The notes under the pieces were generated by a model. That model had not been told where the DNA came from and made no database searches. It worked only from the letters and a program-made list of their open reading frames with translations. The position numbers were made by a program, and so were the translations under genes. This document shows positions 1-64,000 of a DNA stretch of 64,000 nucleotides, in pieces. Position 1 is the first letter of the stretch; every line of letters starts with the position of its first letter. The DNA is from a virus, in IMG/VR virus record IMGVR_UViG_3300028840_006907, positions 288,001 through 352,000 of that record. One strand, written 5' to 3'.

Positions 1-1
1 T

Positions 2-706
2 ATGAATTCGGTCGGAAAAAGAATTTGGATTGGGGCTGATGATCCTAAAAATTTGACCTTAAGAGTAGTAGACGAAAATTTAGACTATGCTTTTGAGATA
101 GGTATGTCTGATATGAAAGATACAGCACATTTATTAAATGCTCAAGAAATCGAAGTTTTCCGAAATAGCAAAGACCACTGGAGATTGGTGAAGGATGTCA
201 AGATCACTGAGCATCAGAAATATCTAATTAGTCATTCTTATTTCAATGGTATGGCGGATTATTTGAGTAGAATTTACAGTCAAGAGTCGTACTTTAGTGA
301 TTTACGGTTGAATGGTGAGATCAAGATATTAAAAGAAGGCGAATTACCTTTATACGATATTAATCCAGAAAAAGAAACCTATTGTTTTGGTGAGGATGGT
401 GAAGAGTTAATAAAGGTTGGATTTAAAAACAGAGTATATGTCCCTCTTTTTGAGATAGCCCAATGTCCTTTAAAAAAGTATAACTCTGTATGGGATGTAA
501 AGGTAGACGATTTTATTACCAATAATGATTTATTGGAATATGAGAACGATTTTTATGAAAGAATCGTAAAGGAGATAGGGACAAAAGTTAAGATAATTAT
601 CCCTATAAGAACTCCTATAACTGTTTTACCAGTGACTAACTGGGTTAAAGGTGAATTTGGTTTTTCATCTTTTATTATTCTTGGGATCGGAGTATTTAAA
701 CAGTGA
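2..706 (+). CDS. hypothetical protein (5' partial at window edge)
   Basis: Long ORF running from the window start. Protein-like composition. No recognisable motif. Confidence 0.5.
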   Translation: MNSVGKRIWIGADDPKNLTLRVVDENLDYAFEIGMSDMKDTAHLLNAQEIEVFRNSKDHWRLVKDVKITEHQKYLISHSYFNGMADYLSRIYSQESYFSDLRLNGEIKILKEGELPLYDINPEKETYCFGEDGEELIKVGFKNRVYVPLFEIAQCPLKKYNSVWDVKVDDFITNNDLLEYENDFYERIVKEIGTKVKIIIPIRTPITVLPVTNWVKGEFGFSSFIILGIGVFKQ

Positions 707-1434
707 TTGATATTTTTATGACCACATGGTTTCGAGAAGAGTTCACACGTAAGTCTATTGAATTGATTCATGAAAGGACTAAACCTGGCACTTTCCAACT
801 TCATATTTTTGATAATAACAGTGGCCCGAAGATGCGCGAGTATTTAATAGGGCTTTTAAAAAATAAGAAAATAGCATCATTACATCTTGATTCTCGGAAT
901 ACCGGATGTCTTTATAATAAAGGTATTTTTCATATGATGGTGGAGGATTTTTGTAAATATTATATATGTACAGATAATGATGTCTATCCGCCTAAACTCT
1001 CTCCTGATTGGCTATCCCAGATGATTAAAATTATGGATGCTCATCCTGAACTAGCCTTTCTTGTCCCTCAGATACCCCCTCAGTGGCTTCAGGAACCTGA
1101 TCTTGCTAATTTAAAGGATGATATCGTTTATTGTAAAGCTGTTGGAAACACTTTTAAATTAGTTCGTAGAAAAGCGTTTCCTATATCAGAATTCCGTCCT
1201 GTACTAGGAGCATATGGTGATGATGCTCAGGTATGTGAACAGGTAAAATTACGAAATTATAAAGTAGCGTTTTGTCGGAATATTTTTTGTTATCATGCAG
1301 GACAATGTGAAAATTGGGGTTATAAAAAAGAAGAGATAGATTTGGATCCTCGTAAAGATGGTTACGGTAAACCGTTTAGCTATAAATTAATGAATGAAGA
1401 AACCTATGAACCTTTTCCGGAGAACAAAATATGA
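703..1434 (+). CDS. putative glycosyltransferase (GT2-like)
   Basis: ATGA overlap with the upstream ORF. 'HIFDNNSG' and 'CTDNDVYPP' (DxD-like) resemble GT2 nucleotide-sugar binding motifs. Confidence 0.4.
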   Translation: MIDIFMTTWFREEFTRKSIELIHERTKPGTFQLHIFDNNSGPKMREYLIGLLKNKKIASLHLDSRNTGCLYNKGIFHMMVEDFCKYYICTDNDVYPPKLSPDWLSQMIKIMDAHPELAFLVPQIPPQWLQEPDLANLKDDIVYCKAVGNTFKLVRRKAFPISEFRPVLGAYGDDAQVCEQVKLRNYKVAFCRNIFCYHAGQCENWGYKKEEIDLDPRKDGYGKPFSYKLMNEETYEPFPENKI

Positions 1435-1778
1435 AAAAGGCCACAGTAATAAGTCTGAGTGTAATAGTAGCTATTCTGGCAATAATTATTATAGTTACAA
1501 TAACTCATAACAGTGGAATAAATCTTACCAATCTTCATGTATCTGAAGATAAAAAAATTGAAGTAAATGAATGGGAACCTATAAAAACAGCCGGTGAAGA
1601 TGAACTAGTAAAAGTAGTTTGGGATCAGAAATATGGAGCTACGAAGACTGAGAATTGTAAAGTTGTATTTGAGAATAAGAAAAAGAAATTGTATAAATTA
1701 ATTGCCCCTGGTCTGGAAGTAGTAATAGAGCGTTCAAATATAAATGATATCTCATTTGAGATTATTAAAAAACAATAG
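1431..1778 (+). CDS. hypothetical membrane-anchored protein
   Basis: ATGA overlap with the previous gene. N-terminal hydrophobic stretch 'VISLSVIVAILAIIIIVTI'. Confidence 0.45.
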   Translation: MKKATVISLSVIVAILAIIIIVTITHNSGINLTNLHVSEDKKIEVNEWEPIKTAGEDELVKVVWDQKYGATKTENCKVVFENKKKKLYKLIAPGLEVVIERSNINDISFEIIKKQ

Positions 1779-1844
1779 TGGTTCGAATAGATAGACCTAT
1801 ATATGGCACTATTCATTTAACTTTGATGTGTAAAGGAGATTGAA

Positions 1845-2657
1845 ATGAGTGAGTATATTCCTCAAATTTGTATTAGTGCTAGTGATCCTGTTAATTCGGT
1901 AAAAAGTCTACAGGGAAGTATTATAGGTATTCTATTTGAAAAAAAGGGTAAAGAAATTAAAAGTTCTATTTATGATAGACTCAAATCAATAGATAATAAA
2001 ATCAAAGAATATGAATCAGTATGTGGTAAGACTGAATCATTTGTGGAAGAGAAAGAGAAAGAACTAAAATCTTTAAAGGAATTTCATCAAACAAAAGAAG
2101 ACGAAAAAAAGGCTCTATTATTGCCTATTAAAAAGGAAATTGAAGAAAAAATAAAAAGAGCCAATGATATTACTTATGAATTTGATCTTAGTGTGTTTAA
2201 TGCAACAAAAGAGAAAGCGATTGAATTTGAAAAAGGTTTTGATGATATTAAAAATAAATTTGATGAGATAGATAATTTACTTATAAAAGATAGAGCTGTT
2301 ATTAAAGGTGCCAGAGGTATTCAGGGTTCAACAGGTCTTATGGGAGAAACGGGGATTCAGGGAGAACCTGTTCACGGTATAGGTTATGGAAGTGATGGTA
2401 ATATAGGAATAGGTACTGATAACCCTGATTCTATTCTTCATATGGGGACTGATCCAGGAGATAAAGCATATAGTAGATTAAATACACTTAATAATCTTTT
2501 AAAAAAATATATCAATAAACTGGAATCATTAAAAGAAGGTATTAATAGATTGAAAGAAGAAAAGAGACGTCTTCAATTAACCTATGATAATATTGATGAA
2601 TCCAGGGATTACAAATTAGATCTTAATATGTTGTCTGCTTTCGGTTTCGAAAAATAA
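1845..2657 (+). CDS. coiled-coil protein with short collagen-like Gly-X-Y segment
   Basis: RBS 'aaggag' upstream. Internal 'GARGIQGSTGLMGETGIQGEP' Gly-X-Y run. K/E-rich heptad-like flanks. Confidence 0.5.
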   Translation: MSEYIPQICISASDPVNSVKSLQGSIIGILFEKKGKEIKSSIYDRLKSIDNKIKEYESVCGKTESFVEEKEKELKSLKEFHQTKEDEKKALLLPIKKEIEEKIKRANDITYEFDLSVFNATKEKAIEFEKGFDDIKNKFDEIDNLLIKDRAVIKGARGIQGSTGLMGETGIQGEPVHGIGYGSDGNIGIGTDNPDSILHMGTDPGDKAYSRLNTLNNLLKKYINKLESLKEGINRLKEEKRRLQLTYDNIDESRDYKLDLNMLSAFGFEK

Positions 2658-2670
2658 CTGGAGGAATGTT

Positions 2671-3144
2671 ATGAAAATTGTAAAAGCAATGAAAAAAATT
2701 GCCCGGTTGAAAGGGGAAGTACGCGAATTAAAGAAACGCATGAGCCGTTGTTTAAATACCCTAGAAGATAATGAAGATTTTGTTGAATCCTATAAGGATT
2801 TAGAGAAAGAATTACTTCATAAAATTACGATGATTATAAATTTGAAAAGTATTATTATGAAAGCAAATATTGATAATAATATGTTTTCTGTTATTGTGAA
2901 TTTGGGTGAACTTAAGAGTTATATGGAATATTTAAAAGAACTTGAACCTAAATCGGGTTTTAATAGTTTAAATGATTATTCAGATAAAAATGCTGAATTT
3001 AAATCACAATTGACTATAAAAGAAAAGAATGATAAAATTTCTGAATGTCAAAAAGCTATTAATGATTTGACAGATCTATTGGACGATTTTAATGCTACAA
3101 CTAATGTAGAATTTACAGAAATAGATTTAAAATTATTTGAATAA
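2671..3144 (+). CDS. hypothetical coiled-coil protein
   Basis: RBS 'ggagg' 8 nt upstream of the ATG. K/E-rich. Confidence 0.45.
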   Translation: MKIVKAMKKIARLKGEVRELKKRMSRCLNTLEDNEDFVESYKDLEKELLHKITMIINLKSIIMKANIDNNMFSVIVNLGELKSYMEYLKELEPKSGFNSLNDYSDKNAEFKSQLTIKEKNDKISECQKAINDLTDLLDDFNATTNVEFTEIDLKLFE

Positions 3145-3325
3145 ATAAAAAGTGTAGTTGTCCGATGAATAGGTTATAATTTAGTTCAGTTCCGATTGAG
3201 CTTTTTTATAATTTATAAAAAATACATGGTATAAAGATATTGATATTTTCTTAATAATCGTCTTAGGTTTTACAAGTTTTTAGTTTTCAGTTGAGTCGAA
3301 TATCATTGTTCTTTTTTAGTTTTAG

Positions 3326-3652
3326 TTGACAACTACACTTCCTTTATTAGATAGGAATAATATGGGTAAACTTCATAAAGAACTTTTTAAAGGATTAAAA
3401 TGGGTCCTTATTGCTATACTTATTATAGCGTTTATGGTGGGAGCCTGGGTAGGGTTGGCATGGTCAATAGGTTGGTTTGTAAATAGATTTTTTGATTTAC
3501 AAAATTTCAGCCCTGAGAGTTACATTTCATTCGGATCTATTATGCTGGTCTTTAATCTAATATTACAAATAATAACTGTAATTATCACCGTATGGGCTCT
3601 TCTTGCCTGGGGAAAATCCCGAGGAATGAATAATTTAAAGGGGGTCAAGTGA
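3326..3652 (+). CDS. small membrane protein
   Basis: Two hydrophobic helices ('VLIAILIIAFMVGAWVGLAW', 'IMLVFNLILQIITVIITVWALLAW'). The real start may be the internal Met at about 3362. Confidence 0.4.
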   Translation: MTTTLPLLDRNNMGKLHKELFKGLKWVLIAILIIAFMVGAWVGLAWSIGWFVNRFFDLQNFSPESYISFGSIMLVFNLILQIITVIITVWALLAWGKSRGMNNLKGVK

Positions 3653-4134
3653 ATCGTACAATAGAGATTGATGCTGAATTTTTTGAGCACCTTTTAAATT
3701 GTATGGCAAATCAGAAGTATATCGGATCCCAATTACCTGAAAAAGCTGCCGAGAAACAAAAGATTATTGATGAGGCATGGCGAAAAGGTATGGATATATT
3801 AAATCCTATCGTTAAAACGAAAGATAAAGCAGAGGATGCTTTAAAAAAATTCAATAAGAAACTTCATAAAGATCTCCCCCTTATTACAAAAAAGATAAAA
3901 GATGTAATGGATGACAATAAATATCCAAAGGATTATGTCACTGAATATGCTATGAAGTGGACTTCTGTAAGACAAGATTGTGAGATGTATTGTCTTATAG
4001 CAGAATCGGTAGATAAAGAAGAATTCGAAAAGTTATGTGAAGACAGAAGTTATACCCGGAATATGAGAGATTATATCATAGAGGTTTTAAAACATGTAGG
4101 GTTAGGAGATAATCTTGAACTGGGACATGAATAG
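3649..4134 (+). CDS. hypothetical protein
   Basis: ORF with GTGA/ATGA-type overlap with the upstream gene. No motif. Confidence 0.45.
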   Translation: MNRTIEIDAEFFEHLLNCMANQKYIGSQLPEKAAEKQKIIDEAWRKGMDILNPIVKTKDKAEDALKKFNKKLHKDLPLITKKIKDVMDDNKYPKDYVTEYAMKWTSVRQDCEMYCLIAESVDKEEFEKLCEDRSYTRNMRDYIIEVLKHVGLGDNLELGHE

Positions 4135-4315
4135 GTTTGAAAGATGGTTTTTAAAACGGCTTTGTAGAAAGATAGTGACACAGGGTGATCATAAGAGGCG
4201 TATTATTGAACATTATAAAATATTAATGGAAGCTGCAAAAGAAGAATTTACAGAAGAAAATAAGTATGGTCTTGATAGTTTCATGCAAGAATGTTTTGAA
4301 AAAGCACTTAAATAG
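4115..4315 (+). CDS. small hypothetical protein
   Basis: 66-aa ORF overlapping the previous stop. Low confidence. Confidence 0.3.
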   Translation: MNWDMNRFERWFLKRLCRKIVTQGDHKRRIIEHYKILMEAAKEEFTEENKYGLDSFMQECFEKALK

Positions 4316-4335
4316 TAAAGGAAGATAATTGAAAT

Positions 4336-7320
4336 ATGGCAGAGCAATTAAAAGTTGGATGGGTCGGATATGGGGGTAATAGTTGGATGGCTGAGGATCT
4401 TCGGCCAGTTATAGAAAAGCTAGGAATGACTTTATTCACGATTCATGAACATGATAACGCAGATATTAAATGGGAAAAGGATAACTGGTTCAATCATTTA
4501 AAAAAAGCTGATATAGTTATAGCTCCAGCTAATTATAAAAAACAACCTGCAAAGAGTGCAAATCGATTAATACAATCAATGTCAATGGGTAAACCTGTCA
4601 TATGTTCTCCTTTACCTGCATATTTAGATGTGGCTAAAAAACATCCTGGTTCATTTCTTCTAGCTGATGTCCCGGAAGAATGGGAGGAATGTTTAAAATT
4701 GCTTAGAGATAATCCTTCTTTTCGTAAACAGATGAGTGAGAAGGCTCTAGAAGCTGTTGAAGATTTTTCGATAAATGTCATAGGAAATAAGTGGCTAGAA
4801 TTATTAGAGAAAGATGTACCAATAAAAAAAGATACTGAATCGAATAAAGTTCTTATTACAGATATAATCATACCTACATATAAAAATCTTCGTGGCTTGA
4901 AGTTATGTATTGAGAGTATTCTGGAGTGTACGTTAGTGCCGTACAATATTATAATTGTAAATAATGGAACTGATGAGGAATTGCATAACTATTGTTCTCA
5001 ATTGGTAAATGTAACTTACATAAAAAAAGACAGACTTAATTTTGCCCAAGCCATGAATGTCGGGATTAAAGCAGGTGATTCTGATTTAGTCGTTCTATTA
5101 AATGATGATGTTATTGTCAGTAAAGGATGGCTTATGAATTTGAAATATGCCTGTACTGAAGATGTGGGTGCAGTAGGACCTTTAAGTAATTGTGATAAAT
5201 CCTGGCTCCATAATCATGATATCAATATTGGTGGAGTAGAATTACTGCCTGGTTCAAATACTTTTGAACAAATTGAGCCTATTATTTCTCAGATATATAA
5301 TTATGAATCTCCTTTTTTAGAAGAACCTGAACGAAAATGGGTTGCATTTTATGCTACTTTAATTCCTCGGTCAGTAATAGAAGAAGTAGGTTTTTTAGAT
5401 GAGTCCTTTACAAATTCGGGAGAGGATGTTGATTATTGTAACAGGATTATGAAGTTAGGGTATAAAATAAAACAGACCTATAAAAGTTTTGTATTTCATT
5501 TCGGAGCTGTAAGTAGGAAATTACTGGAGCAGGAAGATAAGGGCACTTATCAGAAAGCTGATGAGGAGACTCAAGAATATTTAAAGATCAAGTATTCAAA
5601 ACCAACAGTAATAATCTATTCCGGTGCCAGTTGGGAGAGATGGAGTTATAAGTCTCTTGAACAGGGGGGTATTGGTGGTAGTGAAGTTTGGCAGATAAAT
5701 GTTTGTCGTGAGTTAAATAAATTGGGTTATAGAGTAATCAGTTTTAATGATTCCCCGGAAAAGGAAATGTGGGAAGATGGGATTCAATATCTTCATTATG
5801 GAGAATTTTCGAAATGGTGTGATGGTAACTATGCCGATTACGCAATTATAAGTAGAACAACCGATCCTTTACATCATCCTTTAAGAGCTGGAAAAATATT
5901 TATAATGGTTCACGATGTCTGGTTACTTTCTGCTAGAGATCAATTATTCCTTGATAAAGTAGATAAATTTTGTGTACTTAGTAAATGGCATTGGGATTTT
6001 TTTAAAGGTCACCATGGAATCCAAGATGAATCAAAATTGGCGTTGACTTCTAATGGGATAGATTTTAATCGTTATGATAACAAAAATATTGAAAGACATC
6101 CTTATAAAATGTTTTACAGTTCTTCCCCGGATCGAGGTCTTGATACACTCCTTTACCTATTTCCCTTTATTAAGGAAAAAATTCCAGAACTTGAACTCCA
6201 TATTTATTATGGATTTAACAATTGGGAAAAGGCAGTGAAGATGAGAAAAAACCAGATTGAGATAGATAGAATGAATAAAATAAAAAAGGATATGGAACAA
6301 CCTGGGGTATTTTATCATGGCCGAGTTGGTCAGAAGGAGCTAGCTGAAGCGCAATTAGAATGTTCTCTTTGGGCCTATCCGACGGATTTTGAAGAAGTTT
6401 TTTGCATCACTGCTATTGAGGCTCAAAGAGCCAGAATCCCTGTATTAGCAACGAATTACGCTGCTTTACAGACAACAGTAGGTGACTCAGGAATTCTAAT
6501 AGGAAATGGCATGAAAGGAGAATCTTATACACGAGATTATCGATTAAAATTTGTAGATGAGTGTATAAAAGTTTTAACAGATAAAGAATATAGAGAACAC
6601 TGGATTGAGAAAGGTTTAAAAAATACGGAGAAATATTCTTGGGAACAAGTGGCTAAAAATTGGAAGAAATTGTTTGAAAAAAGTGATCAAAAAGTAGAAG
6701 CAAAAATTATAGATGAAAAAGAATACAAGAAAGATCGAGTGCTAGTTCATGAAATGAAAATAAGTTCTAATTATATGCCAGATCCTCACAGCCATTTAAA
6801 TAATGAGAGAGATCGTTTTCATTATTATAAAACACTTAATGCTTTCGTTTCATCAAATTCATGTAGTGCATTGGATGTGGGTTGTTTTGATGGGTGGATT
6901 GATTTTCTTCTTATAGAACAAGGATTTAAATTAACTGGAGTTGAGTTGATGGAACCTCTTGTTCAAGCTGCTCGAAAATATGCAGAAGTTAAACAACTTG
7001 ATTATACAATTTATCAGGGTTTTTTTGAAGAGATTGAGATAGACCAGAAATTTGATTTAGTGATATGTTTGGAGACTTTGGAACATATTGATTTAAAACT
7101 TGTCCCTGAGTATATACAAAAAATGAAAAGTCTTGCTACAAAGGGTCTTTTCATATCACTCCCGGATCAGAAACATGAAGATAATACCCAGCATTTATGG
7201 ACACCTACTGAAAATTTAATAAGAAAAATGTGGGGTAATAAAAAGAATTTTTCATTGGAATACCATACTTATCAGGATTCAAATTTACCCGCTAATTGGT
7301 TAATTTATTTCGAAGTGTAG
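4336..7320 (+). CDS. multidomain glycosyltransferase/methyltransferase fusion (GT-B half, GT2, GT4, class I SAM MTase)
   Basis: 994 aa. GT2 block 'IIIPTYKN...IIIVNNGTDEE...LNDDVIVSKGW'. GT4 EX7E-type block 'EVFCITAIEAQRARIPVLATNYAALQTTVGDSGILI'. C-terminal MTase motif I 'ALDVGCFDGW' and post-I 'DLVICLETLEHI'. RBS 'aaggaag'. Confidence 0.85.
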   Translation: MAEQLKVGWVGYGGNSWMAEDLRPVIEKLGMTLFTIHEHDNADIKWEKDNWFNHLKKADIVIAPANYKKQPAKSANRLIQSMSMGKPVICSPLPAYLDVAKKHPGSFLLADVPEEWEECLKLLRDNPSFRKQMSEKALEAVEDFSINVIGNKWLELLEKDVPIKKDTESNKVLITDIIIPTYKNLRGLKLCIESILECTLVPYNIIIVNNGTDEELHNYCSQLVNVTYIKKDRLNFAQAMNVGIKAGDSDLVVLLNDDVIVSKGWLMNLKYACTEDVGAVGPLSNCDKSWLHNHDINIGGVELLPGSNTFEQIEPIISQIYNYESPFLEEPERKWVAFYATLIPRSVIEEVGFLDESFTNSGEDVDYCNRIMKLGYKIKQTYKSFVFHFGAVSRKLLEQEDKGTYQKADEETQEYLKIKYSKPTVIIYSGASWERWSYKSLEQGGIGGSEVWQINVCRELNKLGYRVISFNDSPEKEMWEDGIQYLHYGEFSKWCDGNYADYAIISRTTDPLHHPLRAGKIFIMVHDVWLLSARDQLFLDKVDKFCVLSKWHWDFFKGHHGIQDESKLALTSNGIDFNRYDNKNIERHPYKMFYSSSPDRGLDTLLYLFPFIKEKIPELELHIYYGFNNWEKAVKMRKNQIEIDRMNKIKKDMEQPGVFYHGRVGQKELAEAQLECSLWAYPTDFEEVFCITAIEAQRARIPVLATNYAALQTTVGDSGILIGNGMKGESYTRDYRLKFVDECIKVLTDKEYREHWIEKGLKNTEKYSWEQVAKNWKKLFEKSDQKVEAKIIDEKEYKKDRVLVHEMKISSNYMPDPHSHLNNERDRFHYYKTLNAFVSSNSCSALDVGCFDGWIDFLLIEQGFKLTGVELMEPLVQAARKYAEVKQLDYTIYQGFFEEIEIDQKFDLVICLETLEHIDLKLVPEYIQKMKSLATKGLFISLPDQKHEDNTQHLWTPTENLIRKMWGNKKNFSLEYHTYQDSNLPANWLIYFEV

Positions 7321-7610
7321 TTATGAATAGGTATGACATTATTTTGGGTAACAATAGTCGGTTAGCGATGATGGAAAAATGGTCCCCTAAAGATTATAGA
7401 CAGGAATATTTAGGGGAATTCGTAAAACCAACATGTTCAGTTTCTGATGGTCATAATAATTATTGCCCATCAAAACCAGAACATTTTTTTGAGTATCATG
7501 GTAAAGAAGTGGGTTTATGTAAAGACTGCTATTTACATTATTTAAATGGACATTTTGATAAAAGATTTCAGAAAAAGAATTATGGTTATACCATCTATCA
7601 AATCGATTAA
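7296..7610 (+). CDS. small Cys-rich hypothetical protein
   Basis: ORF overlapping the end of the fusion gene. 'CSVSDGHNNYCPSKPEH...CKDCYLH' may be a zinc-binding arrangement. Confidence 0.35.
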   Translation: MVNLFRSVVMNRYDIILGNNSRLAMMEKWSPKDYRQEYLGEFVKPTCSVSDGHNNYCPSKPEHFFEYHGKEVGLCKDCYLHYLNGHFDKRFQKKNYGYTIYQID

Positions 7611-7611
7611 A

Positions 7612-8247
7612 ATGAAAAAAGGGCTATTTTTTACTTTTGAAGGTATTGATGGTTGTGGCAAAAGTACTCAATTAAGATTATCTACAGAATATCTTAAAAC
7701 TAAAAATATCCCTCATATAGTGACCCGAGAACCGGGAGGTACACCACTAGCAGAGAAAGTCAGAGAAATAATATTATCCCCACAGAATGATATTAAAGAT
7801 CGAGCTGAAGTTTTATTATACCTTGCTTCTAGAGCACAACATGTGGAAGAAAAGATAATCCCGGCAATGGAGCAAGGTAAAATTGTGCTTTGTGATCGTT
7901 TTCAGGAAGCTACATTTGCTTATCAAGGATTTGGTCGTGGTTTTTTAAGAGAGACTTTAGAAGTTTTAAATAATTTCTCTACTGATGGGTTGCAGCCAAC
8001 AAGGACCTTTATTTTTGATGTGAGTCTTAAATGTGCTAGTGAGAGATTAAAGAAGACCGGTAAAGCTCCGGATCGGCTTGAGCAAAATTCTCTTGAATTT
8101 TTTAGTAAAGTACGACAGGGTTTTTTTTCTCTAGCTGAAATTCATTCTGATCGAATACATCTTATTAATAGTGAGAAACCTATAGATGAAATTTTTGAAA
8201 TTGTTAAAAAAGATATAAACAAATATATAGATTATGGAAGCATATAA
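7612..8247 (+). CDS. tmk: thymidylate kinase
   Basis: P-loop 'FFTFEGIDGCGKSTQ' right after Met at 7612. 'DRF' and LID-region-like residues. The ORF track extends to 7546, but the P-loop position argues for the 7612 start. Confidence 0.85.
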   Translation: MKKGLFFTFEGIDGCGKSTQLRLSTEYLKTKNIPHIVTREPGGTPLAEKVREIILSPQNDIKDRAEVLLYLASRAQHVEEKIIPAMEQGKIVLCDRFQEATFAYQGFGRGFLRETLEVLNNFSTDGLQPTRTFIFDVSLKCASERLKKTGKAPDRLEQNSLEFFSKVRQGFFSLAEIHSDRIHLINSEKPIDEIFEIVKKDINKYIDYGSI

Positions 8248-8401
8248 ACTTTGTCCTCGATGTGGGGAATTGGTACCATTCAATACATATTTTGGTGGGT
8301 ATTTTTGTAAGTGTGGTTGGAAAGATGATACTTTTGATAAAGAGCGTATTGCTGCTATGAGAAAATGGAAACTACCAAAATCTTCAGATGGAATTATTTA
8401 A
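8234..8401 (+). CDS. small zinc-ribbon protein (not in the ORF track, 55 aa)
   Basis: Translated by eye: MEAYKLCPRCGELVPFNTYFGGYFCKCGWKDD..., with a CxxC...CxC pattern. Its start overlaps the tmk stop. Confidence 0.3.
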   Translation: MEAYKLCPRCGELVPFNTYFGGYFCKCGWKDDTFDKERIAAMRKWKLPKSSDGII

Positions 8402-8693
8402 GTTCATACCATTCTGGCATTGCTTCTTTTTTTGAAAGTTTTCGTTGTACCTTTATAGATGTTTTAGGTTCATTTTTAACATATACTTTGTTATATCCCA
8501 GGGATTCCTGGGGATTTAATTCCATATCATTTGTTATTTCAAAAGAGATACCAGAAAAATCACTCTCTATTCTAACTCTTCTTTTATTATTCTCCTTCGA
8601 TTTTTTAACTGCTCTAAGAAGTTCTCTTAATGTTTTTTCGGTAAGATGTATCGTACTTTTATCGATATTTATATGAGGCATATTCCCACCCAA
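8394..8693 (-). CDS. hypothetical K/E-rich protein
   Basis: The minus-strand ORF has protein-like composition. The overlapping + ORF 8365..8676 is F/L/S-rich like an antisense shadow. Divergent from the 8.7-8.9 kb intergenic region. Confidence 0.35.
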   Translation of the reverse strand: MGGNMPHINIDKSTIHLTEKTLRELLRAVKKSKENNKRRVRIESDFSGISFEITNDMELNPQESLGYNKVYVKNEPKTSIKVQRKLSKKEAMPEWYELK

Positions 8694-8930
8694 TAAATTT
8701 TATAGCCGATCAAAAATTAAAGATAATATAATGCATTTCTAAATTTCAAATTTCCTTTAATTCAAAGGGTATTTCAGTGTCTCTTTGTGGCTCTTCAGTT
8801 TAATAATCATTTAATATTAGCTTCTAATTAGGTAGAGTTATACAAGAAATATTTATGAATAAATTCGATTATCTATTAATAGTTAACCGTTTTAAAAGCA
8901 TAGAAAATCTTAGGAATAAAAAGAGGCTGT

Positions 8931-10280
8931 ATGGAACAAAAATTATCGGTTATAGGATTAGGTAAATTGGGCTGTACAATGATGGTATGTTTTGCTCATA
9001 AAGGATGGGAAGTTATAGGGGTTGATGTTAATGAATTAACTATTGAAACTATTCTACGAGGTCGGAGTCCTATCGATGAACCTTTTGTAGAAGAGATGAT
9101 AAGTGATAATGCAGAAAGGATAAGAGTAACATCTGATTGTGAAAATGCTGTTTTAAATAGTGATGTAAGTTTTGTAATAGTTCCTACTCCCAGTAAGGAA
9201 GATGGGTCTTTTTCGACAGAATATGTTGAAAATGCTACAATGGAAGTTGCGAAAGCTTTGACAAAAAAGAACTCTTATCATTTAATTGTAATTACTTCTA
9301 CTGTTCTTCCTGGAGACAGTCTTCGAATTTCTTATGAGATTGCTCGGGAGTCAGGGAAAGAACTAGGAAAGGATTTCGGTGTTGTTTATAATCCTGATTT
9401 CATAGCACTCGGTAAAATTGTCAGCGATTTTTTAAACCCTGACATGATCCTTATCGGTGAGTACGATGAGAAGTCAGGAGATATCATTCAAGACATACAC
9501 CTGAAACTTATAGATAGTAATCCTACTTTTCATAGGATGAATTTCTTTAATGCTGAACTGGCGAAAATTTCTCTTAATGCCTACTGTACTTTGAAAATTA
9601 CTTTTGCGAACATAATCGCGGAGATATGTGAGAATTTACCTGGCGGTGATTCTAATAAAGTCTTAAGTGCTGTAGGAGCTGATAGTCGGGTGGGTCAAAA
9701 ATATCTCAAAGGTGGTTTGGGGTACAGCGGACCATGTTTTCCGCGTGATAATCGAGCCCTCGCCCATTCTGCAAGGTTCTTTGGCACTACAAATTATTTC
9801 TGTGAGATGACAGATGCAATAAACAACTATCATAAAACAGAAAGAATATGCAATCTTTTATTGGGGTACATGGAAGAAAAGAACACAAAAGAATTAGCTA
9901 TACTTGGTTTATCCTATAAGGAAGATACTCCTGTGATTGAAGAATCTGTATCTATTTCAGTTATAAAAACTCTTTGGGAAAAAGGAATGAATATAAAAGT
10001 TTTTGATCCGGTTGCTATGGAAAATGCAAAAAGAGAATTAGAAGGTTATGATAATATTTATTATGCCTCTTCTGAATATGATTGTATAGATGGTACTTCC
10101 GTTTGTTTTATAGCTACTCCTTGGAAACAGTTCTTTAGTTTGAATCATCAAGAAGTAATAAAAAGAATGAAAAAGAGTTCTATTATTCTTGACTCATGGG
10201 GAGTATTACCTTATGACAGAGCAACTAATAGAGGCAAAAAAGTAGAGGTAAAACAACTAGGGAAAAATTATCAATCGTAA
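8931..10280 (+). CDS. nucleotide-sugar 6-dehydrogenase (UDP-glucose/GDP-mannose dehydrogenase family)
   Basis: N-terminal Rossmann 'VIGLGKLGCTMMVCFAHKGWEVIGVDVN'. Catalytic region 'GGLGYSGPCFPRD'. Family-typical length of 449 aa. Confidence 0.85.
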   Translation: MEQKLSVIGLGKLGCTMMVCFAHKGWEVIGVDVNELTIETILRGRSPIDEPFVEEMISDNAERIRVTSDCENAVLNSDVSFVIVPTPSKEDGSFSTEYVENATMEVAKALTKKNSYHLIVITSTVLPGDSLRISYEIARESGKELGKDFGVVYNPDFIALGKIVSDFLNPDMILIGEYDEKSGDIIQDIHLKLIDSNPTFHRMNFFNAELAKISLNAYCTLKITFANIIAEICENLPGGDSNKVLSAVGADSRVGQKYLKGGLGYSGPCFPRDNRALAHSARFFGTTNYFCEMTDAINNYHKTERICNLLLGYMEEKNTKELAILGLSYKEDTPVIEESVSISVIKTLWEKGMNIKVFDPVAMENAKRELEGYDNIYYASSEYDCIDGTSVCFIATPWKQFFSLNHQEVIKRMKKSSIILDSWGVLPYDRATNRGKKVEVKQLGKNYQS

Positions 10281-10342
10281 AAATTAGATATAAGAAGTCT
10301 CATTGAGACTATTCAATAAAATAATAAATAGGAATAAAAAAG

Positions 10343-11146
10343 ATGCCGAGATTAAGCTTTATTGTCACTGGACGAAATGACAATTATGACCAAAATTTTA
10401 ATGAACGTTTAACCATCGCTTTAAGAAGAAATATAAAATCCCTTCCAGACGCTGAATTCATTTTTGTAGAATGGAATCCTTATTTAGACCGCCCATTAAC
10501 ATGTTCAAAATTAAAAAGGACTTTTGGAGATCGAGTTAAATATTATGTAGTTCATCCTAAATATCATAAATATTATTGTAACATTGATGGTTTTCTTGAA
10601 TACCCTCCAAAAAATATCGGAATACGTAAGGCTACAGGTGAATTTATTATTTGTACAAATTCAGATGTAATTTTTTGTCCAGATCTAGTTCATTGTATGA
10701 ATATGCATTTGGAAAAAAATGTCCTTTATCGTGCTACTCGAATTGATATCCGACCAGATTATCTTAATGTAAGTTTCCCCCTTCATCCAAAATTTAAGCT
10801 TGAAACAAATCAAGGTCCTATGAATGCAGCGGGTGATTTTCTTTTAATGCATCGGGATCTATGGTATAAAACTACTGGTTATTGCGAGGAATACCCGTGG
10901 CAGAGATTACATAAAGATGCTCAGATAGTTTATTTGCTTTCTAATAAAAGAGGGTATGAAGTTCGAAACATAGGATCTATGACACATTGGAGACATCCTA
11001 GCTCCTGGTCTAATGGAAAATGTCGAGCTAGAGTAGGTGATGTGAATTGGGATTTTCAAAAATGTAATTACAAAATGAATAAAAAAACATGGGGTCTCAC
11101 GTTTACAGATGAGGTCGAAAAAGACGGCATAATTTGGCTAATTTAA
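10343..11146 (+). CDS. hypothetical protein, possible glycosyltransferase-like
   Basis: Starts 'LSFIVTGRNDNY' like the GT-A first beta-strand. 'NSDVIFCPD' is DxD-like. Weak. Confidence 0.35.
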   Translation: MPRLSFIVTGRNDNYDQNFNERLTIALRRNIKSLPDAEFIFVEWNPYLDRPLTCSKLKRTFGDRVKYYVVHPKYHKYYCNIDGFLEYPPKNIGIRKATGEFIICTNSDVIFCPDLVHCMNMHLEKNVLYRATRIDIRPDYLNVSFPLHPKFKLETNQGPMNAAGDFLLMHRDLWYKTTGYCEEYPWQRLHKDAQIVYLLSNKRGYEVRNIGSMTHWRHPSSWSNGKCRARVGDVNWDFQKCNYKMNKKTWGLTFTDEVEKDGIIWLI

Positions 11147-11176
11147 ATTTACATATAGATATTGAAAGGAGATTGT

Positions 11177-12151
11177 ATGAAACGTATATTGGTTACTGGA
11201 GCAGGCGGTTTTATTGGAGGCCATTTAGTCACTCGATTGAAAGAGGAGGGCTATTGGGTTCGTGGAGTTGATATTAAAGAGCATGAATATAAGAAGACTG
11301 ATGCAGATGAATTTTATCTTAAAGATTTGAGAATAATGCAAAATTGTCTTACTTCATGCGCTGATATTGATGAATGTTATACATTAGCTGCTGACATGGG
11401 TGGTGCAGGATTTGTTTTTACTGGTGAGAATGATGCTGATATCATGCATAATTCTGCGAAGATAAATTTAAATATGGCTGAAGCTTGCCGAATACAAGGA
11501 GTAAAGAAGATATTTTATTCCTCTTCAGCGTGCATGTATCCTGCTCATAATCAAACCGATCCGGATAATCCTTTACTTTCTGAGGATTCTGCTTATCCTG
11601 CAGCTCCCGATAGTGAATACGGGTGGGAAAAACTTTTCTCAGAACATCTTTATTTAGCTTATAACAAAAATTATGGACTGGATGTTCGTGTGGCAAGATT
11701 TCATAATATTTTTGGAGTTTTGGGAACATGGCAAGGTGGAAGAGAAAAAGCTCCTGCTGCATTGAATCGTAAAGTAGCTATGGCTAAAGATGGTGATGTA
11801 ATCGAAGTGTGGGGACCTGGTACTCAAACACGTTCTTTCCTTTATATAGAGGAATGTATTGAAGCAGTACGTCGTTTCATGGAATCAGATTTTTTAGGCC
11901 CTGTAAATATAGGTTCTGAAGAAATGATTTCAATAAACGATCTTGCGAAAATGGCCATAGATATTAGTGGTAAAAAACTTACTATCAAAAATGTGGAAGG
12001 TCCTGTAGGAGTTATGGGCCGTAATTCAGATAATAATTTATATGAAGAAAAGGTTGGATGGAGACCTTCAAAACCTTTACATTATGGTATGGAAAAGACT
12101 TATGCTTGGATAAGTGATCAAATTAAACAAATTTATCCCTTTAGAAAATAG
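11177..12151 (+). CDS. NAD-dependent sugar epimerase (GDP-mannose 3,5-epimerase-like SDR)
   Basis: RBS 'aaaggag' precedes the Met at 11177. 'ILVTGAGGFIGGHLV' and 'YSSSACMYPAHNQ...EYGWEKLFSE' resemble GME-type extended SDRs. Confidence 0.75.
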   Translation: MKRILVTGAGGFIGGHLVTRLKEEGYWVRGVDIKEHEYKKTDADEFYLKDLRIMQNCLTSCADIDECYTLAADMGGAGFVFTGENDADIMHNSAKINLNMAEACRIQGVKKIFYSSSACMYPAHNQTDPDNPLLSEDSAYPAAPDSEYGWEKLFSEHLYLAYNKNYGLDVRVARFHNIFGVLGTWQGGREKAPAALNRKVAMAKDGDVIEVWGPGTQTRSFLYIEECIEAVRRFMESDFLGPVNIGSEEMISINDLAKMAIDISGKKLTIKNVEGPVGVMGRNSDNNLYEEKVGWRPSKPLHYGMEKTYAWISDQIKQIYPFRK

Positions 12152-12154
12152 CTT

Positions 12155-12856
12155 ATGGAATTAATAACAAAAGCAGTTATAATGGCTGGTGGAGAGGGTA
12201 CTCGGTTAAGACCTTATACAGAAATGACTCCTAAAGCAATGTTAGAGGTTAACGGTATTCCTCTCTTACGTTTAATGATAGAGAGACTTCATAGTTTTGG
12301 TATAACTCATTTCTATTTAAGTGTAAATTATCTCTCGAAAGTAATCTGTGATTATTTCGGTGATGGATCTAAATTTGGGATTAATATCACTTATATAAAA
12401 GAACCTTATTCGATGGGGACCGCAGGTTCAATTAGTATGGTTGATATTGAAGAACCTTTTTTGGTTATAAATGGAGATGTTTATACCAGTCTTGATTTTA
12501 GAGATCTCTTTGTAGAATTTAGAAGATCTAAATCAGATCTATTAATATGTTGTAGGGAGCAATTATTAAAAACAGATTATGGTGTTATTGTAAAAGAAGA
12601 TGACAGGATAACTTCCTGGGTTGAAAAACCTGAGTTTACTCATTACATAAGTTGTGGTATCTATGTATTCAAACCAGAGATTGTAAAATATATACCTAAA
12701 GAACATTTTTTTAATATGAATCATTTAGCTGAAGCGGTTATTGAAAAGAATAAAAAAGCTGGATTTTATTTAATGGATGATCTAGATATCTGGATTGATA
12801 TAGGAACTATTGAAGAATATAATAAGGTCAAGGAATTGTTAACAGTAAAAAAATAA
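12155..12856 (+). CDS. sugar-phosphate nucleotidyltransferase
   Basis: 'AVIMAGGEGTRLRPYT' is the nucleotidyltransferase G-rich loop. About 230 aa. Confidence 0.8.
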   Translation: MELITKAVIMAGGEGTRLRPYTEMTPKAMLEVNGIPLLRLMIERLHSFGITHFYLSVNYLSKVICDYFGDGSKFGINITYIKEPYSMGTAGSISMVDIEEPFLVINGDVYTSLDFRDLFVEFRRSKSDLLICCREQLLKTDYGVIVKEDDRITSWVEKPEFTHYISCGIYVFKPEIVKYIPKEHFFNMNHLAEAVIEKNKKAGFYLMDDLDIWIDIGTIEEYNKVKELLTVKK

Positions 12857-12865
12857 GAGGATAAA

Positions 12866-13759
12866 GTGAGAGTTGTATTTATTGGTTGCGTCAATTTCAG
12901 TAAAGCAATGTTGGAATATGCTTTAGAAATAGAGTGCCTTGAAATAGTGGGTATCGTGACAAAATCAGAATCCAATTTTAATACAGATTTCTGTTCTTTG
13001 GCCCCTTTAGCCCAGGAACATAATATTTCTTATCTTTTATACGATCAATTAAAATCGGAAAGTGGACTCAATAGTTGGGTTGAATTAAAATTTCCTGATG
13101 TGATCTTTTGTTTTGGTTGGTCCCATTTATTAAAAGCTGAACTTATAGAAATTCCTAAAATAGGAGTCATAGGACATCATCCTACAATGCTTCCTAAGAA
13201 TAGAGGGCGACATCCAGTAATATGGGCGTTAGCTTTAGGATTGGAGTATACTGCTTCAACTTTTTTCTTTATAGATCCTGGGGTGGATTCTGGGGATATT
13301 CTAGATCAAATCCCTGTAAATATAAATTTTGATGATGATGCTAGTATTCTCTATCAGAAGATCACAGTGACTGCAGGAAAGCAATTAAAAACATTTTCTC
13401 CTCTTTTGGAGAAAGGAGAATATATAGTTGTTAAACAAGATATGAGTAAAGCTACATGGTGGAGAAAAAGGTCAAAAGCTGATGGATATATTGATTGGCG
13501 TATGAGTTGTTTTTCCATTCATAATTTAGTCCGGGCTTTGACTTGTCCTTATGTAGGGGCTCATTGTGAATTTAACAATAGGGATATAAAGATCTGGAAA
13601 GTTAGAATAATGTATAAAGGATTAGATGATATTGAACCAGGTAAAATAATCGATTTAAATAGAAATAAAAATGAAATCTATATAAAGTGCGGGGATGGAG
13701 TTATGTGTATCTATGATCATGAATTTGATCCTCTGCCTGAGATCGGAACTTATTTATGA
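12866..13759 (+). CDS. formyltransferase (sugar N-formyltransferase / Fmt-like)
   Basis: GTG start preceded by 'aagagg'. 'GHHPTMLPKNRGRHPVIWA' matches the formyltransferase catalytic loop (HxSLLPxxRG). Confidence 0.65.
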   Translation: MRVVFIGCVNFSKAMLEYALEIECLEIVGIVTKSESNFNTDFCSLAPLAQEHNISYLLYDQLKSESGLNSWVELKFPDVIFCFGWSHLLKAELIEIPKIGVIGHHPTMLPKNRGRHPVIWALALGLEYTASTFFFIDPGVDSGDILDQIPVNINFDDDASILYQKITVTAGKQLKTFSPLLEKGEYIVVKQDMSKATWWRKRSKADGYIDWRMSCFSIHNLVRALTCPYVGAHCEFNNRDIKIWKVRIMYKGLDDIEPGKIIDLNRNKNEIYIKCGDGVMCIYDHEFDPLPEIGTYL

Positions 13760-14415
13760 AAATTATTGCCATTGCACCTCATCCTGATGATGAGACTCTG
13801 GGATGTGGTGGTACACTCTTGAAGCATCGGGATGCCTCAGATGATATTTATTTGGTTCTTGTTACTACAGCAGGTTCTGAATACAGTGAAGAGCATATCA
13901 ATAATAAATACAAAGAAATAGATAATGCCAACGAGATTTTTGAATTTAAGACTATCTTCGATTTGGGTTTCCCTGTTACTCATATTGGTTCTATAGATAT
14001 ATCAGAAATAATTGGTAAACTAATGGACACATTTAAATTAGTGGGTCCCGATATTATTTATGTTCCTTTCCCGTATGATATTCATACTGATCATCAAGTT
14101 GTTTTTGATGCGGTTTCTTCGTGTACAAAATGGTTCAGAATACCTACTTTGAAAAGAATACTAGCCTATGAAACTATATCTGAAACAGATTTTATTATTA
14201 GACCCGGTCCTTCTTTTATCCCTAATGTTTTTGTCAATATTGAAGATCACATTGATAAAAAGATAGAGGCTATGAAATGCTATGCTAGTGAAATTGCTAT
14301 GCCTCCTTTTCCTCGTAGTGAGGAGAATATCAGAGCCCTGGCAACATTAAGAGGTTCAACATCTGGTTTCAAAGCTGCGGAAGCTTTCATGTTGTTAAAG
14401 GAGATAGATGAATGA
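13756..14415 (+). CDS. PIG-L/LmbE family N-acetylglucosaminyl deacetylase
   Basis: 'IIAIAPHPDDETLGCGGTL' is the PIG-L signature. Confidence 0.8.
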   Translation: MKIIAIAPHPDDETLGCGGTLLKHRDASDDIYLVLVTTAGSEYSEEHINNKYKEIDNANEIFEFKTIFDLGFPVTHIGSIDISEIIGKLMDTFKLVGPDIIYVPFPYDIHTDHQVVFDAVSSCTKWFRIPTLKRILAYETISETDFIIRPGPSFIPNVFVNIEDHIDKKIEAMKCYASEIAMPPFPRSEENIRALATLRGSTSGFKAAEAFMLLKEIDE

Positions 14416-15380
14416 GTAAAAAAGTTTTAGTTACTGGTGCAGGAGGATTTATAGGATCTCATTTAGTAAAACGGCTCATGGAATATGGGTATGATGTTAC
14501 AGCACTGGTAAAATATAATGCAAATGGTTCTTGGGGCTGGTTAGACACATTTCATCGTTCTGTAATCAAAGATATTAGAGTAGAGTTGGGTGATGTTCGG
14601 GATCCGGAACAAATGATGAGATATAAAAACATGGATATTATTTTCCATTTAGCTGCTTTGATAGGTATCCCTTATTCCTATGTAGCTCCTCGTTCATATG
14701 TCGATACCAATATAAACGGTACTTTAAACATGCTTCAGGTTTGTCGGGAAAATGGAGCTACTTATATTCATACATCAACTTCTGAGGTATATGGTACAGC
14801 CCTTTATGAACCTATTGATGAAAAACATCCTATCCAAACACAGAGTCCATATTCAGCTACAAAAAGTGCTGGAGATAGTTTAGCAAAGAGTTATTATCTT
14901 TCCTTCGATTTGCCCGTTATTATAGTAAGACCATTCAATACTTTTGGAACACGTCAATCTTTAAGAGCTGTTATTCCCACTATTATCAGTCAGGCATGTA
15001 AAGATGATGTTATAAAACTTGGAGATCCAAGTACCATGAGAGATTTCATTTTTGTGGATGATACTGTAGAAGGCTTTATAAAGGCCGCTGAGAGGGGAAA
15101 ATCTGGAGAGACTTATAATATAGGTTATGGCAAAAAAAGGTCAATAAGAAGTATTGTGGATGACGTAGGCAATATATTAGGTAAAGTTTTAAAAATTGAA
15201 TCGGAACCAGAGAGAATGCGACCTCCGAAGAGTGAGGTAAGAGTTCTTGTTTGTAATAATGAAAAAGCAAAAAAAGAATTGGGATGGGATATTAAATGGC
15301 CTTTTAAAAAAGGGTTGGAATATTTGATCTACGATTGGCAACGAGAAAACAAAGAAAGTAAAGATTTTTATCATGTCTAG
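14412..15380 (+). CDS. NAD-dependent nucleotide-sugar epimerase/4,6-dehydratase (extended SDR)
   Basis: 'VLVTGAGGFIGSHLV'. Catalytic 'YSATKSAGD' (YxxxK). About 320 aa. Confidence 0.85.
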   Translation: MSKKVLVTGAGGFIGSHLVKRLMEYGYDVTALVKYNANGSWGWLDTFHRSVIKDIRVELGDVRDPEQMMRYKNMDIIFHLAALIGIPYSYVAPRSYVDTNINGTLNMLQVCRENGATYIHTSTSEVYGTALYEPIDEKHPIQTQSPYSATKSAGDSLAKSYYLSFDLPVIIVRPFNTFGTRQSLRAVIPTIISQACKDDVIKLGDPSTMRDFIFVDDTVEGFIKAAERGKSGETYNIGYGKKRSIRSIVDDVGNILGKVLKIESEPERMRPPKSEVRVLVCNNEKAKKELGWDIKWPFKKGLEYLIYDWQRENKESKDFYHV

Positions 15381-16449
15381 TATATTTTTACACATACCTC
15401 ATATAGGGGAAGAGGAAAAGGCAGAAGTAAATAAGGCTCTTAATACTGGAGAATTGACCTGTGGAAATTATTTAAATCAATTTGAAAAAGAATTAAGTGA
15501 AAGGATAAATTCTCCTGTTGTTTTATGCTCTTCTGGAACAGCAGCTTTGCAATTAGGTCTACATGCTATGGGTATAGGTCCAGGAGATGAAGTAATTGTT
15601 CCTAATATGTCTTTTGTTTCGACTATAAATTCTGTTTTATATATGGGTGCTACCCCAGTTTTGTGCGATGTAGGTGATCCTGAATACGAGCTTTCCATTG
15701 ATCCTGAAGAAATAATCGATCTCATAACTCCTCGAACTAAAGCTATAATGGTATCTCATCTTTGTGGGGGATACGGTGACATTGAAAAGATATTAGATAT
15801 AGCTAGTGCGTATAAAGTTGATGTCATTGAAGATGCTGCTCAGGCAGTAGGTTGTACTATGAATGGCAAAGCTTTGGGAACATTTGGAAAGTTTGGTGTC
15901 TATTCATTTAATGGGAATAAAATTATCACCACAGGTGGTGGAGGCACTCTTTTAACTTCAGATCGTGGAATGAGTCAGAGAGTACGAAATCTTCTTAATC
16001 AAGCGAAAGACATTTTAAATCCTTTTTCTCATATAGAGATGGGGTATAATTATAGAATCAGTAATATCCATGCTGCGATAGGTTGTGCTCAATTAAAAAA
16101 ATTAGACTCTTTTATTGATAAGAAAAAATTTATTCATGAGACCTATAAAAAGAAGTTAGACATAATAACTTATAAGGAAAAATCCAATTATTGGTTGAAT
16201 GTTTATAAAGTAAAAAAATTTAATCCTTATGAAGCTGTTTGGAATCTGGATTACAAAAGCATAGAGACTCGTCCTATTTATACCCCTTTTCATATGATGG
16301 ATTTTCTTAAAAAATATGGTGAGGATGAATACCCGGTTTCAGAGAAATTATATAACAGTCTTTTTTGTTTGCCATCTTATTTATCTCTTGATGAAGAGAT
16401 AATCGATAAAGTAGTGGATGAAATAAATAATTTGGAGAATAGTGAATGA
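15373..16449 (+). CDS. DegT/DnrJ/EryC1/StrS-family PLP-dependent sugar aminotransferase
   Basis: 'CSSGTAALQLGL'. 'FSFNGNKIITTGGGG' carries the PLP lysine. Typical length. Confidence 0.85.
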   Translation: MSSIFLHIPHIGEEEKAEVNKALNTGELTCGNYLNQFEKELSERINSPVVLCSSGTAALQLGLHAMGIGPGDEVIVPNMSFVSTINSVLYMGATPVLCDVGDPEYELSIDPEEIIDLITPRTKAIMVSHLCGGYGDIEKILDIASAYKVDVIEDAAQAVGCTMNGKALGTFGKFGVYSFNGNKIITTGGGGTLLTSDRGMSQRVRNLLNQAKDILNPFSHIEMGYNYRISNIHAAIGCAQLKKLDSFIDKKKFIHETYKKKLDIITYKEKSNYWLNVYKVKKFNPYEAVWNLDYKSIETRPIYTPFHMMDFLKKYGEDEYPVSEKLYNSLFCLPSYLSLDEEIIDKVVDEINNLENSE

Positions 16450-17141
16450 AAAAACATATCCTTTTGATGTTTAATATGGGAAATAGTGGTGGGAAGTATT
16501 TCGAAGATATTTGTAATACTCACGAAGATGTTCAGATATGGCAAGAAGCAAATCACCTTTTAAAAGTAGATCATCTTGAGACACCAGTTCAGTTCGACAG
16601 GGTATATGCTTTTTTCATGAAACAGTATGAAGAAAATAAGAAAAAAACCATCGGATTAATAAAAGCTTTTGATCATCGGTTAATAGGATTGGCTGAAAGA
16701 ACTGGTGGGTCTATCATGCAGATGTTCAGACATCCTGTAGGTGTGGTGGGTTTTAAGACAGGCCATAAAATGGCTGAGTGTGAACAGAGAGGTTTGTTTG
16801 ACAAACTAGACACACCTGAAAAGATTTTTGAAGCTCATGTGGATTTTTATGCCTCAATATATAATTCCTATACGAAGAATGCTCATAAGTGGCCTGTTGT
16901 TAAATTAGAGGATTTAAAAAAGTCTTTACGGGAAAGAACTCCGTATTTTGAAGATGTAATGAAAAAAGCGCTGAAAGTTGACTGGCAACCGAAACATACA
17001 AAAAAAGTTATTAATATGGGAGGGCTTGAAGAGAATAGAGATCATTTTGATATTTGGAAATCATGGGAAGATTGGAAGAAAGATATTTTTCTGAAGTATT
17101 TCCAGGAAATAATGAAATTGTATATGTATGAATGGGAATGA
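16446..17141 (+). CDS. sulfotransferase-like protein (paralog of 20367..21158)
   Basis: 'NMGNSGGKYF' is a 5'-PSB-like Gly-rich loop. 'MFRHPVGVVGF' is 3'-PB-like. The C-terminus 'IWKSWEDWKKDIFLKYFQEIM' is shared with the paralog. Confidence 0.4.
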   Translation: MKKHILLMFNMGNSGGKYFEDICNTHEDVQIWQEANHLLKVDHLETPVQFDRVYAFFMKQYEENKKKTIGLIKAFDHRLIGLAERTGGSIMQMFRHPVGVVGFKTGHKMAECEQRGLFDKLDTPEKIFEAHVDFYASIYNSYTKNAHKWPVVKLEDLKKSLRERTPYFEDVMKKALKVDWQPKHTKKVINMGGLEENRDHFDIWKSWEDWKKDIFLKYFQEIMKLYMYEWE

Positions 17142-17155
17142 TAGGAGGACGAAGT

Positions 17156-18151
17156 ATGAAAAATTTGGAAATCATAGCTGAGTTCGGAACTAATCATGTC
17201 GATCCTAATGGTAAAGTTCTTGAAAATATTGAGGATTTGATACATACACTAGCAGACAAAGGAGCGACTGCAGTTAAATTTCAGCTTTTTAAAGCTGATA
17301 ATTTAGTAGAAAAGAATACTGAAGTACATGGCCTTATAAAAAATTTGGAAATTGCTCTTGAAGAGCATGTCAGATTAAAAAAGATCTGCGAAGAAATAGG
17401 TTTGCGGTATCTTTGCACTCCTTTTTGCGTTGAGTCTTTGGATGCTCTTCTTAGTATAGGAGTAAAGGAAATAAAAATAGCCAGTTGTGATTGTGGTAAT
17501 TTACAATTGATGTCAGATATTGTACAACGTCATAACAAAATTCATCGAGTTATAATGGCTACAGGTATGTCAACATTGAATGAAATTGGTGTTTCCATTG
17601 ACATCCTTATTGATGGAGGATTTAATATTGATCTTTTACATTGTACAAGTGTTTACCCTACACCGATATACCGAGCTTCTCTAGACATGATAAGAGTCTT
17701 AAAAAAGAAGTGGGGTTTATTTAATATAGGATATTCGGATCATACATTGGGGACTGAAGTGGTGGGTATAGCCCGAGCTATGGGTTGTACCATTTTTGAA
17801 AAGCATGTAACTCCTGATAGAACAATGCCCGGTTTTGATCATGCTTATTCTTTTCCTATTGATGAATTTGATAAATATGTCGATGCTATCAAGAATGTCG
17901 ATCAGATAATAGGAGAAGAAAGAAAATACGTAGATAAAAAAGAAGCAGTATCTCGTGATGCCATGAAAAGAGGCATATGGTTTAAAAAAGAAGTGTTTAA
18001 AGGGCAGAAAATAACCAGAGATGATATCATTGTACGAAGACCGTTGAAAGGGGCCGTTAACCAGACTTACTATTTTTCTGTTCTTGGTAAAAAAGTAAAG
18101 AAGAATTTTAATGAGGATGATCCCGTTTTAACGGAGAATTTATATGAGTAA
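17156..18151 (+). CDS. N-acylneuraminate/nonulosonic acid synthase (NeuB/PseI/LegI family)
   Basis: RBS 'aggagg' before the Met at 17156. 'IAEFGTNHVDPNG...VKFQLFKAD' resembles the NeuB TIM-barrel N-terminus. C-terminal SAF-like region. Confidence 0.75.
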   Translation: MKNLEIIAEFGTNHVDPNGKVLENIEDLIHTLADKGATAVKFQLFKADNLVEKNTEVHGLIKNLEIALEEHVRLKKICEEIGLRYLCTPFCVESLDALLSIGVKEIKIASCDCGNLQLMSDIVQRHNKIHRVIMATGMSTLNEIGVSIDILIDGGFNIDLLHCTSVYPTPIYRASLDMIRVLKKKWGLFNIGYSDHTLGTEVVGIARAMGCTIFEKHVTPDRTMPGFDHAYSFPIDEFDKYVDAIKNVDQIIGEERKYVDKKEAVSRDAMKRGIWFKKEVFKGQKITRDDIIVRRPLKGAVNQTYYFSVLGKKVKKNFNEDDPVLTENLYE

Positions 18152-19052
18152 AATAGGAATTCGATGTGATTGTGGACCGGTAATGGGCATGGGTCATATA
18201 TCTAGGCAGAAACTTATTTATGAAGAACTCATGAAATTGGACCACGAAGTTTCTTTTTTTGTAAAAAGAGAACGGAACATAGTTAAATCAATGGGACTTC
18301 CACTTTCAAATAAGATTTTAATGGATACAATGGATACTTTGATAATTGATTTAGTGGAAGGTTTTGAGGATTATGATTTTCCTCGAACTAAAATAGTTTT
18401 TTATGATGGTCCGGAAATGATACATTGTGATGCTGATATCATTTTTGCTTTAAATTATAAACAACAGAAATCCTGGTATAGAGGAACGGGTTATTATGTT
18501 GGGCTAGATTATATCCCGATGGATCCCAGCATTTCTAAAATAGAGAAAGAATTTGGTAATTTAGAAAAAATATTAATTATGACAAGTGGAATCGATCCTT
18601 GGGATATGCCAGGACAAATAGTTAGAGTTATTAAGGATCTGGGTTATGACATCACAGTTAAATTATCTAATGCTTATCCAAAAGATTGGATCAGTAAACT
18701 TGAGAAACATGCTGAGATAATTTTAAATGTGGATAGTGTTGCTTCATTATATGAAGAATATGATTTAATGATATGTACTGCAGGAAATGTGTTGTTCGAG
18801 GCTGCTGTAGCTGGTTTACCCTGTATAAGTTTTTCGACGGGTAAAGTTCAGGAGGGCCATGGGGCGTTTATGAGTGACAAAGGTTTTTCAGTTCATCTTG
18901 GAGGCTTTTGGAATAATACTGCTGAAGTTGGTTATTTGTCTGATGCTATAAAATTTTTAGCTGATAGATCGGATAGAGAACAAAGATCTGAGATAGGTCG
19001 TTCTATTTGTGATGGTAAAGGATTAGAAAGGATAATAAATATTATAGGGTAA
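18144..19052 (+). CDS. PseG/LegG-like UDP-sugar hydrolase (GT28-like fold)
   Basis: 'IGIRCDCGPVMGMGHISRQ' resembles the PseG N-terminal Gly/His loop. Sits between the NeuB-like and cytidylyltransferase genes. Confidence 0.45.
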   Translation: MSKIGIRCDCGPVMGMGHISRQKLIYEELMKLDHEVSFFVKRERNIVKSMGLPLSNKILMDTMDTLIIDLVEGFEDYDFPRTKIVFYDGPEMIHCDADIIFALNYKQQKSWYRGTGYYVGLDYIPMDPSISKIEKEFGNLEKILIMTSGIDPWDMPGQIVRVIKDLGYDITVKLSNAYPKDWISKLEKHAEIILNVDSVASLYEEYDLMICTAGNVLFEAAVAGLPCISFSTGKVQEGHGAFMSDKGFSVHLGGFWNNTAEVGYLSDAIKFLADRSDREQRSEIGRSICDGKGLERIINIIG

Positions 19053-19055
19053 AAT

Positions 19056-19718
19056 ATGAAAACTATCGCATTTACATTGCCAGTAAGAAAGAACAGTCAA
19101 AGAGTAAAAAATAAAATGTTAAGACCTTTTGCAGGGAGAAGTTTATTTGAGATCTATTTGGATAAAATCGAATGTTTCAAACATTTGGTTTATGTTGTTG
19201 CCTATGAAGAAGAATTTATTAACATAGCTAAAAAAAGGGGATTTAAATATCTTCATAGAAGTGAAGAGTCTGCTAATGGGGAAACTTCTCCAGTTATCCA
19301 TAGTTATTTAAATGAGATGAAAGAAGATTTCATTTTTATGGCAACTGCGTGTTGTCCTTTGATGAAGACAGAGACTTTGAAAAATATCATGGTAGAGCTA
19401 TGTTCAAAACTCCATGATCCTAATTATCACGGTTTAATAACTGTAAAAAGATGTGGTAATGCTATTTGGAATTCAGAGAAGAAAGTAATGAATGATGATG
19501 TTCGAACTTTCAATACTAAGTTAAGAAAACCTTTTTACATCGAGACTAGTTCCGTTTTTGTTTTTAGACGTGAAAGATTTCTTAAACTAGGTGCATATTG
19601 GGATTTTGGTGATAAAGATCCCGATCTTTATGAAATTAATTCAATTGAAGCTACTGATATTGATACAATGGATGATTTCGAAGTAGCTGAAATACTTTAC
19701 AAAAGAAGGTTGTCATGA
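19056..19718 (+). CDS. CMP-nonulosonic acid synthetase (acylneuraminate cytidylyltransferase family)
   Basis: 'IAFTLPVRKNSQRVKNKMLRPFAG' is the CTP_transf_3 N-terminal motif. Confidence 0.65.
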   Translation: MKTIAFTLPVRKNSQRVKNKMLRPFAGRSLFEIYLDKIECFKHLVYVVAYEEEFINIAKKRGFKYLHRSEESANGETSPVIHSYLNEMKEDFIFMATACCPLMKTETLKNIMVELCSKLHDPNYHGLITVKRCGNAIWNSEKKVMNDDVRTFNTKLRKPFYIETSSVFVFRRERFLKLGAYWDFGDKDPDLYEINSIEATDIDTMDDFEVAEILYKRRLS

Positions 19719-20374
19719 AAAATTATGGCTATGCTGATATGAGTGAAAAAGAAAAATTATCTAAAGAACAAGTATTAGAATTTTGGAAAAATCCTATAAA
19801 CGATAATACTAATAAAAATGAGAACAATGATCCTGAGCATTATTTGAGTGGGGAAAAACGTAGCCGATATCTCGTTGAATTAATTAAAAGGCATTTACAT
19901 AAAGAAGCAAAAATATTAGAGATTGGTTGTAATGTCGGGAGGAATTTGCATTATCTATATGAAACAGGTTATAACAATTTAAATGGGATAGAAATTAATG
20001 ATAATGCTGTTCAAGTGATGCATAAAAATTATCCCGAATTATATGGAAGTGTAGGAATTTATAATTGTCCGGTTGAATCTATTATTACATCTTTTTCCGA
20101 TGAAGCCTATGACTTGGTCTTTACAATGGCTGTTTTAGAGCACATTCATTATGAGAGTGATTTCATTTTCTCTGAGATAGCTCGGGTAGCCAAAAGATGT
20201 ATAATTACAATTGAAGATGAAAAAACTACCTGGAGTAACAGACATTTTCCTCGTAATTATAAGGAGGTGTTTGAGAAGATCGGGAATTGGGTACAGATTT
20301 ATGATATGAATTGTGGTGGGATTAATATACTTGATGATCGATTTTGGGTAAGGGTATTTAAAAAGAATGTCTAA
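19715..20374 (+). CDS. class I SAM-dependent methyltransferase
   Basis: Motif I 'ILEIGCNVGRNL'. Post-I acidic 'LVFTMAVLEHI'. Confidence 0.75.
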   Translation: MKNYGYADMSEKEKLSKEQVLEFWKNPINDNTNKNENNDPEHYLSGEKRSRYLVELIKRHLHKEAKILEIGCNVGRNLHYLYETGYNNLNGIEINDNAVQVMHKNYPELYGSVGIYNCPVESIITSFSDEAYDLVFTMAVLEHIHYESDFIFSEIARVAKRCIITIEDEKTTWSNRHFPRNYKEVFEKIGNWVQIYDMNCGGINILDDRFWVRVFKKNV

Positions 20375-21158
20375 ACGAATAGTGTTAGTCAGAAATATGG
20401 GAAACAGTGGCGGTGCCTGGTTAATGAAGGTATTTAATATGCATGAAAACATATTAATGTTTCAGGAATTAAACCAGATACTGAGGTTAAGATATGATTA
20501 TTCGGATATAAATAAGAAGAATCTAAATTACCCTCATGTTGACTATGATGTAAAAATAGCTCAACGGAGTCGTGATCTTAAAGGATTTTTATTTAATAGT
20601 AGAACTCAGTGTCATATAGCAACTAGTTTTCTTTTATATCAATATGATATTAGAAAAGAAGATGCGATTGGGTTAATAAAATGTTTTGATCATGAATCTA
20701 TAAGAGAATGTAGAGTAAAATGTCCTTCTGTTAAAGTTGTACAAGTTTTAAGAAATCCTATTGGTATAATAGATTTTTATATGAGTCAGGAAAATTTAAG
20801 GCAAATAGCCCATCATGATCCATATGAAATATCTTTTAAAAAACATGTGGATTTCTTTCATAATAAATTTATAGATTTTTGGGAAAATAATGAAAAAAAA
20901 GGTGAGAAAATTATACGACTAGAAGATTTGAATATATCATTGAAAGATGGAAATCCTTTCTTAAAAGACACTATGGAAGATTTATTTGAAGTTAATTTCT
21001 CAAATGAATTTATTGAAAAAATCAAACAAAATTTAGGTTATGGGAATGAAGGTAACCAGAATAAAGAGATATGGCAAAACTGGGAAGGATGGAAAAAAGA
21101 ATATTTCAAGAAATATTTCGAAAATCTAATGATGAATCTTGGCTATGAATTGAGGTGA
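20367..21158 (+). CDS. sulfotransferase-like protein (paralog of 16446..17141)
   Basis: 'RNMGNSGGAWL'. 3'-PB-like 'VLRNPIGIIDFYMS'. Conserved C-terminus 'IWQNWEGWKKEYFKKYFENLM'. Confidence 0.4.
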   Translation: MSKRIVLVRNMGNSGGAWLMKVFNMHENILMFQELNQILRLRYDYSDINKKNLNYPHVDYDVKIAQRSRDLKGFLFNSRTQCHIATSFLLYQYDIRKEDAIGLIKCFDHESIRECRVKCPSVKVVQVLRNPIGIIDFYMSQENLRQIAHHDPYEISFKKHVDFFHNKFIDFWENNEKKGEKIIRLEDLNISLKDGNPFLKDTMEDLFEVNFSNEFIEKIKQNLGYGNEGNQNKEIWQNWEGWKKEYFKKYFENLMMNLGYELR

Positions 21159-21161
21159 TAA

Positions 21162-21737
21162 ATGAATTTATTTGAATCTGCGTACTATACTGAAGAGGAT
21201 CTGAGAAAAGGCGGTTTTAAAAGTGTCGGTAAAAATGTTCAGATTGATAAAAGTTGCACGATAATAGGCTTAGATAAAATCACTCTAGGAGATAATGTTC
21301 GAATCGATGGTTACTGTTGTATTATTGCCACAAAAGAGGAAGTGATTTTCGGTTCTTATATTCATATAGGTTCGTTTTGTCATCTCTGTGGAACTGCAGG
21401 TCTTATAATGAAAGATTTTTCAGGTTTGTCACAAGGAGTTCGAATTTACTCCTCTTCTGATGATTATTCAGGAAAGTTTTTAACTAATCCAACTGTTCCC
21501 GATAAATACACAGGTATAATAAGAGAACCAGTTATTATAGGTAAACATGTTATAATCGGGGCTAATACTGTTATTCTTCCAGGAGTTGTTATAGGTGATG
21601 GGTCAGCTATTGGTGCCATGTCCCTTGTAACAAAAGACGTAGATAAAAATAGTGTCTATGCAGGTTGTCCAGCGAAATTTATAAAAACACGTTCAAAAAG
21701 AATATTTGATTTAGAGAAGAGGTTATTAAATGAATAA
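21162..21737 (+). CDS. hexapeptide-repeat (LbH) sugar acetyltransferase
   Basis: Repeating [LIV]G-x-x-x-x hexapeptides: 'IGANTVILPGVVIGDGSAIGAMSLV'. NeuD/PglD-like size. Confidence 0.8.
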   Translation: MNLFESAYYTEEDLRKGGFKSVGKNVQIDKSCTIIGLDKITLGDNVRIDGYCCIIATKEEVIFGSYIHIGSFCHLCGTAGLIMKDFSGLSQGVRIYSSSDDYSGKFLTNPTVPDKYTGIIREPVIIGKHVIIGANTVILPGVVIGDGSAIGAMSLVTKDVDKNSVYAGCPAKFIKTRSKRIFDLEKRLLNE

Positions 21738-22443
21738 ATCAATTTTCATATGTTCAGGAGGTCGATGTGGTACACATTGGGTTCGGCCTATTCTTGCTCA
21801 GCTTTTAGATTTACAAACTGGGTTTGATTGGAAAGGATATAATCCAAATAAAATTCCCTTTAAAACAGAACCTGGAGCTATTTGGAAAATAAAGATGGTA
21901 GAAAAGAGAGAGCCAGGAGGAAGGATTTATTCAGGGCATATGCCAATTACAGAACTTCTACCTATTATCAGTTTAGTAAATATAATAATTCTTATAAGAG
22001 ATCCTAGAGATATGTGTGTTTCGGCTGCATATTATACTCCAGAAAGAAGAGTATTAACTCAAGAAGAATTTGAATCTAAATTTAATAATTTATTAATACA
22101 AGGAAGCCCGAATCCTGATTTTCATGAATCTTATATAGAAAGTAAGAATAAAATACCTCATTTTTTATTAAAATATGAAGATATGATTCATGATGATTAT
22201 GGCTCAATAGTTAAATTTTTAAATAATTCAGGTTATAAATTTGAAGAAGAAAAATTAAAATATGTACTTGATAAAAACTCATTCAAGAATTTATCAGGTG
22301 GACGAGAAGCCGGTGAGGAGGATAATACCGCTTTTTATAGAAAAGGTATTGTGGGTGATTGGGTAAATTATCTCTCTAATGGTTTACTTGAACAATATAC
22401 CGATAGGCATAAAACTTTGTTGGAAGAATGGGGGTATATGTAA
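21730..22443 (+). CDS. sulfotransferase family protein
   Basis: 'IFICSGGRCGTHW' is 5'-PSB-like. 'IRDPRDMCVSAAYY' matches the 3'-PB motif well (R-x-P-x-D-x-x-V-S-x-Y). Confidence 0.6.
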   Translation: MNKSIFICSGGRCGTHWVRPILAQLLDLQTGFDWKGYNPNKIPFKTEPGAIWKIKMVEKREPGGRIYSGHMPITELLPIISLVNIIILIRDPRDMCVSAAYYTPERRVLTQEEFESKFNNLLIQGSPNPDFHESYIESKNKIPHFLLKYEDMIHDDYGSIVKFLNNSGYKFEEEKLKYVLDKNSFKNLSGGREAGEEDNTAFYRKGIVGDWVNYLSNGLLEQYTDRHKTLLEEWGYM

Positions 22444-22444
22444 T

Positions 22445-23116
22445 ATGGAAGATTATTTTGAACAAATGGTAACAGTTTTTAAAAAGTACTTTAAAGAGTA
22501 TTATCGTAATGTATTCACAAATCAATCAGTGGAAACCTGTACAGGTATTTATAATCTTTGTAAAAAAGAAAATCCAGATCAAGTAGTGGAAATGGGAACC
22601 AATCATGGGGCTTCTACTCTTTCTATAGTAAAAGCACTGACTGATTTAGGGAAAGATTTGTCTATTATTACTTCAATTGATTTAGACCACGAGAAATGGA
22701 AGGCAACATTTAATATACAAAAAGAATTGATTAAAAAGTATGATTTAAATTTAGGAAAAGTAAAATTAATAACTCAAGATTTTAATTCAGTAGATCCTGT
22801 AGAAATAATTGACCCTGAAAAGAAAGTATTTATTTTTTATGATATGCATGATCATCGAGGCCCATGGTCACAGAGACTACTTGATTTATGGGTACCTTTA
22901 GTTAAGAATGGTGTCTTCTCTATTCATGATGTAACTCCTGTAAGTGAATCCTTTGAAATAGTTCAGGATAAAATTTCCCCTCGAACAAAGATACAGTATA
23001 AGAGTGGGCAGTATTTTGCAGGTTTCAATGAATGTTTTCGAATAATAAAATGGGCAAATACAAATAACATAAATATAGAGATATTTCCAGGAGGAGTATA
23101 TTTCAGAAATGGCTAA
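22445..23116 (+). CDS. putative SAM-dependent methyltransferase (CmcI/TylF-like)
   Basis: Start at 22445 immediately follows the upstream stop. 'VVEMGTNHGASTLSIV' is motif I-like. Confidence 0.45.
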   Translation: MEDYFEQMVTVFKKYFKEYYRNVFTNQSVETCTGIYNLCKKENPDQVVEMGTNHGASTLSIVKALTDLGKDLSIITSIDLDHEKWKATFNIQKELIKKYDLNLGKVKLITQDFNSVDPVEIIDPEKKVFIFYDMHDHRGPWSQRLLDLWVPLVKNGVFSIHDVTPVSESFEIVQDKISPRTKIQYKSGQYFAGFNECFRIIKWANTNNINIEIFPGGVYFRNG

Positions 23117-23795
23117 CATTTTTATTGGAAAAAATATGTCAAATATAAAAAATATTCCTGGTTTAAATAAAATAACAAAGATACATGATGTGGCTGATTA
23201 TGTGAGATTAGCTGATTTTGTCTATAAAACAATTTCCCATTCTATGGATAGTGGGATTGATTTAGATTATTCTGTTAATCAATTGTATTGGCAATTTGTG
23301 AATAAAAAGAGATTTGGATGGTGCTATATGCATGCTCTGTATTATCATCTTATAGTACAAGAATATGGTCGTGAATCTTTTGTTTATGATTATGGCTTAC
23401 CAGCGCCACAATTAACTCATAGTGTTGTTGTAGTAACTTTACGTGATGATAAGTATTTAATTGATCCTTATTTTAATCGTTATTATGTAACAGAAAAAGG
23501 GAATCCGTATACATTTCCTGACTTATTGGCTATGATAAAAACTGATCCAACAAAAATTTATAGTAAATATGGACCTGGTTTGAAAGAAGTTAAACAGGGA
23601 GATAAATATATAGAAACTTCTCCTGAACAATTTGAAAAAGGAGTATTGGAATCGTGGCGAGTAAATCAGAATTATGATAAAATAATGATGGAAAAATTTA
23701 ATAGCACAAATGCATTATTATTAATGCATTGTAAAGTACAAAAAGCTAAAGTATGTAAAAAAATAGATGGGACAAAGTATTTTGACTTTTTCTAA
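23109..23795 (+). CDS. hypothetical protein with transglutaminase/NAT-like Cys-His-Asp arrangement
   Basis: 'GWCYMHA' (GxCxxxA), 'THSVVVVTL' and 'IDPYF' in the order of a papain-like triad. Confidence 0.35.
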   Translation: MANIFIGKNMSNIKNIPGLNKITKIHDVADYVRLADFVYKTISHSMDSGIDLDYSVNQLYWQFVNKKRFGWCYMHALYYHLIVQEYGRESFVYDYGLPAPQLTHSVVVVTLRDDKYLIDPYFNRYYVTEKGNPYTFPDLLAMIKTDPTKIYSKYGPGLKEVKQGDKYIETSPEQFEKGVLESWRVNQNYDKIMMEKFNSTNALLLMHCKVQKAKVCKKIDGTKYFDFF

Positions 23796-24570
23796 TGTTA
23801 TATCCTTTATCAGTGCATTTAAAAAGTTTAAACCTCCTTATGGTATGATACAGCATTCTGCTATGTATTCATGGAATGCTAATAATATTGAAGTATTTGT
23901 TCCAGATAATGAGGTTGGAGTTAAAGATGCTTGTCAGAGTTATCCTAATATTAAATTAATCCCCGATGTTAAACGGGCTCGGGAAATGGGCTTTTCAAAT
24001 CAGTCTCCTATGGTAAAAGATCTGATTGCAAAAGCTCTACCTTTAATCAATACTCCGATGGTAGCTTTAATTAATTCAGACATTATAATTCAACCTGATT
24101 TTATAGAAAGAATAGAAAAAATACTGAAAGAATACGGTTTTGATATTTATATGGTGGGAACTCGATTTGATATTAAATTGGATATTCATATAAGTTCGGA
24201 AGAGACATATAAACAGGTATTGAGTTCAGAACGAAAAAGTTATGATGGCAGTACTTCTTCAGATATATTTATAGCTTCTAAATTTACCTGGAGGAAGATA
24301 GTTCATGAAATGCCTGATTTTATTCTAGGTCGGTATGGGTGGGATAATTGGTTACATATGATTGCAGAACTTAAAGGATATCGTAAATTTAATTGTACAG
24401 ATGCTTTGACTATTCTTCATTGTGAGCATGATCATAAGCATATAGTTCTTCAGGAAAAGGCTGAAAAACAAAGTGCTCCAAGTTCACAGCATAATTTAAA
24501 GTTATGGAATGAAGTAAAAAATGTTTATGGGACGACCAGGATAAATGCATGGCCAAAAATTGAAATATAA
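23767..24570 (+). CDS. hypothetical protein
   Basis: ORF in operon context. No confident motif. Confidence 0.4.
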   Translation: MGQSILTFSNVISFISAFKKFKPPYGMIQHSAMYSWNANNIEVFVPDNEVGVKDACQSYPNIKLIPDVKRAREMGFSNQSPMVKDLIAKALPLINTPMVALINSDIIIQPDFIERIEKILKEYGFDIYMVGTRFDIKLDIHISSEETYKQVLSSERKSYDGSTSSDIFIASKFTWRKIVHEMPDFILGRYGWDNWLHMIAELKGYRKFNCTDALTILHCEHDHKHIVLQEKAEKQSAPSSQHNLKLWNEVKNVYGTTRINAWPKIEI

Positions 24571-24661
24571 TAGGGGTAAAGAAGTTTCTCTACCCCTACA
24601 TGCACATTTTAACCACAATCCCATCTTATGGCTAAAAATATAATAAAAGGATGATACAAGA

Positions 24662-25480
24662 ATGAACCTTCTTCAGAGAGTAAAAAAATATTGGGATGAT
24701 AGACCCTGTAATATACGCCATTCAAAGGAACCCGTTGGAACCAGAAATTATTTCAATGAGGTTGAATATAAAAAATATAAAGTTGAACCGCATATATCAG
24801 GTTTCGCTGATTTTAATAAATGGAAGGATAAAAAGGTCCTTGAGATAGGCTGTGGGCTGGGCACTGAGACTATAAATTTTGCTAGAGCTGGTGCTAGGGT
24901 TGTCGCTGTGGATATGTCTGAGAAATCTTTGGAGCTGGCTAAGAAACGAGCGGAAGTTTTTGGCTTGTCCGATAAGATTACATTTTATCAGGGAAATGCT
25001 GAAGAACTTGATAAATTTATCCCAGCTCAGAAATTTGATCTTATCTGGTCTTTTGGTGTTATTCATCATACCCCGAATCCTGAGAACGTTATTGAATGTA
25101 TCAAGAAGTACCTGTCTCCAAGCAGTGAATTACGAATGATGGTTTATAATAAATTTAGTTGGAAAGTATTCTGGATCCTTTTTAAGTACGGGAAGTTTAA
25201 GTTTTGGGATATTGATAAATTCATAGCTCAAAATTCAGAAGCTCAGACCGGGTGCCCAATCACCTACACTTATACAAATAAATCAGTTCAAAAATTACTA
25301 AAAGGGTTTGTAATCGATAATATTAAAATTGAGCATATTTTTCCTTATAAAATTCGTGAATATAAGGAGAATAAATTCAAATTTATCTGGTATTTTAGAT
25401 ACCTGCCCAAATGGTTTTTTCATTGGTTAGAAAAGAGAATCGGTTGGCATATGTGCATAATCGCCAGATGGAGAATTTAG
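24662..25480 (+). CDS. class I SAM-dependent methyltransferase
   Basis: Motif I 'VLEIGCGLGTETINFARAGARVVAVDMS'. Post-I 'DLIWSFGVIHH'. Confidence 0.8.
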   Translation: MNLLQRVKKYWDDRPCNIRHSKEPVGTRNYFNEVEYKKYKVEPHISGFADFNKWKDKKVLEIGCGLGTETINFARAGARVVAVDMSEKSLELAKKRAEVFGLSDKITFYQGNAEELDKFIPAQKFDLIWSFGVIHHTPNPENVIECIKKYLSPSSELRMMVYNKFSWKVFWILFKYGKFKFWDIDKFIAQNSEAQTGCPITYTYTNKSVQKLLKGFVIDNIKIEHIFPYKIREYKENKFKFIWYFRYLPKWFFHWLEKRIGWHMCIIARWRI

Positions 25481-25567
25481 GGGTGGCCAGCCCCGCGTAG
25501 GCGGGGAAAAGGGATACGATAAGAAAAAATCTGCTCTGTGGAACAGCCCCACGAAAGTGGGGAATAA
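25481..25567 (-). repeat. two CRISPR-repeat-like GC hairpin units (orphan mini-array or repeat-derived bidirectional terminator)
   Basis: Minus-strand reads 'TTATTCCCCACTTTCGTGGGGCTGTTCCA' and 'TTCCCCGCCTACGCGGGGCTGGCCACC', 57 nt apart. Both match the 51.4 kb array repeat ATATTCCCCGCGTATGCGGGGCTG. Lies between convergent genes. Confidence 0.5.
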
Positions 25568-25631
25568 TGCCACCCATTTTAAAAGATAGTATTGGGTGGT
25601 CTTTTAAATCAACTCTAAATTTTCCAGGAGT

Positions 25632-26096
25632 TTACAACCAGTCATCTTCTTTTCGGATAGATATTTTAGATAAAGTATCATTGTTAAGAAAAAGAGTTAC
25701 AATATAACGAACCCATTGATCATCATAATACCCAAATTCTTGTATTTCACTATTATCTGGAAATGAATCTACTATAACACTAGGTCCATAAACTTTCAGG
25801 ATTTTTCTTTTTGACATTCCAATCTTTAAATTTTGAAATTTACCTTCTTTAATTTCGATGTTATATAATCGGTGAGCAAAGATGTAACAAACCATATTCG
25901 GATAGTGCATATAAAGATCACTTTTAATAGTATCAATTTTTATAGGTTCTCCGAATTTTTCTATAACATCTTTAACAGTAAGGTCTTTTCGAAGATCGAA
26001 ATCAGGTCCGAATGGGAAGACACCGCAACTGTCGATTGAACGACTGAAGCATAAACTTACAAAAAGTATGATTGATATTAAAGTTTTCATATTCAC
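25632..26096 (-). CDS. secreted hypothetical protein
   Basis: N-terminal signal-peptide-like 'MNMKTLISIILFVSLCFSRS'. Confidence 0.5.
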   Translation of the reverse strand: MNMKTLISIILFVSLCFSRSIDSCGVFPFGPDFDLRKDLTVKDVIEKFGEPIKIDTIKSDLYMHYPNMVCYIFAHRLYNIEIKEGKFQNLKIGMSKRKILKVYGPSVIVDSFPDNSEIQEFGYYDDQWVRYIVTLFLNNDTLSKISIRKEDDWL

Positions 26097-26195
26097 TCCT
26101 CTCTATATATTATACCAGTCAAATAGCCATTTTATACCAAAAAAAATTGTAATAATCTTTTAATTGCGATGTAACGTAATGAAAAGGGGTAAATT

Positions 26196-26963
26196 ATGAT
26201 AGATGCGAAAAGAGTCGTTTTTTCATACTTAAATTTAAAAGTTGCCAAAGATATGACACCAGAAGAGGCAAAGAAAATAGTGGATAAAATGCCTCCAGGA
26301 AGATTTGATAAAATTAAAAAATTGTTACAGCCTTTTGCTAGATTGTTTAAAAAATCTTTTAATGTAAGAGATGCTGGTGTCCTTGATACTTTAGGAAAAT
26401 TAAGTAGGGCTAAGGGAATTCCTCTTGTTGAATTGTTAGCAGTAGCTTCTATCATGTTTGGTGCTACTGTTCCGTCTTATGCTGACACTGCTAAAGAAAA
26501 AGCTCCAATAGTTCAAGTAAAAGAGAAAAGGCCCATTTCTGAGGTAAGAGCGGATCTAGAAAAAGTTTTTGAATTACCAAAAGGTTTAATGACTCTTGTA
26601 AAAGTTACTCCTCAATTAGCAATAAATTTAAAAGGTATAGATGGATTTGTAGAGACCGTGGGTAAAAATCTCGATAAGAGTATAACTCCTGAAGTTTCAG
26701 TATTGTTAAATCAAGTCCCAGATAATCAATGGCCTGAATTATTGTCTGGTTTAGTAATGCAGAAAATTCAAGAAGATGATAAAGTTGATAAGAAATTTAA
26801 AAAGTTTATTAAACACCATAAAACTAGCCCTCAAAATATGAAAAAAGAGATAGCAAAAGTTGTCTCACAAGAGAAATCTGGCATTCAAAAATTTGTTGAT
26901 AAAGGCATGGCTGAGAAGGGCCTAGCTAAAAAAGCCCATGAAAGAGGCTATTTAATTTCATAA
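26196..26963 (+). CDS. hypothetical K-rich protein
   Basis: RBS-like 'aaaagggg' upstream. No motif. Confidence 0.45.
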   Translation: MIDAKRVVFSYLNLKVAKDMTPEEAKKIVDKMPPGRFDKIKKLLQPFARLFKKSFNVRDAGVLDTLGKLSRAKGIPLVELLAVASIMFGATVPSYADTAKEKAPIVQVKEKRPISEVRADLEKVFELPKGLMTLVKVTPQLAINLKGIDGFVETVGKNLDKSITPEVSVLLNQVPDNQWPELLSGLVMQKIQEDDKVDKKFKKFIKHHKTSPQNMKKEIAKVVSQEKSGIQKFVDKGMAEKGLAKKAHERGYLIS

Positions 26964-27496
26964 ATAGCTGTCTTTGTAGTTTTCATACCGAAAAGTTTAA
27001 ATGGATATTTCCCTAAAAACAATTCTATTGCATCTTGGTATACGTATTCTACAGGATTTTGAAGAATTATAATTCCTCCTTTTCTCACTTTTGGAACAGC
27101 CTCTTTGATACAAGAAGATCTTGATCTACCATTTATGAAAATGATATCAAAAGAATGATCAGCAAAGTTATTTATATAATTTACATAGTCTCTAAAATTC
27201 TTATATAAATAAGCCGGTACAGTACTTCCGAAGCTCTCATGGCTGTAAGGAAAGGGTTTAGGGTCATCGATAGGTTCTATTAATTCATAAGTAAAATTTC
27301 CTTTATTAGGTCCTATCTGTTTTTTTAATGTCTCATATGTTTCTCTGTCATGTTCCACTGATACTACAGCTTTAACAGTTCTTCTGAAATAAATAGTAGA
27401 ATCTCCTGATCCATATTCAAAAGTGATCATGTCATATTCAATGAAACTTTTTAACCAGTCTATAGCTTCAGGTTCAATTGGGGGGTAAACTTCCAT
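26948..27496 (-). CDS. putative class I methyltransferase-like protein
   Basis: 'FEYGSGDSTIYF' is a Gly-rich motif I. 'FDIIFINGRSR'. 'VRKGGIIILQN'. Confidence 0.45.
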   Translation of the reverse strand: MEVYPPIEPEAIDWLKSFIEYDMITFEYGSGDSTIYFRRTVKAVVSVEHDRETYETLKKQIGPNKGNFTYELIEPIDDPKPFPYSHESFGSTVPAYLYKNFRDYVNYINNFADHSFDIIFINGRSRSSCIKEAVPKVRKGGIIILQNPVEYVYQDAIELFLGKYPFKLFGMKTTKTAIYEIK

Positions 27497-27856
27497 TTAT
27501 TCTTCCTCTATTCTTTTTAGTCCAATATTTCCAAGTTCTTCATCATTAAGTTTTTCTAATTTTATATGTTCATTCATGATAATTACATAAAATGGAATAT
27601 CAATAGATGATTGAAAGATGTCAATTAAATCTTGTGCTTGTGCCTCGGTAACAGGCATTTTAGGTCTTATAATGACAAGATCATCTTCTTTCAATTGTAA
27701 CTTTTCTAATTGGTAATTTATAACGATGTTTTCTACATATTGTTCAGCTACCTCTTTTGGATTGTGGCTCAAAGTATATCCGCATTTGTCACATTTGCCT
27801 GTATAAAAATCGATAGCTTCATCTCTACATTCAGGGCATTCTATTTTTTTATCCAT
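27497..27856 (-). CDS. hypothetical zinc-ribbon protein
   Basis: 'CPECRDEAIDFYTGKCDKCGY' is CxxC...CxxC. Confidence 0.4.
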   Translation of the reverse strand: MDKKIECPECRDEAIDFYTGKCDKCGYTLSHNPKEVAEQYVENIVINYQLEKLQLKEDDLVIIRPKMPVTEAQAQDLIDIFQSSIDIPFYVIIMNEHIKLEKLNDEELGNIGLKRIEEE

Positions 27857-27858
27857 TT

Positions 27859-28485
27859 CTAAAATTTCCTTTCTACAGTATCTTTGAATTTAATCATTTT
27901 CCCAGTTCCGGTTCCTATGTGAGGAAAAGGAGTTTCAAATTCATATTTAATGACACATTTTGGCCAAGTCATGGTTGATTTTCCTCTTCTTTGTACTTTT
28001 GTTGTTGTCACACTTCTATTGTTATCTTCTATAATGAATGTGCAAGGTAAATCCCAACCATCTACATAACGAACAGCTTCATAAAAATGTCCTTCATCTT
28101 CAGCTCCATCTCCAATAAAACACCATACTTTATTTTTGCTTTTCTCCATTTTTAAAGATAAGGCTATTCCGGTAGCTATAGAAGCGGTTCCTGCTAGTAT
28201 AGAAGATGACAGGAAATTTAATTTTTTATCGAAGACATGCATTGAATCCCCGTTTAATAATATCTTTTCAAGATCTTTTTCATTTCCTCCTGCTAGTAAA
28301 TAATGGTAGTGGGATCGATGGGTAGAAAGAATATAATCTCCTTCATTAACTTTTTTGAATATTTCAATAATTTGATCTTCATTTCCTCCATTTAAATATA
28401 TCAAATAAGGAAGAAGCCCTTCTTCAAAGAGTTCAATTACTCTCTTTTCAAAAGAGATAAGTTCATTTTTTGTTTTATTAAACAT
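27859..28485 (-). CDS. transketolase-like TPP-binding subunit (N-terminal half)
   Basis: 'GDGAEDEGHFYEA...IIEDNN' is the TPP GDG-x(n)-N motif. 'STHRSHYH'. Confidence 0.75.
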   Translation of the reverse strand: MFNKTKNELISFEKRVIELFEEGLLPYLIYLNGGNEDQIIEIFKKVNEGDYILSTHRSHYHYLLAGGNEKDLEKILLNGDSMHVFDKKLNFLSSSILAGTASIATGIALSLKMEKSKNKVWCFIGDGAEDEGHFYEAVRYVDGWDLPCTFIIEDNNRSVTTTKVQRRGKSTMTWPKCVIKYEFETPFPHIGTGTGKMIKFKDTVERKF

Positions 28486-29545
28486 AGTTATCTCCGTAAC
28501 ATTCTATTATTTGATGTATTATCTTATTTTTTGCCTCATTAGCACATTGATGTGTACAAGATATGTCAGGTCTAAAATTTTGAAAGAAATTTTCTGTATC
28601 TCGTGAGAACCAGGTTTCACTGAATTTTTTATTTTTAATGGATCCTACCAATCCTTTTGGAGAATAAGCCATATTGTGACAAGTATAGATATTGAGATCA
28701 GCTCCAATTACAGGTACTATTAACGAGAAGAAACATTTTTTGTATTCTCTTTTATTTACCATAGGAGATATATTGTAACTGTCAAAAACATCAATACCTT
28801 CAATTTGACTAGCATATATAGTATCCAATTGTTCTCTTACTTGATATTTAATGGTATTGTGATAGTTATAAAAATCAGGAACCCACACCGGGGAGAATCG
28901 TATATTATCTACACCCATTTTATGTACAAGTTGAAAAGCTTCTATTAAGAATTCACAATTTTCTTTTGTTATGATATAGTTGACCCCGAGATTACAGGAA
29001 CTTTCTTTTTTTGAAAAGTTAAGAACATTTTCTACTATTTGATGAAACATTTTAGGGGATGCTTTTCTCGATTCGATAAAACTTTTTTCATCCCAGTAAT
29101 CGATAGAAACTCTAATCCATTTAGCATGAGTCATAATATCAGCTATGTTTCCACTGAGGAATTGACCATTTGTTAATATGGAAAGATCTATTTTACACTC
29201 AAGAGTTTTTTCAAGTATTTTCTCAATACCTTTATGAATTAATGGCTCTCCTCCACCAGAATAGGTAATAGCTTTAACACCAATGTCTTGAAGATCCTCT
29301 AATATTTCCATCATCTTTTCTGTGGGAATTTCATCCACTCTTTTCATATCGTCATGCATTTTAGAAAAGGAATAGTTGTACACACAGAAGTAACAATTAT
29401 GACAACATCTATTGGTAGGTTTTATTCTGACATAGATAGGAGAAGTTACAACATCATTTCGAAACGATTTCAATTTATCAGGAAACCACACTATTTTATA
29501 GTTGTTGTATTTATTATTCATTGTCATAGAAACCTCGTGTTTCAA
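28478..29545 (-). CDS. radical SAM enzyme
   Basis: 'IKPTNRCCHNCYFCVY' is CxxxCxxC. 'GGEPL' glycine motif. Possible extra Cys cluster 'CTHQCANE'. Confidence 0.8.
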   Translation of the reverse strand: MKHEVSMTMNNKYNNYKIVWFPDKLKSFRNDVVTSPIYVRIKPTNRCCHNCYFCVYNYSFSKMHDDMKRVDEIPTEKMMEILEDLQDIGVKAITYSGGGEPLIHKGIEKILEKTLECKIDLSILTNGQFLSGNIADIMTHAKWIRVSIDYWDEKSFIESRKASPKMFHQIVENVLNFSKKESSCNLGVNYIITKENCEFLIEAFQLVHKMGVDNIRFSPVWVPDFYNYHNTIKYQVREQLDTIYASQIEGIDVFDSYNISPMVNKREYKKCFFSLIVPVIGADLNIYTCHNMAYSPKGLVGSIKNKKFSETWFSRDTENFFQNFRPDISCTHQCANEAKNKIIHQIIECYGDNYV

Positions 29546-30038
29546 TTAGCATCATAGAGGTTTCCCATTTTGCTGCCTCTTTATAATGGTATAAAATTTC
29601 TTCTGAGTTATTTAATCTGATAACAGGAAAATCTACCATTTTCGATACAGCTTCAGTATGGTCCTGGACATGAGTTATGCAACTATATAAAGGTTTTTCT
29701 TTTTTCCCAATGACAACTCTTATAATCACTTTAGGATCGTAATCACCGTTTGACATAACTTTTATTTTGTCTAAATGATTTACTATTGAATCTAGTGCAT
29801 TTAAAACAAAATCAAATCGTTCAAAATAAACAATTGGTTTGTATCCTCTGATGCTCATTCCTATGGCCATTCCTGCCATTAAGTTCTCGGCTACAGGTGT
29901 TTCGATTAATTGAGATTCCGGAACATCAATTAAGGTATTAGCTGCTCTAGTGTATTTTGTATTATATCCTATAAATACTGTTTTTTCTTGTTTAGCCAAT
30001 TCATTCATCGAGTATTTAAGAGCATCTATATATCGCAT
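29514..30038 (-). CDS. transketolase-like pyrimidine-binding subunit (C-terminal half)
   Basis: 'ETPVAENLMAGMAIGMSIRGYKPIVY' matches the transketolase Pyr domain. Confidence 0.7.
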   Translation of the reverse strand: MRYIDALKYSMNELAKQEKTVFIGYNTKYTRAANTLIDVPESQLIETPVAENLMAGMAIGMSIRGYKPIVYFERFDFVLNALDSIVNHLDKIKVMSNGDYDPKVIIRVVIGKKEKPLYSCITHVQDHTEAVSKMVDFPVIRLNNSEEILYHYKEAAKWETSMMLIETRGFYDNE

Positions 30039-30656
30039 CTATTTAACCTTTTCTTTTGGTGTAATAATCAGATAACCTTGGTCTCGGTAATCTTTTGTGA
30101 CATCGTGTGTCTCTTTAAACATTTCAACAATGTAATTAGTACCATTTAAACCGTATTTAGGTCTGAAGTATCTGTAACGTGCTATTAAATTACCTGTTTC
30201 AAATGGCCCATCTTCATGATGATTTAGATCATCAATAATCATGACGTCTTTACCTTTTCGATATTTTTTTATCATTTCGAGTTCTAAGTTTAAAGGAAAT
30301 TTCAATCTTTTTGGAAGATCTTCATCATAGTGATGTCCATCTATCTGAAAGTCAGCTCCGGGAAAATGAGCATCTAAAAAGAAAAGAACTACATCAGTTT
30401 CTTTAACTTCATTTTTAAATAGTGATTCGAGTCCTACTGGAGATTCACAATTCAAAAAATTAATTCGTGGGTCTACAATATTTTTTGAGGTTTCATTGAA
30501 AAGTTTTTCGATAATTTCAATAGAGTGTATTTTTTCAAAAGGAAATCCTAATGCATATGTTACTCCTTCTCCTTTTCCCGTACCTGTCTCTATCATAATA
30601 TTGCATCCGTAATCTCTGATATACTCATCAAGTTTATGCTTGTTTAGAGTTCCCAT
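30039..30656 (-). CDS. methyltransferase-like protein (paralog of 32001..32615)
   Basis: 'IETGTGKGEGVTYAL' and 'VLFFLDAHFPGADF' are shared with the paralog. Confidence 0.4.
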   Translation of the reverse strand: MGTLNKHKLDEYIRDYGCNIMIETGTGKGEGVTYALGFPFEKIHSIEIIEKLFNETSKNIVDPRINFLNCESPVGLESLFKNEVKETDVVLFFLDAHFPGADFQIDGHHYDEDLPKRLKFPLNLELEMIKKYRKGKDVMIIDDLNHHEDGPFETGNLIARYRYFRPKYGLNGTNYIVEMFKETHDVTKDYRDQGYLIITPKEKVK

Positions 30657-31513
30657 TATATTTCCCTTTGGTTAAAGTTTGGTGTATAAAATTGTTGAAT
30701 CGCTTTATAATCATGTGGTAAAAAGTATTTCTTTATCCATGTATATGTAGGCATTCTATTGTAGATATTTTGATCATGAGTTTTTATGAATAATTTATGA
30801 GGAGGAAGTACTTTACAACATAAAATAGCACAGAAAGAATCGCACCCAACATAATAACCTGCGTATTTTGACAGGGCTATTATTGAAGTTAAAGGAATGT
30901 CTTTTGGGGCTATGAAATGATTTAAAGTAGGTGCAACAGGTGTGTCTGAAATAATGAGAACCTTTAAGCCAGTCTTTATTGACAGGTTATTTATAAATTC
31001 CCAATCATCATTATTGATAACCGCTATATCACTTCGTGGTCTTGAAGAGGTTGGATAGTGCATTAAGATATATTTAAAAGGTTCTATTTTTAATCCATTC
31101 CAATCAATATCATCAACACTAGCGCTCATTAAAAATGATGACCCTTGAAAAGTTCTATTGGTATCCATTATCATTGGTACCATGTCTACGGGACGTACAT
31201 CATCTTCAGGTTTTATATTAAGTAATTCTTTTCCTATTGTGTAATCAGGTTCGATGTCAGATCTAAAATGCCAGAAGGTATCTTTTATCGGGCTAGATTG
31301 AAAGGTCCTTCTCATATTTTTTCTACCTACTTCTTCATCTATGAAGTGATGCTTTTTTACTCTGTAATAGATATTATGATCAATTATAGGAGCTATGCAT
31401 TTCCCAAATCTGCATGGCCAGTATATTTCAGTTATAGATTCTCTTTCTTTTTGAGTCATTAAAGCATCGATACACATCATATCTCCGATGCCGACAGAGA
31501 AGTAAATTTTCAT
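30656..31513 (-). CDS. hypothetical protein
   Basis: ORF in operon. Starts 'VGIGDMMCIDAL'. Confidence 0.4.
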   Translation of the reverse strand: MKIYFSVGIGDMMCIDALMTQKERESITEIYWPCRFGKCIAPIIDHNIYYRVKKHHFIDEEVGRKNMRRTFQSSPIKDTFWHFRSDIEPDYTIGKELLNIKPEDDVRPVDMVPMIMDTNRTFQGSSFLMSASVDDIDWNGLKIEPFKYILMHYPTSSRPRSDIAVINNDDWEFINNLSIKTGLKVLIISDTPVAPTLNHFIAPKDIPLTSIIALSKYAGYYVGCDSFCAILCCKVLPPHKLFIKTHDQNIYNRMPTYTWIKKYFLPHDYKAIQQFYTPNFNQREI

Positions 31514-32001
31514 TATTTTTCTCCAAAAATCATAAATGAGTGAAATAGGTCCCTTTCGGAAGCATAAATATTTTTATAGCCTTTGTTTTTCATGTAATCT
31601 TGGATAATTTTAGGTGTAAAGATATGCCTATGTTTTCTATTGTTCCATGGCCTCCAATATTCTTGTTCATAATGAGGAAGGTATAAGAACAATATCCCTC
31701 CTTCTTTTAAAATTTCATACCAATAATCCATGGCATCTATCCAGTTTTCGATATGTTCTAAGCAATGACTTGAGAAGACATAATCGACATCTTTCTTTGG
31801 TAAATTTAAAGCATGATACCCATCATCGAAGATTAGGTCAATAGGAATAGCTCCAGGTAAAGCCCAGGATCCTTTTCTGCATCCTATGTCATAACCTGTA
31901 CCTTTACATAATTGTTGGGCATAAGGTATAGCGAATTTGGCTGCATAACCTTCTGCTTGAAAATGGGGGTAAAATTTATTATTGAATTCTATTAATTCCA
32001 T
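31513..32001 (-). CDS. class I SAM-dependent methyltransferase
   Basis: 'YDIGCRKGSWAL' is motif I. 'VFSSHCLEHI' is post-I. Confidence 0.65.
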   Translation of the reverse strand: MELIEFNNKFYPHFQAEGYAAKFAIPYAQQLCKGTGYDIGCRKGSWALPGAIPIDLIFDDGYHALNLPKKDVDYVFSSHCLEHIENWIDAMDYWYEILKEGGILFLYLPHYEQEYWRPWNNRKHRHIFTPKIIQDYMKNKGYKNIYASERDLFHSFMIFGEK

Positions 32002-32615
32002 TATTCCTCTCGTTTTGGTGTTATTATCATATATCCTTGTGATTGGAAATCTCTAGTAAGAGAATGTGTCTTTCCGAATGCATCAAAAAGGAATTTTGAT
32101 CCGGAGGTAGGAGATATTTCATGGGCTAAAGTATTCGGTCCATCTGTAAAGGGGCCACTCTCATAAAGGCGTAAATCATCAGTTATAATTATATCATTTG
32201 TGACATCTTTTAAAGATGTGATTACTTCTACTTCTTTCTCACATGGGAGTCTCGTATTATAATCAGGTTCACTATTATAATAGGTATAATGGAAGTCAGC
32301 TCCTGGGAAATGAGCATCTAAAAAGAACAGTGTGTTGCCTTTCAAGTCCTTTATGATTTCGGGCAGAATTTTAAATGAGTTACCGTGATAAATTTTACAA
32401 TTTTTCCCTTTTTCTTTTGATAGAGCATCAAATTTTTTTACTGCTTTTTTATATATCTGATCATAAATCTCTATTGAATAAAAATTTTCAAAGGAATAAT
32501 TTAATGCATATTCCAAGCAATCACCTTCACCGGTACCAGTTTCAACATAATTTTTGAGGTTAAACGATTTAATCCATTTTTCCATTTCTGTAATAACTTG
32601 ATTTATGTGTCCCAT
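32001..32615 (-). CDS. methyltransferase-like protein (paralog of 30039..30656)
   Basis: 'VETGTGEGDCLEYAL' and 'LFFLDAHFPGADF'. Confidence 0.4.
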   Translation of the reverse strand: MGHINQVITEMEKWIKSFNLKNYVETGTGEGDCLEYALNYSFENFYSIEIYDQIYKKAVKKFDALSKEKGKNCKIYHGNSFKILPEIIKDLKGNTLFFLDAHFPGADFHYTYYNSEPDYNTRLPCEKEVEVITSLKDVTNDIIITDDLRLYESGPFTDGPNTLAHEISPTSGSKFLFDAFGKTHSLTRDFQSQGYMIITPKREE

Positions 32616-32623
32616 TTAATTCC

Positions 32624-33286
32624 TTATCTATAATTGTAATTGACTTTGAATAAGTCTTTGAGGTGGTAATAGTTCTTTGGTCCCCATCTTGAAAAGAGAT
32701 CAATCTTTTTTGCCTTTAAAGTAAGCTTTTCCATTATGTAATTAAACACTGTATCGATTAATTGAATCTCTTCAGCATTTTCAATTACTTTGGACCAATC
32801 AATTACATTAAAACCTTCATAAAGAGTATTATCTATTATTCTTAAATTAGTGGTAATTGGTATGGGAAAACATTTACTATGAGGAGGAGTACCATAATGA
32901 ATATTTCTAAAGACATATCTCTCATTATCTTTTAAACCTAGTATTTTATAATAAAGTTCATTTTCTTTCTTAGGGAATCTTTTAAAATTAAAGTAATTGG
33001 TCCAATCCCTGTGATCCAGTCCTACTAATTTATACTTTCCTTCCATGATAGGACCTGGAATTATTTGATCCGCATTTTGTAGATCTACATAGAGGTCTAT
33101 ATTATCGGGTTGGCCAAGAGGTACGAATTCGACTCCTGGGCTTATGAGGTAATCATTATACCATAAAAATTCTTTTCTGACGGGCCATTTTACTTGATAG
33201 CCTTGGTGCACAAAGTGCTGACCAATTTTTTGACAGAAAAAGACATCTCCAATGCCAGCCGGTTGATTTATTACGCATAGTTTCAT
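32624..33286 (-). CDS. hypothetical protein
   Basis: ORF in operon. 'AGIGDVFFCQK' is weakly similar to the N-terminus of 30656..31513. Confidence 0.4.
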   Translation of the reverse strand: MKLCVINQPAGIGDVFFCQKIGQHFVHQGYQVKWPVRKEFLWYNDYLISPGVEFVPLGQPDNIDLYVDLQNADQIIPGPIMEGKYKLVGLDHRDWTNYFNFKRFPKKENELYYKILGLKDNERYVFRNIHYGTPPHSKCFPIPITTNLRIIDNTLYEGFNVIDWSKVIENAEEIQLIDTVFNYIMEKLTLKAKKIDLFSRWGPKNYYHLKDLFKVNYNYR

Positions 33287-34090
33287 TTATCCAATAATAT
33301 CCTTTAAGTATTTGTCGTATAAGATATCTTCAATTATGTCATACTGTAAGGCAATTTTGAAATTATTCTCAATATATTCCATCAAGGAATAATACAATTC
33401 AGGGGATAAATCCGATACATCAAAGTCATCTTTTAATGTTATGATACCACGACTATCAAAAAACTCTCCTACATCGGGACTCCCATGATATACTGGAACT
33501 GTACCAGTAGTAAAACAGTCCAATATTTTTTCAGTCCAGTAAGTTTCATATTGTGAATTTTCAATTGTAACGGAGAACATGTAATCTACCAGAGCAATTT
33601 CTTTTTTCTCTATTTCATTAAACCCTCTGCCGTAAAGATCTAATTTATCTCTTAATTTATTTACCCATGCTAGTCTGAAATTATGGCCAGCACACATCCT
33701 TTTAGCAGAACTCATCATTGAGGCTAATTTAGTCTTCTTATAAATTTTAGGTTCCTTTATCCAGTACCCGTGAGAGGTGATGTAATGGAAATTATCTGCA
33801 AGGCTGTAGATTCTTTTGTCATGGGTAAATAGGAGAGGATAGGATTCTGAAATTTCTTTTGCATGGGCTATTATGTTGTCTATTACATTAGGAATAATTG
33901 AACTGGATTCTACTACCCAGGCAATTTTATTCGTTTTATTATTTATGTTCGGAACTATTTGTTCATCTACGAAAAAAGTCAGATCTTCTTGTTTACCTTT
34001 AGACCAATCAAAGTACGTAGGTTTTTTCCATAGTGTAGAAGAATAAGCATGTTGGAACCAACCACCTATAAGTCCTATTTTCTTTTTCAT
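33287..34090 (-). CDS. GT10-like (alpha-1,3-fucosyltransferase family) glycosyltransferase
   Basis: 'YMFSVTIENSQYETYWTEKILDCFTTGTVPVYHGS' matches the GT10 signature (FENSxxxxYxTEK...VPVxxG). Confidence 0.5.
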   Translation of the reverse strand: MKKKIGLIGGWFQHAYSSTLWKKPTYFDWSKGKQEDLTFFVDEQIVPNINNKTNKIAWVVESSSIIPNVIDNIIAHAKEISESYPLLFTHDKRIYSLADNFHYITSHGYWIKEPKIYKKTKLASMMSSAKRMCAGHNFRLAWVNKLRDKLDLYGRGFNEIEKKEIALVDYMFSVTIENSQYETYWTEKILDCFTTGTVPVYHGSPDVGEFFDSRGIITLKDDFDVSDLSPELYYSLMEYIENNFKIALQYDIIEDILYDKYLKDIIG

Positions 34091-34710
34091 TACAGACCGC
34101 CCTTGATATAGAATGCATCACCCCATGTCCCTCCATCCCATGTGGTCTCAGCTCTTTCAAAACCGTATTTTGAAAGGAAAGAATCCAACTCAGTTACCAT
34201 GCAACAATTTTCATAGACTTGATCACGATTTACTTCAGCAATGATATAGTCAATCTTTCTTAATGTCTCTGTGCCCCCTTTAAAAACTTCCAGCTCAAAT
34301 CCCTGGACATCAATATTAATGAGGTTGCTAAAATCAGAAAAATAAAAGTTGTCTAATTTTTCTACTCTTATCTCATCCGATTCTTCAAACTTAATATGTG
34401 GGTACTGTCTTAAATGTATCAGTGGTTTTAATAAGGAGCTAGATTCTCCTTGATTGGATGATTTATAGAAAGTCTTAAAACATTCTTCCGGACCTAAAGC
34501 AATGTTATAAATTCTTACTCTAGAGTCGTCTTTGATATTCTCGTATAGTACTTTAAAGGAATCTGGATCGGGTTCGAAAAAGTTCATCTCTTTTATTGAA
34601 TCATATTTTATATAAATTTTATATTCTTCCCCATAATGGGCTCCTATATGAATGATCCCAGTAACATTCATGTCGTATTTGTTTATTAATCTATCGAAAT
34701 CAAGTAGCAT
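34090..34710 (-). CDS. FkbM-family methyltransferase
   Basis: 'IIHIGAHYGEEY' and 'IDVQGFELEVFKGG' are the FkbM-domain hallmarks. Confidence 0.65.
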   Translation of the reverse strand: MLLDFDRLINKYDMNVTGIIHIGAHYGEEYKIYIKYDSIKEMNFFEPDPDSFKVLYENIKDDSRVRIYNIALGPEECFKTFYKSSNQGESSSLLKPLIHLRQYPHIKFEESDEIRVEKLDNFYFSDFSNLINIDVQGFELEVFKGGTETLRKIDYIIAEVNRDQVYENCCMVTELDSFLSKYGFERAETTWDGGTWGDAFYIKGGL

Positions 34711-36765
34711 TTAATCCTCCCACTTAAGTTCAATCTCTTGATGTGGGGAAATATTTTTTACCCCTTTAATATTTCTGATAGATAGTTTACGGCCTTCCAA
34801 ATATTTCTGATTAAATTCTCCTGCTGAAATATTACCATGTCTGTTAGGGTAAGCTCCAACAAGATTTACAGGTATATTAACAATTTTAGATTCGTCATAA
34901 CAGAGCATCATAGGTCTTTCTGGAATCTGTTTCATAAGAGCATCTTCGAAAGTATTAGGATTGTTATAGGTACCGTTTTTTATTGCACTCATTAAATCAG
35001 GTGTACGATAGATATTTCCATCAACACTCATGGGATACCCCCAATCCCCGGCATAATTTTTCCATTCCCATTTATTTTCTGAAGAAAGATCGGGAGGCGG
35101 AGATGGTATGTTTTGGGGATAACAGAAATTGATCCTAGAGCATAATCTCAAAGAGATGCTTAAGATCTCATCTGGATTTAATTTGTCAAAGTCATTTCTT
35201 AATTTGTACGGTTCTTTGAATACAATGTCATCAACTAAAAACATTGTATATTCTTTTTCGGTATTTACAGCATTTATAACTGAATCTTTAAAATCATTAG
35301 TTTGTTTATAAAAGTAGAATCCTGGATGATCTGAGATAACTTTATCATAACCAGCTTTAAAATCATCGTTACTGTATGTCCATATAATAGTTATTTTGAA
35401 TTCGTACCAGTTTTCCCAAAGTTCCTTTATACTTCTTAATAATAAATCTAGTTGACATGCCCGATCTTTACTGAAAATAACAACATTCATATTTTTTAGT
35501 CTTTTATAGGGAGGTCTTTGGAAGATCCCATGAGCACAGTCCCTCTGTGTAGACCCTCTTTTATGGTCATTGACATCACTTTCAGTATTATAGATGTAGT
35601 TAAATGAAGTTAATAATTTAGCGTGTGAAGGACCTGCCATTTCGAGCATGGGTATCATGAATGACAAATCTCCTGCCATATGCCAGAAAGTGTCACCAGA
35701 GATAAAATCTCTTTTATCTATTTTTCTAAACAGCCATGTTTTAAAGGTCCTTAAATGAGTGGCTCTCCAGTCGGTGGTTTTTCTGAGAAGGTCCCAATTG
35801 GGCATTTTTGCCCATCCATCTCGTTCACCTCTTCCATTATATTCTCTAAATTGTCCGAATGAGATCCAGGTATCCGGGTCTTTATAAGCTTCAAGGACTC
35901 TTTCAAAAACCTTATTGTCATCTGGTAGCCAGTCATCTCCATCAATATTTATACAAATATCTTGATTATTAATTTCGGGTCTATGTAAAGTATGATAATA
36001 ATTTCCGCTGACATATCTTTTTTCGGTATTATTTATAATAACAAATCGATCATCTCCGTAAGTATGCCTTTCAATAAAATCAAGACTGTTATCTGTAGAT
36101 AGGTCATTACAGATATAACATTTCCAGTTTCTTACTGATTGGTTTTTTATACTGTTGATACATCGGATAATGTATTTACCTGCATTCCAACATGGAGTGA
36201 CAATTCGTAATGTATTTTTTTCTTCTTGATATTCTTGTAACACTTTGACTTCAGGTTTGGTCTCTTCTTTTTGGATACTCTTTTTTCGAACAACAATTTC
36301 GAAGGACCATTCTCCGTACATTTTTAAGTCGTAACGTTCATGATGGATAAGTTCTACACCACCTATTTTTTGAAGAATTTCCCAGAGATCTTCCCAGCCA
36401 AAATGATGGATATGTTTTTTGTTACATCTTGGATCATCTAATGGATGATAATATTCTTTGTCTACTTGGTAGAGGACTAGATATCCATCATCTTTGAGTA
36501 TTCTGAGCCACTCTCTGAGGGTTGCTTCGGTATCATATATTTCTTCCAATAAATGACTGGAATAGACATAATCAAAATGTTTATCAGGGTAGCAGGGCAT
36601 GAGACGGGCGTCTATGGGCATGTCTGCGAAAGGACTTAAAAGATCTATCCCTATAGCATCAATTTTTATTTTTGTATTACCACAGCCTAAGTCAACTCCT
36701 TGACCTTGACAGTATTTGAGTAATCTATTTCTGCAATTATCTGTTTCTCCTTTATGTCTTTCCAT
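34711..36765 (-). CDS. bifunctional class I methyltransferase / GT2 glycosyltransferase
   Basis: N-terminal 'VDLGCGN...YVYSSHLLEEI'. Central 'LRIVTPCWNAGKYIIRCINSIKNQ...CNDLSTDNS' is GT2. 684 aa. Confidence 0.75.
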   Translation of the reverse strand: MERHKGETDNCRNRLLKYCQGQGVDLGCGNTKIKIDAIGIDLLSPFADMPIDARLMPCYPDKHFDYVYSSHLLEEIYDTEATLREWLRILKDDGYLVLYQVDKEYYHPLDDPRCNKKHIHHFGWEDLWEILQKIGGVELIHHERYDLKMYGEWSFEIVVRKKSIQKEETKPEVKVLQEYQEEKNTLRIVTPCWNAGKYIIRCINSIKNQSVRNWKCYICNDLSTDNSLDFIERHTYGDDRFVIINNTEKRYVSGNYYHTLHRPEINNQDICINIDGDDWLPDDNKVFERVLEAYKDPDTWISFGQFREYNGRGERDGWAKMPNWDLLRKTTDWRATHLRTFKTWLFRKIDKRDFISGDTFWHMAGDLSFMIPMLEMAGPSHAKLLTSFNYIYNTESDVNDHKRGSTQRDCAHGIFQRPPYKRLKNMNVVIFSKDRACQLDLLLRSIKELWENWYEFKITIIWTYSNDDFKAGYDKVISDHPGFYFYKQTNDFKDSVINAVNTEKEYTMFLVDDIVFKEPYKLRNDFDKLNPDEILSISLRLCSRINFCYPQNIPSPPPDLSSENKWEWKNYAGDWGYPMSVDGNIYRTPDLMSAIKNGTYNNPNTFEDALMKQIPERPMMLCYDESKIVNIPVNLVGAYPNRHGNISAGEFNQKYLEGRKLSIRNIKGVKNISPHQEIELKWED

Positions 36766-36788
36766 TTTATTCCTCTAATTTAAATATG

Positions 36789-37337
36789 TTATCTGTTATC
36801 TTTTACAATCTGTTCTAATTGAGCTATACGATTTTTTAACTCAGTATTTTCAGTTTTTAATTTTTCTAATTCTTTCTCTTCTTCAATTTCGGTGTCTTTT
36901 ATCATAATGGAAAGAATTTCAATTTCAGCAGGTTTAATAATTTCTGGAAAATGTTCGAAATTAATTAAATAGAAATCTATTTCGATTTCTTCCTCCAGAA
37001 TTGAGTTGATTTCAGTAAAGAGTTTTTCATATTTATTTTTTAAATCAATAAGTTCAATTTTGAATTGAGGATTTTCTGCAACACCTTTAAATTCTTCGTT
37101 CTCGATGATGGGGGCATTATTTTCGTCTCTATCCACATATTTGGCACAAAGGTTTAGTCTCTTTTCTTCAAATTCATTTAAATCTTTTTGAAGGTTATCT
37201 AATATTTCGAGTTCTTCTTTTATCTTGTTTTTATTTTTTAATAAACCTAGTCCAAACCATTTGGATGCATCTATAATACTAACTCTTTGTATTGATTCGT
37301 TAATTTTTTTGATTTCTCCTCTTTTTATTTTAGCCAT
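36789..37337 (-). CDS. hypothetical coiled-coil protein
   Basis: E/K-rich ORF in operon. Confidence 0.4.
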   Translation of the reverse strand: MAKIKRGEIKKINESIQRVSIIDASKWFGLGLLKNKNKIKEELEILDNLQKDLNEFEEKRLNLCAKYVDRDENNAPIIENEEFKGVAENPQFKIELIDLKNKYEKLFTEINSILEEEIEIDFYLINFEHFPEIIKPAEIEILSIMIKDTEIEEEKELEKLKTENTELKNRIAQLEQIVKDNR

Positions 37338-37344
37338 TTTTTTC

Positions 37345-37842
37345 TCACTCTGTCCTTGTTATGTTGTAAACTTCAGTTTTTATCTTATCTAATTTTTTAA
37401 GAGTATCTTTTAAATTTTTCTCTATATCAAAGATTTCTTTCACAAATACTTCACTAGCGTTATATTGACCTTTTTTTATTTGCATTATAGCTATTTGTCT
37501 ATGTTCCGGTTCTGAAAGTACAAGAACGGTATTATCAGGAATTTTTCTTGAAATTATAACAGTAGCTCCCCACATATAACCCATAATACCATTTCTTATA
37601 GATTCTTTTCTTGTCTCCATATCAATTGAATCTTTACAAAATTTTCTAATATCAACATAAGATCTAGAATTCATTAAAACTTCATTTACTCTATTTTCAT
37701 GTTTTTCTATTTCTGCAAATCCATCAGCTAAAATATCGGGTATAAAATTAGGAATAGGGCTTTTAATAATTTTCCTAATATTTAATGACTTGATGAATTC
37801 TTCATATTCTATGTCTTTTAATTCTTTCGATAGGTATGCCAC
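37345..37842 (-). CDS. hypothetical protein
   Basis: ORF in operon. Confidence 0.4.
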   Translation of the reverse strand: MAYLSKELKDIEYEEFIKSLNIRKIIKSPIPNFIPDILADGFAEIEKHENRVNEVLMNSRSYVDIRKFCKDSIDMETRKESIRNGIMGYMWGATVIISRKIPDNTVLVLSEPEHRQIAIMQIKKGQYNASEVFVKEIFDIEKNLKDTLKKLDKIKTEVYNITRTE

Positions 37843-38393
37843 TATTCATCCCCTTTAAAGATAGTATCTAAAAGTGAACCTTTATTATCCGATAATATGC
37901 AATTTTCGAAATAGGTTTTGAAAGATAAAGCATTTATTAATCGTTGAAAATCGACTCTTATTATTTTAAAGAAATAGTCATAAGCACAAGATGGGCATAT
38001 ATGATATATTTCAGGTTTTCCAGAGTTTTCTGAAACAATATCATATTTAATACATGTACTCTTAGCAGGGATATTACATCCTTTGATAGAACATTTTTGA
38101 GCCCATTCAATTATCTCTATGAATACTCTTCCTTTTTCACCATTATAGAAATTTGTGTAGAAAGGATTTATTTTCATATAAGTAATAGGGAATATATTAT
38201 ATACAGTAAGAACCGTATGGGGCTCTTTCATTGTTGCATCGATATCTTCTGAATTTCGTGAAATATATAATTCAGAGTCACATTGCATAATTTCTTTAGC
38301 CTTATTTTTATCACTAGTGGCTATTACTACTCTGTATGAGAAATTCAAAAGATTATCAAAATATTTATCAGTTGTAAATACTTCTAAATTCAT
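37842..38393 (-). CDS. hypothetical protein
   Basis: ORF in operon. Confidence 0.4.
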   Translation of the reverse strand: MNLEVFTTDKYFDNLLNFSYRVVIATSDKNKAKEIMQCDSELYISRNSEDIDATMKEPHTVLTVYNIFPITYMKINPFYTNFYNGEKGRVFIEIIEWAQKCSIKGCNIPAKSTCIKYDIVSENSGKPEIYHICPSCAYDYFFKIIRVDFQRLINALSFKTYFENCILSDNKGSLLDTIFKGDE

Positions 38394-38731
38394 TATAATC
38401 CTAATCTTTTAATAGTATGAGCTATATTTGGGAAATCCTCTTTTAATATATTAAATTGATTTTTACTATATGCTTTGATTTCGGTTGCTTCAGGAGCTAT
38501 CCAAATTTGAGCACCCCATATTTTTGCACAACATCCTTTTTCAAAACGTTCCTTATTTTTTTCAAAATCAAAAAAATTGTATACTTCTCTTGCGTAAAAC
38601 CAGTCTTGTGGGCCTATAATTATATGATCAACTTCTTCTTTAGCGCTTCGTATTTTTGAAAATATCTGTCCAAAATATCCGATTATATCTTCTTCATTCA
38701 TTTTTTTTAAAATTGACATGTCTACTCCCAT
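38393..38731 (-). CDS. hypothetical protein (tandem paralog of 38722..39081)
   Basis: 'IWIAPEATEIKAYSKNQF' aligns with 'VLLIEEATEVKVYHEGNF' in the neighbouring ORF. Confidence 0.4.
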   Translation of the reverse strand: MGVDMSILKKMNEEDIIGYFGQIFSKIRSAKEEVDHIIIGPQDWFYAREVYNFFDFEKNKERFEKGCCAKIWGAQIWIAPEATEIKAYSKNQFNILKEDFPNIAHTIKRLGL

Positions 38732-39081
38732 CGTACTTTTTGTAATAATAGATTGTTAGGGAAGTCTTTTTTCATATCACTGAAATTTCCTTCGTGGTAA
38801 ACTTTGACTTCAGTTGCTTCTTCAATTAATAATACAGGGGTTTTCCATAGGAAACCCACTAGTCCATCTTGAGAGTGTTCATGTTTTTCGATAGAGTCGG
38901 TGTCTAAATATTCTCTGATACCTGATAAGGATGTGAGATAATCCCAATCAATTCGATTTATTATCATATAGCGTGGTTTTTTCTCTTGTCTGATAAAGAG
39001 CAAAGAGATGTGATTAATTACTTTATTCTTTTTAGTATTTTTATTACCGGTTTTTCCAGCGATTTCTTTTAAGCTTGGCAT
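38722..39081 (-). CDS. hypothetical protein (tandem paralog)
   Basis: See 38393..38731. Confidence 0.4.
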   Translation of the reverse strand: MPSLKEIAGKTGNKNTKKNKVINHISLLFIRQEKKPRYMIINRIDWDYLTSLSGIREYLDTDSIEKHEHSQDGLVGFLWKTPVLLIEEATEVKVYHEGNFSDMKKDFPNNLLLQKVRWE

Positions 39082-39084
39082 TTA

Positions 39085-39759
39085 CTATTCCCGGTAAAAA
39101 GGTGGAAAGGAAACCCAATCTTTCATTCCTTTTAGAACGAGTCCATCTACATCTACCTGCATTCCTCCTACTATTTGGATCATGGGTTTGAACTTTTCAC
39201 AAATTCTTTTTATAAATCGGAAATCATGTTCAGGTTCATGTCTCCAAGGTTCTTCGATGGCCCATTCTCTTTTTACTATATAACAAGGAGTACCTACGTG
39301 GCATATGATAGGAAACATATGAATATCAATTTCAGGAACAAGAACAATTGTCTCGGGATCTCCATCTTTATACATCCGGGATTGCTGACATGACATCTGT
39401 ACTATACCAATCATGTTGTCACGGCAATTTGAGATGAGTGTTTCGAGATAAGTATCTTTGTAACGATCATCATCATCACAAAATACTAGGTATTGTCCCC
39501 GAGAAATTTTTATACCGTGATTTCGTGGTTTCGTTCCTGGAGAGATATCCATATTACCGTAATCTTTTTCGATATTACAGAATTGTGTCCAGGGTCCAGC
39601 AGTTTTCATTAAGTTAATGACATCTACAGGAGGTGGTCCATCATATACTATTATATGTTCAAAATTTTTAAAAGTTTGGTTTTTGAAATCGTTAAGTAAA
39701 TTTGATAGTTCTCTTACACCGCGAGAAGCAGGGGTAATAACACTGATAGTTGGTCCCAT
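39085..39759 (-). CDS. GT2-family glycosyltransferase
   Basis: 'ISVITPASRG...HIIVYDGP' and 'VFCDDDD' are DxD. This is the first gene of the minus-strand operon. Confidence 0.75.
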   Translation of the reverse strand: MGPTISVITPASRGVRELSNLLNDFKNQTFKNFEHIIVYDGPPPVDVINLMKTAGPWTQFCNIEKDYGNMDISPGTKPRNHGIKISRGQYLVFCDDDDRYKDTYLETLISNCRDNMIGIVQMSCQQSRMYKDGDPETIVLVPEIDIHMFPIICHVGTPCYIVKREWAIEEPWRHEPEHDFRFIKRICEKFKPMIQIVGGMQVDVDGLVLKGMKDWVSFPPFYRE

Positions 39760-39996
39760 TTTGTCTCCAAGCCAATTTTAAAAAAGATAAATAAAAATTA
39801 GGTCTCATCATAGTAAAAAATATTAAAAGAATATTAAAATACCCTTTACATGCCATATAAATACTTTTTTCTTTTAGAAGTCCTTATAGTCCAGTAGGTT
39901 ATATATCAATTTAATTATCTTTTAATACAAAATTCCTTTGTATAGATCTAAATTTTCTTTAAAATAGAGATATTAAATTCAAATCTAAATCAAATA

Positions 39997-41475
39997 GTGA
40001 AAGGATTCCTAATGGTAACAGAGTTTACAAAAGGCAAAAATCAAAAATTTGTAGCAACTATATCCTTCAGTCTTAATTGGGATGATAGAGATATTAAATC
40101 TATTAAGATAAAAGAGGGTCAGGAACTTTTCTATGATGGTGAAGTAGCTACTGTAGAAAATGGTGCTGGACAAGTAAAAGGTCGGTGTATGGGGTTAAAA
40201 TCAGCCATTAATGTTATGAATTGGTTGGTTCCTGTGGAAAATGGGGGGTCTTCAAAAACTCCTGAAGTACCAAAAATAGTTAGTGATAGTTTATTTGAGA
40301 ATGATGATTATAAACCAGGAATAGGTGGAAATCTTGACACTTATATCGAACGAACTAATGAAATTGGTGGGAAACGAGAAATTATCAAGGAAGAAGATTT
40401 GATTGTTAAAACTGTCTCACCTATTAATAAGAGAGAAGAGCAACCTAAGAAAGGAAAATTGGAAATAGCAGGAGATCAAGTTGAAGTCCCTAAAGACCGC
40501 CTTTTAGTAAGTAGTACCACTATAAGAACAAAGTCGAGTAAAAGAGATGTCACAATAACCAGAGCTGATGAAATGGGAGCTGATTCGGTACAACCTCTTA
40601 AAAAGGTTAAAGGAACAACTGCTAAAAAAGAAAAGAAAAAAAGTTTTACAGTTGATGATACTACTCCAAGACAAATTCATGAAGATATGAAATTGGATGA
40701 GATCCATCGTATCACTAAAGTTGTAAATGCTGATGAGTCTCAAGATGCTAAAGTTGTAAAGAAAATCGATAGATCTAAAGTAGAAGTCAAAGAAATTGAG
40801 GGAGTTACATTAAAGAGAACCGATTCTCCAAAAGATGTTAAGTTTAATAAAACAACTTCTCCTACTGAAGTTTCTATAAAAACTACTGTTGGTTCTGGAA
40901 GTAATTATTCCGCAGGAGATCAAGGTGGTGTGGTTGTAGGTAGATCTAAAGTTGCTAAAACTGGAGTTGAGAAAAAAGGTCAAGATTTAATTGATGATAT
41001 TTTTGAGGAAGCTCCAGTAATTACTGAAGAGGAAAAACAAAAACAAGCTAAAAAATTAGCTGAGAGAACAAAAAAAGCCCAAGAACGAGCGGCCAGCAGG
41101 AAAAAAAGTTCTAAAGAAACACAGAAAATGATGGAAAAGGAGAAAGAAGTTCAGAATGTAGAAGTTGAAATCCCTGCTGATAAGGCACCTGATCTTATTG
41201 AAGAAGTAAAAGCAGATGATTTAACAAAAATTACATCAGTGGAAATAGATGGTGATTTAACTGAAATAACTTCTGTAAAAGAAGATACTGTTGATTATCT
41301 ATTAATGTTGCCCGATAATTGGAACAAACTACATTGGGTAAAGAAGGAAAAATTTATAAAAGAAGTAACAGATGCTTCCTTTATAAGGTTTATTCTTTCT
41401 ATGGAAATAACCAAAGCAGTCAGAAATGCTTGTTTAGAAAGGTTAGAAGAACTTGGACAGAAAGAGTCAGGCTAA
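39997..41475 (+). CDS. K/E-rich low-complexity protein (possible virion/structural protein)
   Basis: 492 aa with charged repeats. Follows a 237-bp AT-rich divergent intergenic region. Confidence 0.5.
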   Translation: MKGFLMVTEFTKGKNQKFVATISFSLNWDDRDIKSIKIKEGQELFYDGEVATVENGAGQVKGRCMGLKSAINVMNWLVPVENGGSSKTPEVPKIVSDSLFENDDYKPGIGGNLDTYIERTNEIGGKREIIKEEDLIVKTVSPINKREEQPKKGKLEIAGDQVEVPKDRLLVSSTTIRTKSSKRDVTITRADEMGADSVQPLKKVKGTTAKKEKKKSFTVDDTTPRQIHEDMKLDEIHRITKVVNADESQDAKVVKKIDRSKVEVKEIEGVTLKRTDSPKDVKFNKTTSPTEVSIKTTVGSGSNYSAGDQGGVVVGRSKVAKTGVEKKGQDLIDDIFEEAPVITEEEKQKQAKKLAERTKKAQERAASRKKSSKETQKMMEKEKEVQNVEVEIPADKAPDLIEEVKADDLTKITSVEIDGDLTEITSVKEDTVDYLLMLPDNWNKLHWVKKEKFIKEVTDASFIRFILSMEITKAVRNACLERLEELGQKESG

Positions 41476-43231
41476 ACGAATACTTGCGAATGTTGTCGAT
41501 TTTGATATGCATAACCTTTTTCCTCCACGAACCTTTATGGAGAATCTGGAAGATGCATCATCAGGAGAGTTTACATCTCAGCCTCAAAAAACTCTTAGGG
41601 AACGCCCTTATGGTACTCAACCATTAATGGTAACCCCTAAGTATGAGGGTGATTTCCTGAAAAAGTTACGGAAACCCGAACTAGAAGGCAAACCTGTAAT
41701 GCCTTTGGAAAATGTCGTGAATGTTTATGCTGCAAATCCAAATAATTTATGGGATTTCAGTATGCCTTCTGAATGGTTAAAACATCAGGAACGGCCTTTT
41801 CCCCGTAACCTCGTGGATCTCTATTATGAAACAAATAGGCCAGGTGAGGGTGTTGGAGAAAAAACTCTTGATGAATACCATGATCGGGGTTGGGATGCAG
41901 ATGATGCTCCTGAAATGTCAGAAGACAAACCTATTCGTAGAGGACCTTTTCCTGGGAAACCTTTAAAAGTTCCTTTTCATTCGGCATCAAAAAGAGTGGT
42001 GGCGTCATATTTATCTGAGTTTACGGAAAAAGATGAATGTTGTGGACCGAATGTAGGGATAGTTGTAGCATCATATTTAATGAATTGTGTTCCTTCTGAA
42101 TTTATTGTTAATTTTGAAAATATTAAAACCGCTATGTTATTAGAGGGGTTAGAAGAAAGTCGGATTGATAGTAAAACAAAAGGACTTCATAAATTAGAGA
42201 CTGGGGATGTGGTTGTAAGACCTTATAGAAATAGCCCTAAACAGGGTAAATGGATTTTTAAAACATTCTCAGGTCCAAGACCACCTGCAGCAATAGAGTG
42301 GCCTTATACTACAACTTTTGAGTTTATACCACATGGAAGAGAAAAACGAGTAAATAAACTTCATGTAAGAACGAGTTGCACTTGTCCTTCCTGGCTTTTT
42401 TGGGGTGCTCAATATAATGCTACTATGCAGGATTATAGGTATGGTCCTATAAGACCTAAGTTTGCTCCTCCTGACAAAAGAGATAAAAGGCGTAAGTTTT
42501 TAGCCTGTAAACATATCATAGCTTGTATTCCATATTTAGTTGGAACAGGACAACGTGGTAAATTTACCGATGAAGGTTTTTCTCTTCATATGATTGATGT
42601 TCCTGTAGAAAAGAGAAAACGGATCATAAAAGCTCCTAAATTTCAAATAATGAAAAAGGCTCCGATAGAAGAGTTAAGAATACCCCAGGAATTAATGAAA
42701 GCAGGTAAGAAGCCTGAAGTAAGATCTATTGTTTCTGAGTGGAAAACTGCTACTCCGCGTTTAAGAAAATCCATGTTGAAAAAGTTGGATGATGTTCAGG
42801 ATGTCTCTTACATAGCTCATAGGTTTCCTGAATCAGCTACTCATTTAGTTGCTGAGAGATTGAAGGAAATTGGTGATAAGACAAAACAGATGGATGTCAA
42901 GAAAGATGCGGTGGAGGAAATAAAAGTAATAGAGAAGATTGAGGATAAAGTTGAAAAAGCTCTTCCAGAAGTTCCGGCTGAATTGAGTCATTTTGAAGAT
43001 GATGAGAAGATCCAAAATTTATTAAAGGACATTAAAGAAACTCCTGGTTGGGAAAGAAAAAGTACACTTTTGAAGGAACAGGATGATGCTGATGCTCTTG
43101 CATATATGGCAATAGCTTTATATCGAGAGGATTTTGATGAAAGTGTTAATATTATCCTTGAAAAATTAAGTGATATGGTTAAGGAAAAGGGTGATCCAAA
43201 AGCCAAGAAATGGTCGGAGTATATTTATTAA
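41453..43231 (+). CDS. SWIM zinc-finger domain protein
   Basis: 'CTCPSW...x(33)...CKHIIAC' fits CxCx(n)CxH. Confidence 0.5.
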   Translation: MDRKSQAKRILANVVDFDMHNLFPPRTFMENLEDASSGEFTSQPQKTLRERPYGTQPLMVTPKYEGDFLKKLRKPELEGKPVMPLENVVNVYAANPNNLWDFSMPSEWLKHQERPFPRNLVDLYYETNRPGEGVGEKTLDEYHDRGWDADDAPEMSEDKPIRRGPFPGKPLKVPFHSASKRVVASYLSEFTEKDECCGPNVGIVVASYLMNCVPSEFIVNFENIKTAMLLEGLEESRIDSKTKGLHKLETGDVVVRPYRNSPKQGKWIFKTFSGPRPPAAIEWPYTTTFEFIPHGREKRVNKLHVRTSCTCPSWLFWGAQYNATMQDYRYGPIRPKFAPPDKRDKRRKFLACKHIIACIPYLVGTGQRGKFTDEGFSLHMIDVPVEKRKRIIKAPKFQIMKKAPIEELRIPQELMKAGKKPEVRSIVSEWKTATPRLRKSMLKKLDDVQDVSYIAHRFPESATHLVAERLKEIGDKTKQMDVKKDAVEEIKVIEKIEDKVEKALPEVPAELSHFEDDEKIQNLLKDIKETPGWERKSTLLKEQDDADALAYMAIALYREDFDESVNIILEKLSDMVKEKGDPKAKKWSEYIY

Positions 43232-43578
43232 TGAAAATCGTTCCAGACATAATTTATTCAAAATGTAAAACTAGCTTGTATTGTAAAGGAGGAGAGACTC
43301 TAAATGATTCTTTGAATTACGGTTTCGCCTATATAGAACAACAGGATCATATCGTTGAATACATTGTGGCAAACAATCGTGTGATGAAAAGGATTTTGGG
43401 AGAAATCGGTGATTCAAAATTGAAACCTGAAAAACAATTTATTGGAGAACTCTGGACAGCAAAATTATTATTGTCGAATAAATTGCATGATTCACAAATA
43501 CTTTTTTCTAACAGTGTTTTTTCAATAGTTATAAATCTAAATCTAAATCCAAAGGAAGTTGACAATGCCTACATATGA
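43210..43578 (+). CDS. hypothetical protein
   Basis: ORF overlapping its neighbours. No motif. Confidence 0.35.
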   Translation: MVGVYLLMKIVPDIIYSKCKTSLYCKGGETLNDSLNYGFAYIEQQDHIVEYIVANNRVMKRILGEIGDSKLKPEKQFIGELWTAKLLLSNKLHDSQILFSNSVFSIVINLNLNPKEVDNAYI

Positions 43579-43954
43579 CTATTCCTGTTCTTCTTGTAAG
43601 GTAGTAGAAGAGCATATACACCCAATAAATGATGAACCAAAATATAAATGCCCTAAATGCGGTAAAGTAATGAAAAAAATAATTTCAGGTAGTTTCGGAG
43701 GATTTATAATGAAGGGTGGAACACCTGCTATTCATTATAGAGAGAAACAGCAACGCTTAAAAAATAGTGAAAAAATGGAGAAAAAACAGAGGCAAACATG
43801 GGGAGACTCTGGGCCTAAGATAGCCCCCAATATAGCGGGTGTGAGAACTGATTCTTGGTCAGATGCTCAGAAGATGGCTAAAGAGGCAGGAATGAATCAT
43901 GAGAGTTATACACCATATGTAGAGAAGGAAAAGAAGAAAAAAATCATCATTTAA
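43559..43954 (+). CDS. FmdB-family zinc-ribbon protein
   Basis: 'MPTYDYSCSSCKVVEE...YKCPKCGK' matches the FmdB CxxC-x(n)-CPxCG arrangement. Confidence 0.55.
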   Translation: MTMPTYDYSCSSCKVVEEHIHPINDEPKYKCPKCGKVMKKIISGSFGGFIMKGGTPAIHYREKQQRLKNSEKMEKKQRQTWGDSGPKIAPNIAGVRTDSWSDAQKMAKEAGMNHESYTPYVEKEKKKKIII

Positions 43955-44005
43955 GTCTTAATAATCTTTTGATATCGGTTTTATATTAAAATAAGGAATT
44001 TATCT

Positions 44006-44647
44006 ATGAATAGTTTTATTGAACCTCTTTATAAAGCAGTCGATTTGATCAAATTTGGTTGGAGTCGAGAAGCTGGTGCAGTCTCATATAATATGTATGT
44101 AGGACAGACTTCAGGGTCTTTATCACAACTTTACACAGATATACCTGATGTAGCAAGCAAACAACCCGTTGGACTAGGGAAAGTTATCCGTGATGCAACG
44201 ATAGAAGATGTAAGATCGACTTTAAGTCTAGCAAGTACAGTTAATTTTGGTAATAGGACGTTGTATTTTGCCATCACTTATGTAGACTCAGTAGGAGCAG
44301 AAAGTGCCCTAGCTGATTCCAGAATAGTAGAAGTACCCCCAGTTGGCATAACTCCAAAAACTATGAAAGATGATCCAACAATCAGAAGACAGGGATTTGT
44401 CTATAGTGAGGATTTATTAAAATGGGTAAAAATGGCTGGTTCCGCAAGTGGTGCTTTAATTACAAGTGAATCGAGTTTTTATTCAGATAATATTACAACT
44501 GAATATACTTATGACGGAACAAATCTATCGACTGAGAAGTCTTATTTAAGTGATGCCACGACTGCAGGGTCACCGGCAAAATTAAAGACATATACTTATT
44601 CTGGGAGTGATTTAATTAAGGTTGTAGTAACGGACAGCACCGTTTAA
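44006..44647 (+). CDS. hypothetical protein (possible virion protein)
   Basis: ORF with an upstream AT-rich spacer and 'aaggaa' RBS. Confidence 0.45.
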   Translation: MNSFIEPLYKAVDLIKFGWSREAGAVSYNMYVGQTSGSLSQLYTDIPDVASKQPVGLGKVIRDATIEDVRSTLSLASTVNFGNRTLYFAITYVDSVGAESALADSRIVEVPPVGITPKTMKDDPTIRRQGFVYSEDLLKWVKMAGSASGALITSESSFYSDNITTEYTYDGTNLSTEKSYLSDATTAGSPAKLKTYTYSGSDLIKVVVTDSTV

Positions 44648-44723
44648 TAATCTATTGATACGGAAAAAATAGTATATCTCAGGATTATAATGACAATTTA
44701 TTAATAGCTAAGGAGGAAATACC

Positions 44724-44990
44724 ATGGCAATTCCTACAGTAATAGTCAACTATGATGGTACTGATTACGGCAGAGTTTATCTAGGTGATGTTGGTCGAAG
44801 ACATCAGCTCGGAGGTGCGAAGGGCCTTTATTCTTTAGGTCAAGATCGTTATCTCAGTAGTGGTCAAGATGCAACATTTATCGCTACAAGTGATGTAATC
44901 ATGAGTGCCACATATGCCGGAGCAGATAGAACCGGTCAGATTAAGAACATGGAAGACAGGGGTGCCTTTACAGTTACTGACACCTTTTAA
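44724..44990 (+). CDS. hypothetical protein
   Basis: Strong RBS 'aaggagg' 8 nt upstream. Followed by a terminator. Confidence 0.5.
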   Translation: MAIPTVIVNYDGTDYGRVYLGDVGRRHQLGGAKGLYSLGQDRYLSSGQDATFIATSDVIMSATYAGADRTGQIKNMEDRGAFTVTDTF

Positions 44991-45032
44991 ACGGTCATAA
45001 AGATGTAATGTATTAGAAATCAGCCCTTAAGA

Positions 45033-45067
45033 AGGCCACCGTTATTTTTAAGGGTGGCCTTTTTTTA
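45033..45067 (+). terminator. rho-independent terminator
   Basis: Stem 'aggccacc'/'ggtggcct' with an about 12-nt loop, followed by 'ttttttt'. Confidence 0.6.
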
Positions 45068-45113
45068 TAAGATATTAGATAACAGATTTAAATATTAGAT
45101 AAGAGAGTTTTTT

Positions 45114-45410
45114 ATGGACGAAAATGAAATTATTACTGATGACAGTTTTGATGCTTCATCTGGCTATCAAACATGTGATTTATATTTGGCAGCTTTTTTT
45201 CTTTCTGCTGGATGTGAAATGATGAAATCAGTACGGAATAAGAGAACAAAAAGAGTTTATTTTCTTTTTGAAAAGAATCCAACACTGAAAGATTTAAAAT
45301 TAGATTACTTTAGCCGTAAAGCTAAAATTGATGCTTTAACATTTGCTGATAATGTGAAATCTCTTAAAAGTCTATGCCATAATATATCGACTATGAGGGA
45401 TATGAGTTAA
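45114..45410 (+). CDS. hypothetical protein
   Basis: ORF after the terminator. No motif. Confidence 0.4.
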   Translation: MDENEIITDDSFDASSGYQTCDLYLAAFFLSAGCEMMKSVRNKRTKRVYFLFEKNPTLKDLKLDYFSRKAKIDALTFADNVKSLKSLCHNISTMRDMS

Positions 45411-45428
45411 ATCTAAAAGGGGGCATAA

Positions 45429-45599
45429 ATGGCTACCACTATTGTAAATCAAGAAAGAGAAAAGGTGATTTCTCCTACTCTAGGAGATAAAATGTCTTCA
45501 TCAGAGCCTAGTGTTTATTATGTTACACATAAATGGGTTCTTGATTCTACGAGCAATGTGCCTGTTGGTACTCAAGTCGAAATAAGTTTTCCTTCTTAA
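45429..45599 (+). CDS. small hypothetical protein (not in the ORF track, 56 aa)
   Basis: ATG at 45429 preceded by 'aaaggggg'. Reads MATTIVNQEREKVISPTLGDKMSSSEPSVYYVTHKWVLDSTSNVPVGTQVEISFPS. Confidence 0.35.
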   Translation: MATTIVNQEREKVISPTLGDKMSSSEPSVYYVTHKWVLDSTSNVPVGTQVEISFPS

Positions 45600-45613
45600 A
45601 AGGTTTATAATAT

Positions 45614-46051
45614 ATGTTGCTAAATGATTTTGTTCGAGTTGTCAATGCAGCGAAAAAATTCAAAATAAAAGATAAATTTGAATTTATTTCGTTTGATGAT
45701 ATTACTCATGAAACAGGTGGATTGAAAGATGATCCCGAAAGTATTGAAATTTGGGCTGCTGTAAAAATCTTTTATGAAGGCGAACTCCCCGATAGTTATA
45801 AAGCACTCAATCTTATTATCGGGGATTGGGTAGAAAAGAATAAAAGTGAATTAACAAAAGTCCTTCATTCTGAATTGAAATATCACTTTAAAGAAAAATA
45901 TAAAGACAGTGATTCGGAAGAACTGGATAAACTTGATGATTCAGCTATATGGGCGGATCAACTAGATTATATGCCTGCTACAGTTGAAGGTGAAAAAGCA
46001 TTAATGATTGAAATTGAACTTGTTCTTCACGCTGAACCTATCGAGGAATAA
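45614..46051 (+). CDS. hypothetical acidic protein
   Basis: ORF in a plus-strand run. Confidence 0.45.
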   Translation: MLLNDFVRVVNAAKKFKIKDKFEFISFDDITHETGGLKDDPESIEIWAAVKIFYEGELPDSYKALNLIIGDWVEKNKSELTKVLHSELKYHFKEKYKDSDSEELDKLDDSAIWADQLDYMPATVEGEKALMIEIELVLHAEPIEE

Positions 46052-46053
46052 TT

Positions 46054-46431
46054 ATGAGGAAATCTAATGAATCTACTGATAGAGCATGTAATGCTGTTGT
46101 TGACTATATAGATGAAGGATCATTATACTCTGCCGGTAGATTGGTTATTTATCGGCAAGATTCTAGTGTCATGTCAATTCATAGCCTTTCTGATCCAGCA
46201 TGTATAGACTCAACTGATGGGACCGCAGTATTTAATACTATCTATGATGCTACAGCTATGCTAGACGGTACAGCAACAACATTCGATGTATTAAATAAAG
46301 ATGCAAGTAATGTCTTTGATGGAAGCGTATCCTTAACAAATGGCTCAGGTGATCTGAAATTACCTGCTACAACCATATATCAGGATTCCACCATTAATAT
46401 CTCATATGCCTTTTACTCTGTCCCACGGTAA
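46054..46431 (+). CDS. hypothetical protein
   Basis: ORF 3 nt after the previous stop. Confidence 0.45.
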   Translation: MRKSNESTDRACNAVVDYIDEGSLYSAGRLVIYRQDSSVMSIHSLSDPACIDSTDGTAVFNTIYDATAMLDGTATTFDVLNKDASNVFDGSVSLTNGSGDLKLPATTIYQDSTINISYAFYSVPR

Positions 46432-46437
46432 GGTCCT

Positions 46438-47013
46438 ATGGATATTTATGACGGAAAACTATCCCTTGTTGATAGTACCCATATTAGTGAATTTATAGGG
46501 AGTATTACTCTTACTAGTTCTCTTCGACTTGTTGATACCACTCATACCGTTTCCCTTACTGGGTATGTCTTAAATGACTCAACTTATCTCCCTGGTGATG
46601 CTACCTTTGCTCAAGGCAGTGAGCTAACTTCTGCTGATATGACGGTTGTCTTTGCTGACTGGACATATGCTCACGGTGTTCCGAATATTGATGGTACCCT
46701 TGTAGATGGGACTTTAGGTTATAGATGGTTTGATCCATATAGAATTCATTACAGTATTTATTATATGGATTATGATACCTCTGATTTTAATCTTATCGGA
46801 TATAGGTATCGAGAACCAGGTCGTCAAAATGTAGGTTTATATTTTGCCCCTATGATAGTAGGGCAACCTGGTCATTACGAAAATAGATGGGTATATCAAA
46901 GAGAAGTATTGGGCTATTCTCAAGAAATAAGACAAAAATTTACTTCTATGTCCAGTGGCCTGGACGCTATGAGAGATTACCCAGTGGATTCCACTAGTGG
47001 TGACAGTACGTAA
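46438..47013 (+). CDS. hypothetical protein
   Basis: ORF. Thr/Ser/Tyr-rich, possibly structural. Confidence 0.45.
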   Translation: MDIYDGKLSLVDSTHISEFIGSITLTSSLRLVDTTHTVSLTGYVLNDSTYLPGDATFAQGSELTSADMTVVFADWTYAHGVPNIDGTLVDGTLGYRWFDPYRIHYSIYYMDYDTSDFNLIGYRYREPGRQNVGLYFAPMIVGQPGHYENRWVYQREVLGYSQEIRQKFTSMSSGLDAMRDYPVDSTSGDST

Positions 47014-47027
47014 ATGGAGGATTTAAA

Positions 47028-47807
47028 ATGAAAATATCGAATTTAACTTTAGAACTTGATAAAATAGCGGATGAAATCCAGGTCCAGGATCCTACTATAG
47101 CCCTTGCTATTGATAAAATATCTGATGCTTTGGAGAATCCTAAAAAGAAAATCGATCCTTCAACTTTAACAGATGAACAAATTAAAAAGATGAAAGTTCA
47201 TCTTAGAGTCAGAACTGCTCGATATGTTATTAGTAGTGAAACTTTGCATATGTTAAAGGAAGCAGGTCTTAAGGAAGATTTTGATAAAATATTCAGTAAA
47301 GGTAAAGCCACATGGTTTAATTTATGGAATAAAATTAAAGATAAAACTCTTATGGCTGAAATAAAAGCTTTAAATTCTGTCCATGCTATCAAAGAATTCC
47401 TTAAAAAAAATCCTGCAATGAAATGGACTGTATTAAGTGCTATTGCCTTAGGTCTCATATCTTTGCCTTTGGCAGCGAATGTCGATATCATATCTCCAAG
47501 TAATTTAATTGATCTTGTCACTAGTATCGATATTGATATAGTGATGGATCCATCTGGATTCCCTTCTCTTGAAATCACTATTGATGATTCATGGATACAG
47601 GAAGTAGCTCAAGAAAGTATGATGGATGCAAAATCTAAAGAGCAGTTAAAATCCAATCTTAAAGATAGTCTTATGGAGATTTTAACTGAAAAGTATGAAA
47701 GAAGTCCTTTGAAAAAAGTTATTAAAAAAGAACAGATAATTCCACATCTCCAACGAATTATTAAAGAGCAATTATGGCCAAAAATTTTAAAATATTTAGT
47801 TATATAA
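47028..47807 (+). CDS. hypothetical protein with internal hydrophobic segment
   Basis: RBS 'ggagga'. 'WTVLSAIALGLISLPLAA' is a transmembrane-like segment. Confidence 0.45.
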   Translation: MKISNLTLELDKIADEIQVQDPTIALAIDKISDALENPKKKIDPSTLTDEQIKKMKVHLRVRTARYVISSETLHMLKEAGLKEDFDKIFSKGKATWFNLWNKIKDKTLMAEIKALNSVHAIKEFLKKNPAMKWTVLSAIALGLISLPLAANVDIISPSNLIDLVTSIDIDIVMDPSGFPSLEITIDDSWIQEVAQESMMDAKSKEQLKSNLKDSLMEILTEKYERSPLKKVIKKEQIIPHLQRIIKEQLWPKILKYLVI

Positions 47808-47822
47808 TAAAGGAGATATAAG

Positions 47823-47966
47823 ATGCCTACTAGAAAAGTTTATGGTGGTAAAAATTATGATTGGAATTATGGTAGAACCAGAGATGATTTAAAAGCTGAA
47901 GCAAAATGGAAAGAATCAAAAGACCGGAAAGAACGTCAAGAACAAGACAAAAGAAATAAGAAATAA
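47823..47966 (+). CDS. small basic protein (not in the ORF track, 47 aa)
   Basis: ATG at 47823 preceded by 'aaggagat'. K/R-rich. Its stop abuts the next ATG at 47967. Confidence 0.3.
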   Translation: MPTRKVYGGKNYDWNYGRTRDDLKAEAKWKESKDRKERQEQDKRNKK

Positions 47967-48536
47967 ATGTTTTATAGAAGAGAATTAATTGATCTAAATT
48001 CTAGTGAAGGAAAGACTCTAATGGAATGTATGTTGCCAGGTTGTCAGGGCAATGAGTTTAAAGAGACTGTTGCCAATAGATTAAGAAAAGTCTCACGGAT
48101 ACTTAAGGCTCAATTCTATGACATCGATCCTGAAATGCTCCTGAGACTATATCAGGATTATCTCGAAGAAATGCCTGATAATTGGAATTATATCCTTCCA
48201 CCTGAACTTAATGAAATTATAAAAAGTGGTCAGGCTAGTAATTATTTTCTACTTGATATTCGGAAACCTGAAGATTTTCAGGAAGTTCGTATACCAGGTA
48301 CAGTAAATATCTATTGGCAAGATGTATTGAAAAAAGAAAATTTAAATAAATTGCCTATTGATAAAGAAATAATAATTATTTGTTATCTTGGTCATACAAG
48401 TTCTCAGATCTTGGTTATTTTGTCCACATTAGGTTACCGTTGTAGATCTCTGAAGTTCGGGATGGGTAAAAGTCCCGATGTAAAAGTACTTATAAAGGGT
48501 TGGTTGGATTATAATTTCCCAGTGATAAAACAATAG
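47967..48536 (+). CDS. rhodanese-domain protein
   Basis: 'YFLLDIRKPEDFQEVRIPGTVNI' is the rhodanese N-motif. 'IIICYLGHTSSQ' is the active-site Cys loop (CxxGxx). Confidence 0.55.
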   Translation: MFYRRELIDLNSSEGKTLMECMLPGCQGNEFKETVANRLRKVSRILKAQFYDIDPEMLLRLYQDYLEEMPDNWNYILPPELNEIIKSGQASNYFLLDIRKPEDFQEVRIPGTVNIYWQDVLKKENLNKLPIDKEIIIICYLGHTSSQILVILSTLGYRCRSLKFGMGKSPDVKVLIKGWLDYNFPVIKQ

Positions 48537-48543
48537 ATTTATT

Positions 48544-49032
48544 ATGAATAAGCAATCGTTTAATAAAGAAAATGTTACAGAACTTCTTAGTCAATTGAAA
48601 AAAGTAGTTAATCGGGATTTGGGTGATGAATATAATCAGGAATTAATAGAATTAAGTAGGAAAATAGACCGAAATTTTAAAAAGAGAAAATTAGTAATGC
48701 GGGTGGCTTCTAATTTTTTAAAAACTATTCTTGCTACAATGGCATATAGTACTCATGGTAAATGGTCACCTTCAAAAGAGATTTATAAAACTGAAAAAGA
48801 ACGTGGTAATAAAGTTGATAAACTTCTTTTACAAGAAAATTATGACGCTATTTGGGTATGCCCTAAACCAGAAGATTGTGTAAGATATAATAGAAGTAGT
48901 GATGAAGAAGATGATCCTGTAACACAGGAAGAAATTGATGAACTCGTCAAAGTCAATTTGAGTGGAGCTACACACGTAAAATCTATGGATGATGGTGATG
49001 GCGGGGAATTATGGATTAGAAAGGCAAAGTAG
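48544..49032 (+). CDS. hypothetical protein
   Basis: ORF. No motif. Confidence 0.45.
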   Translation: MNKQSFNKENVTELLSQLKKVVNRDLGDEYNQELIELSRKIDRNFKKRKLVMRVASNFLKTILATMAYSTHGKWSPSKEIYKTEKERGNKVDKLLLQENYDAIWVCPKPEDCVRYNRSSDEEDDPVTQEEIDELVKVNLSGATHVKSMDDGDGGELWIRKAK

Positions 49033-49610
49033 TGATTTGTTCTGATGAATATCAATTCATATTTTATGCAGTCCCTAAAACCGGTTCTCGATCCATGCAA
49101 AATTTTCTTCAACGTTACGGTCGTCGCTCTGTAACTGGCTGGTCACCTAATCATAATAATTATGAAGAAGTAAAAAGTGATGTAGGTATAGAAAAAAGTA
49201 ATAAATATTTTAAGTTTGCTTTTTTCAGAAATCCATGGGCTATGCTTGTATCCATGTATTTCTATAATATGCATATATGGGGACTAAATGCCAAAAAAGA
49301 TTCTGTTGTAAATTGGCTTAATACATATAAAGGCGGGGATCCTTATATTCCTTATATTTTTGATAATGAAGGAAATGCCATTTTGGATTTTATGGGTAAG
49401 TTAGAAAATTCCAGAGAAGATTTAAAAACTGTCTGTAAAATGTTAAAGATCCCGATCTCAGGAGAATTGTCCCATATAGGAAAACAACATGTAAAAGGAA
49501 GATTGGATTATAGAGCGTATTATGAAAGTCCAGTACTAGTGGAAAAAATAAGAAAGATATTTTCAAAAAGTCTTAGTGTGTTAAATTATGACTTTAATGA
49601 AGGGGTTTAA
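49032..49610 (+). CDS. sulfotransferase family protein
   Basis: 5'-PSB 'FYAVPKTGSRSMQNFL'. 3'-PB 'FFRNPWAMLVSMYFY'. Confidence 0.6.
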   Translation: MICSDEYQFIFYAVPKTGSRSMQNFLQRYGRRSVTGWSPNHNNYEEVKSDVGIEKSNKYFKFAFFRNPWAMLVSMYFYNMHIWGLNAKKDSVVNWLNTYKGGDPYIPYIFDNEGNAILDFMGKLENSREDLKTVCKMLKIPISGELSHIGKQHVKGRLDYRAYYESPVLVEKIRKIFSKSLSVLNYDFNEGV

Positions 49611-49673
49611 CTTAAATATAAAGCTAGGGTCTTATAAGTTGTGATGGGCTTATATATGACTAAAGTGTGGTAA

Positions 49674-49714
49674 GTGGTCAAGGTTCTTAGAGAGGTCCCT
49701 TGACCACTTTTATT
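49674..49714 (+). terminator. rho-independent terminator
   Basis: 10-bp stem 'gtggtcaagg'/'ccttgaccac', then 'ttttattt'. Confidence 0.55.
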
Positions 49715-49764
49715 TAATTTAAGTATATTAATTTCCCAGAGAGCATAACTAATGCAAAGAAGTT

Positions 49765-49808
49765 TAGGTTGTGGGACCAAGGTCAGGGTTCTGCAACCTA
49801 TTTTTTTA
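49765..49808 (+). terminator. second hairpin + T-tract (terminator-like)
   Basis: Stem 'taggttg'/'caaccta' with a structured interior, then 'ttttttt'. Confidence 0.4.
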
Positions 49809-49949
49809 TCCTATAATACCTCCCATAATTTATGCCCATTAAAGAGGCCAGTAAAAATTTATTTTCTGGCATTTTTTGTAATAAACTTCTAATATCTGTA
49901 ACCTCCGATAAAGGGAAAGCGACTATTACCCTAAAAAGGAGGTCCGTTT

Positions 49950-50816
49950 ATGGACAAAAAATATGAAGACCGAATGCTTGTCGTTTTTATCTTAGTGGGT
50001 CTAGTTGGTGGGTCACTGTTCTATTTCCTTAAAGATGGTCAGCCTCTCAGCTCAATTTTCATGACTTTCGCTCTATCAAGTATCCTCTATCGATTCCTGG
50101 GTGGAATTGGCCAAGGCACAAAATTCAGTGTCGGAGCATTTCGGTTAGGTGGTAGTGCAGCCTTCATGATCGGCTGTATCTTTTTTATCAACGAGTACAT
50201 TTTCCCAAAACCAGAAATCAACACCATTGTTTTAAGTACTCCCCAGGATCGATGGGTTCCTGTTAAATACCCTACAGGTGAGTATGTGAATGTTAAGGTA
50301 TTAACTCCTTCTGGAGATACTATTATTCATGGTATAAGTAGTGTAGAAATGGATGCTTTAAAAAAAAGGGAATACTGCATCACAAAAGAAGGGGAGAATT
50401 TTTATATCTGTTCTAATGCTGATTCAACGGTAATAGGCCATCTTAAGTTTGAAGATGTTTTTAAAGCTATTGAAAATGATATCCATATCACAGTCCAAGA
50501 TTTTCGGGTTTTTAAATTATACCCTAATCCTATAAATGACCCAAAAGATCAAGAAAAGAAATATAAAACTACTGATTCACTTGATGCTGTAAGTCAGACT
50601 TTTCCCATAGTAATCGAAGTCGATAAAACTAATATGAATATAAAGACAAAGGATGACAGTTTATTAACATCAGATGTACCTCGTAGTGAAAAATTCTATT
50701 TAGTTGATATTGAAAATGAGTATTTTATAGTTACAATATTACATGCTAATTTAGAAACATCAGAAAGTAAATGGTATTCTGAGTTTCTTGTTGGAAAAGT
50801 ATCTATTAATCGATAG
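49950..50816 (+). CDS. membrane protein
   Basis: RBS 'aaaaggagg'. Three N-terminal hydrophobic helices. Confidence 0.5.
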   Translation: MDKKYEDRMLVVFILVGLVGGSLFYFLKDGQPLSSIFMTFALSSILYRFLGGIGQGTKFSVGAFRLGGSAAFMIGCIFFINEYIFPKPEINTIVLSTPQDRWVPVKYPTGEYVNVKVLTPSGDTIIHGISSVEMDALKKREYCITKEGENFYICSNADSTVIGHLKFEDVFKAIENDIHITVQDFRVFKLYPNPINDPKDQEKKYKTTDSLDAVSQTFPIVIEVDKTNMNIKTKDDSLLTSDVPRSEKFYLVDIENEYFIVTILHANLETSESKWYSEFLVGKVSINR

Positions 50817-51252
50817 AGGTAATATGAGCAATATGAAAATTGCAATAGCTTCTTATATGCGTTATACAGTTGTTTTAGCCAACTTGAAAGAGCATTTCAA
50901 AAGAGAACTCGATCTAGCTGGCCTATTTGATAAAGACTCCGATTATAATGGAATGATAGGTAACGCTGTTATGGACCTGTGTAAAGTCTTCTCTGATCAG
51001 GGCCATAGCGGGTTCTCCGCGAACTGGGTTCTGAAATTGTTCGATACTCTTGGTCACTATAAAACGTTGACTCCTATTACAGATAATCCGAAAGAGTGGA
51101 TGAAGGTTACAGATGGCCTCGGTAGAGATGAACCGGTCTGGCAGAGTAATCGAAATCCTTCCCTTTTTTCTAATAATGGTGGAAAGAGTTATTATGATGT
51201 AGACGATAAGAAGCGTAAGAAGATCCGCTCTAAAAAGTTTAAAAAGAAATAA
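50788..51252 (+). CDS. hypothetical protein with basic tail
   Basis: ORF. Probable start at the internal Met (MSNMKIAIAS, about 50824). Ends 'KRKKIRSKKFKKK'. Confidence 0.45.
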   Translation: MLEKYLLIDRGNMSNMKIAIASYMRYTVVLANLKEHFKRELDLAGLFDKDSDYNGMIGNAVMDLCKVFSDQGHSGFSANWVLKLFDTLGHYKTLTPITDNPKEWMKVTDGLGRDEPVWQSNRNPSLFSNNGGKSYYDVDDKKRKKIRSKKFKKK

Positions 51253-51414
51253 TTTTTCTGAATAAATCAGGTTTTTTTCTTATTCTTTCGATAATTTCTC
51301 TTCTCTTTTTTCTCATAATTTATTATAATTATATATAGTATCTATAGCTCTTTGAAATTGGTAGAAATTTACTGAATCCGTAAGCCCTTGATCTTATGAT
51401 ATTTATGTTTTAGT
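51253..51414 (+). promoter_or_regulatory. CRISPR leader (AT-rich) with candidate promoter
   Basis: 162-bp AT-rich non-coding stretch directly 5' of the first repeat. 'ttgatc'-17 nt-'tagtat' at 51389..51416. Confidence 0.4.
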
Positions 51415-52317
51415 ATATTCCCCGCGTATGCGGGGCTGGGCCGATAAATCTTAAAATGGGTAAGATAAAAACCTGAATATTCCCCGCCCATGCGGGGCTG
51501 ATGCGTAATATAAATAATTTTTGATCAATTATAGGACATATTCCCCGCCCCTGCGGGGATTCCCCGAAAATATTGATGTTTTTTTGTATATATCAAAAAT
51601 ATTCCCCGCCCCTGCGGGGTTGATGCGAATACCGAACAAGTGCAGGGCCTGCAGATTATATATTCCCCGCGTATGCGGGGCTGGCGCGTAGGAGGTAAAA
51701 ATGAAATCGAAACATATTCCCCGCGTATGCGGGGCTGGTTCTAGAATTGAATGAAGCGCTGAATTTTCCCCGCCCATGCGGGGCTGAACCGACCGGGAAA
51801 TCATATCTATCCATAAATCTTGCATATTCCCCGCGTATGCGGGGCTGAACCGATACTAGATTGGGACATGTGTTTACCCAGAACATATTCCCCGCCCATG
51901 CGGGGCTGAACCGATTTCAAAAAACACGACCAGATAAAGATGAATATTCCCCGCGTATGCGGGGCTGTGTCAGGGTGAGAGGCTCGTGACGAATAATTTT
52001 TCATATTCCCCGACTCTTCGGGGTTGCCCCTCAGGAAGCTATTGAATTGCAAAAAACTGTATTCCCCGTCTATGCGGGGCTGTCTCTCCACATGCAAATG
52101 TAAGTAGTAAATACTGAATATTCCCCGGCATTCCGGGGCTGATCCCGTCTGGTAAAAACATAAAATGGTTCATCATAAGTATTCCCCGCCCATGCGAGGT
52201 TGGGCCATCCAGTACTGCTACTGCTAGGACCGTATTCCCCGCCCATGCGGGGCTGATCCTACGACTGGGACAGAAGTATTCATTGGTTTCACCCCGGCCT
52301 TTCCGGGGTCTAAAATA
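51415..52317 (+). CRISPR. CRISPR array, 16 repeats, type I-E-like 29-nt repeat ATATTCCCCGCGTATGCGGGGCTGAACCG, no cas genes in the window
   Basis: Repeat starts at 51415, 51477, 51538, 51599, 51660, 51714, 51763, 51824, 51885, 51944, 52003, 52059, 52118, 52179, 52232 and 52289. Periodicity is mostly 61 bp (29+32). Repeats share TTCCCCGCG...GCGGGG and the AACCG tail with the E. coli I-E repeat. Distal repeats are progressively degenerate. Spacers are unique and AT-rich. Confidence 0.8.
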
Positions 52318-52355
52318 AGGATCTGAGATTTTTTTCTTAGATCCTTATATTTTTA
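52317..52355 (+). terminator. hairpin terminator at distal end of array
   Basis: Stem 'aaggatctgag'/'cttagatcctt' with a T-rich loop, followed by 'tatattttt'. Confidence 0.45.
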
Positions 52356-52409
52356 ATAATGTATTTATATTATTCCTTTAAATAATATCAAAATAAAAAA
52401 GGAAAAAGT

Positions 52410-53315
52410 ATGGCAATTGCGTTTATGAGAGGAAGCACCACTAATCAGAATGATTTGACCATAACGGTACGTGATACATCCAATAATTTGATCGACCCGT
52501 ATTCGTTGGAGTATGCTGTCTTCGATTACACTAGTGGCACTGAGGTCCTCATCGGATCCCCTGTTAATACTCCGCTCAAGTTGTCAACAGGAGAATATTG
52601 GGCGGAGGTTGTAATAGCAGCCGATGCCAATATAGGTCTCTGGCGCATCCGTTGGACAATTCAAGAAACAGCAGTCAGTCCTGTTTATCAATCGGTTCAG
52701 GAATTTCAAGTAGTAGGTTCCAGTGTTGTGACGAGTGTAACCGGAGATGCAAATTTTGATGCATTGGTCCATTCTTTACGAGTGATACTCCGAGACAACA
52801 ATCCGGACCGCAACTACAGATTTCGTCCCCCAGCTTCCGAGAAATTTATCCAAGGTCAGACCCAAGTCTTTGGATTCATTTGGGAAGATGAAGAGCTTGT
52901 AGAGTATATATACATGGCTATTGACGACTTCAATTCACGCCCCCCGACTACAGGTATAGATGTGGCCAATCTTTGGGGAACTGAGAGACGGTGGAGAACT
53001 ACAATTATTTTAAGAGCAGCAGCTTTTGCATGTTTCGCTATAACAATGAATTGGATCGCTGACGAATTTTCTTATTCAATTTCTGGAGTATCTCTTGACA
53101 TTGAGAAATCTTCGAAGTATCAATCTATGAAAGAGAATTATATCAATGAATATGACAAGCTTGTCGAGGCCAATAAGAGATCCATAAAAATTATAAAAGG
53201 TCTTAGGCAATATCGGTACGGGGTGGGCATCACGAGCGCCCTGGGACCCATGAACAGACCTGGAGTTCAAAGTAGAAGAAACCTTATAAGTCCAAGTTAT
53301 GGCCCTTATTTCTAA
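52410..53315 (+). CDS. hypothetical protein (compositionally GC-richer than neighbours)
   Basis: RBS 'aaaggaaa'. 301 aa. No Cas-like motif. Confidence 0.5.
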   Translation: MAIAFMRGSTTNQNDLTITVRDTSNNLIDPYSLEYAVFDYTSGTEVLIGSPVNTPLKLSTGEYWAEVVIAADANIGLWRIRWTIQETAVSPVYQSVQEFQVVGSSVVTSVTGDANFDALVHSLRVILRDNNPDRNYRFRPPASEKFIQGQTQVFGFIWEDEELVEYIYMAIDDFNSRPPTTGIDVANLWGTERRWRTTIILRAAAFACFAITMNWIADEFSYSISGVSLDIEKSSKYQSMKENYINEYDKLVEANKRSIKIIKGLRQYRYGVGITSALGPMNRPGVQSRRNLISPSYGPYF

Positions 53316-53408
53316 TGAGTTATGGAGATGATAGCTTTTTCTGTAAATCTAAATTATTCTATATGATTTTATAAAGAATATTTGTAGACTTGGACCTAGG
53401 GCAGTACC

Positions 53409-55916
53409 TTATATTTTATTATTTTTTCTAAGGAGAGCTATCTGACGTTTAATCCATCGAGGAGTTTCTTCAAGAGTTTCAGCCATTTGATTTCTTGTCA
53501 TCTTTCCACGATTATCTATTATGAATTGGAGCTTTTCTTCAGTCTTTCTATCTTTGGTACAACCAATAGGGTTTTTTGTAGATAATGTACCTTTTTTTTG
53601 TAAGAATTTTATTTGAGATTTAACCCATCGCTCTGTTTCATTGAGAGCTTTAGATAATTCTTTTTTAGTTTTATTTTTATAATTAGTGATTATATACTGC
53701 GTTTTTTCAGGGGTTCTTCTACATTTTGTTGAGAATTTAGAAATCTCTTTTAAATAGGTAAATTTCTCAGTGGGTTGTTTAATATTTATATCTTCAATAC
53801 ATTTTGAATTATATATTTCTTTTTCTCTTTTAGGATAAGGTTTAGTAACATAATTTTTTAATTTGTTAATTTTTTTCTTATCTCTTTTATTTTCACCTAT
53901 TAATAAGACATATTTATGTTTTCTTTCAGTAATAAATTTTTGAGCTTCAGATAATATATTTTTATTCCAATTATTCCATTGAACTTTAATTCCTTCTGGT
54001 ATGGTACTCATATTTTTAAAACCATTTTCTTTAAACCATTCCTTTTGAGAAATAATCCCTTGATTTTTACACCATTTTTTAAATGCTGATGTACGTTTTA
54101 GAGATTGAGCTGAAAAAGTCCTATTATTTTTAATGGAAGGATGTTTATATAAGTATGAACTTCCAAAGTTATTTCCTAGATAATCAAATCCACAAGCTTG
54201 GTAAATAGTCCCTATTTCAAGAGCTTTAGGATCAGCATAACCTATGAAAGCTCTTTTAGAAGTGTTATTAGCCATCCAATTACAAGCAAACCTTATAAGA
54301 CGGCTACCCAGGTTTTTCGGGGTCCATGAGGCAGTGGCACCTCTTTGAATTAAAGCTTCATATTTGGGAGTATCTTTACCTAGAATTTTGGAATATGCTG
54401 TGGGTTCATTTATAAATAATACTCCTGCGAGAATATTATTGTATCTGGCTGTGAAGCACCATTTTGGTATTACTCCAATTGTTCCTAACCATTCATATTT
54501 TTTTATAAATTGGACCATTTCATTATTAAATTTTTCTTCAGATAATGTAAAAGAAGTAGCTTTTAAAGAAGAGTGATTGAAATCGATATTTTTTTTATCT
54601 TCATCAATCCATTGAAGTTTCTTTTTATATTGGTGGCATATAAAAGTGGTCTTGTTTTTACTGTTAATTTTATTTTTTATTAAATCAATGATAATACCTT
54701 TTCGGATAGCTTCTTTTACATCATCAGACCAAAATCTAATCAAATTGGGTATATTTTTATTTTGGATTTCATCATTCTTAATATTTTCTTTTATTTTTAA
54801 TGCCCTTGGAGACGTATCATTTTCTCTTATTTCTTTACCATGCCAATAATTACCATCATATTGTACCCATAAGTTATAGCGAGGCATATAGAAATCAATT
54901 ACATGTTTAATAATTGGGTGCATAACTTGATGTTCTACAAAAGGATCAAATACAATAAGATAATTAAAAAAGTTATTTTCTTCATCTGAGGATGAGAAGG
55001 AATTATTTAGTTTAACTGTTTTATATGTTTTTTCTTTTATTTCAACATTCTGTTGGGGATTTTCAACGCCATATCTTTCAATATTAGTTTCAGTGATTTT
55101 TTTCTTAATCTCTGGAGATTGGAATACATTGTCAACCCCGTATCTTGATTGTACTGTTACTTTAACTTTTCTTTTTACTTCTTTAGATTGAGAGGGGTAT
55201 TCTACTCCTCGTTTTTCAATATTAGATTGACGGGATTTTTCTTTCATTGAGTTTAGTTGAGTAGAATATTCTACGCCATAACGTTTTTTAATAGTTTCGT
55301 TATTATGTTTAACTATATCTTCATTTATTTTATCTCGATTCCTTCTTAATCCTAGTTTAATAGCTCTTTCTCGGATGGCTTTCCAGGTCCTGTTTTCAAA
55401 GTAGAGCATAATAAATTCCATAGAATTCTTTTCATATACTTCTTTTAAAAGATCATCTTCTTTGGGTGACCAGAAGTCTTCCCTAGCAGGAGCGCTTTTA
55501 CCACCATCAATCATTTCTTGTTTAATTATTTCAGGATTTCTTTGAAGGTTTAATTTTTGAGCATTACTTCGGATGCTTTGCCATGATCGATTCTTGAATT
55601 TAGAAAGGATAAATTCTTTTGAATTATTTTCATATATATTTTTAAGAATATTTATCTCTTCGGTTGTCCAGGAATCTTTTCTTGGTCCTCTTTTTTTACG
55701 GTCTTCATTTATAAGGTCAGGATTACGGTGAAGATTTAGCTTACGTGCTTTTCTACAGATGGTTGTCCAAGATTTATTTAATTTGGAGATAATAAATTCT
55801 TTTGAATTATTTTTATATATTTCTTTTAATAAATTTTCTTCTTCTATTTTCCAACGCATATGAGTACCTCTTTTTAGTATATTACTTATTATAACAGGTA
55901 TTAGAGTTATTGTCAA
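53409..55916 (-). CDS. multidomain HTH-repeat protein with Vsr/PD-(D/E)xK-like endonuclease motif
   Basis: Likely start at Met 55859 (MRWKIEEE). Three about 45-aa 'W[ST]xEExxxLKxxYxxNSxEFI...RxWxxIRxxAxKLxLxRN' repeats. Four 'RYGVE(N/Y)PxQ' repeats. 'YDGNYWHGK' Vsr-like motif. C-terminal about 400 aa uncharacterised, with two more HTH-like repeats. Confidence 0.6.
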   Translation of the reverse strand: MTITLIPVIISNILKRGTHMRWKIEEENLLKEIYKNNSKEFIISKLNKSWTTICRKARKLNLHRNPDLINEDRKKRGPRKDSWTTEEINILKNIYENNSKEFILSKFKNRSWQSIRSNAQKLNLQRNPEIIKQEMIDGGKSAPAREDFWSPKEDDLLKEVYEKNSMEFIMLYFENRTWKAIRERAIKLGLRRNRDKINEDIVKHNNETIKKRYGVEYSTQLNSMKEKSRQSNIEKRGVEYPSQSKEVKRKVKVTVQSRYGVDNVFQSPEIKKKITETNIERYGVENPQQNVEIKEKTYKTVKLNNSFSSSDEENNFFNYLIVFDPFVEHQVMHPIIKHVIDFYMPRYNLWVQYDGNYWHGKEIRENDTSPRALKIKENIKNDEIQNKNIPNLIRFWSDDVKEAIRKGIIIDLIKNKINSKNKTTFICHQYKKKLQWIDEDKKNIDFNHSSLKATSFTLSEEKFNNEMVQFIKKYEWLGTIGVIPKWCFTARYNNILAGVLFINEPTAYSKILGKDTPKYEALIQRGATASWTPKNLGSRLIRFACNWMANNTSKRAFIGYADPKALEIGTIYQACGFDYLGNNFGSSYLYKHPSIKNNRTFSAQSLKRTSAFKKWCKNQGIISQKEWFKENGFKNMSTIPEGIKVQWNNWNKNILSEAQKFITERKHKYVLLIGENKRDKKKINKLKNYVTKPYPKREKEIYNSKCIEDINIKQPTEKFTYLKEISKFSTKCRRTPEKTQYIITNYKNKTKKELSKALNETERWVKSQIKFLQKKGTLSTKNPIGCTKDRKTEEKLQFIIDNRGKMTRNQMAETLEETPRWIKRQIALLRKNNKI

Positions 55917-55962
55917 TATTTCATTTAATAAATATGGAATTCATTAATTTATAGGGAAAAAG

Positions 55963-56316
55963 ATGGAAATTGAAATTTATGGAAAAGAATTTGTTTCTTG
56001 TAATATTTTAAGGGCTGAAGTAGGTACAAATTGCCCACAGGGGGGAGATACAGGACATGGTGGTCGAACTATTTTAAGATTGATTGATGAAGCAGCTACT
56101 GATATAAGTATAAAAGTAGATGGTCAGCCTTTAGGTAGTATAAAAACTTTGGAAATATTATTAGGTGGCGATACTGAGTGCGACACTTTTATGAATGCTC
56201 TTAATTTTGCCTTGAATGTATTAAAAGATCATAATCCAAATTATGAAATGGATCCACATATAAGAGGTTCTGGGAAGGGATTGATACAAAAAGATTATAA
56301 AATAGAAACATTATGA
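55963..56316 (+). CDS. hypothetical protein (operon partner of small ATPase)
   Basis: RBS 'aaaaagatgg'. Stop overlaps the next start (ATGA). Confidence 0.4.
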   Translation: MEIEIYGKEFVSCNILRAEVGTNCPQGGDTGHGGRTILRLIDEAATDISIKVDGQPLGSIKTLEILLGGDTECDTFMNALNFALNVLKDHNPNYEMDPHIRGSGKGLIQKDYKIETL

Positions 56317-56861
56317 TTACAAAGATAGAATTATTAGAAAAATACAGAACTTTAAAACCGTTTGTTATGGAGCCTAATCTAGGAGTCAATCTTATTGTTG
56401 GTGAGAATGGTTCGGGTAAATCCTCATTGTTAAATATTATAAAGGAAAATGCTCCTGAGGTAAGATTAGAAATTGAAGGTACTATAAATTATTACCATTT
56501 TGATACGGAAAAGGACAATCCTCGAACTCAAGGCACTCTTCCATTTAATGCTCCTGGTGATGTTTATGCCTATCATCTGACGTCACATTTCCAGAGTCAT
56601 GGTGAAGTACTATTTCCTATTTTAAATCTTATGAGAACTTTTGAGAACAGGATTTTATTCTATGATGAACCGGAGAGTGGGGTCTCGATTAATAATCAGT
56701 TAAAGGCATGTACTGCGATAAGAAAAGCGGTAAGGAATGGTTGTCAACTTTTTATTGCGACTCATTCTTATATATTTATAAAAAAATTTAAAAAAGTCTT
56801 TGATTTAAAGACATATCAATTTGTAAAATCAGAGGATTGGTTATCTCAATTTAGGATATAA
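56313..56861 (+). CDS. small P-loop NTPase (AAA/ABC-like)
   Basis: Walker A 'GENGSGKSSLLNII'. Walker B-like 'ILFYDEPESGVS'. Confidence 0.6.
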   Translation: MITKIELLEKYRTLKPFVMEPNLGVNLIVGENGSGKSSLLNIIKENAPEVRLEIEGTINYYHFDTEKDNPRTQGTLPFNAPGDVYAYHLTSHFQSHGEVLFPILNLMRTFENRILFYDEPESGVSINNQLKACTAIRKAVRNGCQLFIATHSYIFIKKFKKVFDLKTYQFVKSEDWLSQFRI

Positions 56862-57073
56862 CATGATACCAGAATGGGTTTATAGATTAATGGTTGAAGA
56901 TCGAGAACGATGTATGATAAATCATTTAGAAAAAAGGAATTATATTGACGAGGAAGAGATAAAAGAGAATACTCTTTCTGATATCTCTGAAAAGGATTAA
57001 AATATGACTCTCATGGATTTACATAAATAAATTTTATTTCACATATTTTTTAACTTTACATAAGGAGACATAC

Positions 57074-57913
57074 ATGCACAAAATAATAGTCTTATTATTA
57101 GTTTTGTTAGTGAATGTTTTTTCTGTAACGCCTGAATATTTGTGGGTAGGTTCCTACACTATTGAGCATTACAATAATGGTGTTTATTTGGCTTATAGTC
57201 ATAAGCAAGCTTCTGCTTTTACTTCTCTAATGAGTTGGCTTATTAATTGGAAAAATCTTGATATTGATTATAAGTGGAATCATAACTATAAGGATGCTGC
57301 TGTTAATGAGACAGTATTCGAAGGACAGGATTTTAATATTAATGAATTTCTCATTTTTGTTAGTCATGGTTATCGGGGAGGAATGGTCATTAATAAATAT
57401 AATACTTCGACTACTTATGCAATGGATATCTCTAATCAATATCCTAATACCAGATCATGGGATTTTGGTAATTCTTATACCAAATGGATTATCATGGGTT
57501 CTTGTCATACAATCCTGGATGAGCATGTGACTGTGTGGGGGACCACTTTTTATTTTTACGATCAGATTTTTGATGGTGTGCATAGTATTATGGGCTATAA
57601 ATCTGATGGTAGAAACGTTTATGATGGTGGTCCGATAGGAAGATTCCCATTAGAGTGGGTTCATAATCGACGTTCTATTTGGAATGCATGGCGTGTGTCG
57701 GTCCGGGAAGAAGTATATGAAGGTTGCAACCAAGATGTGACACCTTCCATGGTAGGTGTTTGGGGAACTGTGAATGGGCAAGATTGGGATGCAGATACTG
57801 AATTGTTTTATGCTGTGTATGATGCCTTAACACCTCATAATGAAACTTTGGGGGCTTGGATAGGTTATGGTATGATGTATCGTCATGTTGAATATGGCGA
57901 TCCGGAATATTAA
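57074..57913 (+). CDS. secreted protein with caspase-fold-like His/Cys dyad
   Basis: Signal peptide 'MHKIIVLLLVLLVNVFS'. 'IFVSHGYRGG' and, 42 aa later, 'IIMGSCHT'. Confidence 0.4.
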   Translation: MHKIIVLLLVLLVNVFSVTPEYLWVGSYTIEHYNNGVYLAYSHKQASAFTSLMSWLINWKNLDIDYKWNHNYKDAAVNETVFEGQDFNINEFLIFVSHGYRGGMVINKYNTSTTYAMDISNQYPNTRSWDFGNSYTKWIIMGSCHTILDEHVTVWGTTFYFYDQIFDGVHSIMGYKSDGRNVYDGGPIGRFPLEWVHNRRSIWNAWRVSVREEVYEGCNQDVTPSMVGVWGTVNGQDWDADTELFYAVYDALTPHNETLGAWIGYGMMYRHVEYGDPEY

Positions 57914-57930
57914 AAAAGGGAGATAAAGAG

Positions 57931-58848
57931 ATGAAAAAAGTATTTATTATAATAGTATTGTTTTGTGCTTATGGATTTTCAGAAATATCTGTGTCAGATA
58001 TTGTTAAATCATTTGTGGATAATCCAAAGACTTTCAGATCTAGATTGTTGAAATATGAAGTTATTCCAGACCATGTTGATTTACCAATAGAATTTGTCGA
58101 TGATGAAGATGAAAGTTTATGGAAAACTAAGAAAAAGGTTAATTATATAATAGATTATTCAAAGATGTCGAAATGTGCTGATAAATTTAGAGATCTTTTT
58201 GCATATGAAGGATTGACTGAATATCAGTATATGGATCAGTCAAACCTTTTGGTATTTAATCATCCTAATGGTGGCCGTGAAGTATCCGCACAGATTGTCA
58301 GGGATTTGATTAATACTAGAACAGAGGCAGAATTAAAAAATATAGGATTGACTTTAGGTGAAAAGCTCTTTGCCATTTTTAAGAATAAAATAGAATTTCA
58401 ATGTACGGAAATAGAGTATACAAGGGGTCATACGAATTTAAACCAAATAAGTAAATACTCTATTCGATATAGGCGTATTTTTAATGATGGTATTGTCTTA
58501 CAGAATATTTCCTATATAATGTTAACTCTGGAAGGACTTGGTGATTTGATTGAAGTCGAGATTAAATGGCCTAAATTTAAAAAATGTGAAAATATAAAGA
58601 ATGGCATTTTAATTAAGGACGCTTTAATATTAGCTAAACAAGAGTATAATGAAATCGCTTCTCGAAAAGTTGATGAATTCTTAAATATTGAAGCTATCGA
58701 TAGACTTTCTATAACTGGATCTTGTTTTGGATGGACTCATGAGATCATTGATGGTGTTAATTTATTAAAACCTAGTTATGGGTTTGTGGGAATAGCTGAA
58801 ACAAAGAATGGTAAAAAAGAACATCATTATATAAATATCGATAAATGA
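57931..58848 (+). CDS. secreted hypothetical protein
   Basis: Signal peptide 'MKKVFIIIVLFCAYGFS'. RBS 'aagggag'. Confidence 0.5.
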   Translation: MKKVFIIIVLFCAYGFSEISVSDIVKSFVDNPKTFRSRLLKYEVIPDHVDLPIEFVDDEDESLWKTKKKVNYIIDYSKMSKCADKFRDLFAYEGLTEYQYMDQSNLLVFNHPNGGREVSAQIVRDLINTRTEAELKNIGLTLGEKLFAIFKNKIEFQCTEIEYTRGHTNLNQISKYSIRYRRIFNDGIVLQNISYIMLTLEGLGDLIEVEIKWPKFKKCENIKNGILIKDALILAKQEYNEIASRKVDEFLNIEAIDRLSITGSCFGWTHEIIDGVNLLKPSYGFVGIAETKNGKKEHHYINIDK

Positions 58849-58888
58849 TCTATTTTTTTGATACAGTTTTGTAGAAATGGGCTAAATC

Positions 58889-59614
58889 TTGCAACAACAA
58901 ATTTTCGGGTGTTTAAAAGATACTCTTTCGATTCTGATTGTTTTAAAAGATCCTACAGTTGTTAAAAAGATTATAAGGTTTATTCAGCCTACTTATATTT
59001 ATAATATCACAATAGTTAATTCGGTTAAAGGAGCACAGGAAGTTCTTGACAAAGAAAGAGTTCATCTCTGTCTTCTGGGTTCTGAATTTAAAGAATTTGC
59101 TATTATAAATAAATATTTATATACTTCGTTTATAATATTTGTAATTGATGATATAAATTATCATGAGATTTTTAATTATGTGAAATTAGGAGTTAAGACT
59201 CTAATTGACAAAGGTAGTATTAACTTCTCTTTGATAAAAATAATTAATCATTTTTCTCTTAGGAATGTTATTAATCCATTCTATAGAAGAGGTTTCGAAG
59301 ATATTTTATCTGTTTCCACTGAAAAATTAATTGAAAGAAATCCTAGTGGAGTAACTGACTGGGCTTCTGATTGTGGTATATCAGAAAGACAATTAAGATG
59401 GATATGGAATATAAGATTTAAAGTAAAAACTAGAATCGTATTATTTATTTATAAAATTTATAAAACTGCTTTTGATGTTAAAAACCCTTTAGACAAAAAG
59501 ACCTTCGAACAATTAACTTTTTTCTTTATTTCCCATAAAAATGAAATAATAGATTATATCAATTACTTACAATTAAAAGATGTTCCTGTCTACAAAATGT
59601 TCTTTCAATCGTAA
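58889..59614 (+). CDS. putative transcriptional regulator (AraC-like HTH C-terminus)
   Basis: 'DWASDCGISERQLRWIWNIRFKVKTRIVLFIYKIYKTAF' resembles AraC-type HTH. Weak. Confidence 0.3.
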   Translation: MQQQIFGCLKDTLSILIVLKDPTVVKKIIRFIQPTYIYNITIVNSVKGAQEVLDKERVHLCLLGSEFKEFAIINKYLYTSFIIFVIDDINYHEIFNYVKLGVKTLIDKGSINFSLIKIINHFSLRNVINPFYRRGFEDILSVSTEKLIERNPSGVTDWASDCGISERQLRWIWNIRFKVKTRIVLFIYKIYKTAFDVKNPLDKKTFEQLTFFFISHKNEIIDYINYLQLKDVPVYKMFFQS

Positions 59615-59695
59615 TAAACTTCTAATACTCTATTCAATGTAATAATCAATTGATATTTAGCTCTGTTTTAAAGACTATCTGATAAGGAGCAAAAA

Positions 59696-59941
59696 ATGGC
59701 TTTTGAAGTTGAATATTTTGAATTGTCACCGAGCGATGCAACAAATGAGTATGTCTCATTAGGGGGTGTTCCAGTGGTTGCTGATAATGTTGCAATAGAT
59801 CTTGTGGGAGGTACAGCCCAAGCATTAACGAATGATTTTGCCGTTGATGGAACAAGAATTGTATGGGATAGTACATCCTATAATTTAAATGGACTGCTTG
59901 CTACTGGTGACAAAATGAGAGCTATCTACGATAGATCCTAA
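59696..59941 (+). CDS. hypothetical small protein upstream of tail-fibre gene
   Basis: RBS 'aaggag'. 81 aa. Confidence 0.4.
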   Translation: MAFEVEYFELSPSDATNEYVSLGGVPVVADNVAIDLVGGTAQALTNDFAVDGTRIVWDSTSYNLNGLLATGDKMRAIYDRS

Positions 59942-59978
59942 CACCTATAACTAATCGATTTTAAAGGAGTTAGAGCAA

Positions 59979-62900
59979 ATGGCTCAAGTAGAAAGAAAAT
60001 GGATCCAGGACCAAGCAATTTCCAATGAAAAAGTAGATCCCACTGATATTTATACCATTACAGGTTTAAGAGTTGATGAAACCAATGCCATTGGGAGAGT
60101 AGGAATAGGTTTATCTAGCCCTTTGGATGCTCTTCATATTCAACGAACTGATTCTTCTTCTGGAATGATGCTGGATCTTAGTGATGGTACAAATGGTAAA
60201 CTTTATAAGATATATTCAGGAGCTAATGGTTTACTGAATTTTACTGATGCTACAGATGGGGGCATATTCACCTATGGTGAATCAGGTTCGATAGGTCGAG
60301 TTGGTATCAATACCGCATCTATCCAAGATCACCTTCATGTAAGTTCCCCTTTAACAGATGCTGCGTTAAGACTTGATTTAGATGATGGACTCAATGGTCG
60401 AGCTTATCGTCTTGTCTCAGATACAGATGGAGCTTTTAGGATAATTGATGTTGATGCGGGTAATGTAAATAGACTTCAGATTGCTAATACAGGAACTTTA
60501 ACTGTCTCAGGTGATGCAACTTTTGATAGTAATTTTCAAATTAATGGTACTGTTACAGTTATTAATACTGAAATTGTCATTGCAGATCAATTAGAAATAA
60601 ATCAAACTGACAATCAGGCAGCATTGATAGTAAGTCAAGATACAGGTGGTGCTACAGCCACTGTAATGAGAATTGAAAATGCTGGCACAGGCCATGCTTT
60701 AACCGTAGATTCTGGTAATGTAGGTATTGGTACTTTAACTCCGGCTGCTCCTCTTCATGTTCAAGGTGATATAATTACTGCCAATGGGTATAATATCGGA
60801 GACACCACTCATAGAATTGGTACTCTTTGGATGGCTTCTACTGTAGATTATTTGACTGACCTTAATTTTAGTTCAGGTGGAACAAATGTTACTTTTGCAA
60901 CCGGTGGAAATGTCGGGATAGGTTCTGGTACTCCTACCCAGGCCCTGGATGTGGTTGGAACTATAGAAAATACAGGTGATATCATAACAACTGGTTCTTA
61001 TCCTTCCGGTTTAATAAGAGGAGCTTATTTAACGATAACTACTGGAAATTCGACTTTCCAAGGAAGAGTGGGAATTGGTGTTACAAGTCCGTCTTATCCT
61101 CTTCATGTTGGTGGAGACATTTATTCCAATACAGGTAATATTGTAGCCACTGCTGGAACTGTGACAGGTGGATCTGGTTTAATAGCTACTACAGGTGGTG
61201 TTATAGCCTCTGCTGGAAATATAACAGCGACCTTGGGTGATCTCATCGCTTCTGCGGGTTCTGTAACTGCTAATACAAATGTAACTGCTACGAATGGAAA
61301 TATAGTTGCTTCTAATGGAAATATTTCTGCTACGAATGGTACAGTAACAGGAGGCACCGGTTTAATAGCTACCACAGGGGGTGTGACCGCTACGAATGGA
61401 AATATAGTTGCTTCTAATGGAAATATTTCTGCTACGAATGGTACAGTAACAGGAGGCACCGGTTTAATAGCTACCACAGGGGGTGTGACCGCTTTAGCTG
61501 GTAATATCTCTGCTTCGGCTGGTTCTGTAACTGCTAATACTAATATAACAGCCACGAATGGTAATATTGTTGCTTCTAATGGAAATATTTCTGCTACAAA
61601 TGGTACGGTAACAGGAGGCACCGGTTTAATAGCGACTACAGGTGGTGTAACCGCTACGGCTGGAAATATCACTGCTTCAAATGGTAGTTTTGTCGCTCCA
61701 AATGGAATTGTAAGTGTAGGTTTTGGCGTTATAGCAGCAGGGGGTGATATATTTGCCCAAACGGGTAAAGTAGGAATTTCAACCAGTTCTATTGCAGGAG
61801 GTTATGTATTACATGTTCAAGGAAACGCTTATTGTTCAGGTCAAGTAGATACAAATACTTTGGATGTAGGTAGTGGCAGTTTTACTGTAAGTGCAATTGG
61901 TGCAACAAATATCGGACCAGGCTGGTTAACTTTCGGTCAACATATGTCTGGTGGAGGACAGATTGGATCTGCTTCTACCGTAAATATTGTTTCAACCAGT
62001 GGTGCAACTATGTCAGGAGGTTCAGGCGCTGTCTCAATTACTACTAATAACAGTGGTACGCCAAGTGCGATTAATGTGACCTCTGGAAATAACACCGGAT
62101 CAGGAGTTGGTGGAGCACTCAATCTGAATGCAGGTGATTCGGGAGGAGCTGGTACAGGTGGTGCAGTAACTATTACTGGAGGAACGGCTTCAGGTGGTGG
62201 ATCTACAGGAGGAGACATTTTGCTGCTTCCTGGAAGTGCTGTCTCAAATGGGCGCGTTGAGGTAGGCACAGGTGCCTCTTCGAAAAATTTATGGGTTTCA
62301 GGTAGTGTAACTATAGAAGGAGCTAATTCTGCTTTTGCTCTTTCGATTAATAATACGAATTATGTAGGAGCTTATTGTGCAATAGCAGGAGCATCAACGG
62401 TAGCTGGCTGGTTTGAAAATAGTGGTTCAGATTCAACATCTATGTTTGTGCAACAATTAAATACTGGTAAAGGGCTTTTCGCTACTGGATTAGGATTAAA
62501 TTCTTTTGCAGGATTTTTCCAAAGTACGGGCTATACAACTCTTAGGTCAGAAGTGAGTGGTACTGGAGGTGGTGATTATGCTGTACATGCAATATGTACA
62601 AATGCTGGATCGAGTGCCACTTCAGCAGCAGTTTTTGCTCAAAATTGGGGAGGTGGAAAAGCTATTCAGGCAACCGCAGGAACTGGAACTACTATTCAAG
62701 GGTCAAACACTAATGGTACTGCTATTTATGGGTCTCAAGCAGGAACCTCTGGTAGAGCAGGACGTTTTAGGTGTAATGCTGGATCTTATGCATACAATGC
62801 TGTTGAGGTAGAAGTGACTTCAGGTACAGGAGCTTCAAAAGGGATCTTAGTTAATTATACCGGTTCTGGTAATGCTATAGAAGTAAACGGTGGTAGTGGC

Positions 62901-63665
62901 TATGGTATTGAAGCATACCAAAGTGCAGGAACAGTTTATCATGGGACTAATTCAGGAACTACAGGTAGAGCTGCTTTATTCGAAACTTCTAATACCAGTT
63001 TTAATGGTACTATAGTTGAAATAAGTAGTAATACAACATCACTGAATAATAATTGTTTAGTTTGCAATCATTCAGGTAGTGGTACAGGTCTTACTGTTAA
63101 CTCCAATGCAGCGGGTGCTAGTTTTGGTATTAACAGCTTTATGCCGGGTGTCTCTGGAACTGGAAGAGCTATTAATGGCTACTGTGTTTCAGCATCAGGA
63201 TTTGCCGGTTATTTTACTGGGAATGTACATATTGCGGGTACTCTTTCTAAAACTGCGGGTGGTTTTAAAATTGATCATCCAATTGAACCTGAGACAAAGA
63301 ATTTAGTTCATAGTTTTGTTGAAAGCCCTGAGATGAGGAATGTCTATTATGGACGGGCTGTGACTCATGATGGGACAGCATCTATAGGTCTTCCGGATTG
63401 GTGGGTTACATTAAATGGGTCTAATAAGGAAGAGTATAATTATAGTTTAACTACTATTGGTAAATACAGCAGATTATTTATTAGTAAAGAAATAGAGAAC
63501 AATCAATTTGAAGTCTCTTCATTGGATGGAGACTGTACTTTTTCCTGGACTATCTCAGCCATTCGCCATGATACTTATGCTGAGAGCAACAGAATACAAG
63601 TAGAAAAGAACAAAACACAAGAAGAAATAGATGATTATAAAAAAGAGCATGGCATTTCTGTCTAA
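59979..63665 (+). CDS. tail fibre-like protein with internal tandem repeats
   Basis: 1228 aa. Gly/Thr/Ser/Asn-rich with beta-helix-like repeats. The N-terminal 100 aa is paralogous to the next gene. RBS 'aaaggag'. Confidence 0.6.
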   Translation: MAQVERKWIQDQAISNEKVDPTDIYTITGLRVDETNAIGRVGIGLSSPLDALHIQRTDSSSGMMLDLSDGTNGKLYKIYSGANGLLNFTDATDGGIFTYGESGSIGRVGINTASIQDHLHVSSPLTDAALRLDLDDGLNGRAYRLVSDTDGAFRIIDVDAGNVNRLQIANTGTLTVSGDATFDSNFQINGTVTVINTEIVIADQLEINQTDNQAALIVSQDTGGATATVMRIENAGTGHALTVDSGNVGIGTLTPAAPLHVQGDIITANGYNIGDTTHRIGTLWMASTVDYLTDLNFSSGGTNVTFATGGNVGIGSGTPTQALDVVGTIENTGDIITTGSYPSGLIRGAYLTITTGNSTFQGRVGIGVTSPSYPLHVGGDIYSNTGNIVATAGTVTGGSGLIATTGGVIASAGNITATLGDLIASAGSVTANTNVTATNGNIVASNGNISATNGTVTGGTGLIATTGGVTATNGNIVASNGNISATNGTVTGGTGLIATTGGVTALAGNISASAGSVTANTNITATNGNIVASNGNISATNGTVTGGTGLIATTGGVTATAGNITASNGSFVAPNGIVSVGFGVIAAGGDIFAQTGKVGISTSSIAGGYVLHVQGNAYCSGQVDTNTLDVGSGSFTVSAIGATNIGPGWLTFGQHMSGGGQIGSASTVNIVSTSGATMSGGSGAVSITTNNSGTPSAINVTSGNNTGSGVGGALNLNAGDSGGAGTGGAVTITGGTASGGGSTGGDILLLPGSAVSNGRVEVGTGASSKNLWVSGSVTIEGANSAFALSINNTNYVGAYCAIAGASTVAGWFENSGSDSTSMFVQQLNTGKGLFATGLGLNSFAGFFQSTGYTTLRSEVSGTGGGDYAVHAICTNAGSSATSAAVFAQNWGGGKAIQATAGTGTTIQGSNTNGTAIYGSQAGTSGRAGRFRCNAGSYAYNAVEVEVTSGTGASKGILVNYTGSGNAIEVNGGSGYGIEAYQSAGTVYHGTNSGTTGRAALFETSNTSFNGTIVEISSNTTSLNNNCLVCNHSGSGTGLTVNSNAAGASFGINSFMPGVSGTGRAINGYCVSASGFAGYFTGNVHIAGTLSKTAGGFKIDHPIEPETKNLVHSFVESPEMRNVYYGRAVTHDGTASIGLPDWWVTLNGSNKEEYNYSLTTIGKYSRLFISKEIENNQFEVSSLDGDCTFSWTISAIRHDTYAESNRIQVEKNKTQEEIDDYKKEHGISV
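61130..61680 (+). repeat. in-frame tandem repeats (about 102 bp / 34 aa units) inside tail-fibre gene
   Basis: 'acgaatggaaatatagttgcttctaatggaaatatttctgctacgaatggtacagtaacaggaggcaccggtttaatagctaccacagggggtgtgaccgct' recurs at 61291, 61393 and, diverged, at 61545. Protein repeat 'TATNGNIVASNGNISATNGTVTGGTGLIATTGGV'. Confidence 0.7.
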
Positions 63666-63695
63666 ATTTCTTTTGTAAAAAGGAGTTAAATACTC

Positions 63696-64000
63696 ATGTC
63701 ACAAGTGTTGAGAAAATGGATAGCTGATCAAGCCGTTAATAATGATAAAATAGATCCTACCGATACCTATACAATTACAGGATTGAGAGTCGATGAGACG
63801 AATGCCGTAGGAAGAATAGCAATGGGATTAAGCAGTCCATTAGATGCTATTCATATTAGGAGGACTGATACTTCTGCTGGTATAATAATGGATCTTGATG
63901 ATGGAGGTTCAGGACGATCTTATCAAATAACTTCAGATCAAAGTGGCTTTTTAAATGTAAGAGATAGAGATCTCGATGTTGATCGATTGACTTTATATTC
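63696..64000 (+). CDS. second tail fibre-like protein (3' partial), N-terminal paralog of 59979..63665
   Basis: 'MSQVLRKWIADQAVNNDKIDPTDTYTITGLRVDETNAVGRIAMGLSSPLDAIHI' aligns with the first about 60 aa of the upstream fibre (MAQVERKWIQDQAISNEKVDPTDIYTITGLRVDETNAIGRVGIGLSSPLDALHI). RBS 'aaaggag'. Confidence 0.55.
   Translation, partial: MSQVLRKWIADQAVNNDKIDPTDTYTITGLRVDETNAVGRIAMGLSSPLDAIHIRRTDTSAGIIMDLDDGGSGRSYQITSDQSGFLNVRDRDLDVDRLTLY

Follow-up and report, generated by a model that had tools for sequence, protein, structure and literature searches.

Virus-borne mini-arrays, solitary repeats, and crRNA-like regulators have already been described, and the element reported here introduces no new principle. 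Solitary repeat units carried by phages act as RNA anti-CRISPRs (Racrs), including two type I-E examples, RacrIE1 and RacrIE2 (PMC10651486); such units were first listed by Faure et al. (2019, as cited in PMC10651486), and SRUFinder drops candidates that have a second repeat-like match within 100 bp (PMC10651486). Prophage I-E arrays of the Cracr type contain degenerate repeats (ψR), and the spacer-like segments (ψS) of CracrIE are 24 and 21 nt long; a Cracr is defined by a ψS that matches the host CreR/CreA and its cas-promoter target, with at least nine matching PAM-proximal nucleotides (bioRxiv 10.1101/2024.10.29.618823). About 19% of bacterial I-E loci carry mini-arrays with one highly divergent repeat (Shmakov et al., 2023, bioRxiv 10.1101/2023.03.03.530964). 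Mini-CRISPR arrays borne by viruses have also been described in inter-viral conflict (Medvedeva et al., 2019, PMC6858448; Faure et al., 2019, as cited in PMC10651486 and 10.1101/2023.03.03.530964).

We analyzed a 64,000-nt stretch of phage DNA (the whole of which we call the window) that carries two degenerate I-E repeat-like units around a spacer-like segment. In function and layout, this element appears to be closest to the viral crlRNAs (Cracr) and the Racrs. The reading that we favor, with a probability of roughly one half, is a virus-borne mini-array of the layout ψR-ψS-ψR, with an RNA that would engage I-E Cas6e/Cascade, either as a decoy or as a regulatory crRNA-like RNA.

Genomic Setting

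The window is part of a 388-kb (388,651 bp) phage contig, Ga0180437_10000019 (JGI); it has 33% GC and is densely filled with short co-oriented genes. The element is also present on this source contig, in the stretch that we read back from there, and among the seven contigs with these proteins, two others that we read (covering 42410-63315) match the window base for base, with one mismatch each. The genome is that of a huge phage, and the element is no assembly accident.

The element fills a 151-nt gap between the stops of two convergent genes. One is a class I SAM-methyltransferase gene (24662-25480, + strand; Pfam E = 3e-23), which closes a long + strand cluster for sugar and methyl transfer; the other is an open reading frame on the minus strand (25632-26096) for a 154-aa protein with a hydrophobic N-terminus. 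Immediately downstream of the 154-aa gene and on its strand, the element occupies a 3′-UTR position. The flanking genes are not anti-defence genes, and that the neighbors are unrelated to defence is a point against a mini-array. The 154-aa protein has 10 homologues, all metagenomic, with no relative in IMG/VR, and is recorded on seven contigs from several samples.

Elsewhere in the window, a homologue of the anti-Thoeris protein Tad3 (50788-51252; E = 5e-33) is encoded directly upstream of the main CRISPR array, so the phage carries counter-defence genes; a Mom-family protein is also encoded. For a 301-aa structural protein (52410-53315), IMG/VR has more than 100 relatives, on contigs as large as 450 kb. 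We found no hairpins or arrays of this kind at 85 IMG/VR loci that have relatives of the methyltransferase or the 301-aa protein.

The Main Array and Related I-E Loci

The main array is of type I-E and has 15 units (51415-52260, + strand; consensus ATATTCCCCGCGTATGCGGGGCTGAACCG), preceded by a leader (51351-51414, + strand). It begins 25.8 kb from the element and lies on the opposite strand. There is no cas homologue within the 64-kb window; the absence of a cas gene from the 64 kb is another observation that speaks against the mini-array reading. The array is eroded, with variable 3′ ends and spacers of 21-34 nt: eight spacers start with G, six of them 33 nt long, as expected for I-E acquisitions, and the remaining spacers have 21-31 nt. 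In its repeats, the 5′ flank and the stem are 95-97% conserved and the 3′ handle positions only about 70%; the stem variants are compensatory.

A metagenome scan gave three contigs of 33% GC (L114, L116, and L117) with the array repeat GTATTCCCCGCACACGCGGGGCTGAACCG. In L114 and L117 the array adjoins cas3-cse1-cse2-cas6e-cas7-cas5, with neither cas1 nor cas2. The leader of the three contigs aligns to 51351-51414 of the window, including the cas5 stop region (AAATTGGTAGA) and the variant first repeat CTGG.CCG; the shared leader and variant first repeat indicate homology between the phage array and that of a real I-E interference module. In L114, a mini-array of two units lies just upstream of cas3, and its first unit is the closest relative of unit A of our element (23 of 29 positions; see below). 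The 33-nt spacers that start with G, the leader homology, the L114 mini-array, and the Tad3 homologue all point to a real I-E setting, in favor of the mini-array reading.

Other searches for relatives of the array were less productive. The L117 Cas7 has no relative above 40% identity besides its own partial copy. As a candidate for the phage's own Cas7, homologues of the L117 protein gave one large match, a 375,777-bp contig, which is a bacterial MAG of 55% GC with a different repeat and was rejected. The closest array repeat pattern occurs in GTDB representative genomes mostly in high-GC I-E arrays, and the nearest low-GC array among these genomes is in a Gammaproteobacteria MAG (L027, 38% GC), on a contig without the cas side. 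The same pattern is absent from IMG/VR, where broad pattern scans returned mostly chance single matches and a few solitary I-E-like hairpins, and no paired element in an AT-rich phage.

Two Repeat-Like Units Around a Short Segment

Read on the minus strand from 25567 to 25484, the element consists of unit A, a 28-nt spacer-like segment, and unit B, with the units in direct orientation. Unit A (ψR1; 25540-25567, TTATTCCCCACTTTCGTGGGGCTGTTCC) and unit B (ψR2; 25484-25511, CTTTTCCCCGCCTACGCGGGGCTGGCCA) are degenerate I-E repeat-like units, and ψS lies between them (25512-25539, ACAGAGCAGATTTTTTCTTATCGTATCC). The original prediction of two reverse-oriented repeat copies between convergent genes is borne out on the minus strand, in both coordinates and strings. 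It had also given both units a shared ATTCCCC...GGGGCTG frame; their membership of one repeat family stands, but unit B starts with TTTTCCCC, not with ATTCCCC.

Folding gives each unit a perfect 6-bp stem with a 4-nt loop, the same geometry as in the array repeat: CCCCAC/GTGGGG with loop TTTC in unit A (-10.5 kcal/mol), and CCCCGC/GCGGGG with loop CTAC in unit B (-11.7 kcal/mol). The two units are alike at 22 of 29 positions and share 20-23 of 29 positions with the array repeats (about 70-79% identity to the presumed cognate repeat). Their start-to-start distance of 56 nt falls in the range of the main array (49-62 nt). Regular I-E spacers are 32-33 nt long; ψS, with 27 nt under a 29-nt repeat count, is below that size. 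The 3′ part of unit A, CTGTTCC(A), is a candidate source of the 8-nt 5′ handle of a crRNA-like product, and the 3′ part of unit B (CTGGCCAC) lacks the CC at handle positions 6-7.

Membership of the I-E Repeat Family

The pattern TTCCCC-N6-12-GGGG has 16 matches in the window, where 0.44 would be expected. These are 14 of the 15 main-array units plus units A and B; the 15th array unit escapes the pattern through a G-to-A change in its 3′ arm. We utilized 22 distinct array repeats from the window and related loci, with units A and B left out, to build a covariance model (R1), and scanned all 64 kb with filters off. The 15 array units scored 36-48 bits, followed by unit B at 24.7 bits (E = 9e-6) and unit A at 22.7 bits (E = 5e-5). 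Further solitary copies of the repeat, for which a search had been proposed, do not appear: beyond the array R1 gives only units A and B in the 64 kb, with nothing else at E < 3. Both matches are full length and on the minus strand only (unit A, 25539-25567; unit B, 25483-25511), and the best + strand score for the bare hairpin is 11.4 bits. Since the stem is self-complementary, it is the loop and the flanks (TT ahead of CCCC, CTG behind GGGG) that determine the strand.

Units A and B therefore belong to the I-E repeat family in sequence and structure, defined here by a length of 28-29 nt, a 5′ flank, a GC stem of 6 bp with a loop of 4 nt, and a 3′ handle of 8 nt; Rfam has no relevant match for either unit or for the main array. 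They do not form a canonical CRISPR array: the repeats are diverged, the spacer has 27-28 nt, and there is no leader homology upstream. A scan of the 64 kb for perfect stems (6 bp or longer, with five or more G-C pairs) gave 17 hairpins, which are 13 array units, one degenerate hairpin just past the array, units A and B, and one hairpin at 8497-8512. Many unrelated GC hairpins at gene ends had been named as the observation that would speak for a generic family of terminators; no such family is present in the 64 kb, where 16 of the 17 strong hairpins are array units, the hairpin past the array, or units A and B, and the single other one is that at 8497-8512.

Search for Targets and a Promoter

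We found no protospacer for ψS in the window, in L114/L117, in about 130 loci, or in 50,697 phage records, and no copy of its exact 22-nt core in IMG/VR; these databases are incomplete for this environment, and a target may lie outside them. The suggestion that the 28-nt segment might be a phage-matching spacer thus gained nothing from the phage records or IMG/VR, and the databases searched hold no perfect or near-perfect protospacer in another virus, the mark of an inter-viral mini-array. When ψS and all 14 array spacers were searched against the window, the roughly 130 loci, the phage records, and IMG/VR, only self matches and chance seeds were returned. In L114 and L117, the only related I-E loci found, the best ψS seeds are 8-10 nt long, with non-canonical flanks and at chance frequency.

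Three candidate matches were rejected. A match of 20 of the 28 ψS positions at 25328-25355 is at chance level (28 of 300 shuffles do as well); a seed-8 match of ψS that covers the start of cas3 in L114 is flanked non-canonically and is as frequent as chance would give; and a match of 27 nt to Escherichia phages proved to be a common terminator hairpin. On the minus strand just upstream of the element, no promoter scored above the scan threshold. The lack of both a ψS target and an upstream promoter above threshold is a further observation against a mini-array.

Comparison Across Related Loci

Homologues of the 154-aa protein led us to seven independent syntenic loci. In one of them, represented by L124 and L125, the flanking proteins are 70-74% identical to those of the window, and the same convergent pair encloses a 117-nt gap. 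Two units, ATTTTCCCCTGCCTTAGCGGGGATGACCCT and ATTTCCCCCGTTTTTCACGGGGCTGTTCCT, lie within it on the strand that encodes the 151-aa protein, in the same orientation as in the window; they are 55 nt apart from start to start and score 19.4 and 16.9 bits with R1. L124 and L125 are identical over the 191 bases read from each and make up one independent relative. The original prediction had offered a second, two-repeat orphan array as one reading, and this reading is strengthened both by the significant, orientation-specific R1 matches and by the two-unit element in the L124 slot.

At the third-codon positions of conserved four-fold-type residues, the window and L124 are 32% identical, which is at the random level, so synonymous sites are saturated between the window phage and L124. 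Across this distance all four units have a 6-bp stem with a 4-5-nt loop (-9.6 to -11.7 kcal/mol). Both hairpins changed on two sides: hairpin 1 is CCCCAC/GTGGGG in the window and CCCUGC/GCGGGG in L124 (an A-T pair replaced by G-C), and hairpin 2 is CCCCGC/GCGGGG in the window and CCCCGT/ACGGGG in L124 (a C-G pair replaced by T-A). The flanks TTxCCCC and GGGGxTG and the spacing of about 55 nt persist, whereas the ψS sequences are unrelated (27 nt in the window and 25 nt in L124, under the 29-nt repeat count). In this one independent relative, selection seems to act on the repeat-like parts and their arrangement, and not on the spacer. Unit likeness is slightly greater crosswise (unit A to the second L124 unit, unit B to the first) than by position, so the two elements may have been inserted at this site independently.

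In three other loci (L123, L135, and L136; 61-66% identical), the slot between the convergent genes has 18-37 nt and no hairpin; in two (L122 and L129), it is taken by unrelated small ORFs. The last (L126, 57% identical) has another gene neighborhood with no convergent methyltransferase downstream, and is uninformative on the slot. The element is accessory.

These comparisons bear on whether the element is a non-functional relic, an array fragment dropped by recombination or rearrangement and slowly decaying. Such a fragment might well look like this: the units are degenerate (20-23 of 29 positions as in the array repeats), the spacer is short, neither target nor promoter was found, and the main array is itself eroded in its 3′ ends and spacers. 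However, the perfect 6-bp stems have been preserved in L124 through two-sided changes, despite saturated synonymous sites; moreover, the same element stands on the source contig, and the 154-aa protein next to it is recorded on seven contigs from several samples. We regard a relic as very unlikely, and the remnant of array rearrangement proposed earlier is weakened, since hairpins and flanks survive where neutral DNA is saturated (32%).

Terminator-Like Signals

Because the element stands exactly between the stop codons of convergent genes and its hairpins are stable (-10.5 and -11.7 kcal/mol), we considered that CRISPR-derived GC hairpins might have been co-opted, without Cas proteins, as terminators or 3′-exonuclease blocks for the converging transcripts. 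GC hairpins of a similar kind act as simple terminators in other genomes, such as that of Escherichia phage PaulSarasin, and both strands offer some signal. On the minus strand, a consensus scan detected a small hairpin, CTGTTCCACAGAGCAG followed by ATTTTTTCTT (25521-25546), that extends from the end of unit A into the start of ψS, so that unit A is followed by the hairpin and AUUUUUUCUU; this is the sole terminator-like signal within the element (the scan gave two sites in the region, with 1.2 expected from shuffles). As an observation against a mini-array, this U-run hairpin inside ψS could halt transcription before unit B. On the + strand, an AT-loop hairpin, CCACCCA-N16-TGGGTGG, lies between the 154-aa gene and unit A (25570-25599); it is followed by TCTTTTAAAT, in which TCTTTT comes after the stem, and may be the terminator of the methyltransferase operon.

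The units themselves argue otherwise. An intrinsic terminator would have a GC-rich stem with a U run directly 3′ of it and, to work in both directions, an A run ahead of it, but the sequence 3′ of unit A is CTGTTCC on the minus and AATAATG on the + strand, and that 3′ of unit B is CTGGCCA and AAAAGGG, respectively; there is no T run directly 3′ of either unit on either strand. In the relatives L123, L135, and L136, the same pair of convergent genes is separated by just 18-37 nt, with no hairpin. L124 keeps the strand-specific flanks (TTCCCC, GGGGCTG) and the spacing of about 55 nt, neither of which a terminator requires, and has no counterpart of the U-run hairpin at 25521-25546. No other gene end in the 64 kb has such GC hairpins, apart from the array, the hairpin past the array, and that at 8497. 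The bidirectional terminator suggested at the outset is thus poorly supported, given the missing T runs and the three relatives with no hairpin in the slot, and co-option for termination or transcript protection is in our view unlikely.

The region folds well on both strands (minimum-free-energy folds with z of -3.7 and -4.3). The GGGTGG arm of the AT-loop hairpin can alternatively pair with GCCACCC (25482-25488), closing a stem around both units. We rejected this long-range closing stem: it is predicted in the window, but its L124 counterpart is weak and G-U-rich, and the fold there (z = -0.9) is no better than shuffles.

An Outer Inverted Repeat

The whole intergenic element is bracketed by an inverted repeat, with its left arm at 25470-25482 (GGAGAATTTAGGG) and its partner at 25614-25626 (CTCTAAATTTTCC); 11 of 13 positions are identical, and the arms are a candidate 13-bp stem in the + strand fold. 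Such bounds would suit a role at the DNA level, as a small mobile insertion with inverted-repeat ends or as a recombination substrate (for a 26-kb inversion, or for exchange with CRISPR arrays). The slot is empty in three relatives and otherwise filled in two, as might be expected of an insertion, and the units have the opposite orientation to the array, 25.8 kb away. But the 64 kb contain no further copy of the element or of the terminal repeats, and no target-site duplication is visible. The left arm overlaps the last codons and the stop of the methyltransferase; it is coding sequence, of a gene whose size is conserved in L123. None of the contigs seen has the alternative orientation, the two others read covering 42410-63315. 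We consider a DNA-level role highly improbable. Among the three readings offered in the original prediction, the two-repeat orphan array fits best, and the relic and the terminator are weaker.

Comparison with Known Systems

The layout of a Cracr, with ψR-ψS-ψR on a phage and outside a cas locus, is found here, with a ψS of 27 nt (25 nt in L124). As in Cracrs, no cas genes lie nearby and two degenerate I-E ψRs surround a ψS of less than 32 nt; the phage moreover has a larger, multi-unit array, whose spacers are likewise irregular and short. The differences are that the defining match of ψS was not found in the comparison with L114/L117, the only related cas locus available, and that the element is in the 3′-UTR position of a structural or secreted-protein gene, not beside acr genes.

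With Racrs the element shares an intergenic, cas-less phage copy of the CRISPR repeat, in which hairpin and flanks are kept; the repeat part is conserved and the adjoining sequence is not, which fits a decoy. Racrs are solitary by definition, however, with no second repeat-like sequence within 100 bp, whereas the two units here stand 56 nt apart, at array-like spacing. In addition, the element has no promoter above the scan threshold immediately upstream and only about 70-79% identity to the presumed cognate repeat.

Mini-arrays of inter-viral conflict likewise have two repeats and one spacer in a viral genome without cas genes (none in the 64 kb here), and need Cas proteins in trans; our element differs from them in its short spacer, its degenerate repeats, and the absence of a protospacer in the searches above. 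Host mini-arrays of the CreR type are also built as ψR-ψS-ψR with diverged repeats, as in the example upstream of cas3 in L114. These, however, are located within cas loci, and their target is a promoter close by, adjacent to a canonical PAM, whereas the element occurs on a phage, at a great distance from cas genes, and no target for it was detected.

Proposed Mechanism

The I-E Cas6e nuclease binds the repeat hairpin and cuts at its 3′ base, producing an 8-nt 5′ handle and a 21-nt 3′ hairpin. The sequence of the element, its repeat-family membership, its strand, its conservation, and its accessory nature are direct observations, and from them we infer transcription, binding by Cas6e, processing, and an effect on immunity. 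The element would be transcribed from the minus strand, most simply as a 3′ extension of the mRNA of the 154-aa gene, and each unit would fold into a hairpin (6 bp, 4-nt loop) of the kind recognized by Cas6e. An I-E Cas6e, from the host or from a module without cas1 and cas2 like that on L114/L117, would bind these hairpins and cut at their 3′ base. The predicted product is a 56-nt crRNA-like RNA, with a handle CUGUUCCA, a 27-nt guide, and a 21-nt hairpin CUUUUCCCCGCCUACGCGGGG.

Such an RNA is more likely to be a Racr-like decoy for Cas proteins, or a crRNA-like RNA of the crlRNA or Cracr kind that regulates and does not cleave, than to guide interference with a rival phage, since the repeats are degenerate, the guide is 5 nt short of canonical, and the guide is not conserved while hairpins and flanks are kept. 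A bolder version is that both units, in the 3′ UTR, are a phage RNA counter-defence against type I-E systems. The mRNA tail would capture Cas6e, and the short-guide RNA would either titrate Cascade subunits or bring a shortened Cascade, unable to cleave, to a host defence promoter and so silence it; with its conserved hairpins and eroded handles, the 15-unit array beside Tad3 would be a multiplexed version. We put this forward only tentatively and think it rather unlikely in full. If it were true, a huge phage would carry a layered, RNA-based anti-CRISPR arsenal that came from a captured I-E locus without cas1 and cas2.

Implications for the Phage Lineage

The element is somewhat unusual in its 3′-UTR position between convergent, non-defence genes of a huge phage, and in its conservation in a deeply diverged relative. 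The Cas6e/Cascade genes of L117 (Cas6e, 199 aa, is encoded at 4655-5254 of that contig) and the RNAs of units A and B can be synthesized, which provides an experimental handle. If active, the element would extend counter-defence by repeat mimics of the Racr/Cracr type to an uncultured lineage of 388-kb, AT-rich phages; it would place such an element in the 3′ UTR of a gene and not in an anti-defence island, with selection holding across deep divergence.

Origin of the array

The leader of the 15-unit type I-E CRISPR array (window 51351-51414, array on the + strand) is homologous to sequences in three 33%-GC metagenome contigs, L114 (625-690, reverse strand), L117 (7025-7089), and L116 (3461-3525), where the counterpart is the leader adjoining cas5 in I-E loci that lack cas1 and cas2. 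The homology takes in the stop region of cas5 (AAATTGGTAGA) as well as a variant first repeat, and from these sequence comparisons the phage array looks to have been captured from, or to be a remnant of, a cas1/2-less I-E locus of this sort. The first 12 nt of spacer 13 (window 52146-52178; GTCTGGTAAAAA, counting repeats as 29 nt) are identical to the opening codons of the L117 cas5 gene (6339); since a rough count gives about 0.1-0.3 such 12-nt matches expected by chance for all spacers together, this match is only a lead.

Related units and loci in other genomes

In L114, a two-unit mini-array (7814-7908, reverse strand), arranged as TTCTTCCCCACGTATGCGGGGTGTTTCC, 32 nt, and GTCTTCCCCGCACACGCGGGAGTGTTTCT, immediately precedes cas3 of the related I-E locus. 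The mini-array resembles regulators of the CreR type, and no target of its spacer was found within L114. A complete I-E locus is present in a bacterial MAG of 55% GC (GCA_040767085.1; L130, 13821-16490), in which cas6e precedes cas7, the same unusual order, and a HEAT-repeat gene is inserted; the repeats of its long array are very irregularly spaced, and either genuine decay or an assembly artefact could account for this. Another huge phage, of 381 kb and 52% GC (L131, IMGVR_UViG_3300014204_013734), has two solitary I-E-like units (83-111 and 2936-2964) separated by 2.85 kb, each scoring about 29 bits under R1, a covariance model built from 22 array repeats.

Within the window, the two degenerate repeat-like units between convergent genes (25484-25567, reverse strand) are enclosed by nested inverted repeats: an outer 13-bp pair at 25470-25482 and 25614-25626, and an inner pair (GGGTGGC/GCCACCC) at 25482-25488 and 25571-25577. 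These may represent a helix that closes a structured RNA, or may simply be due to chance; the counterpart in L124, a diverged relative with a two-unit element in the same intergenic slot, is a weak, G-U-rich pairing.

Gene content of the window

Nearly 30 kb of the window (1-29545) is a gene cluster for sugar modification, large by phage standards, which encodes glycosyltransferases, many methyltransferases, sulfotransferase-like proteins, a radical-SAM enzyme, and subunits of TPP-dependent (E1/transketolase-like) enzymes; one 994-aa protein in the cluster (4336-7320) fuses GT2, GT1, and methyltransferase domains. Elsewhere are an 835-aa protein (53409-55916, reverse strand) with repeated N-terminal motifs, DUF7487, and Mom-family domains, and a 1228-aa protein (59979-63665, forward strand) whose gene carries 102-nt and 81-nt tandem repeats at 61134-61735. 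A homologue of Tad3, a type I Thoeris inhibitor (50788-51252; Pfam E-value 5e-33), lies upstream of the array and ends 163 nt before its first repeat, which places a known counter-defence gene next to the array.

Erosion of the array

The erosion of the array (51415-52345 region) is patterned: across the 15 units, conservation is 95-97% in the 5′ flank and in the stem, where units 11 and 13 have compensatory variants, and just 33-60% at positions 25-27, within the 3′ handle. Spacers are 21-34 nt long. Downstream of the array lie a degenerate 16th hairpin (52291-52309) and, at about 52312-52345, another that resembles a terminator and has a T run. A working immune array would fit this pattern less well than a sponge for Cas6e or an array of the Cracr type (viral crRNA-like anti-CRISPR RNAs).

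Follow-up and report, generated by a model that had tools for sequence, protein, structure and literature searches.

Three overlapping open reading frames lie on the minus strand of the window (the whole stretch of DNA analysed here, 64,000 nucleotides at positions 288,001 to 352,000 of IMG/VR virus record IMGVR_UViG_3300028840_006907). In strand order, they encode a protein with only the Pyr (pyrimidine-binding) domain of a TPP enzyme (29514..30038, 174 aa; matched by Transket_pyr and PRK09212), a radical SAM enzyme whose C-terminal domain is putatively of the SPASM/twitch type (28478..29527, 349 aa; Radical_SAM 5.8e-17) and a protein with only the PP (diphosphate/TPP-binding) domain (27859..28485, 208 aa; E1_dh 1.3e-19). 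The Pyr and PP proteins are referred to below as mini-E1 beta and mini-E1 alpha. The positions and order given for these genes by the initial annotation were confirmed, as was its claim that they overlap: read from the sequence, the beta stop and the radical SAM start have 14 nt in common (ATGACAATGAATAA), and the radical SAM stop overlaps the alpha start by 8 nt (ATGTTTAA). The radical SAM frame can be extended to a TTG at 29545, giving 355 aa. Its homologues favour the ATG at 29527, which gives 349 aa, and a database protein of that length (P0001) is 100% identical to the window enzyme.

Identity of the TPP-enzyme halves

The Pyr and PP proteins had been described as halves of one transketolase-like TPP enzyme. 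We found that they do carry the PP (TPP-binding) and Pyr domains of such an enzyme, but the likeness to transketolase holds at the superfamily level only, the best matches being E1 alpha and beta subunits of 2-oxoacid dehydrogenases. E1_dh was the best Pfam match of alpha, which also matched DXP_synthase_N (8.1e-8) and, at 1.6e-26 and 93 bits against a cut-off of 393.85, the NCBIfam model PDH_E1_alph_y. The sole Pfam domain match of beta was Transket_pyr (1.8e-6). It matched the NCBIfam model PRK09212 (PDH E1 beta) over profile positions 6-172 of 327 (8.9e-17; 61 bits, cut-off 321), and its PDB matches were E1 beta chains, with matched residues confined to about 5-113. Both halves fall within a single PHROG family, phrog_34187, alpha at positions 7-202 (4.7e-68) and beta at positions 237-404 (1.7e-51). 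Alpha-family proteins from archaea, bacteria and phages share 60-70% identity.

The cofactor motifs of E1 enzymes are recognizable in both halves. Alpha possesses the TPP motif GDG-X(~26)-NN (GDGAEDEGHFYEAVRYVDGWDLPCTFIIEDNN), in which GDGAEDEG...EDNN is the counterpart of GDGAANQG...ENN in human E1 alpha, and G125, D126, G127 and N155 were invariant among 17 homologues. Its HLxGGNE and HRSH segments correspond to HLCDGQE and YRAHG of the human chain. In beta, Glu51 of ETPVAEN aligns with the Glu of DTPLAES in Geobacillus E1 beta and of DTPISEM in human E1 beta; we take it to be the catalytic, cofactor-activating residue.

Compared with full-length E1 alpha, the C-terminal 40% of alpha is missing; its family profile covers residues 44-208 of the 365-residue human chain 1ni4_A. 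The phosphorylation loops and the lipoyl-directed His of E1 alpha lie beyond about residue 208 of that chain. Beta is without the Transketolase_C domain (the C-terminal, E2-docking domain), and neither E2 nor E3 genes were found near the cassette. Judged by sequence, the two halves are thus a truncated 'mini-E1' nearest to pyruvate dehydrogenase E1 alpha/beta, keeping the TPP motif and the predicted catalytic Glu and having apparently lost every part needed for lipoyl/E2 coupling.

Three other assignments were rejected. An ordinary split transketolase of central metabolism (tktA/tktB), clustering with which would by its own account have refuted the initial annotation, was not indicated: alpha gave no Transketolase_N match, Transketolase_C was likewise absent, and the transketolase equivalogs scored 19-33 bits against cut-offs of 488-575. 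A YerE-type TPP enzyme was represented by TPP_enzyme_C only (4.1e-4; 20.6 bits, below the 21.9 cut-off), with no match to TPP_enzyme_N or TPP_enzyme_M. Split TPP enzymes of the phosphonopyruvate/sulfopyruvate decarboxylase type belong to a family built of TPP_enzyme_N/C domains, and no PEP mutase gene was seen among the annotated neighbour proteins.

Features of the radical SAM protein

The protein encoded between the two halves has a CX3CX2C cluster motif within a partial TIM-barrel core. Its overall fold resembles that of DesII, the best single fold match, and BlsE (a decarboxylase) was also among the top fold matches. Sequence identity to DesII and BlsE is 13-19% (13% for DesII), and the NCBIfam model rSAM_BlsE scored 40.6 bits against a cut-off of 400. 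Four Cys in the C-terminus (C265, C283, C324 and C328) are invariant and suggest an auxiliary Fe-S cluster. SPASM domain PF13186 is precomputed for many homologues; the window protein itself has no SPASM Pfam match. We describe the enzyme as a DesII/BlsE-like core joined to a putative twitch/SPASM-type domain with one candidate cluster.

Glycan genes in the window

The initial annotation placed the three genes in a sugar-tailoring module, and this setting was borne out by a large glycan-tailoring island with glycosyltransferases, methyltransferases and a nonulosonic-acid pathway (PseB/PseC-type enzymes and NeuB are encoded in the window). All neighbours named here are on the minus strand. Upstream of beta lie a methyltransferase-like gene (30039-30656; clustering family nf27, no Pfam match) that is a paralogue of another at 32001-32615 (Methyltransf_4 7.7e-6), a gene for a 285-aa protein with no Pfam match (30656-31513) and a class I methyltransferase gene (31513-32001; Methyltransf_23 2.9e-12). 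These four genes (30039..32615) separate beta from a compact GT9-like (GT-B) glycosyltransferase gene (32624..33286, 220 aa), whose family is found immediately upstream of beta in many other loci. Further upstream are genes for a GT10-like glycosyltransferase (33287-34090; Glyco_transf_10 1.7e-9), an FkbM methyltransferase (34090-34710; Methyltransf_21 1.4e-17) and a methyltransferase+GT2 fusion (34711-36765; Glycos_transf_2 2.4e-19). The GT10-like family (nf12) recurs beside the cassette in 5 and the FkbM family (nf6) in 8 of 65 dereplicated loci.

Downstream of alpha, the genes at 27497-27856 (a Cys-rich CxxC...CxxC protein of 119 aa; phrog_18156, unknown function, 3.1e-6) and 26948-27496 (a possible methyltransferase of 182 aa; Methyltransf_24 0.0058, below the cut-off) are of uncertain membership in the module, and neither turned up as a conserved neighbour in other loci. 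The five flanking methyltransferases previously listed are therefore real in outline, but the product of 30039-30656 lacks a Pfam match and that of 26948-27496 has a sub-threshold one only. The window cassette contains no SDR and no sugar kinase, isomerase or phosphatase partners. Ten large ORFs of the window had no matches in PHROG scans. The 735-kb phage LR756501 carries all three genes in the same order, with 64.6% nucleotide identity over the alpha-rSAM segment; this resemblance and the size of the source contig are what suggest a phage origin for the window.

Recurrence of the cassette

The initial annotation did not recognize the arrangement, which proves not to be a one-off: this trio of genes was met in well over 100 independent loci, a recurrence far beyond chance. 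The alpha half alone had 358 IMG/VR matches. To assess linkage, we took the 36 metagenome loci that the radical SAM profile had retrieved and whose flanks reached 3 kb or more on each side. Both mini-E1 halves lay no more than 3 kb from the radical SAM gene in 28 of them, and seven of the remaining eight contained some TPP-enzyme gene, L146 being the only locus without any. These seven have a split transketolase-like TK_N plus Pyr beside the radical SAM gene (L110, L117), an alpha-type half with a Pyr or Pyr+TK_C gene (L120, L123), alpha and beta adjoining a second copy of the radical SAM gene (L153), or alpha/beta at 4-5 kb from it (L144, L150). Elsewhere its partners are full-length E1 alpha/beta (L107), TK_N+Pyr (L102) or fused TK_N+Pyr (L121), and some radical SAM loci encode true split-transketolase-type halves (Transketolase_N 4.5e-24, Transket_pyr 1e-17). 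That one radical SAM family pairs with several versions of the TPP superfamily points to a link in function and not just in history.

Two gene orders, beta>rSAM>alpha and alpha>beta>rSAM, are about equally common; the former accounts for about 55 of the top 80 IMG/VR loci, a set with many near-identical members. The trio is a widespread conserved cassette, and the layout with the radical SAM gene in the middle is just one of the two that are common. Its neighbours include UXS-like and other NDP-sugar epimerases/dehydratases, B12-radical SAM enzymes, FkbM and C-methyltransferases, and glycosyltransferases of the GT2, GT9-like, GT10-like and GT11-like families. An SDR adjoins the radical SAM gene in L102, L107, L110, L117, L120 and L153, and in L150 beta is fused to a NAD-dependent epimerase/dehydratase domain (Epimerase 1.8e-44). 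HHalign found no link between nf3/fam19 and nf4/fam2, the neighbours seen most often upstream (probability 13%), so we do not claim a universal fourth component.

In a clade of ~30-kb phages, the cassette directly follows the coat-protein gene (P22_CoatProtein 9.4e-8), ahead of the head-tail genes, its sole companions being genes for a GT2 protein and an unknown 254-aa protein. In these phages, the substrate must be host-derived or an already attached glycan. Like L002, they carry the cassette without heptose or nonulosonic-acid genes. A genome-contig scan with the single radical SAM protein returned one distant locus (a SAR324 MAG, 35% identity) with no TPP genes. In the plasmid search, alpha retrieved mainly ordinary AcoA/PdhA, and the radical SAM protein retrieved one useful relative, on Solidesulfovibrio carbinolicus pDCAR1, at a locus encoding PseB/PseC-type enzymes. 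No organism of known glycan structure was found among the cassette loci, and no description of the cassette was found in the literature searched.

Fusions among the best 150 alpha-family representatives were limited to alpha-beta, kinase-alpha, intein-containing and homing-endonuclease-like forms, and none joined a radical SAM enzyme to a TPP protein. The fused alpha-beta clade, which T4-like cyanophages carry, has no radical SAM gene and is flanked by a Zn-ADH on one side and an SDR on the other; this fits NAD(P) oxidoreductases carrying out the carbonyl-forming or carbonyl-reducing steps. In cyanophage S-SM2, the fused form lies among heptose-phosphate genes (kinase, isomerase, adenylyltransferase and class II aldolase), and in P0363 an alpha homologue is fused to an APH-like kinase. 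Both cases hint that some members use free or phosphorylated sugars, not NDP-sugars.

Proposed function and alternatives

We tentatively propose, as a reading that is plausible though short of probable, that the three genes form one glycan-tailoring cassette in which the radical SAM enzyme makes a sugar carbonyl and the mini-E1 adds a two-carbon unit to it. What the sequences show is the identity of the domains, the cofactor motifs, the truncations, the close coupling and recurrent company of the genes and their glycan setting; the branched-sugar chemistry, with its substrate, step order, two-carbon donor and product, is what we infer in the following. Alpha (PP) and beta (Pyr) would assemble into a minimal E1-type thiamine-diphosphate enzyme that forms a TPP-bound two-carbon carbanion and does not hand it over to a lipoyl-E2; since such transfer is not possible, the mini-E1 is most likely a carboligase. 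The substrate of the radical SAM enzyme would be a sugar, probably a nucleotide-activated one. The enzyme most likely removes hydrogen at one of the sugar's carbinol carbons, which would become a carbonyl through dehydrogenation or through radical elimination of a neighbouring OH or NH3+. Addition of a pyruvate-derived acetyl/hydroxyethyl unit to the new carbonyl by the mini-E1 would then yield a sugar with a C-branch or, where the carbonyl is an aldehyde, with an extended chain. Methylation of this product could fall to the flanking methyltransferases, and its installation to the GT9-like, GT10-like and GT2 transferases. In favour of this reading are the linkage and overlap of the genes, the intact TPP motifs in halves without E2-coupling parts, the Zn-ADH and SDR beside the fused clade that has no radical SAM gene, the sugar genes around the cassette and the Plm8/Plm9 precedent. 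Weighing against it are the partial nature of the DesII analogy, the lack of an SDR in the window cassette, the sparse company of the cassette in the ~30-kb phages, and the kinase fusion P0363 and heptose-phosphate genes of S-SM2.

Other readings have to be weighed against the proposed carbonyl formation and carboligation. It is rather unlikely that the TPP enzyme acts like transketolase, DXP synthase or an acetoin-cleaving E1 to remodel a backbone, lengthening or shortening a sugar chain by two carbons, with the radical SAM enzyme performing a separate tailoring step. Such remodelling might, for example, affect a heptose or nonulosonic-acid side chain, with a step such as epimerisation, deoxygenation or decarboxylation left to the radical SAM enzyme. 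The split-transketolase-type halves of some radical SAM loci, the DXP_synthase_N match of alpha and the decarboxylase BlsE among the top fold matches speak for it, as do the PseB/PseC-type enzymes of the window and the pDCAR1 locus, NeuB in the window, the S-SM2 fused form among heptose-phosphate genes and the APH-like kinase-alpha fusion P0363. However, the nearest sequence relatives are E1 alpha/beta and not transketolase, sugar kinase, isomerase and phosphatase partners are absent from the window cassette, and the cassette is present in loci without heptose or nonulosonic-acid genes (L002 and the ~30-kb phages). The tight and repeated rSAM-TPP pairing is also better explained by consecutive steps on one intermediate. 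A role in central metabolism, as a pyruvate dehydrogenase E1 or split transketolase acquired as an auxiliary metabolic gene, agrees with the automatic labels of homologues ('pyruvate dehydrogenase E1 component alpha subunit' or 'transketolase central region-containing protein'), yet it is extremely improbable. The halves score far under the equivalog cut-offs (93 against 393.85 and 61 against 321 bits), no E2/E3 genes are nearby and the neighbours are always glycan genes. The truncations, which leave alpha without its C-terminal 40% and beta without the E2-binding domain, effectively refute this reading.

The position of the cassette right behind the coat-protein gene in ~30-kb phages would suit modification of a protein or peptide, in which the radical SAM enzyme acts on a virion or cell-surface protein and the mini-E1 supplies or processes an acyl group. 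We consider this improbable, as nucleotide-sugar enzymes and glycosyltransferases are what is conserved next to the cassette, L150 has beta joined to an NDP-sugar epimerase/dehydratase domain, and DesII, the best single fold match, acts on a TDP-sugar; an unsystematic look beside the cassette noticed neither a conserved small precursor-peptide gene nor a RiPP recognition element. Highly improbable, in our view, is a direct coupling within one complex, whereby a sugar carbon radical made by the 5'-deoxyadenosyl radical would be captured by a one-electron-oxidised TPP enamine with no carbonyl intermediate. The C-C bond would then arise at a carbon that is not activated, with the putative auxiliary Fe-S cluster keeping the electrons in balance. 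If true, it would be a natural 'radical thiamine' acylation, making branched or higher-carbon sugars for the virion and cell-surface glycans of phages and uncultured microbes. The translational coupling of the genes with the radical SAM gene between the E1 halves, the persistence of the pairing across several TPP-enzyme architectures and a putative auxiliary cluster that could shuttle an electron are consistent with it. Against it stand the alpha>beta>rSAM order, which is about equally common, the fused alpha-beta clade that does without a radical SAM gene, and the lack of an rSAM-TPP fusion in the best 150 alpha-family representatives. We know of no natural precedent for it.

If the proposed sequence of carbonyl formation and two-carbon addition is true, the cassette would offer a compact and widespread pathway to C-branched or chain-extended sugars, in which radical SAM catalysis stands in for the usual NAD-dependent keto-sugar chemistry. 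Its mini-E1, with about 380 residues in two chains, would be the smallest E1-type thiamine enzyme seen so far. The viral spread of the family takes in 358 IMG/VR matches, among them LR756501, T4-like cyanophages (fused form) and the ~30-kb phage clade, and being this common in viral sequence it may play a part in glycosylating virions or host surfaces across many environments. Homologues labelled automatically as 'pyruvate dehydrogenase E1 alpha' or 'transketolase' could be miscounted among the auxiliary metabolic genes of central carbon metabolism, a status that their truncations and gene context rule out. The pairing also offers radical SAM enzymology a defined orphan family, with Solidesulfovibrio carbinolicus DSM 3852 as a cultured entry point.

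Related enzymes and pathways

The nearest sequence relatives of the halves, the E1 components PdhA/PdhB and AcoA/AcoB, have in common with them the GDG...NN, HLxxGxE and (Y/H)RxH motifs and the Glu of beta DTPxxE. The cassette differs from them in its glycan context and in lacking the C-terminal part of alpha, the C-terminal domain of beta and E2/E3 genes. The 'transketolase central region-containing protein' of cyanophages S-SM2 and P-TIM68 (phrog_34187) belongs to the same protein family (51% identity for S-SM2). There the halves are fused as alpha-beta, with no radical SAM gene nearby and with a Zn-alcohol dehydrogenase and heptose-pathway genes as flanks.

DesII is a TDP-4-amino-4,6-dideoxy-D-glucose deaminase and BlsE a cytosylglucuronate decarboxylase. 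The solved DesII chains have 460-480 residues, 458-479 of them modelled, whereas the window enzyme has 349 and an extra four-Cys motif. The DesII structure paper describes an N-terminal six-helix domain and a single cluster, with no auxiliary cluster, so the analogy with DesII is only partial.

For the TPP enzyme, the initial annotation had pointed to YerE, which belongs to an acetolactate-synthase-like TPP family; E1 alpha/beta pairs such as Plm8/Plm9 and those of the avilamycin pathway are a better precedent. YerE consists of one FAD-binding chain and falls in the acetolactate-synthase/pyruvate-oxidase TPP family. In yersiniose A formation, YerE/YerF resemble our proposal in that TPP-dependent acetyl transfer from pyruvate to a keto sugar is followed by reduction. 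This branching logic is cited in PMC4802897.

Plm8/Plm9, the avilamycin eurekanate genes and the kosinostatin pathway, likened here by description, share with the cassette separate PDH-E1-related alpha and beta proteins encoded in sugar clusters. Proteins of the Plm8/Plm9 type are roughly full-length E1 subunits, and their 4-keto sugars come from ordinary NDP-hexose 4,6-dehydratase chemistry. To our knowledge, no dedicated radical SAM partner has been described for such pairs. In paulomycin biosynthesis, the E1 alpha/beta-like pair Plm8/Plm9 is credited, as a proposal, with a pyruvate-derived two-carbon branch on a keto-deoxysugar (PMC4802897), and the same paper cites genetic evidence from the avilamycin pathway. 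Compared with these pairs, the alpha (208 aa) and beta (174 aa) of the cassette are single-domain proteins, genetically locked to a radical SAM enzyme.

A minimal two-chain E1 enzyme encoded around a radical SAM gene

The cassette consists of three minus-strand genes in the order proposed by the initial annotation: the Pyr half (beta, 29514-30038), a radical SAM gene (28478-29545) and the TPP-binding half (alpha, 27859-28485). The sequence also bore out that the genes overlap; the overlaps measured are 14 nt between the beta stop and the radical SAM start and 8 nt between the radical SAM stop and the alpha start; with stops and starts overlapping in this way in the window, the genes are translationally coupled. 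Read from a TTG codon, the radical SAM protein has 355 aa (Radical_SAM, 5.8e-17). Because its homologues, among them a 349-aa database entry with 100% identity, begin with MTMNNKY, the true start is almost certainly the ATG at 29527.

The beta half (174 aa) matched Pfam Transket_pyr (1.8e-6) and NCBIfam PDH E1-beta (8.9e-17), and the alpha half (208 aa) matched E1_dh (1.3e-19) and PDH E1-alpha (1.6e-26). Their earlier description as transketolase-like holds at the level of the transketolase/E1 superfamily, within which they come closest to the alpha and beta subunits of heterotetrameric pyruvate/acetoin dehydrogenase E1. The halves are neither a transketolase nor YerE. PDB sequence searches with the halves returned E1 alpha and E1 beta chains only, and we refer to the pair as a mini-E1.

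Both halves are truncated. Of the 365 residues of the human E1 alpha chain, the alpha family profile covers 44-208, where the alignment ends; compared with that chain, alpha keeps the TPP motif GDG...NN and the motifs HLxGGxE and (Y/H)RxH. Beta aligned only over the N-terminal Pyr domain of PDH E1 beta, its Glu51 falling on the Glu of the DTPLAES/DTPISEM motif. Missing are the C-terminal 40% of alpha and the whole C-terminal domain of beta, which in E1 beta docks E2. Scores against the PDH equivalogs were 93 bits for alpha (cut-off, 393.85) and 61 bits for beta (cut-off, 321). Judged from these sequence features, the mini-E1 should be able to form a TPP-bound carbanion but not to feed a lipoyl-E2.

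The alpha family is a compact group of 126 representatives among 1.84 billion proteins (clusters at 50% identity; E<=1e-30). It is unusually conserved, with homologues 57-74% identical to the window alpha across phage, bacterial and DPANN-archaeal sequences. Two fusions were found: P0363, a 552-aa database protein, joins an APH/choline-kinase-like kinase to mini-E1 alpha, and a 514-aa protein of metagenome locus L150 (1136-2680) joins mini-E1 beta to an NAD-dependent NDP-sugar epimerase/dehydratase domain. Among the alpha homologues, P0410 carries an intein-like insert immediately upstream of the GDG TPP motif, and P0438 and P0412 carry LAGLIDADG- or HNH-like N-terminal extensions; with such insertions, the mini-E1 alpha gene appears to be a hotspot for selfish elements.

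The radical SAM enzyme and its putative auxiliary cluster

A CX3CX2C motif (C41, C45, C48) is common to 17 diverse homologues of the radical SAM enzyme, and four more cysteines (C265, C283, C324, C328) are invariant among them, in a spacing that may be BtrN-like. A SPASM domain match is precomputed for many homologues, and none of the curated NCBIfam families scored the window enzyme near its cut-off. The enzyme has a DesII/BlsE-like core and a probable auxiliary cluster. The substrate of DesII is a TDP-sugar, that of BlsE a nucleoside-linked glucuronic acid. With a single cluster, DesII takes H from C3 and gives a 3-keto sugar via deamination or dehydrogenation (PMC11434129). The window enzyme, in contrast, is shorter and has a putative auxiliary cluster, and it was therefore rejected as a DesII orthologue. 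Separately, the homologue in a 199-kb viral contig (L008, 5157-7280; IMGVR_UViG_3300037993_001242) is split by an intein-like insert of ~335 aa lying exactly within the CX3CX2C cluster motif (CNHDCFFC/LVAGT...VVHN/C).

Recurrence of the cassette and association with TPP enzymes

The cassette is not an isolated oddity of the window. DNA and protein searches found all three genes, in the same order and in a similar segment, in the 735-kb phage genome LR756501. A profile search of IMG/VR with alpha gave 358 relatives; in the best 80 loci, many of them near-identical, the order beta>rSAM>alpha (rSAM, radical SAM gene) occurred ~55 times, a fused alpha-beta gene (~395 aa) occurred 15 times, each time without a radical SAM gene within 8 kb, and a few had other orders. 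When metagenomes were searched with the radical SAM profile, 543 relatives emerged, and the 80 kept included 25 with beta>rSAM>alpha and ~20 with alpha>beta>rSAM.

Where at least 3 kb of flank was present on each side, both mini-E1 halves lay within 3 kb of the radical SAM gene in 28 of 36 loci. Only one of the eight exceptions (L146) lacked any TPP-enzyme gene. The others had split transketolase-type halves (L110 and L117; Transketolase_N 4.5e-24, Transket_pyr 1e-17), an alpha-type half with a Pyr or Pyr+TK_C gene (L120, L123), alpha and beta adjoining a second radical SAM copy (L153), or alpha/beta at a distance of 4-5 kb (L144, L150). Further loci paired the radical SAM gene with a full-length E1 alpha/beta pair (L107), with TK_N and Pyr genes (L102) or with a fused TK_N+Pyr protein (L121). 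A cultured relative comes from Solidesulfovibrio carbinolicus DSM 3852, whose plasmid pDCAR1 carries a 34.5% identical radical SAM gene amid transketolase-type genes, methyltransferases, pseB, pseC and a glycosyltransferase. No finding argues more strongly for both enzymes acting in one pathway than this association of one radical SAM family with several TPP-superfamily architectures. In some loci, two paralogous radical SAM copies stand beside a single alpha/beta pair (L010 5875-7998, L153, L158).

Glycan-related surroundings

The window cassette is surrounded by a ~35-kb glycan island. The flanking methyltransferases of the initial annotation were recovered at 31513-32001, 32001-32615 (with a paralogue at 30039-30656), 34090-34710 and the N-terminus of 34711-36765, with a weak candidate at 26948-27496. 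The two minus-strand paralogues (~205 aa) have the common motif (F)LDAHFPGADF; one is a weak Methyltransf_4 match and the other has no Pfam match, and a few further loci also have members of their family close to the cassette.

Elsewhere the island encodes multi-domain GT1/GT2/methyltransferase proteins, among them a 994-aa single chain of GT2, GT1 and class I methyltransferase (4336-7320, plus strand), as well as formyl-, acetyl- and sulfo-transferases and GT10-like and GT2 enzymes. A UDP-glucose dehydrogenase (8931-10280) precedes a complete-looking nonulosonic-acid pathway of pseudaminic/legionaminic type (11162-20374, plus strand), comprising an epimerase, NTP-transferase, formyltransferase, PIG-L deacetylase, 4,6-dehydratase, DegT aminotransferase, NeuB (17132-18151, plus strand) and CMP-transferase (19056-19718, plus strand). 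A Sulfotransfer_1 protein (21730-22443, plus strand; 1.1e-22), adjoining a hexapeptide acyltransferase and methyltransferases, suggests that the glycans are sulfated.

Among 65 dereplicated radical-SAM-type loci, the recurrent neighbours were an unknown 257-aa protein (13 loci), UXS-like NDP-sugar epimerase/dehydratases, B12-radical SAM enzymes and the family of the compact GT9-like glycosyltransferase at 32624-33286 (11 each), a 226-aa SDR (9) and FkbM methyltransferases (8); various glycosyltransferases and C-methyltransferases also recurred. In a clade of small phages of about 30 kb (L011-L065 and related; IMG/VR contigs of ~20-35 kb), the cassette, a GT2 protein of 562 aa and a 254-aa protein of unknown function have been inserted into the stretch that joins the P22-like coat gene to the head-tail genes, a position that hints at virion glycosylation. 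The window itself (32% GC), from a source contig of 388-470 kb and with a cassette segment similar to the 735-kb phage genome, is likely phage DNA; ten large ORFs had no match in PHROG. An 835-aa protein at 53409-55916 (minus strand), with DUF7487 (5.6e-17) and Mom-family (1.2e-10) domains, may be a DNA-modification enzyme.

Proposed pathway and alternatives

We consider the cassette likely to be a module for sugar tailoring whose two enzymes act in one pathway. How they would do so can be proposed only tentatively. The sugar-acting precedents considered here, DesII, BtrN and AprD4, all yield a keto product, and the radical SAM enzyme would create a carbonyl on a sugar. The mini-E1 would then add a pyruvate-derived two-carbon unit, and an SDR, where present, would reduce the adduct. 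The fused alpha-beta form bears on this scheme. It occurs without a radical SAM gene in cultured cyanophages S-SM2 and P-TIM68 and adjoins a Zn-alcohol dehydrogenase; in a neighbor-joining tree of alpha domains, fused forms group together, nested among split forms. Replacement of the radical SAM gene by ADH/SDR genes in this clade fits carbonyl formation followed by two-carbon addition.

Heptose-pathway genes surround the fused form in S-SM2, and heptoses, sugar phosphates or nonulosonic acids would be the substrates if the mini-E1 instead performed transketolase/DXS-like chain extension or acyloin cleavage, which we regard as rather unlikely. Modification of a protein or peptide is improbable, and so is true radical-TPP coupling within one complex; a role in central metabolism is effectively excluded by the truncations of both halves.

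In the literature that we searched, no member is characterised, and a minimal two-chain E1, a dedicated radical SAM family as its obligate partner and its abundance in viral sequence all appear to be undescribed. Two-carbon addition, the step tentatively assigned to the mini-E1, has likewise been proposed for YerE and for E1-like pairs such as Plm8/Plm9 (PMC4802897), and the chemistry proposed for the cassette would vary a known theme, the branching of sugars by TPP-dependent enzymes.

Follow-up and report, generated by a model that had tools for sequence, protein, structure and literature searches.

The 64-kb window analysed here, the whole 64,000-nucleotide stretch of viral DNA, carries a CRISPR array of type I-E design, with hairpin units at 51415-52316 on the plus strand, as a preliminary description of the same DNA had observed. 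We regard it as probable that this is a fixed, Cas-less array derived from type I-E, an accessory element in the genome of a huge phage, with Cascade-competent guides that would hijack type I-E Cas proteins in trans. The repeats have diverged save at the bases read by Cas6e and Cas5e, and the array therefore most likely feeds guides to Cas machinery that is not encoded nearby. The preliminary description is supported where it proposed a phage-borne I-E array dependent on Cascade in trans, and is not supported where it proposed directional growth and decay.

Layout of the array and its flanks

Fifteen good 29-nt repeats are present where sixteen had been counted, the sixteenth (52287-52316) being degenerate with a 5-nt loop. 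The core TTCCCCG-N6-CGGGG is found in 15 of the 16 units, and the repeat matches that of E. coli K-12 (GAGTTCCCCGCGCCAGCGGGGATAAACCG, from NC_000913.3) at 21 of 29 positions, the same figure as first reported. Start-to-start spacings are 62, 61, 61, 61, 54, 49, 61, 61, 59, 59, 56, 59, 61, 53, and 55 nt; a 61-62-nt period thus holds for seven of the 15, the remaining eight lie at 49-59 nt, and the earlier wording of a "mostly exact" 61-bp periodicity was slightly generous. Within the 64-kb window, the hairpin pattern CCCC-NN-loop-NN-GGGG is confined to the array and to a two-unit locus on the minus strand (25483-25567), a concentration far beyond chance. The array has a GC content of 49% in a genome of 33% GC. 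Two minus-strand ORFs of 98 and 96 aa within the array were rejected as translation artefacts of the repeats.

Table 1 Coordinates of the array, its flanking features and the second locus within the window
Feature	Position	Strand	Sequence or description	Following spacer (nt)
Tad3 homologue (anti-Thoeris)	50824..51252	+	directly upstream of leader; Pfam PF25185, E 5e-33	
Leader	51253..51414	+	162 bp, 23.5% GC	
I-E leader motif GGTAG	51360..51364	+	Cas1-Cas2 integrase-anchoring region; -55 from repeat 1	
Leader-repeat junction AGT	51412-51414	+	last 3 nt of leader	
Repeat 1	51415..51443	+	ATATTCCCCGCGTATGCGGGGCTGGGCCG	33
Repeat 2	51477..51505	+	handle CTGATGCG	32
Repeat 3	51538..51566	+	handle ATTCCCCG	32
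Repeat 4	51599..51627	+	handle TTGATGCG	32
Repeat 5	51660..51688	+	handle CTGGCGCG; spacer includes AGGAGGTAAAAATG	25
Repeat 6	51714..51742	+	handle CTGGTTCT	20
Repeat 7	51763..51791	+	canonical handle CTGAACCG	32
Repeat 8	51824..51852	+	canonical handle CTGAACCG	32
Repeat 9	51885..51913	+	canonical handle CTGAACCG	30
Repeat 10	51944..51972	+	handle CTGTGTCA	30
Repeat 11	52003..52031	+	stem CCCCGA/TCGGGG (compensatory A-U pair); handle TTGCCCCT	27
Repeat 12	52059..52087	+	U.G wobble in stem; handle CTGTCTCT	30
Repeat 13	52118..52146	+	stem CCCCGG/CCGGGG (compensatory G-C pair); handle CTGATCCC	32
Repeat 14	52179..52207	+	sole stem mismatch (C.A); handle TTGGGCCA	24
Repeat 15	52232..52260	+	handle CTGATCCT	26
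Terminal repeat 16	52287..52316	+	hairpin CCCCGG-CCTTT-CCGGGG kept; handle lost (TCTAAAAT)	
Terminator	52315..52358	+	14-bp hairpin and T-run	
Virion gene (301 aa), head-tail-connector-like	52410..53315	+	just downstream; one edge of variable slot	
Second locus, unit S1	25539..25567	-	TTATTCCCCACTTTCGTGGGGCTGTTCCA; compensatory A-U stem pair; T-7, G-6, C-2 kept	27
Second locus, terminal unit S2	25483..25511	-	CTTTTCCCCGCCTACGCGGGGCTGGCCAC; hairpin kept, C-2 lost	

The AT-rich leader reported on the 5′ side is present, and the GGTAG motif and AGT junction listed in Table 1 identify it as a genuine I-E-type leader, upstream of repeats in I-E orientation as had been proposed. In real I-E leaders GGT[AG][GC] lies at -57 to -53 in 28 of 33 cases, and at -54 in E. 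coli K-12, and published work places leader conservation over -44 to -59 with the IAS at -50 to -53 (PMC5224486). This motif and an AG[TA] junction coincide at 4.3e-4 of window positions. No IHF site was seen in the leader at the customary location and in the customary orientation. Sigma-70-like sites, of which a weak one is found at 51310-51339, were not enriched over shuffles, nor was a promoter-like motif that recurs at the downstream gene. A 20-nt near-repeat links the 3′ end of the Tad3 gene with the leader; it was found in those two places only, a count equalled in 2 of 100 shuffles, and was rejected as a recurrent motif. At the distal end, the hairpin terminator noted earlier has the features of an intrinsic terminator, its 14-bp hairpin and T-run having been located at 52315-52348, and its hairpin is kept with compensatory changes in two relatives (L253 and L256).

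Divergence of the repeats

Repeats 7-9 lie 2-4 mismatches from bona fide I-E repeats among the matches listed in a genome scan, in which at least 120 bona fide arrays fit the core pattern; the closest real repeats, again among the matches listed, are spread over scattered taxa. A search of Rfam at E <= 10 gave no CRISPR-repeat family and noise only. Judged by its sequence, the array is CRISPR-derived and of type I-E descent.

Each of the 15 repeats has a sequence of its own, and on average a repeat departs from the consensus at 4.2 positions, against a median of 0.19 mismatches per repeat and a median of 11% distinct repeats in a comparison set of 40 real arrays (1,516 repeats) drawn from the genome scan. 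The array sequence is identical in the JGI and Logan assemblies. Spacer integration copies repeat 1, keeping the repeats within an array near-identical. Here repeats 1 and 2 differ at 5 positions, and repeats with the two main loops, GTAT and CCAT, are intermixed rather than grouped, an arrangement at odds with the directional growth first proposed. The progressive leader-distal decay described at the same time is absent as well, with handles equally variable in repeats 1-6 and the most canonical repeats, 7-9, in mid-array. Because all 15 repeats differ and 8 of 15 spacers measure 20-30 nt, this is not an ordinary growing array, and with no further growth the repeats would not be re-homogenised by spacer integration.

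Conservation of the hairpin and of the Cas5e-contact bases

The stems have been preserved as RNA pairs. Of 102 stem cells, 99% are paired, with three double (compensatory) changes and one U.G wobble; the covariation score was reached by none of 500 shuffles, and slid registers pair at 37-65%. These results indicate that the hairpin is under RNA-level selection.

A similar selectivity is seen in the 5′ handles. Among the 15 used handles, those that precede a spacer, T at position -7 and C at position -2 are found in 15/15 and G at position -6 in 14/15, with positions -5, -4, -3, and -1 scrambled and the positions flanking T-7 and C-2 changed in 40-55% of repeats. In E. coli Cascade, the base-specific Cas5e contacts are to U-7 (Y145) and C-2 (R108), while A-5, A-4, and C-3 are stacked without a described base-specific contact and -1 is kinked out (PMC5965380). 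Unused terminal handles lack the contact bases, as in repeat 16 and in S2 of the second locus, which has A at -2, and the terminal repeats of viral mini-arrays in IMG/VR show a like handle loss. Three used handles are visible in the related phage L253, and all keep T-7, G-6, and C-2. This pattern points to heterogeneity that is selective rather than a product of decay, with changes apparently confined to positions that Cas proteins do not read. The prefix TATT at repeat positions 2-5 is also conserved, for which the cited Cas contacts do not account. The usual YTGANCC pattern fits five of the 15 handles; the ten non-canonical ones may still be Cascade-loadable, as judged from contacts in the E. 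coli structure.

The array is Cas-less locally, within ~82 kb. That span comprises the window and 8-10 kb beyond each end, and the earlier report of no recognisable cas gene near the array holds throughout it: PADLOC run on 78 window ORFs gave no Cas family among the best 25 of 77 families matched, and precomputed Pfam matches for genes ~8-10 kb past each window end contained none. Dependence on an I-E Cascade in trans, as originally suggested, fits the conserved Cas6e hairpin and Cas5e-contact bases together with this lack of cas genes in ~82 kb.

Phage context and related loci

The phage origin first put forward is upheld by the gene just downstream of the array, whose product resembles a jumbo-phage head-tail connector (29% identity over 89% of its length to the annotated protein of Tunturiibacter jumbo phage Tunturi_5) and also matches gp165 of Bacillus phage G. 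This 301-aa gene is conserved in more than 100 huge-phage contigs of IMG/VR of up to 450 kb, and a 469,617-bp contig also encodes this protein; the source contig itself is 388,651 bp. On the other side, the Tad3 homologue (a JGI gene call of 142 aa) scores 113.8 bits against a Pfam cutoff of 27.

The slot between Tad3 and the connector-like gene holds other cargo or nothing in relatives. The array is absent from most of them, and the array-less relatives are otherwise syntenic at the locus. In a related phage (L253/L261; connector-like protein 88% identical), an array occupies the same slot and ends in the same terminator, with stems of CCCCTGT/ACAGGGG that include U.G wobbles pairing only on the plus strand; this L253-type array is identical in two samples. 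Another relative, L256, retains a scar of terminal repeat 16. A megablast of the locus against GenBank phages gave no match, an IMG/VR scan for the phage-specific repeat gave 0 matches, and an IMG/VR scan for the L253-type stem returned unrelated solitary hairpins only. A candidate from a metagenome scan, L203, was likewise rejected as an unrelated solitary hairpin.

Spacers and target searches

All spacers are unique and unrelated. They are no more alike than shuffled sequences (P = 0.46) and TRF finds no tandem repeat. The shortened spacers mentioned earlier are confirmed at 25, 20, 27, 24, and 26 nt, and three more are 30 nt long. Spacers of 32-33 nt thus make up 7 of 15 and spacers of 20-30 nt the other 8, as compared to 96.5% at 31-33 nt in real arrays, so that off-length spacers amount to 53% here and 3.5% there. 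The lengths of 30, 27, 25, and 24 nt form no clean 6-nt steps from 32. Hairpins inside spacers 1-4, suggestive by eye, were not significant against shuffles.

Protospacers were sought at <=20% mismatch in the window and 80 related huge-phage loci, with none found and no self-match, and in 50,697 GenBank phages (INPHARED), with none found. Spacers 4, 7, 8, and 10 had no match in IMG/VR. Searching all spacers by blastn-short against 1.9 Mb of loci, including 120 I-E loci taken from the genome scan, produced chance-level matches only, and distant blastn of the array produced chance matches only (E >= 1).

Proposed mechanism and alternatives

From these features we infer how the RNAs would be processed and loaded, where the Cas proteins would come from, and what the guides would target. 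Transcription would begin in the leader, or enter the array by read-through from Tad3, and proceed rightwards until it stops at the hairpin terminator. Cas6e would cut each unit 3′ of the hairpin, between G21 and position 22, and remain bound to the hairpin; Cas5e would cap the 8-nt 5′ handle and Cas7 would coat the spacer, with Cascade assembling on a guide chosen by the phage. The Cas proteins would be supplied in trans, most likely by a I-E host and less likely by cas genes elsewhere on the phage genome. The seven full-length guides of 32-33 nt could guide interference by Cas3, competing mobile elements being the most plausible targets. The eight guides of 20-30 nt are similar to those of regulatory crRNA-like RNAs (CreA, CreR, and Cracr), whose shortened guides make Cascade bind and repress without cutting. 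Divergence at positions that Cas proteins do not read would also guard the array against deletion by repeat-repeat recombination.

Given this explanation, competitor targeting would be the leading purpose while falling short of an even chance, repression of host or defence genes would rank next as a serious candidate, and a combination of both would be the least favoured of the three. The adjacency of Tad3 and the spacers of 20-27 nt make Cracr-like, host-directed regulation about as likely as the superinfection exclusion originally proposed. Tentatively, the array may be viewed as "de-repeated", a 15-guide cassette kept so long that all positions unread by Cas6e and Cas5e have diverged; it would then be a multiplexed, recombination-resistant hijacker of host I-E Cascade, with full-length guides for cutting and short ones that only bind and so repress host defence genes, in effect a large anti-defence array of the Cracr type.

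An unlikely alternative is a Racr-like sponge, in which the 16 repeat mimics would bind Cas6e and Cas7 and block the host Cascade, with handles and spacers irrelevant. A Racr is a repeat unit that stands alone, with no other repeat, whole or partial, inside 100 bp (Camara-Wilpert et al. 2023, PMC10651486). Racrs depend on their stem-loop and withstand changes in the handle, a I-E system is inhibited by RacrIE1 and RacrIE2, and a Racr complex is formed without Cas5 and Cas8 because there is no usable 5′ handle (PMC10651486). The array shares with them a phage-borne mimic of the CRISPR repeat, a conserved Cas6 stem-loop, a neighbouring anti-defence gene, and expected competition for Cas proteins. 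In keeping with a sponge, the hairpin, with its covariation, is the best-conserved part, Racrs often lie beside anti-CRISPR genes, ten of the 15 handles depart from the canonical form and 8 of the 15 spacers have odd lengths, and an arrayed form could have been overlooked by the Racr search pipeline, which dropped arrays. What a sponge does not predict is the invariance of -7 and -2 in the 15 used handles and their loss only in unused terminal ones, and it has no need for unique 32-nt spacers or an I-E leader motif. Racrs are moreover solitary by definition, whereas the 16 units here are arrayed 49-62 nt apart with Cas5e-contact handle bases conserved. We demote this reading because the invariant handle positions are the base-specific Cas5e contacts U-7 and C-2; a handle-less Racr decoy is for the same reason improbable.

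About equally unlikely is that the phage has a complete CRISPR-Cas system of its own, with the genes for Cascade or Cas6e elsewhere on a phage genome of 388-470 kb. Effector genes, often with no acquisition genes, are indeed present in many huge phages (PMC7162821), and the search for cas genes covered ~82 kb of the contig, which leaves room for such genes in the other ~300 kb. Phage cas genes usually adjoin their arrays, however, and no Cas family was found in the ~82 kb around this one; the array-less relatives are also otherwise syntenic at the locus.

An actively adapting phage array for superinfection exclusion, as originally proposed, which would gain spacers next to its leader through host Cas1-Cas2 and whose guides would destroy competing phages, is doubtful to a somewhat greater degree. 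It would account for the integrase-anchoring motif and junction of the leader, for the seven canonical-length spacers and for the uniqueness of all spacers, and huge-phage arrays targeting other phages are documented (PMC7162821). It would not account for the repeats: each integration makes a new copy of repeat 1, yet repeat 1 has no identical copy here, the two loop types are intermixed, and repeats 7-9, the most canonical, lie in mid-array rather than at the leader end. The two data sets also agree on the array, as do two samples on the L253-type array, and protospacer searches of the 80 related loci, of INPHARED and, with four spacers, of IMG/VR found nothing.

Neutral erosion of a functionless array captured from a host is improbable. 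Heterogeneous repeats, shortened spacers, searches that found no targets, and the lack of the array in most relatives would all suit a decaying relic. The erosion is nevertheless strongly non-uniform, with stems 99% paired and T-7 and C-2 kept in 15/15 next to flanks changed in 40-55%; a diverged array with other stems and the same layout persists in a related phage, identical in two samples; and the GC content is 49% in a 33% GC genome. Least credible are Cas-independent hairpins (regulatory, terminator or RNA-stability elements merely resembling CRISPR repeats), for although the genes on either side of the second locus converge, a setting in which terminators are expected, and similar GC-rich solitary hairpins occur in other viral contigs, such elements would not be expected to show the 29 + 32 nt period, the distance of 2-4 mismatches, the leader motif or the Cas5e-contact pattern, and no T-run follows the hairpins on the plus strand.

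Comparison with known systems

Cas-less arrays of huge phages and small anti-CRISPR RNA arrays are already known. In the literature on Cas-less phage arrays, Racr, and Cracr, we found no 15-guide array in which all repeats are distinct yet the Cas6e hairpin and Cas5e bases are kept. As compared to canonical I-E arrays (E. coli K-12 CRISPR-1 and the 40 real arrays), the array described here has the same 29-nt repeat, GC stem, and tetraloop, an 8-nt handle with U-7 and C-2, a 61-nt period in 7 units, unique spacers, a leader GGTNG near -54, an AGT/AGA junction, and a degenerate terminal repeat; it differs in its phage genome, in having no adjacent cas operon, and in repeats with 4.2 rather than 0.19 mismatches.

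[quoted passage not shown] 2020, PMC7162821). The present array resembles these in its huge-phage genome, in the lack of acquisition or interference genes nearby, in a repeat family of host type, and in the proposed use of host Cas proteins. Theirs have a median of six repeats, where 16 are present here, and were identified with a standard repeat finder that assumes near-identical repeats, where every repeat here differs (PMC7162821). Selectively conserved handle bases, spacers of which half are below canonical length, and the absence of any target found further set this array apart.

The I-E Cracr arrays of phages combine spacers of 21-24 nt with an 8-nt handle of the typical kind (Liu et al., bioRxiv 10.1101/2024.10.29.618823). 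Like the array here, Cracr arrays, including a I-E array of a Salmonella prophage, are borne on mobile elements, Cas-less, and multiplexed in one transcript, with degenerate repeat-like units flanking short spacers; the handle contact bases are kept in the present case. Cracr arrays also accompany other anti-defence genes, as this one lies beside Tad3. The known examples have 2-3 spacers, in contrast to 15 here, seven of them full length. Their definition calls for spacers that match CreR/CreA and cas promoters of the host, with partial complementarity over at least 9 PAM-proximal bp to a host cas or toxin promoter or to a host CreA/CreR.

If the proposed reading is true, phages can hold large, fixed guide sets for the hijacking of host Cascade without acquisition machinery, and the array would amount to a natural mutational scan of the minimal requirements of a I-E repeat, which may be useful in designing non-repetitive, recombination-stable multiplex arrays. 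Finders that need near-identical repeats, and Racr pipelines that drop arrays, would then probably under-count such elements. With Tad3 alongside, the array is a candidate RNA member of an anti-defence island in the phage.

Mini-arrays and the second locus

An IMG/VR scan for I-E-type cores returned 42 loci, all of them solitary or with <=4 repeats, next to which the main array is far longer and heterogeneous. The two-repeat I-E-like mini-arrays among these look like the virus-borne mini-CRISPR arrays of Medvedeva et al. (2019, PMC6858448), which are Cas-less, as is the main array. The second locus of the window, set between convergent genes, has the layout of the two-repeat viral mini-arrays, with a handle in the first repeat and the hairpin only in the terminal one.

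Anatomy and type I-E descent of the array

The array consists of 16 hairpin-containing units, each of which, in the type I-E register, forms a 29-nt repeat made up of ATATT (5 nt), a 6-bp stem (CCCCGC/GCGGGG) closed by a 4-nt loop, and a final 8 nt, the handle. Numbered from the leader side, units 1-16 are spaced start to start by 62, 61, 61, 61, 54, 49, 61, 61, 59, 59, 56, 59, 61, 53, and 55 nt, leaving spacers 1-15 of 33, 32, 32, 32, 25, 20, 32, 32, 30, 30, 27, 30, 32, 24, and 26 nt. A 162-bp leader with a GC content of 23.5% lies upstream of repeat 1 and a hairpin terminator at the distal end, confirming the arrangement given in the preliminary description. The spacers are also not near-identical tandem repeats, as spacer-spacer likeness is no higher than in shuffled sequences (P = 0.46) and no tandem repeat was detected in the array by TRF. 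Within the 64-kb window, hairpins of this type occur only in the array and in a second, two-unit locus.

Coordinates of the features discussed (window positions unless a compared database locus, L, is named)
Feature	Position	Strand	Remark
Array	51415-52316	+	16 units
14-bp hairpin and T-run	52315-52348		downstream of array
98-aa gene annotated by JGI	51529-51825 (L001 9120-9416)	-	inside array; artefact
Spacer 5	51689-51713		includes AGGAGGTAAAAATGAAATCGAAAC
17-codon micro-ORF	to 51759		MKSKHIPRVCGAGSRIE
Two-unit locus	25483-25567	-	between convergent genes
Tad3-to-connector gap	50824-52410		cargo hot spot
301-aa gene	52410-53315		just downstream of array; head-tail connector-like
835-aa protein	53409-55916	-	DUF7487, HNH/homing-endonuclease-like regions, Mom-like DNA-modification domain
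182-aa ORF	56313-56861		P-loop part of ATPase
Sugar-modification cluster	about 4300-37000		very large
Single differing base	58533		versus JGI and Logan contigs
Intein-split connector-like homologues	L253 440-1930; L254 76-1458; L006 6001-8380
Terminal-repeat scar	L256 7359-7546		TTTTCACCGGGGTCTTAAGGGTCTGAGA...
Solitary unit	L203 (WLWG01001050.1) 8757-8780	-	ATATTCCCCGCAGTTGCGGGGCTG

Scanning genomes for the core pattern gave more than 120 loci, and many of these are I-E arrays with a regular 61-nt period. Repeats 7-9, which read AT[AT]TTCCCCGC[GTAT/CCAT]GCGGGGCTGAACCG, differ from real I-E repeats such as GTGTTCCCCGCGCATGCGGGGCTGAACCG by 2-4 mismatches among the matches listed, and the E. coli K-12 repeat, taken from the genome, agrees with the array repeat at 21 of 29 positions. 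In real I-E leaders, GGT[AG][GC] is present at -57 to -53 in 28 of 33 cases and most have AGT or AGA at the 3' end; the E. coli leader has GGTGG at -54 and a final AGA. This motif falls in the conserved region at -44 to -59 that contains the Cas1-Cas2 integrase anchoring site (PMC5224486). The phage leader has a single GGTAG, at -55, and AGT at its junction with repeat 1, a combination found at 4.3e-4 of window positions. Judged by these similarities, the array is CRISPR-derived and of type I-E, as had been proposed, and its leader is likewise of I-E type.

Two minus-strand ORFs across the array were rejected as artefacts whose translations merely reiterate the repeats, and the gene annotated by JGI is an artefact because its translation is repeat-derived (PAPHTRGI, QPRMGGEN, NPRRGGEY). 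Within spacer 5 are a strong Shine-Dalgarno sequence and a start codon (AGGAGGTAAAAATG), and the micro-ORF that opens there crosses repeat 6. The arrangement may be fortuitous, may reflect a protospacer acquired at the start of a gene, or may represent a guide against a translation-initiation region; as a guide, spacer 5 would predict a target where a gene begins with codons for M-K-S-K.

Phage context and neighbouring genes

Apart from one base, the window is identical to JGI contig 3300017963 Ga0180437_10000019 (388,651 bp), where it takes up positions 88443-152442 in reverse orientation, and the same flanking proteins are found on a 469,617-bp contig. The differing base separates the window from both the JGI and Logan contigs over an overlap of ~21 kb, and the window is therefore a third, near-identical assembly. 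Conserved copies of the 301-aa gene are present on more than 100 IMG/VR contigs (up to 450 kb), and its product is similar to the protein annotated as head-tail connector in jumbo phage Tunturi_5 as well as to phage G gp165, so the array-bearing DNA is that of a huge phage, in keeping with the phage origin suggested earlier. The array is also locally Cas-less, as described: none of the 78 window ORFs has a strong Cas match among the 25 strongest of 77 matched PADLOC families, and no Cas Pfam families were found in genes out to 8-10 kb past either window end.

The gene just upstream of the array encodes a clear homologue of the anti-Thoeris protein Tad3. In L253, L254, and L006, the closest relatives, the 835-aa protein is likewise encoded beside the connector-like gene. 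Of the AAA_15/AAA_21 (AbiEii/GajA/PtuA-like) ATPases, the 182-aa ORF has the N-terminal P-loop part alone; it may represent a defence-type ATPase that is truncated or serves as a decoy. The sugar-modification cluster encodes multi-domain glycosyltransferase/methyltransferase proteins (994 and 684 aa), UDP-glucose dehydrogenase, GDP-mannose dehydratase-type epimerases, NeuB, DegT aminotransferase, nucleotidyl transferase, sulfotransferases, and many small methyltransferases; one ORF in the same region matches radical-SAM/viperin-like (pVip) models.

Selective conservation of hairpin and handle

Stem pairing is 99% over 102 cells, with three double (compensatory) changes, to A-U in repeat 11, to G-C in repeat 13, and to A-U in S1, the first unit of the second locus; the other deviations are one U.G wobble and a single mismatch. 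The covariation score was reached by none of 500 shuffles, and slid registers gave only 37-65% pairing. By this measure, the hairpin is under RNA-level selection.

Within the handle, T at -7 is kept in 15/15, G at -6 in 14/15, and C at -2 in 15/15, and positions -5, -4, -3, and -1 are scrambled. In E. coli Cascade structures, Cas5e reads U-7 (Y145) and C-2 (R108) base-specifically, while A-5, A-4, and C-3 are stacked with no base-specific contact described and -1 is kinked out (PMC5965380); these contacts are those of E. coli and may not be those of the array's host. Handles that are unusable in a crRNA provide an internal control, as they are without these bases: repeat 16, whose handle could never be used, ends in TCTAAAAT with the conserved bases lost, S2, the terminal unit of the second locus, has A at -2, and terminal repeats of IMG/VR viral mini-arrays show the same loss. 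The conserved parts are thus the needs of Cas6e and Cas5e, an indication that the units are processed and then loaded into Cascade. A sponge of handle-less decoy units, modelled on the RNA anti-CRISPRs (Racr; PMC10651486), is a minor rival, because the Cas5e contact bases are conserved and this model does not predict that. That the array is non-functional, neutral debris is argued against by the retention of just what Cas6e and Cas5e need.

Departure from ordinary growing arrays

Compared to 40 real I-E arrays (1,516 repeats), the phage array averages 4.2 mismatches per repeat to its own consensus (median 0.19 in the real arrays), has 15/15 distinct repeat sequences (median 11%), and has only 7/15 spacers of 31-33 nt (96.5%). 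Although spacer integration duplicates repeat 1, that repeat is without an identical copy in the array and shows 5 differences from repeat 2; the loop types GTAT and CCAT are interspersed along the array, and the array sequence is the same, without differences, in two data sets (JGI and Logan contigs). We therefore concluded that the array stopped growing long ago. The most canonical repeats, 7-9, are in mid-array. The preliminary description's interpretation as a directionally growing array with progressive leader-distal decay was thus not upheld, while I-E descent, local Cas-lessness, phage origin, and dependence on a Cascade in trans, the last inferred from the kept Cas6e/Cas5e features and the lack of cas genes nearby, stood.

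Relatives and the cargo slot

No comparable array was present in any of 80 IMG/VR relatives examined. Relatives 81-86% identical in the 301-aa protein have Tad3 directly against the connector-like gene or other cargo between them. This gap is a cargo hot spot, seen in L006, L248, L251, L253, L255, L256, and L258, and is either empty or occupied by a sulfotransferase, two unknown genes (102 and 318 aa), a 123-aa gene, or an array. Among relatives for which upstream sequence is at hand, the closest lineage (L253/L261, 88% in the 301-aa protein; identical in two samples, JGI 3300008516 and 3300005782) has an array in that slot as well, and a homologous terminator comes after it. The periods of this array are 51-54 nt; its stems, CCCCTGT/ACAGGGG, include U.G wobbles able to pair on the plus strand only, and its handles (TTGTCTCT, CTGGGGCT, TTGGTTCT, and TTGTTCCA) all have T-7, G-6, and C-2; both contigs end inside the array. 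L256 (77%) has no array, only a terminal-repeat scar, which is repeat 16 minus its hairpin, and then the shared terminator, which suggests that a deletion removed the array from the L256 lineage. The array, present, absent, or different across relatives, is thus accessory cargo of a variable slot. It predates a single phage lineage and is kept for its RNA structure.

L256 also has a Fic-domain gene, upstream of Tad3 at a distance of a few genes. An intein (Pfam PF14890) splits the connector-like homologues of several relatives (products of 460-519 aa); the window copy is without it.

Possible function

Cleavage by Cas6e leaves the spacer between an 8-nt handle and a 21-nt hairpin, which Cas6e does not release; the handle is then capped by Cas5e and the spacer coated by Cas7 (PMC5965380). 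The array transcript would be handled likewise by I-E proteins provided in trans, giving 15 guides of the phage's choosing and one from the second locus. Protospacer searches of the window, of relatives, of GenBank phages, and of 1.9 Mb of collected loci all came up empty, as did those of IMG/VR for spacers 4, 7, 8, and 10. Two purposes, compatible with each other, seem about equally likely. The guides could direct attack on competing mobile elements, as documented for huge-phage arrays (PMC7162821), or, in the manner of Cracr, viral crRNA-like regulatory RNA arrays, could reprogram Cascade into a repressor of host cas or toxin genes. In phage I-E Cracr arrays, spacers of 21-24 nt go with a typical handle (bioRxiv 10.1101/2024.10.29.618823); the short guides of the phage array fit this second purpose, as does its adjacency to Tad3.

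Second locus and a solitary unit

The two-unit, I-E-like locus runs TTATTCCCCACTTTCGTGGGGCTGTTCCA, a 27-nt spacer, and CTTTTCCCCGCCTACGCGGGGCTGGCCAC. It has the same layout as the two-repeat viral mini-arrays of IMG/VR, with the first handle intact and the terminal handle degraded, and may also serve as a bidirectional terminator. Elsewhere, on an unrelated contig of 31% GC (L203), an intergenic element has the look of a solitary repeat unit; it lies between the arms of the inverted repeat GTGAT...ATCAC, with three or four 53-54-nt direct repeats just upstream and a gene ~30 nt downstream.
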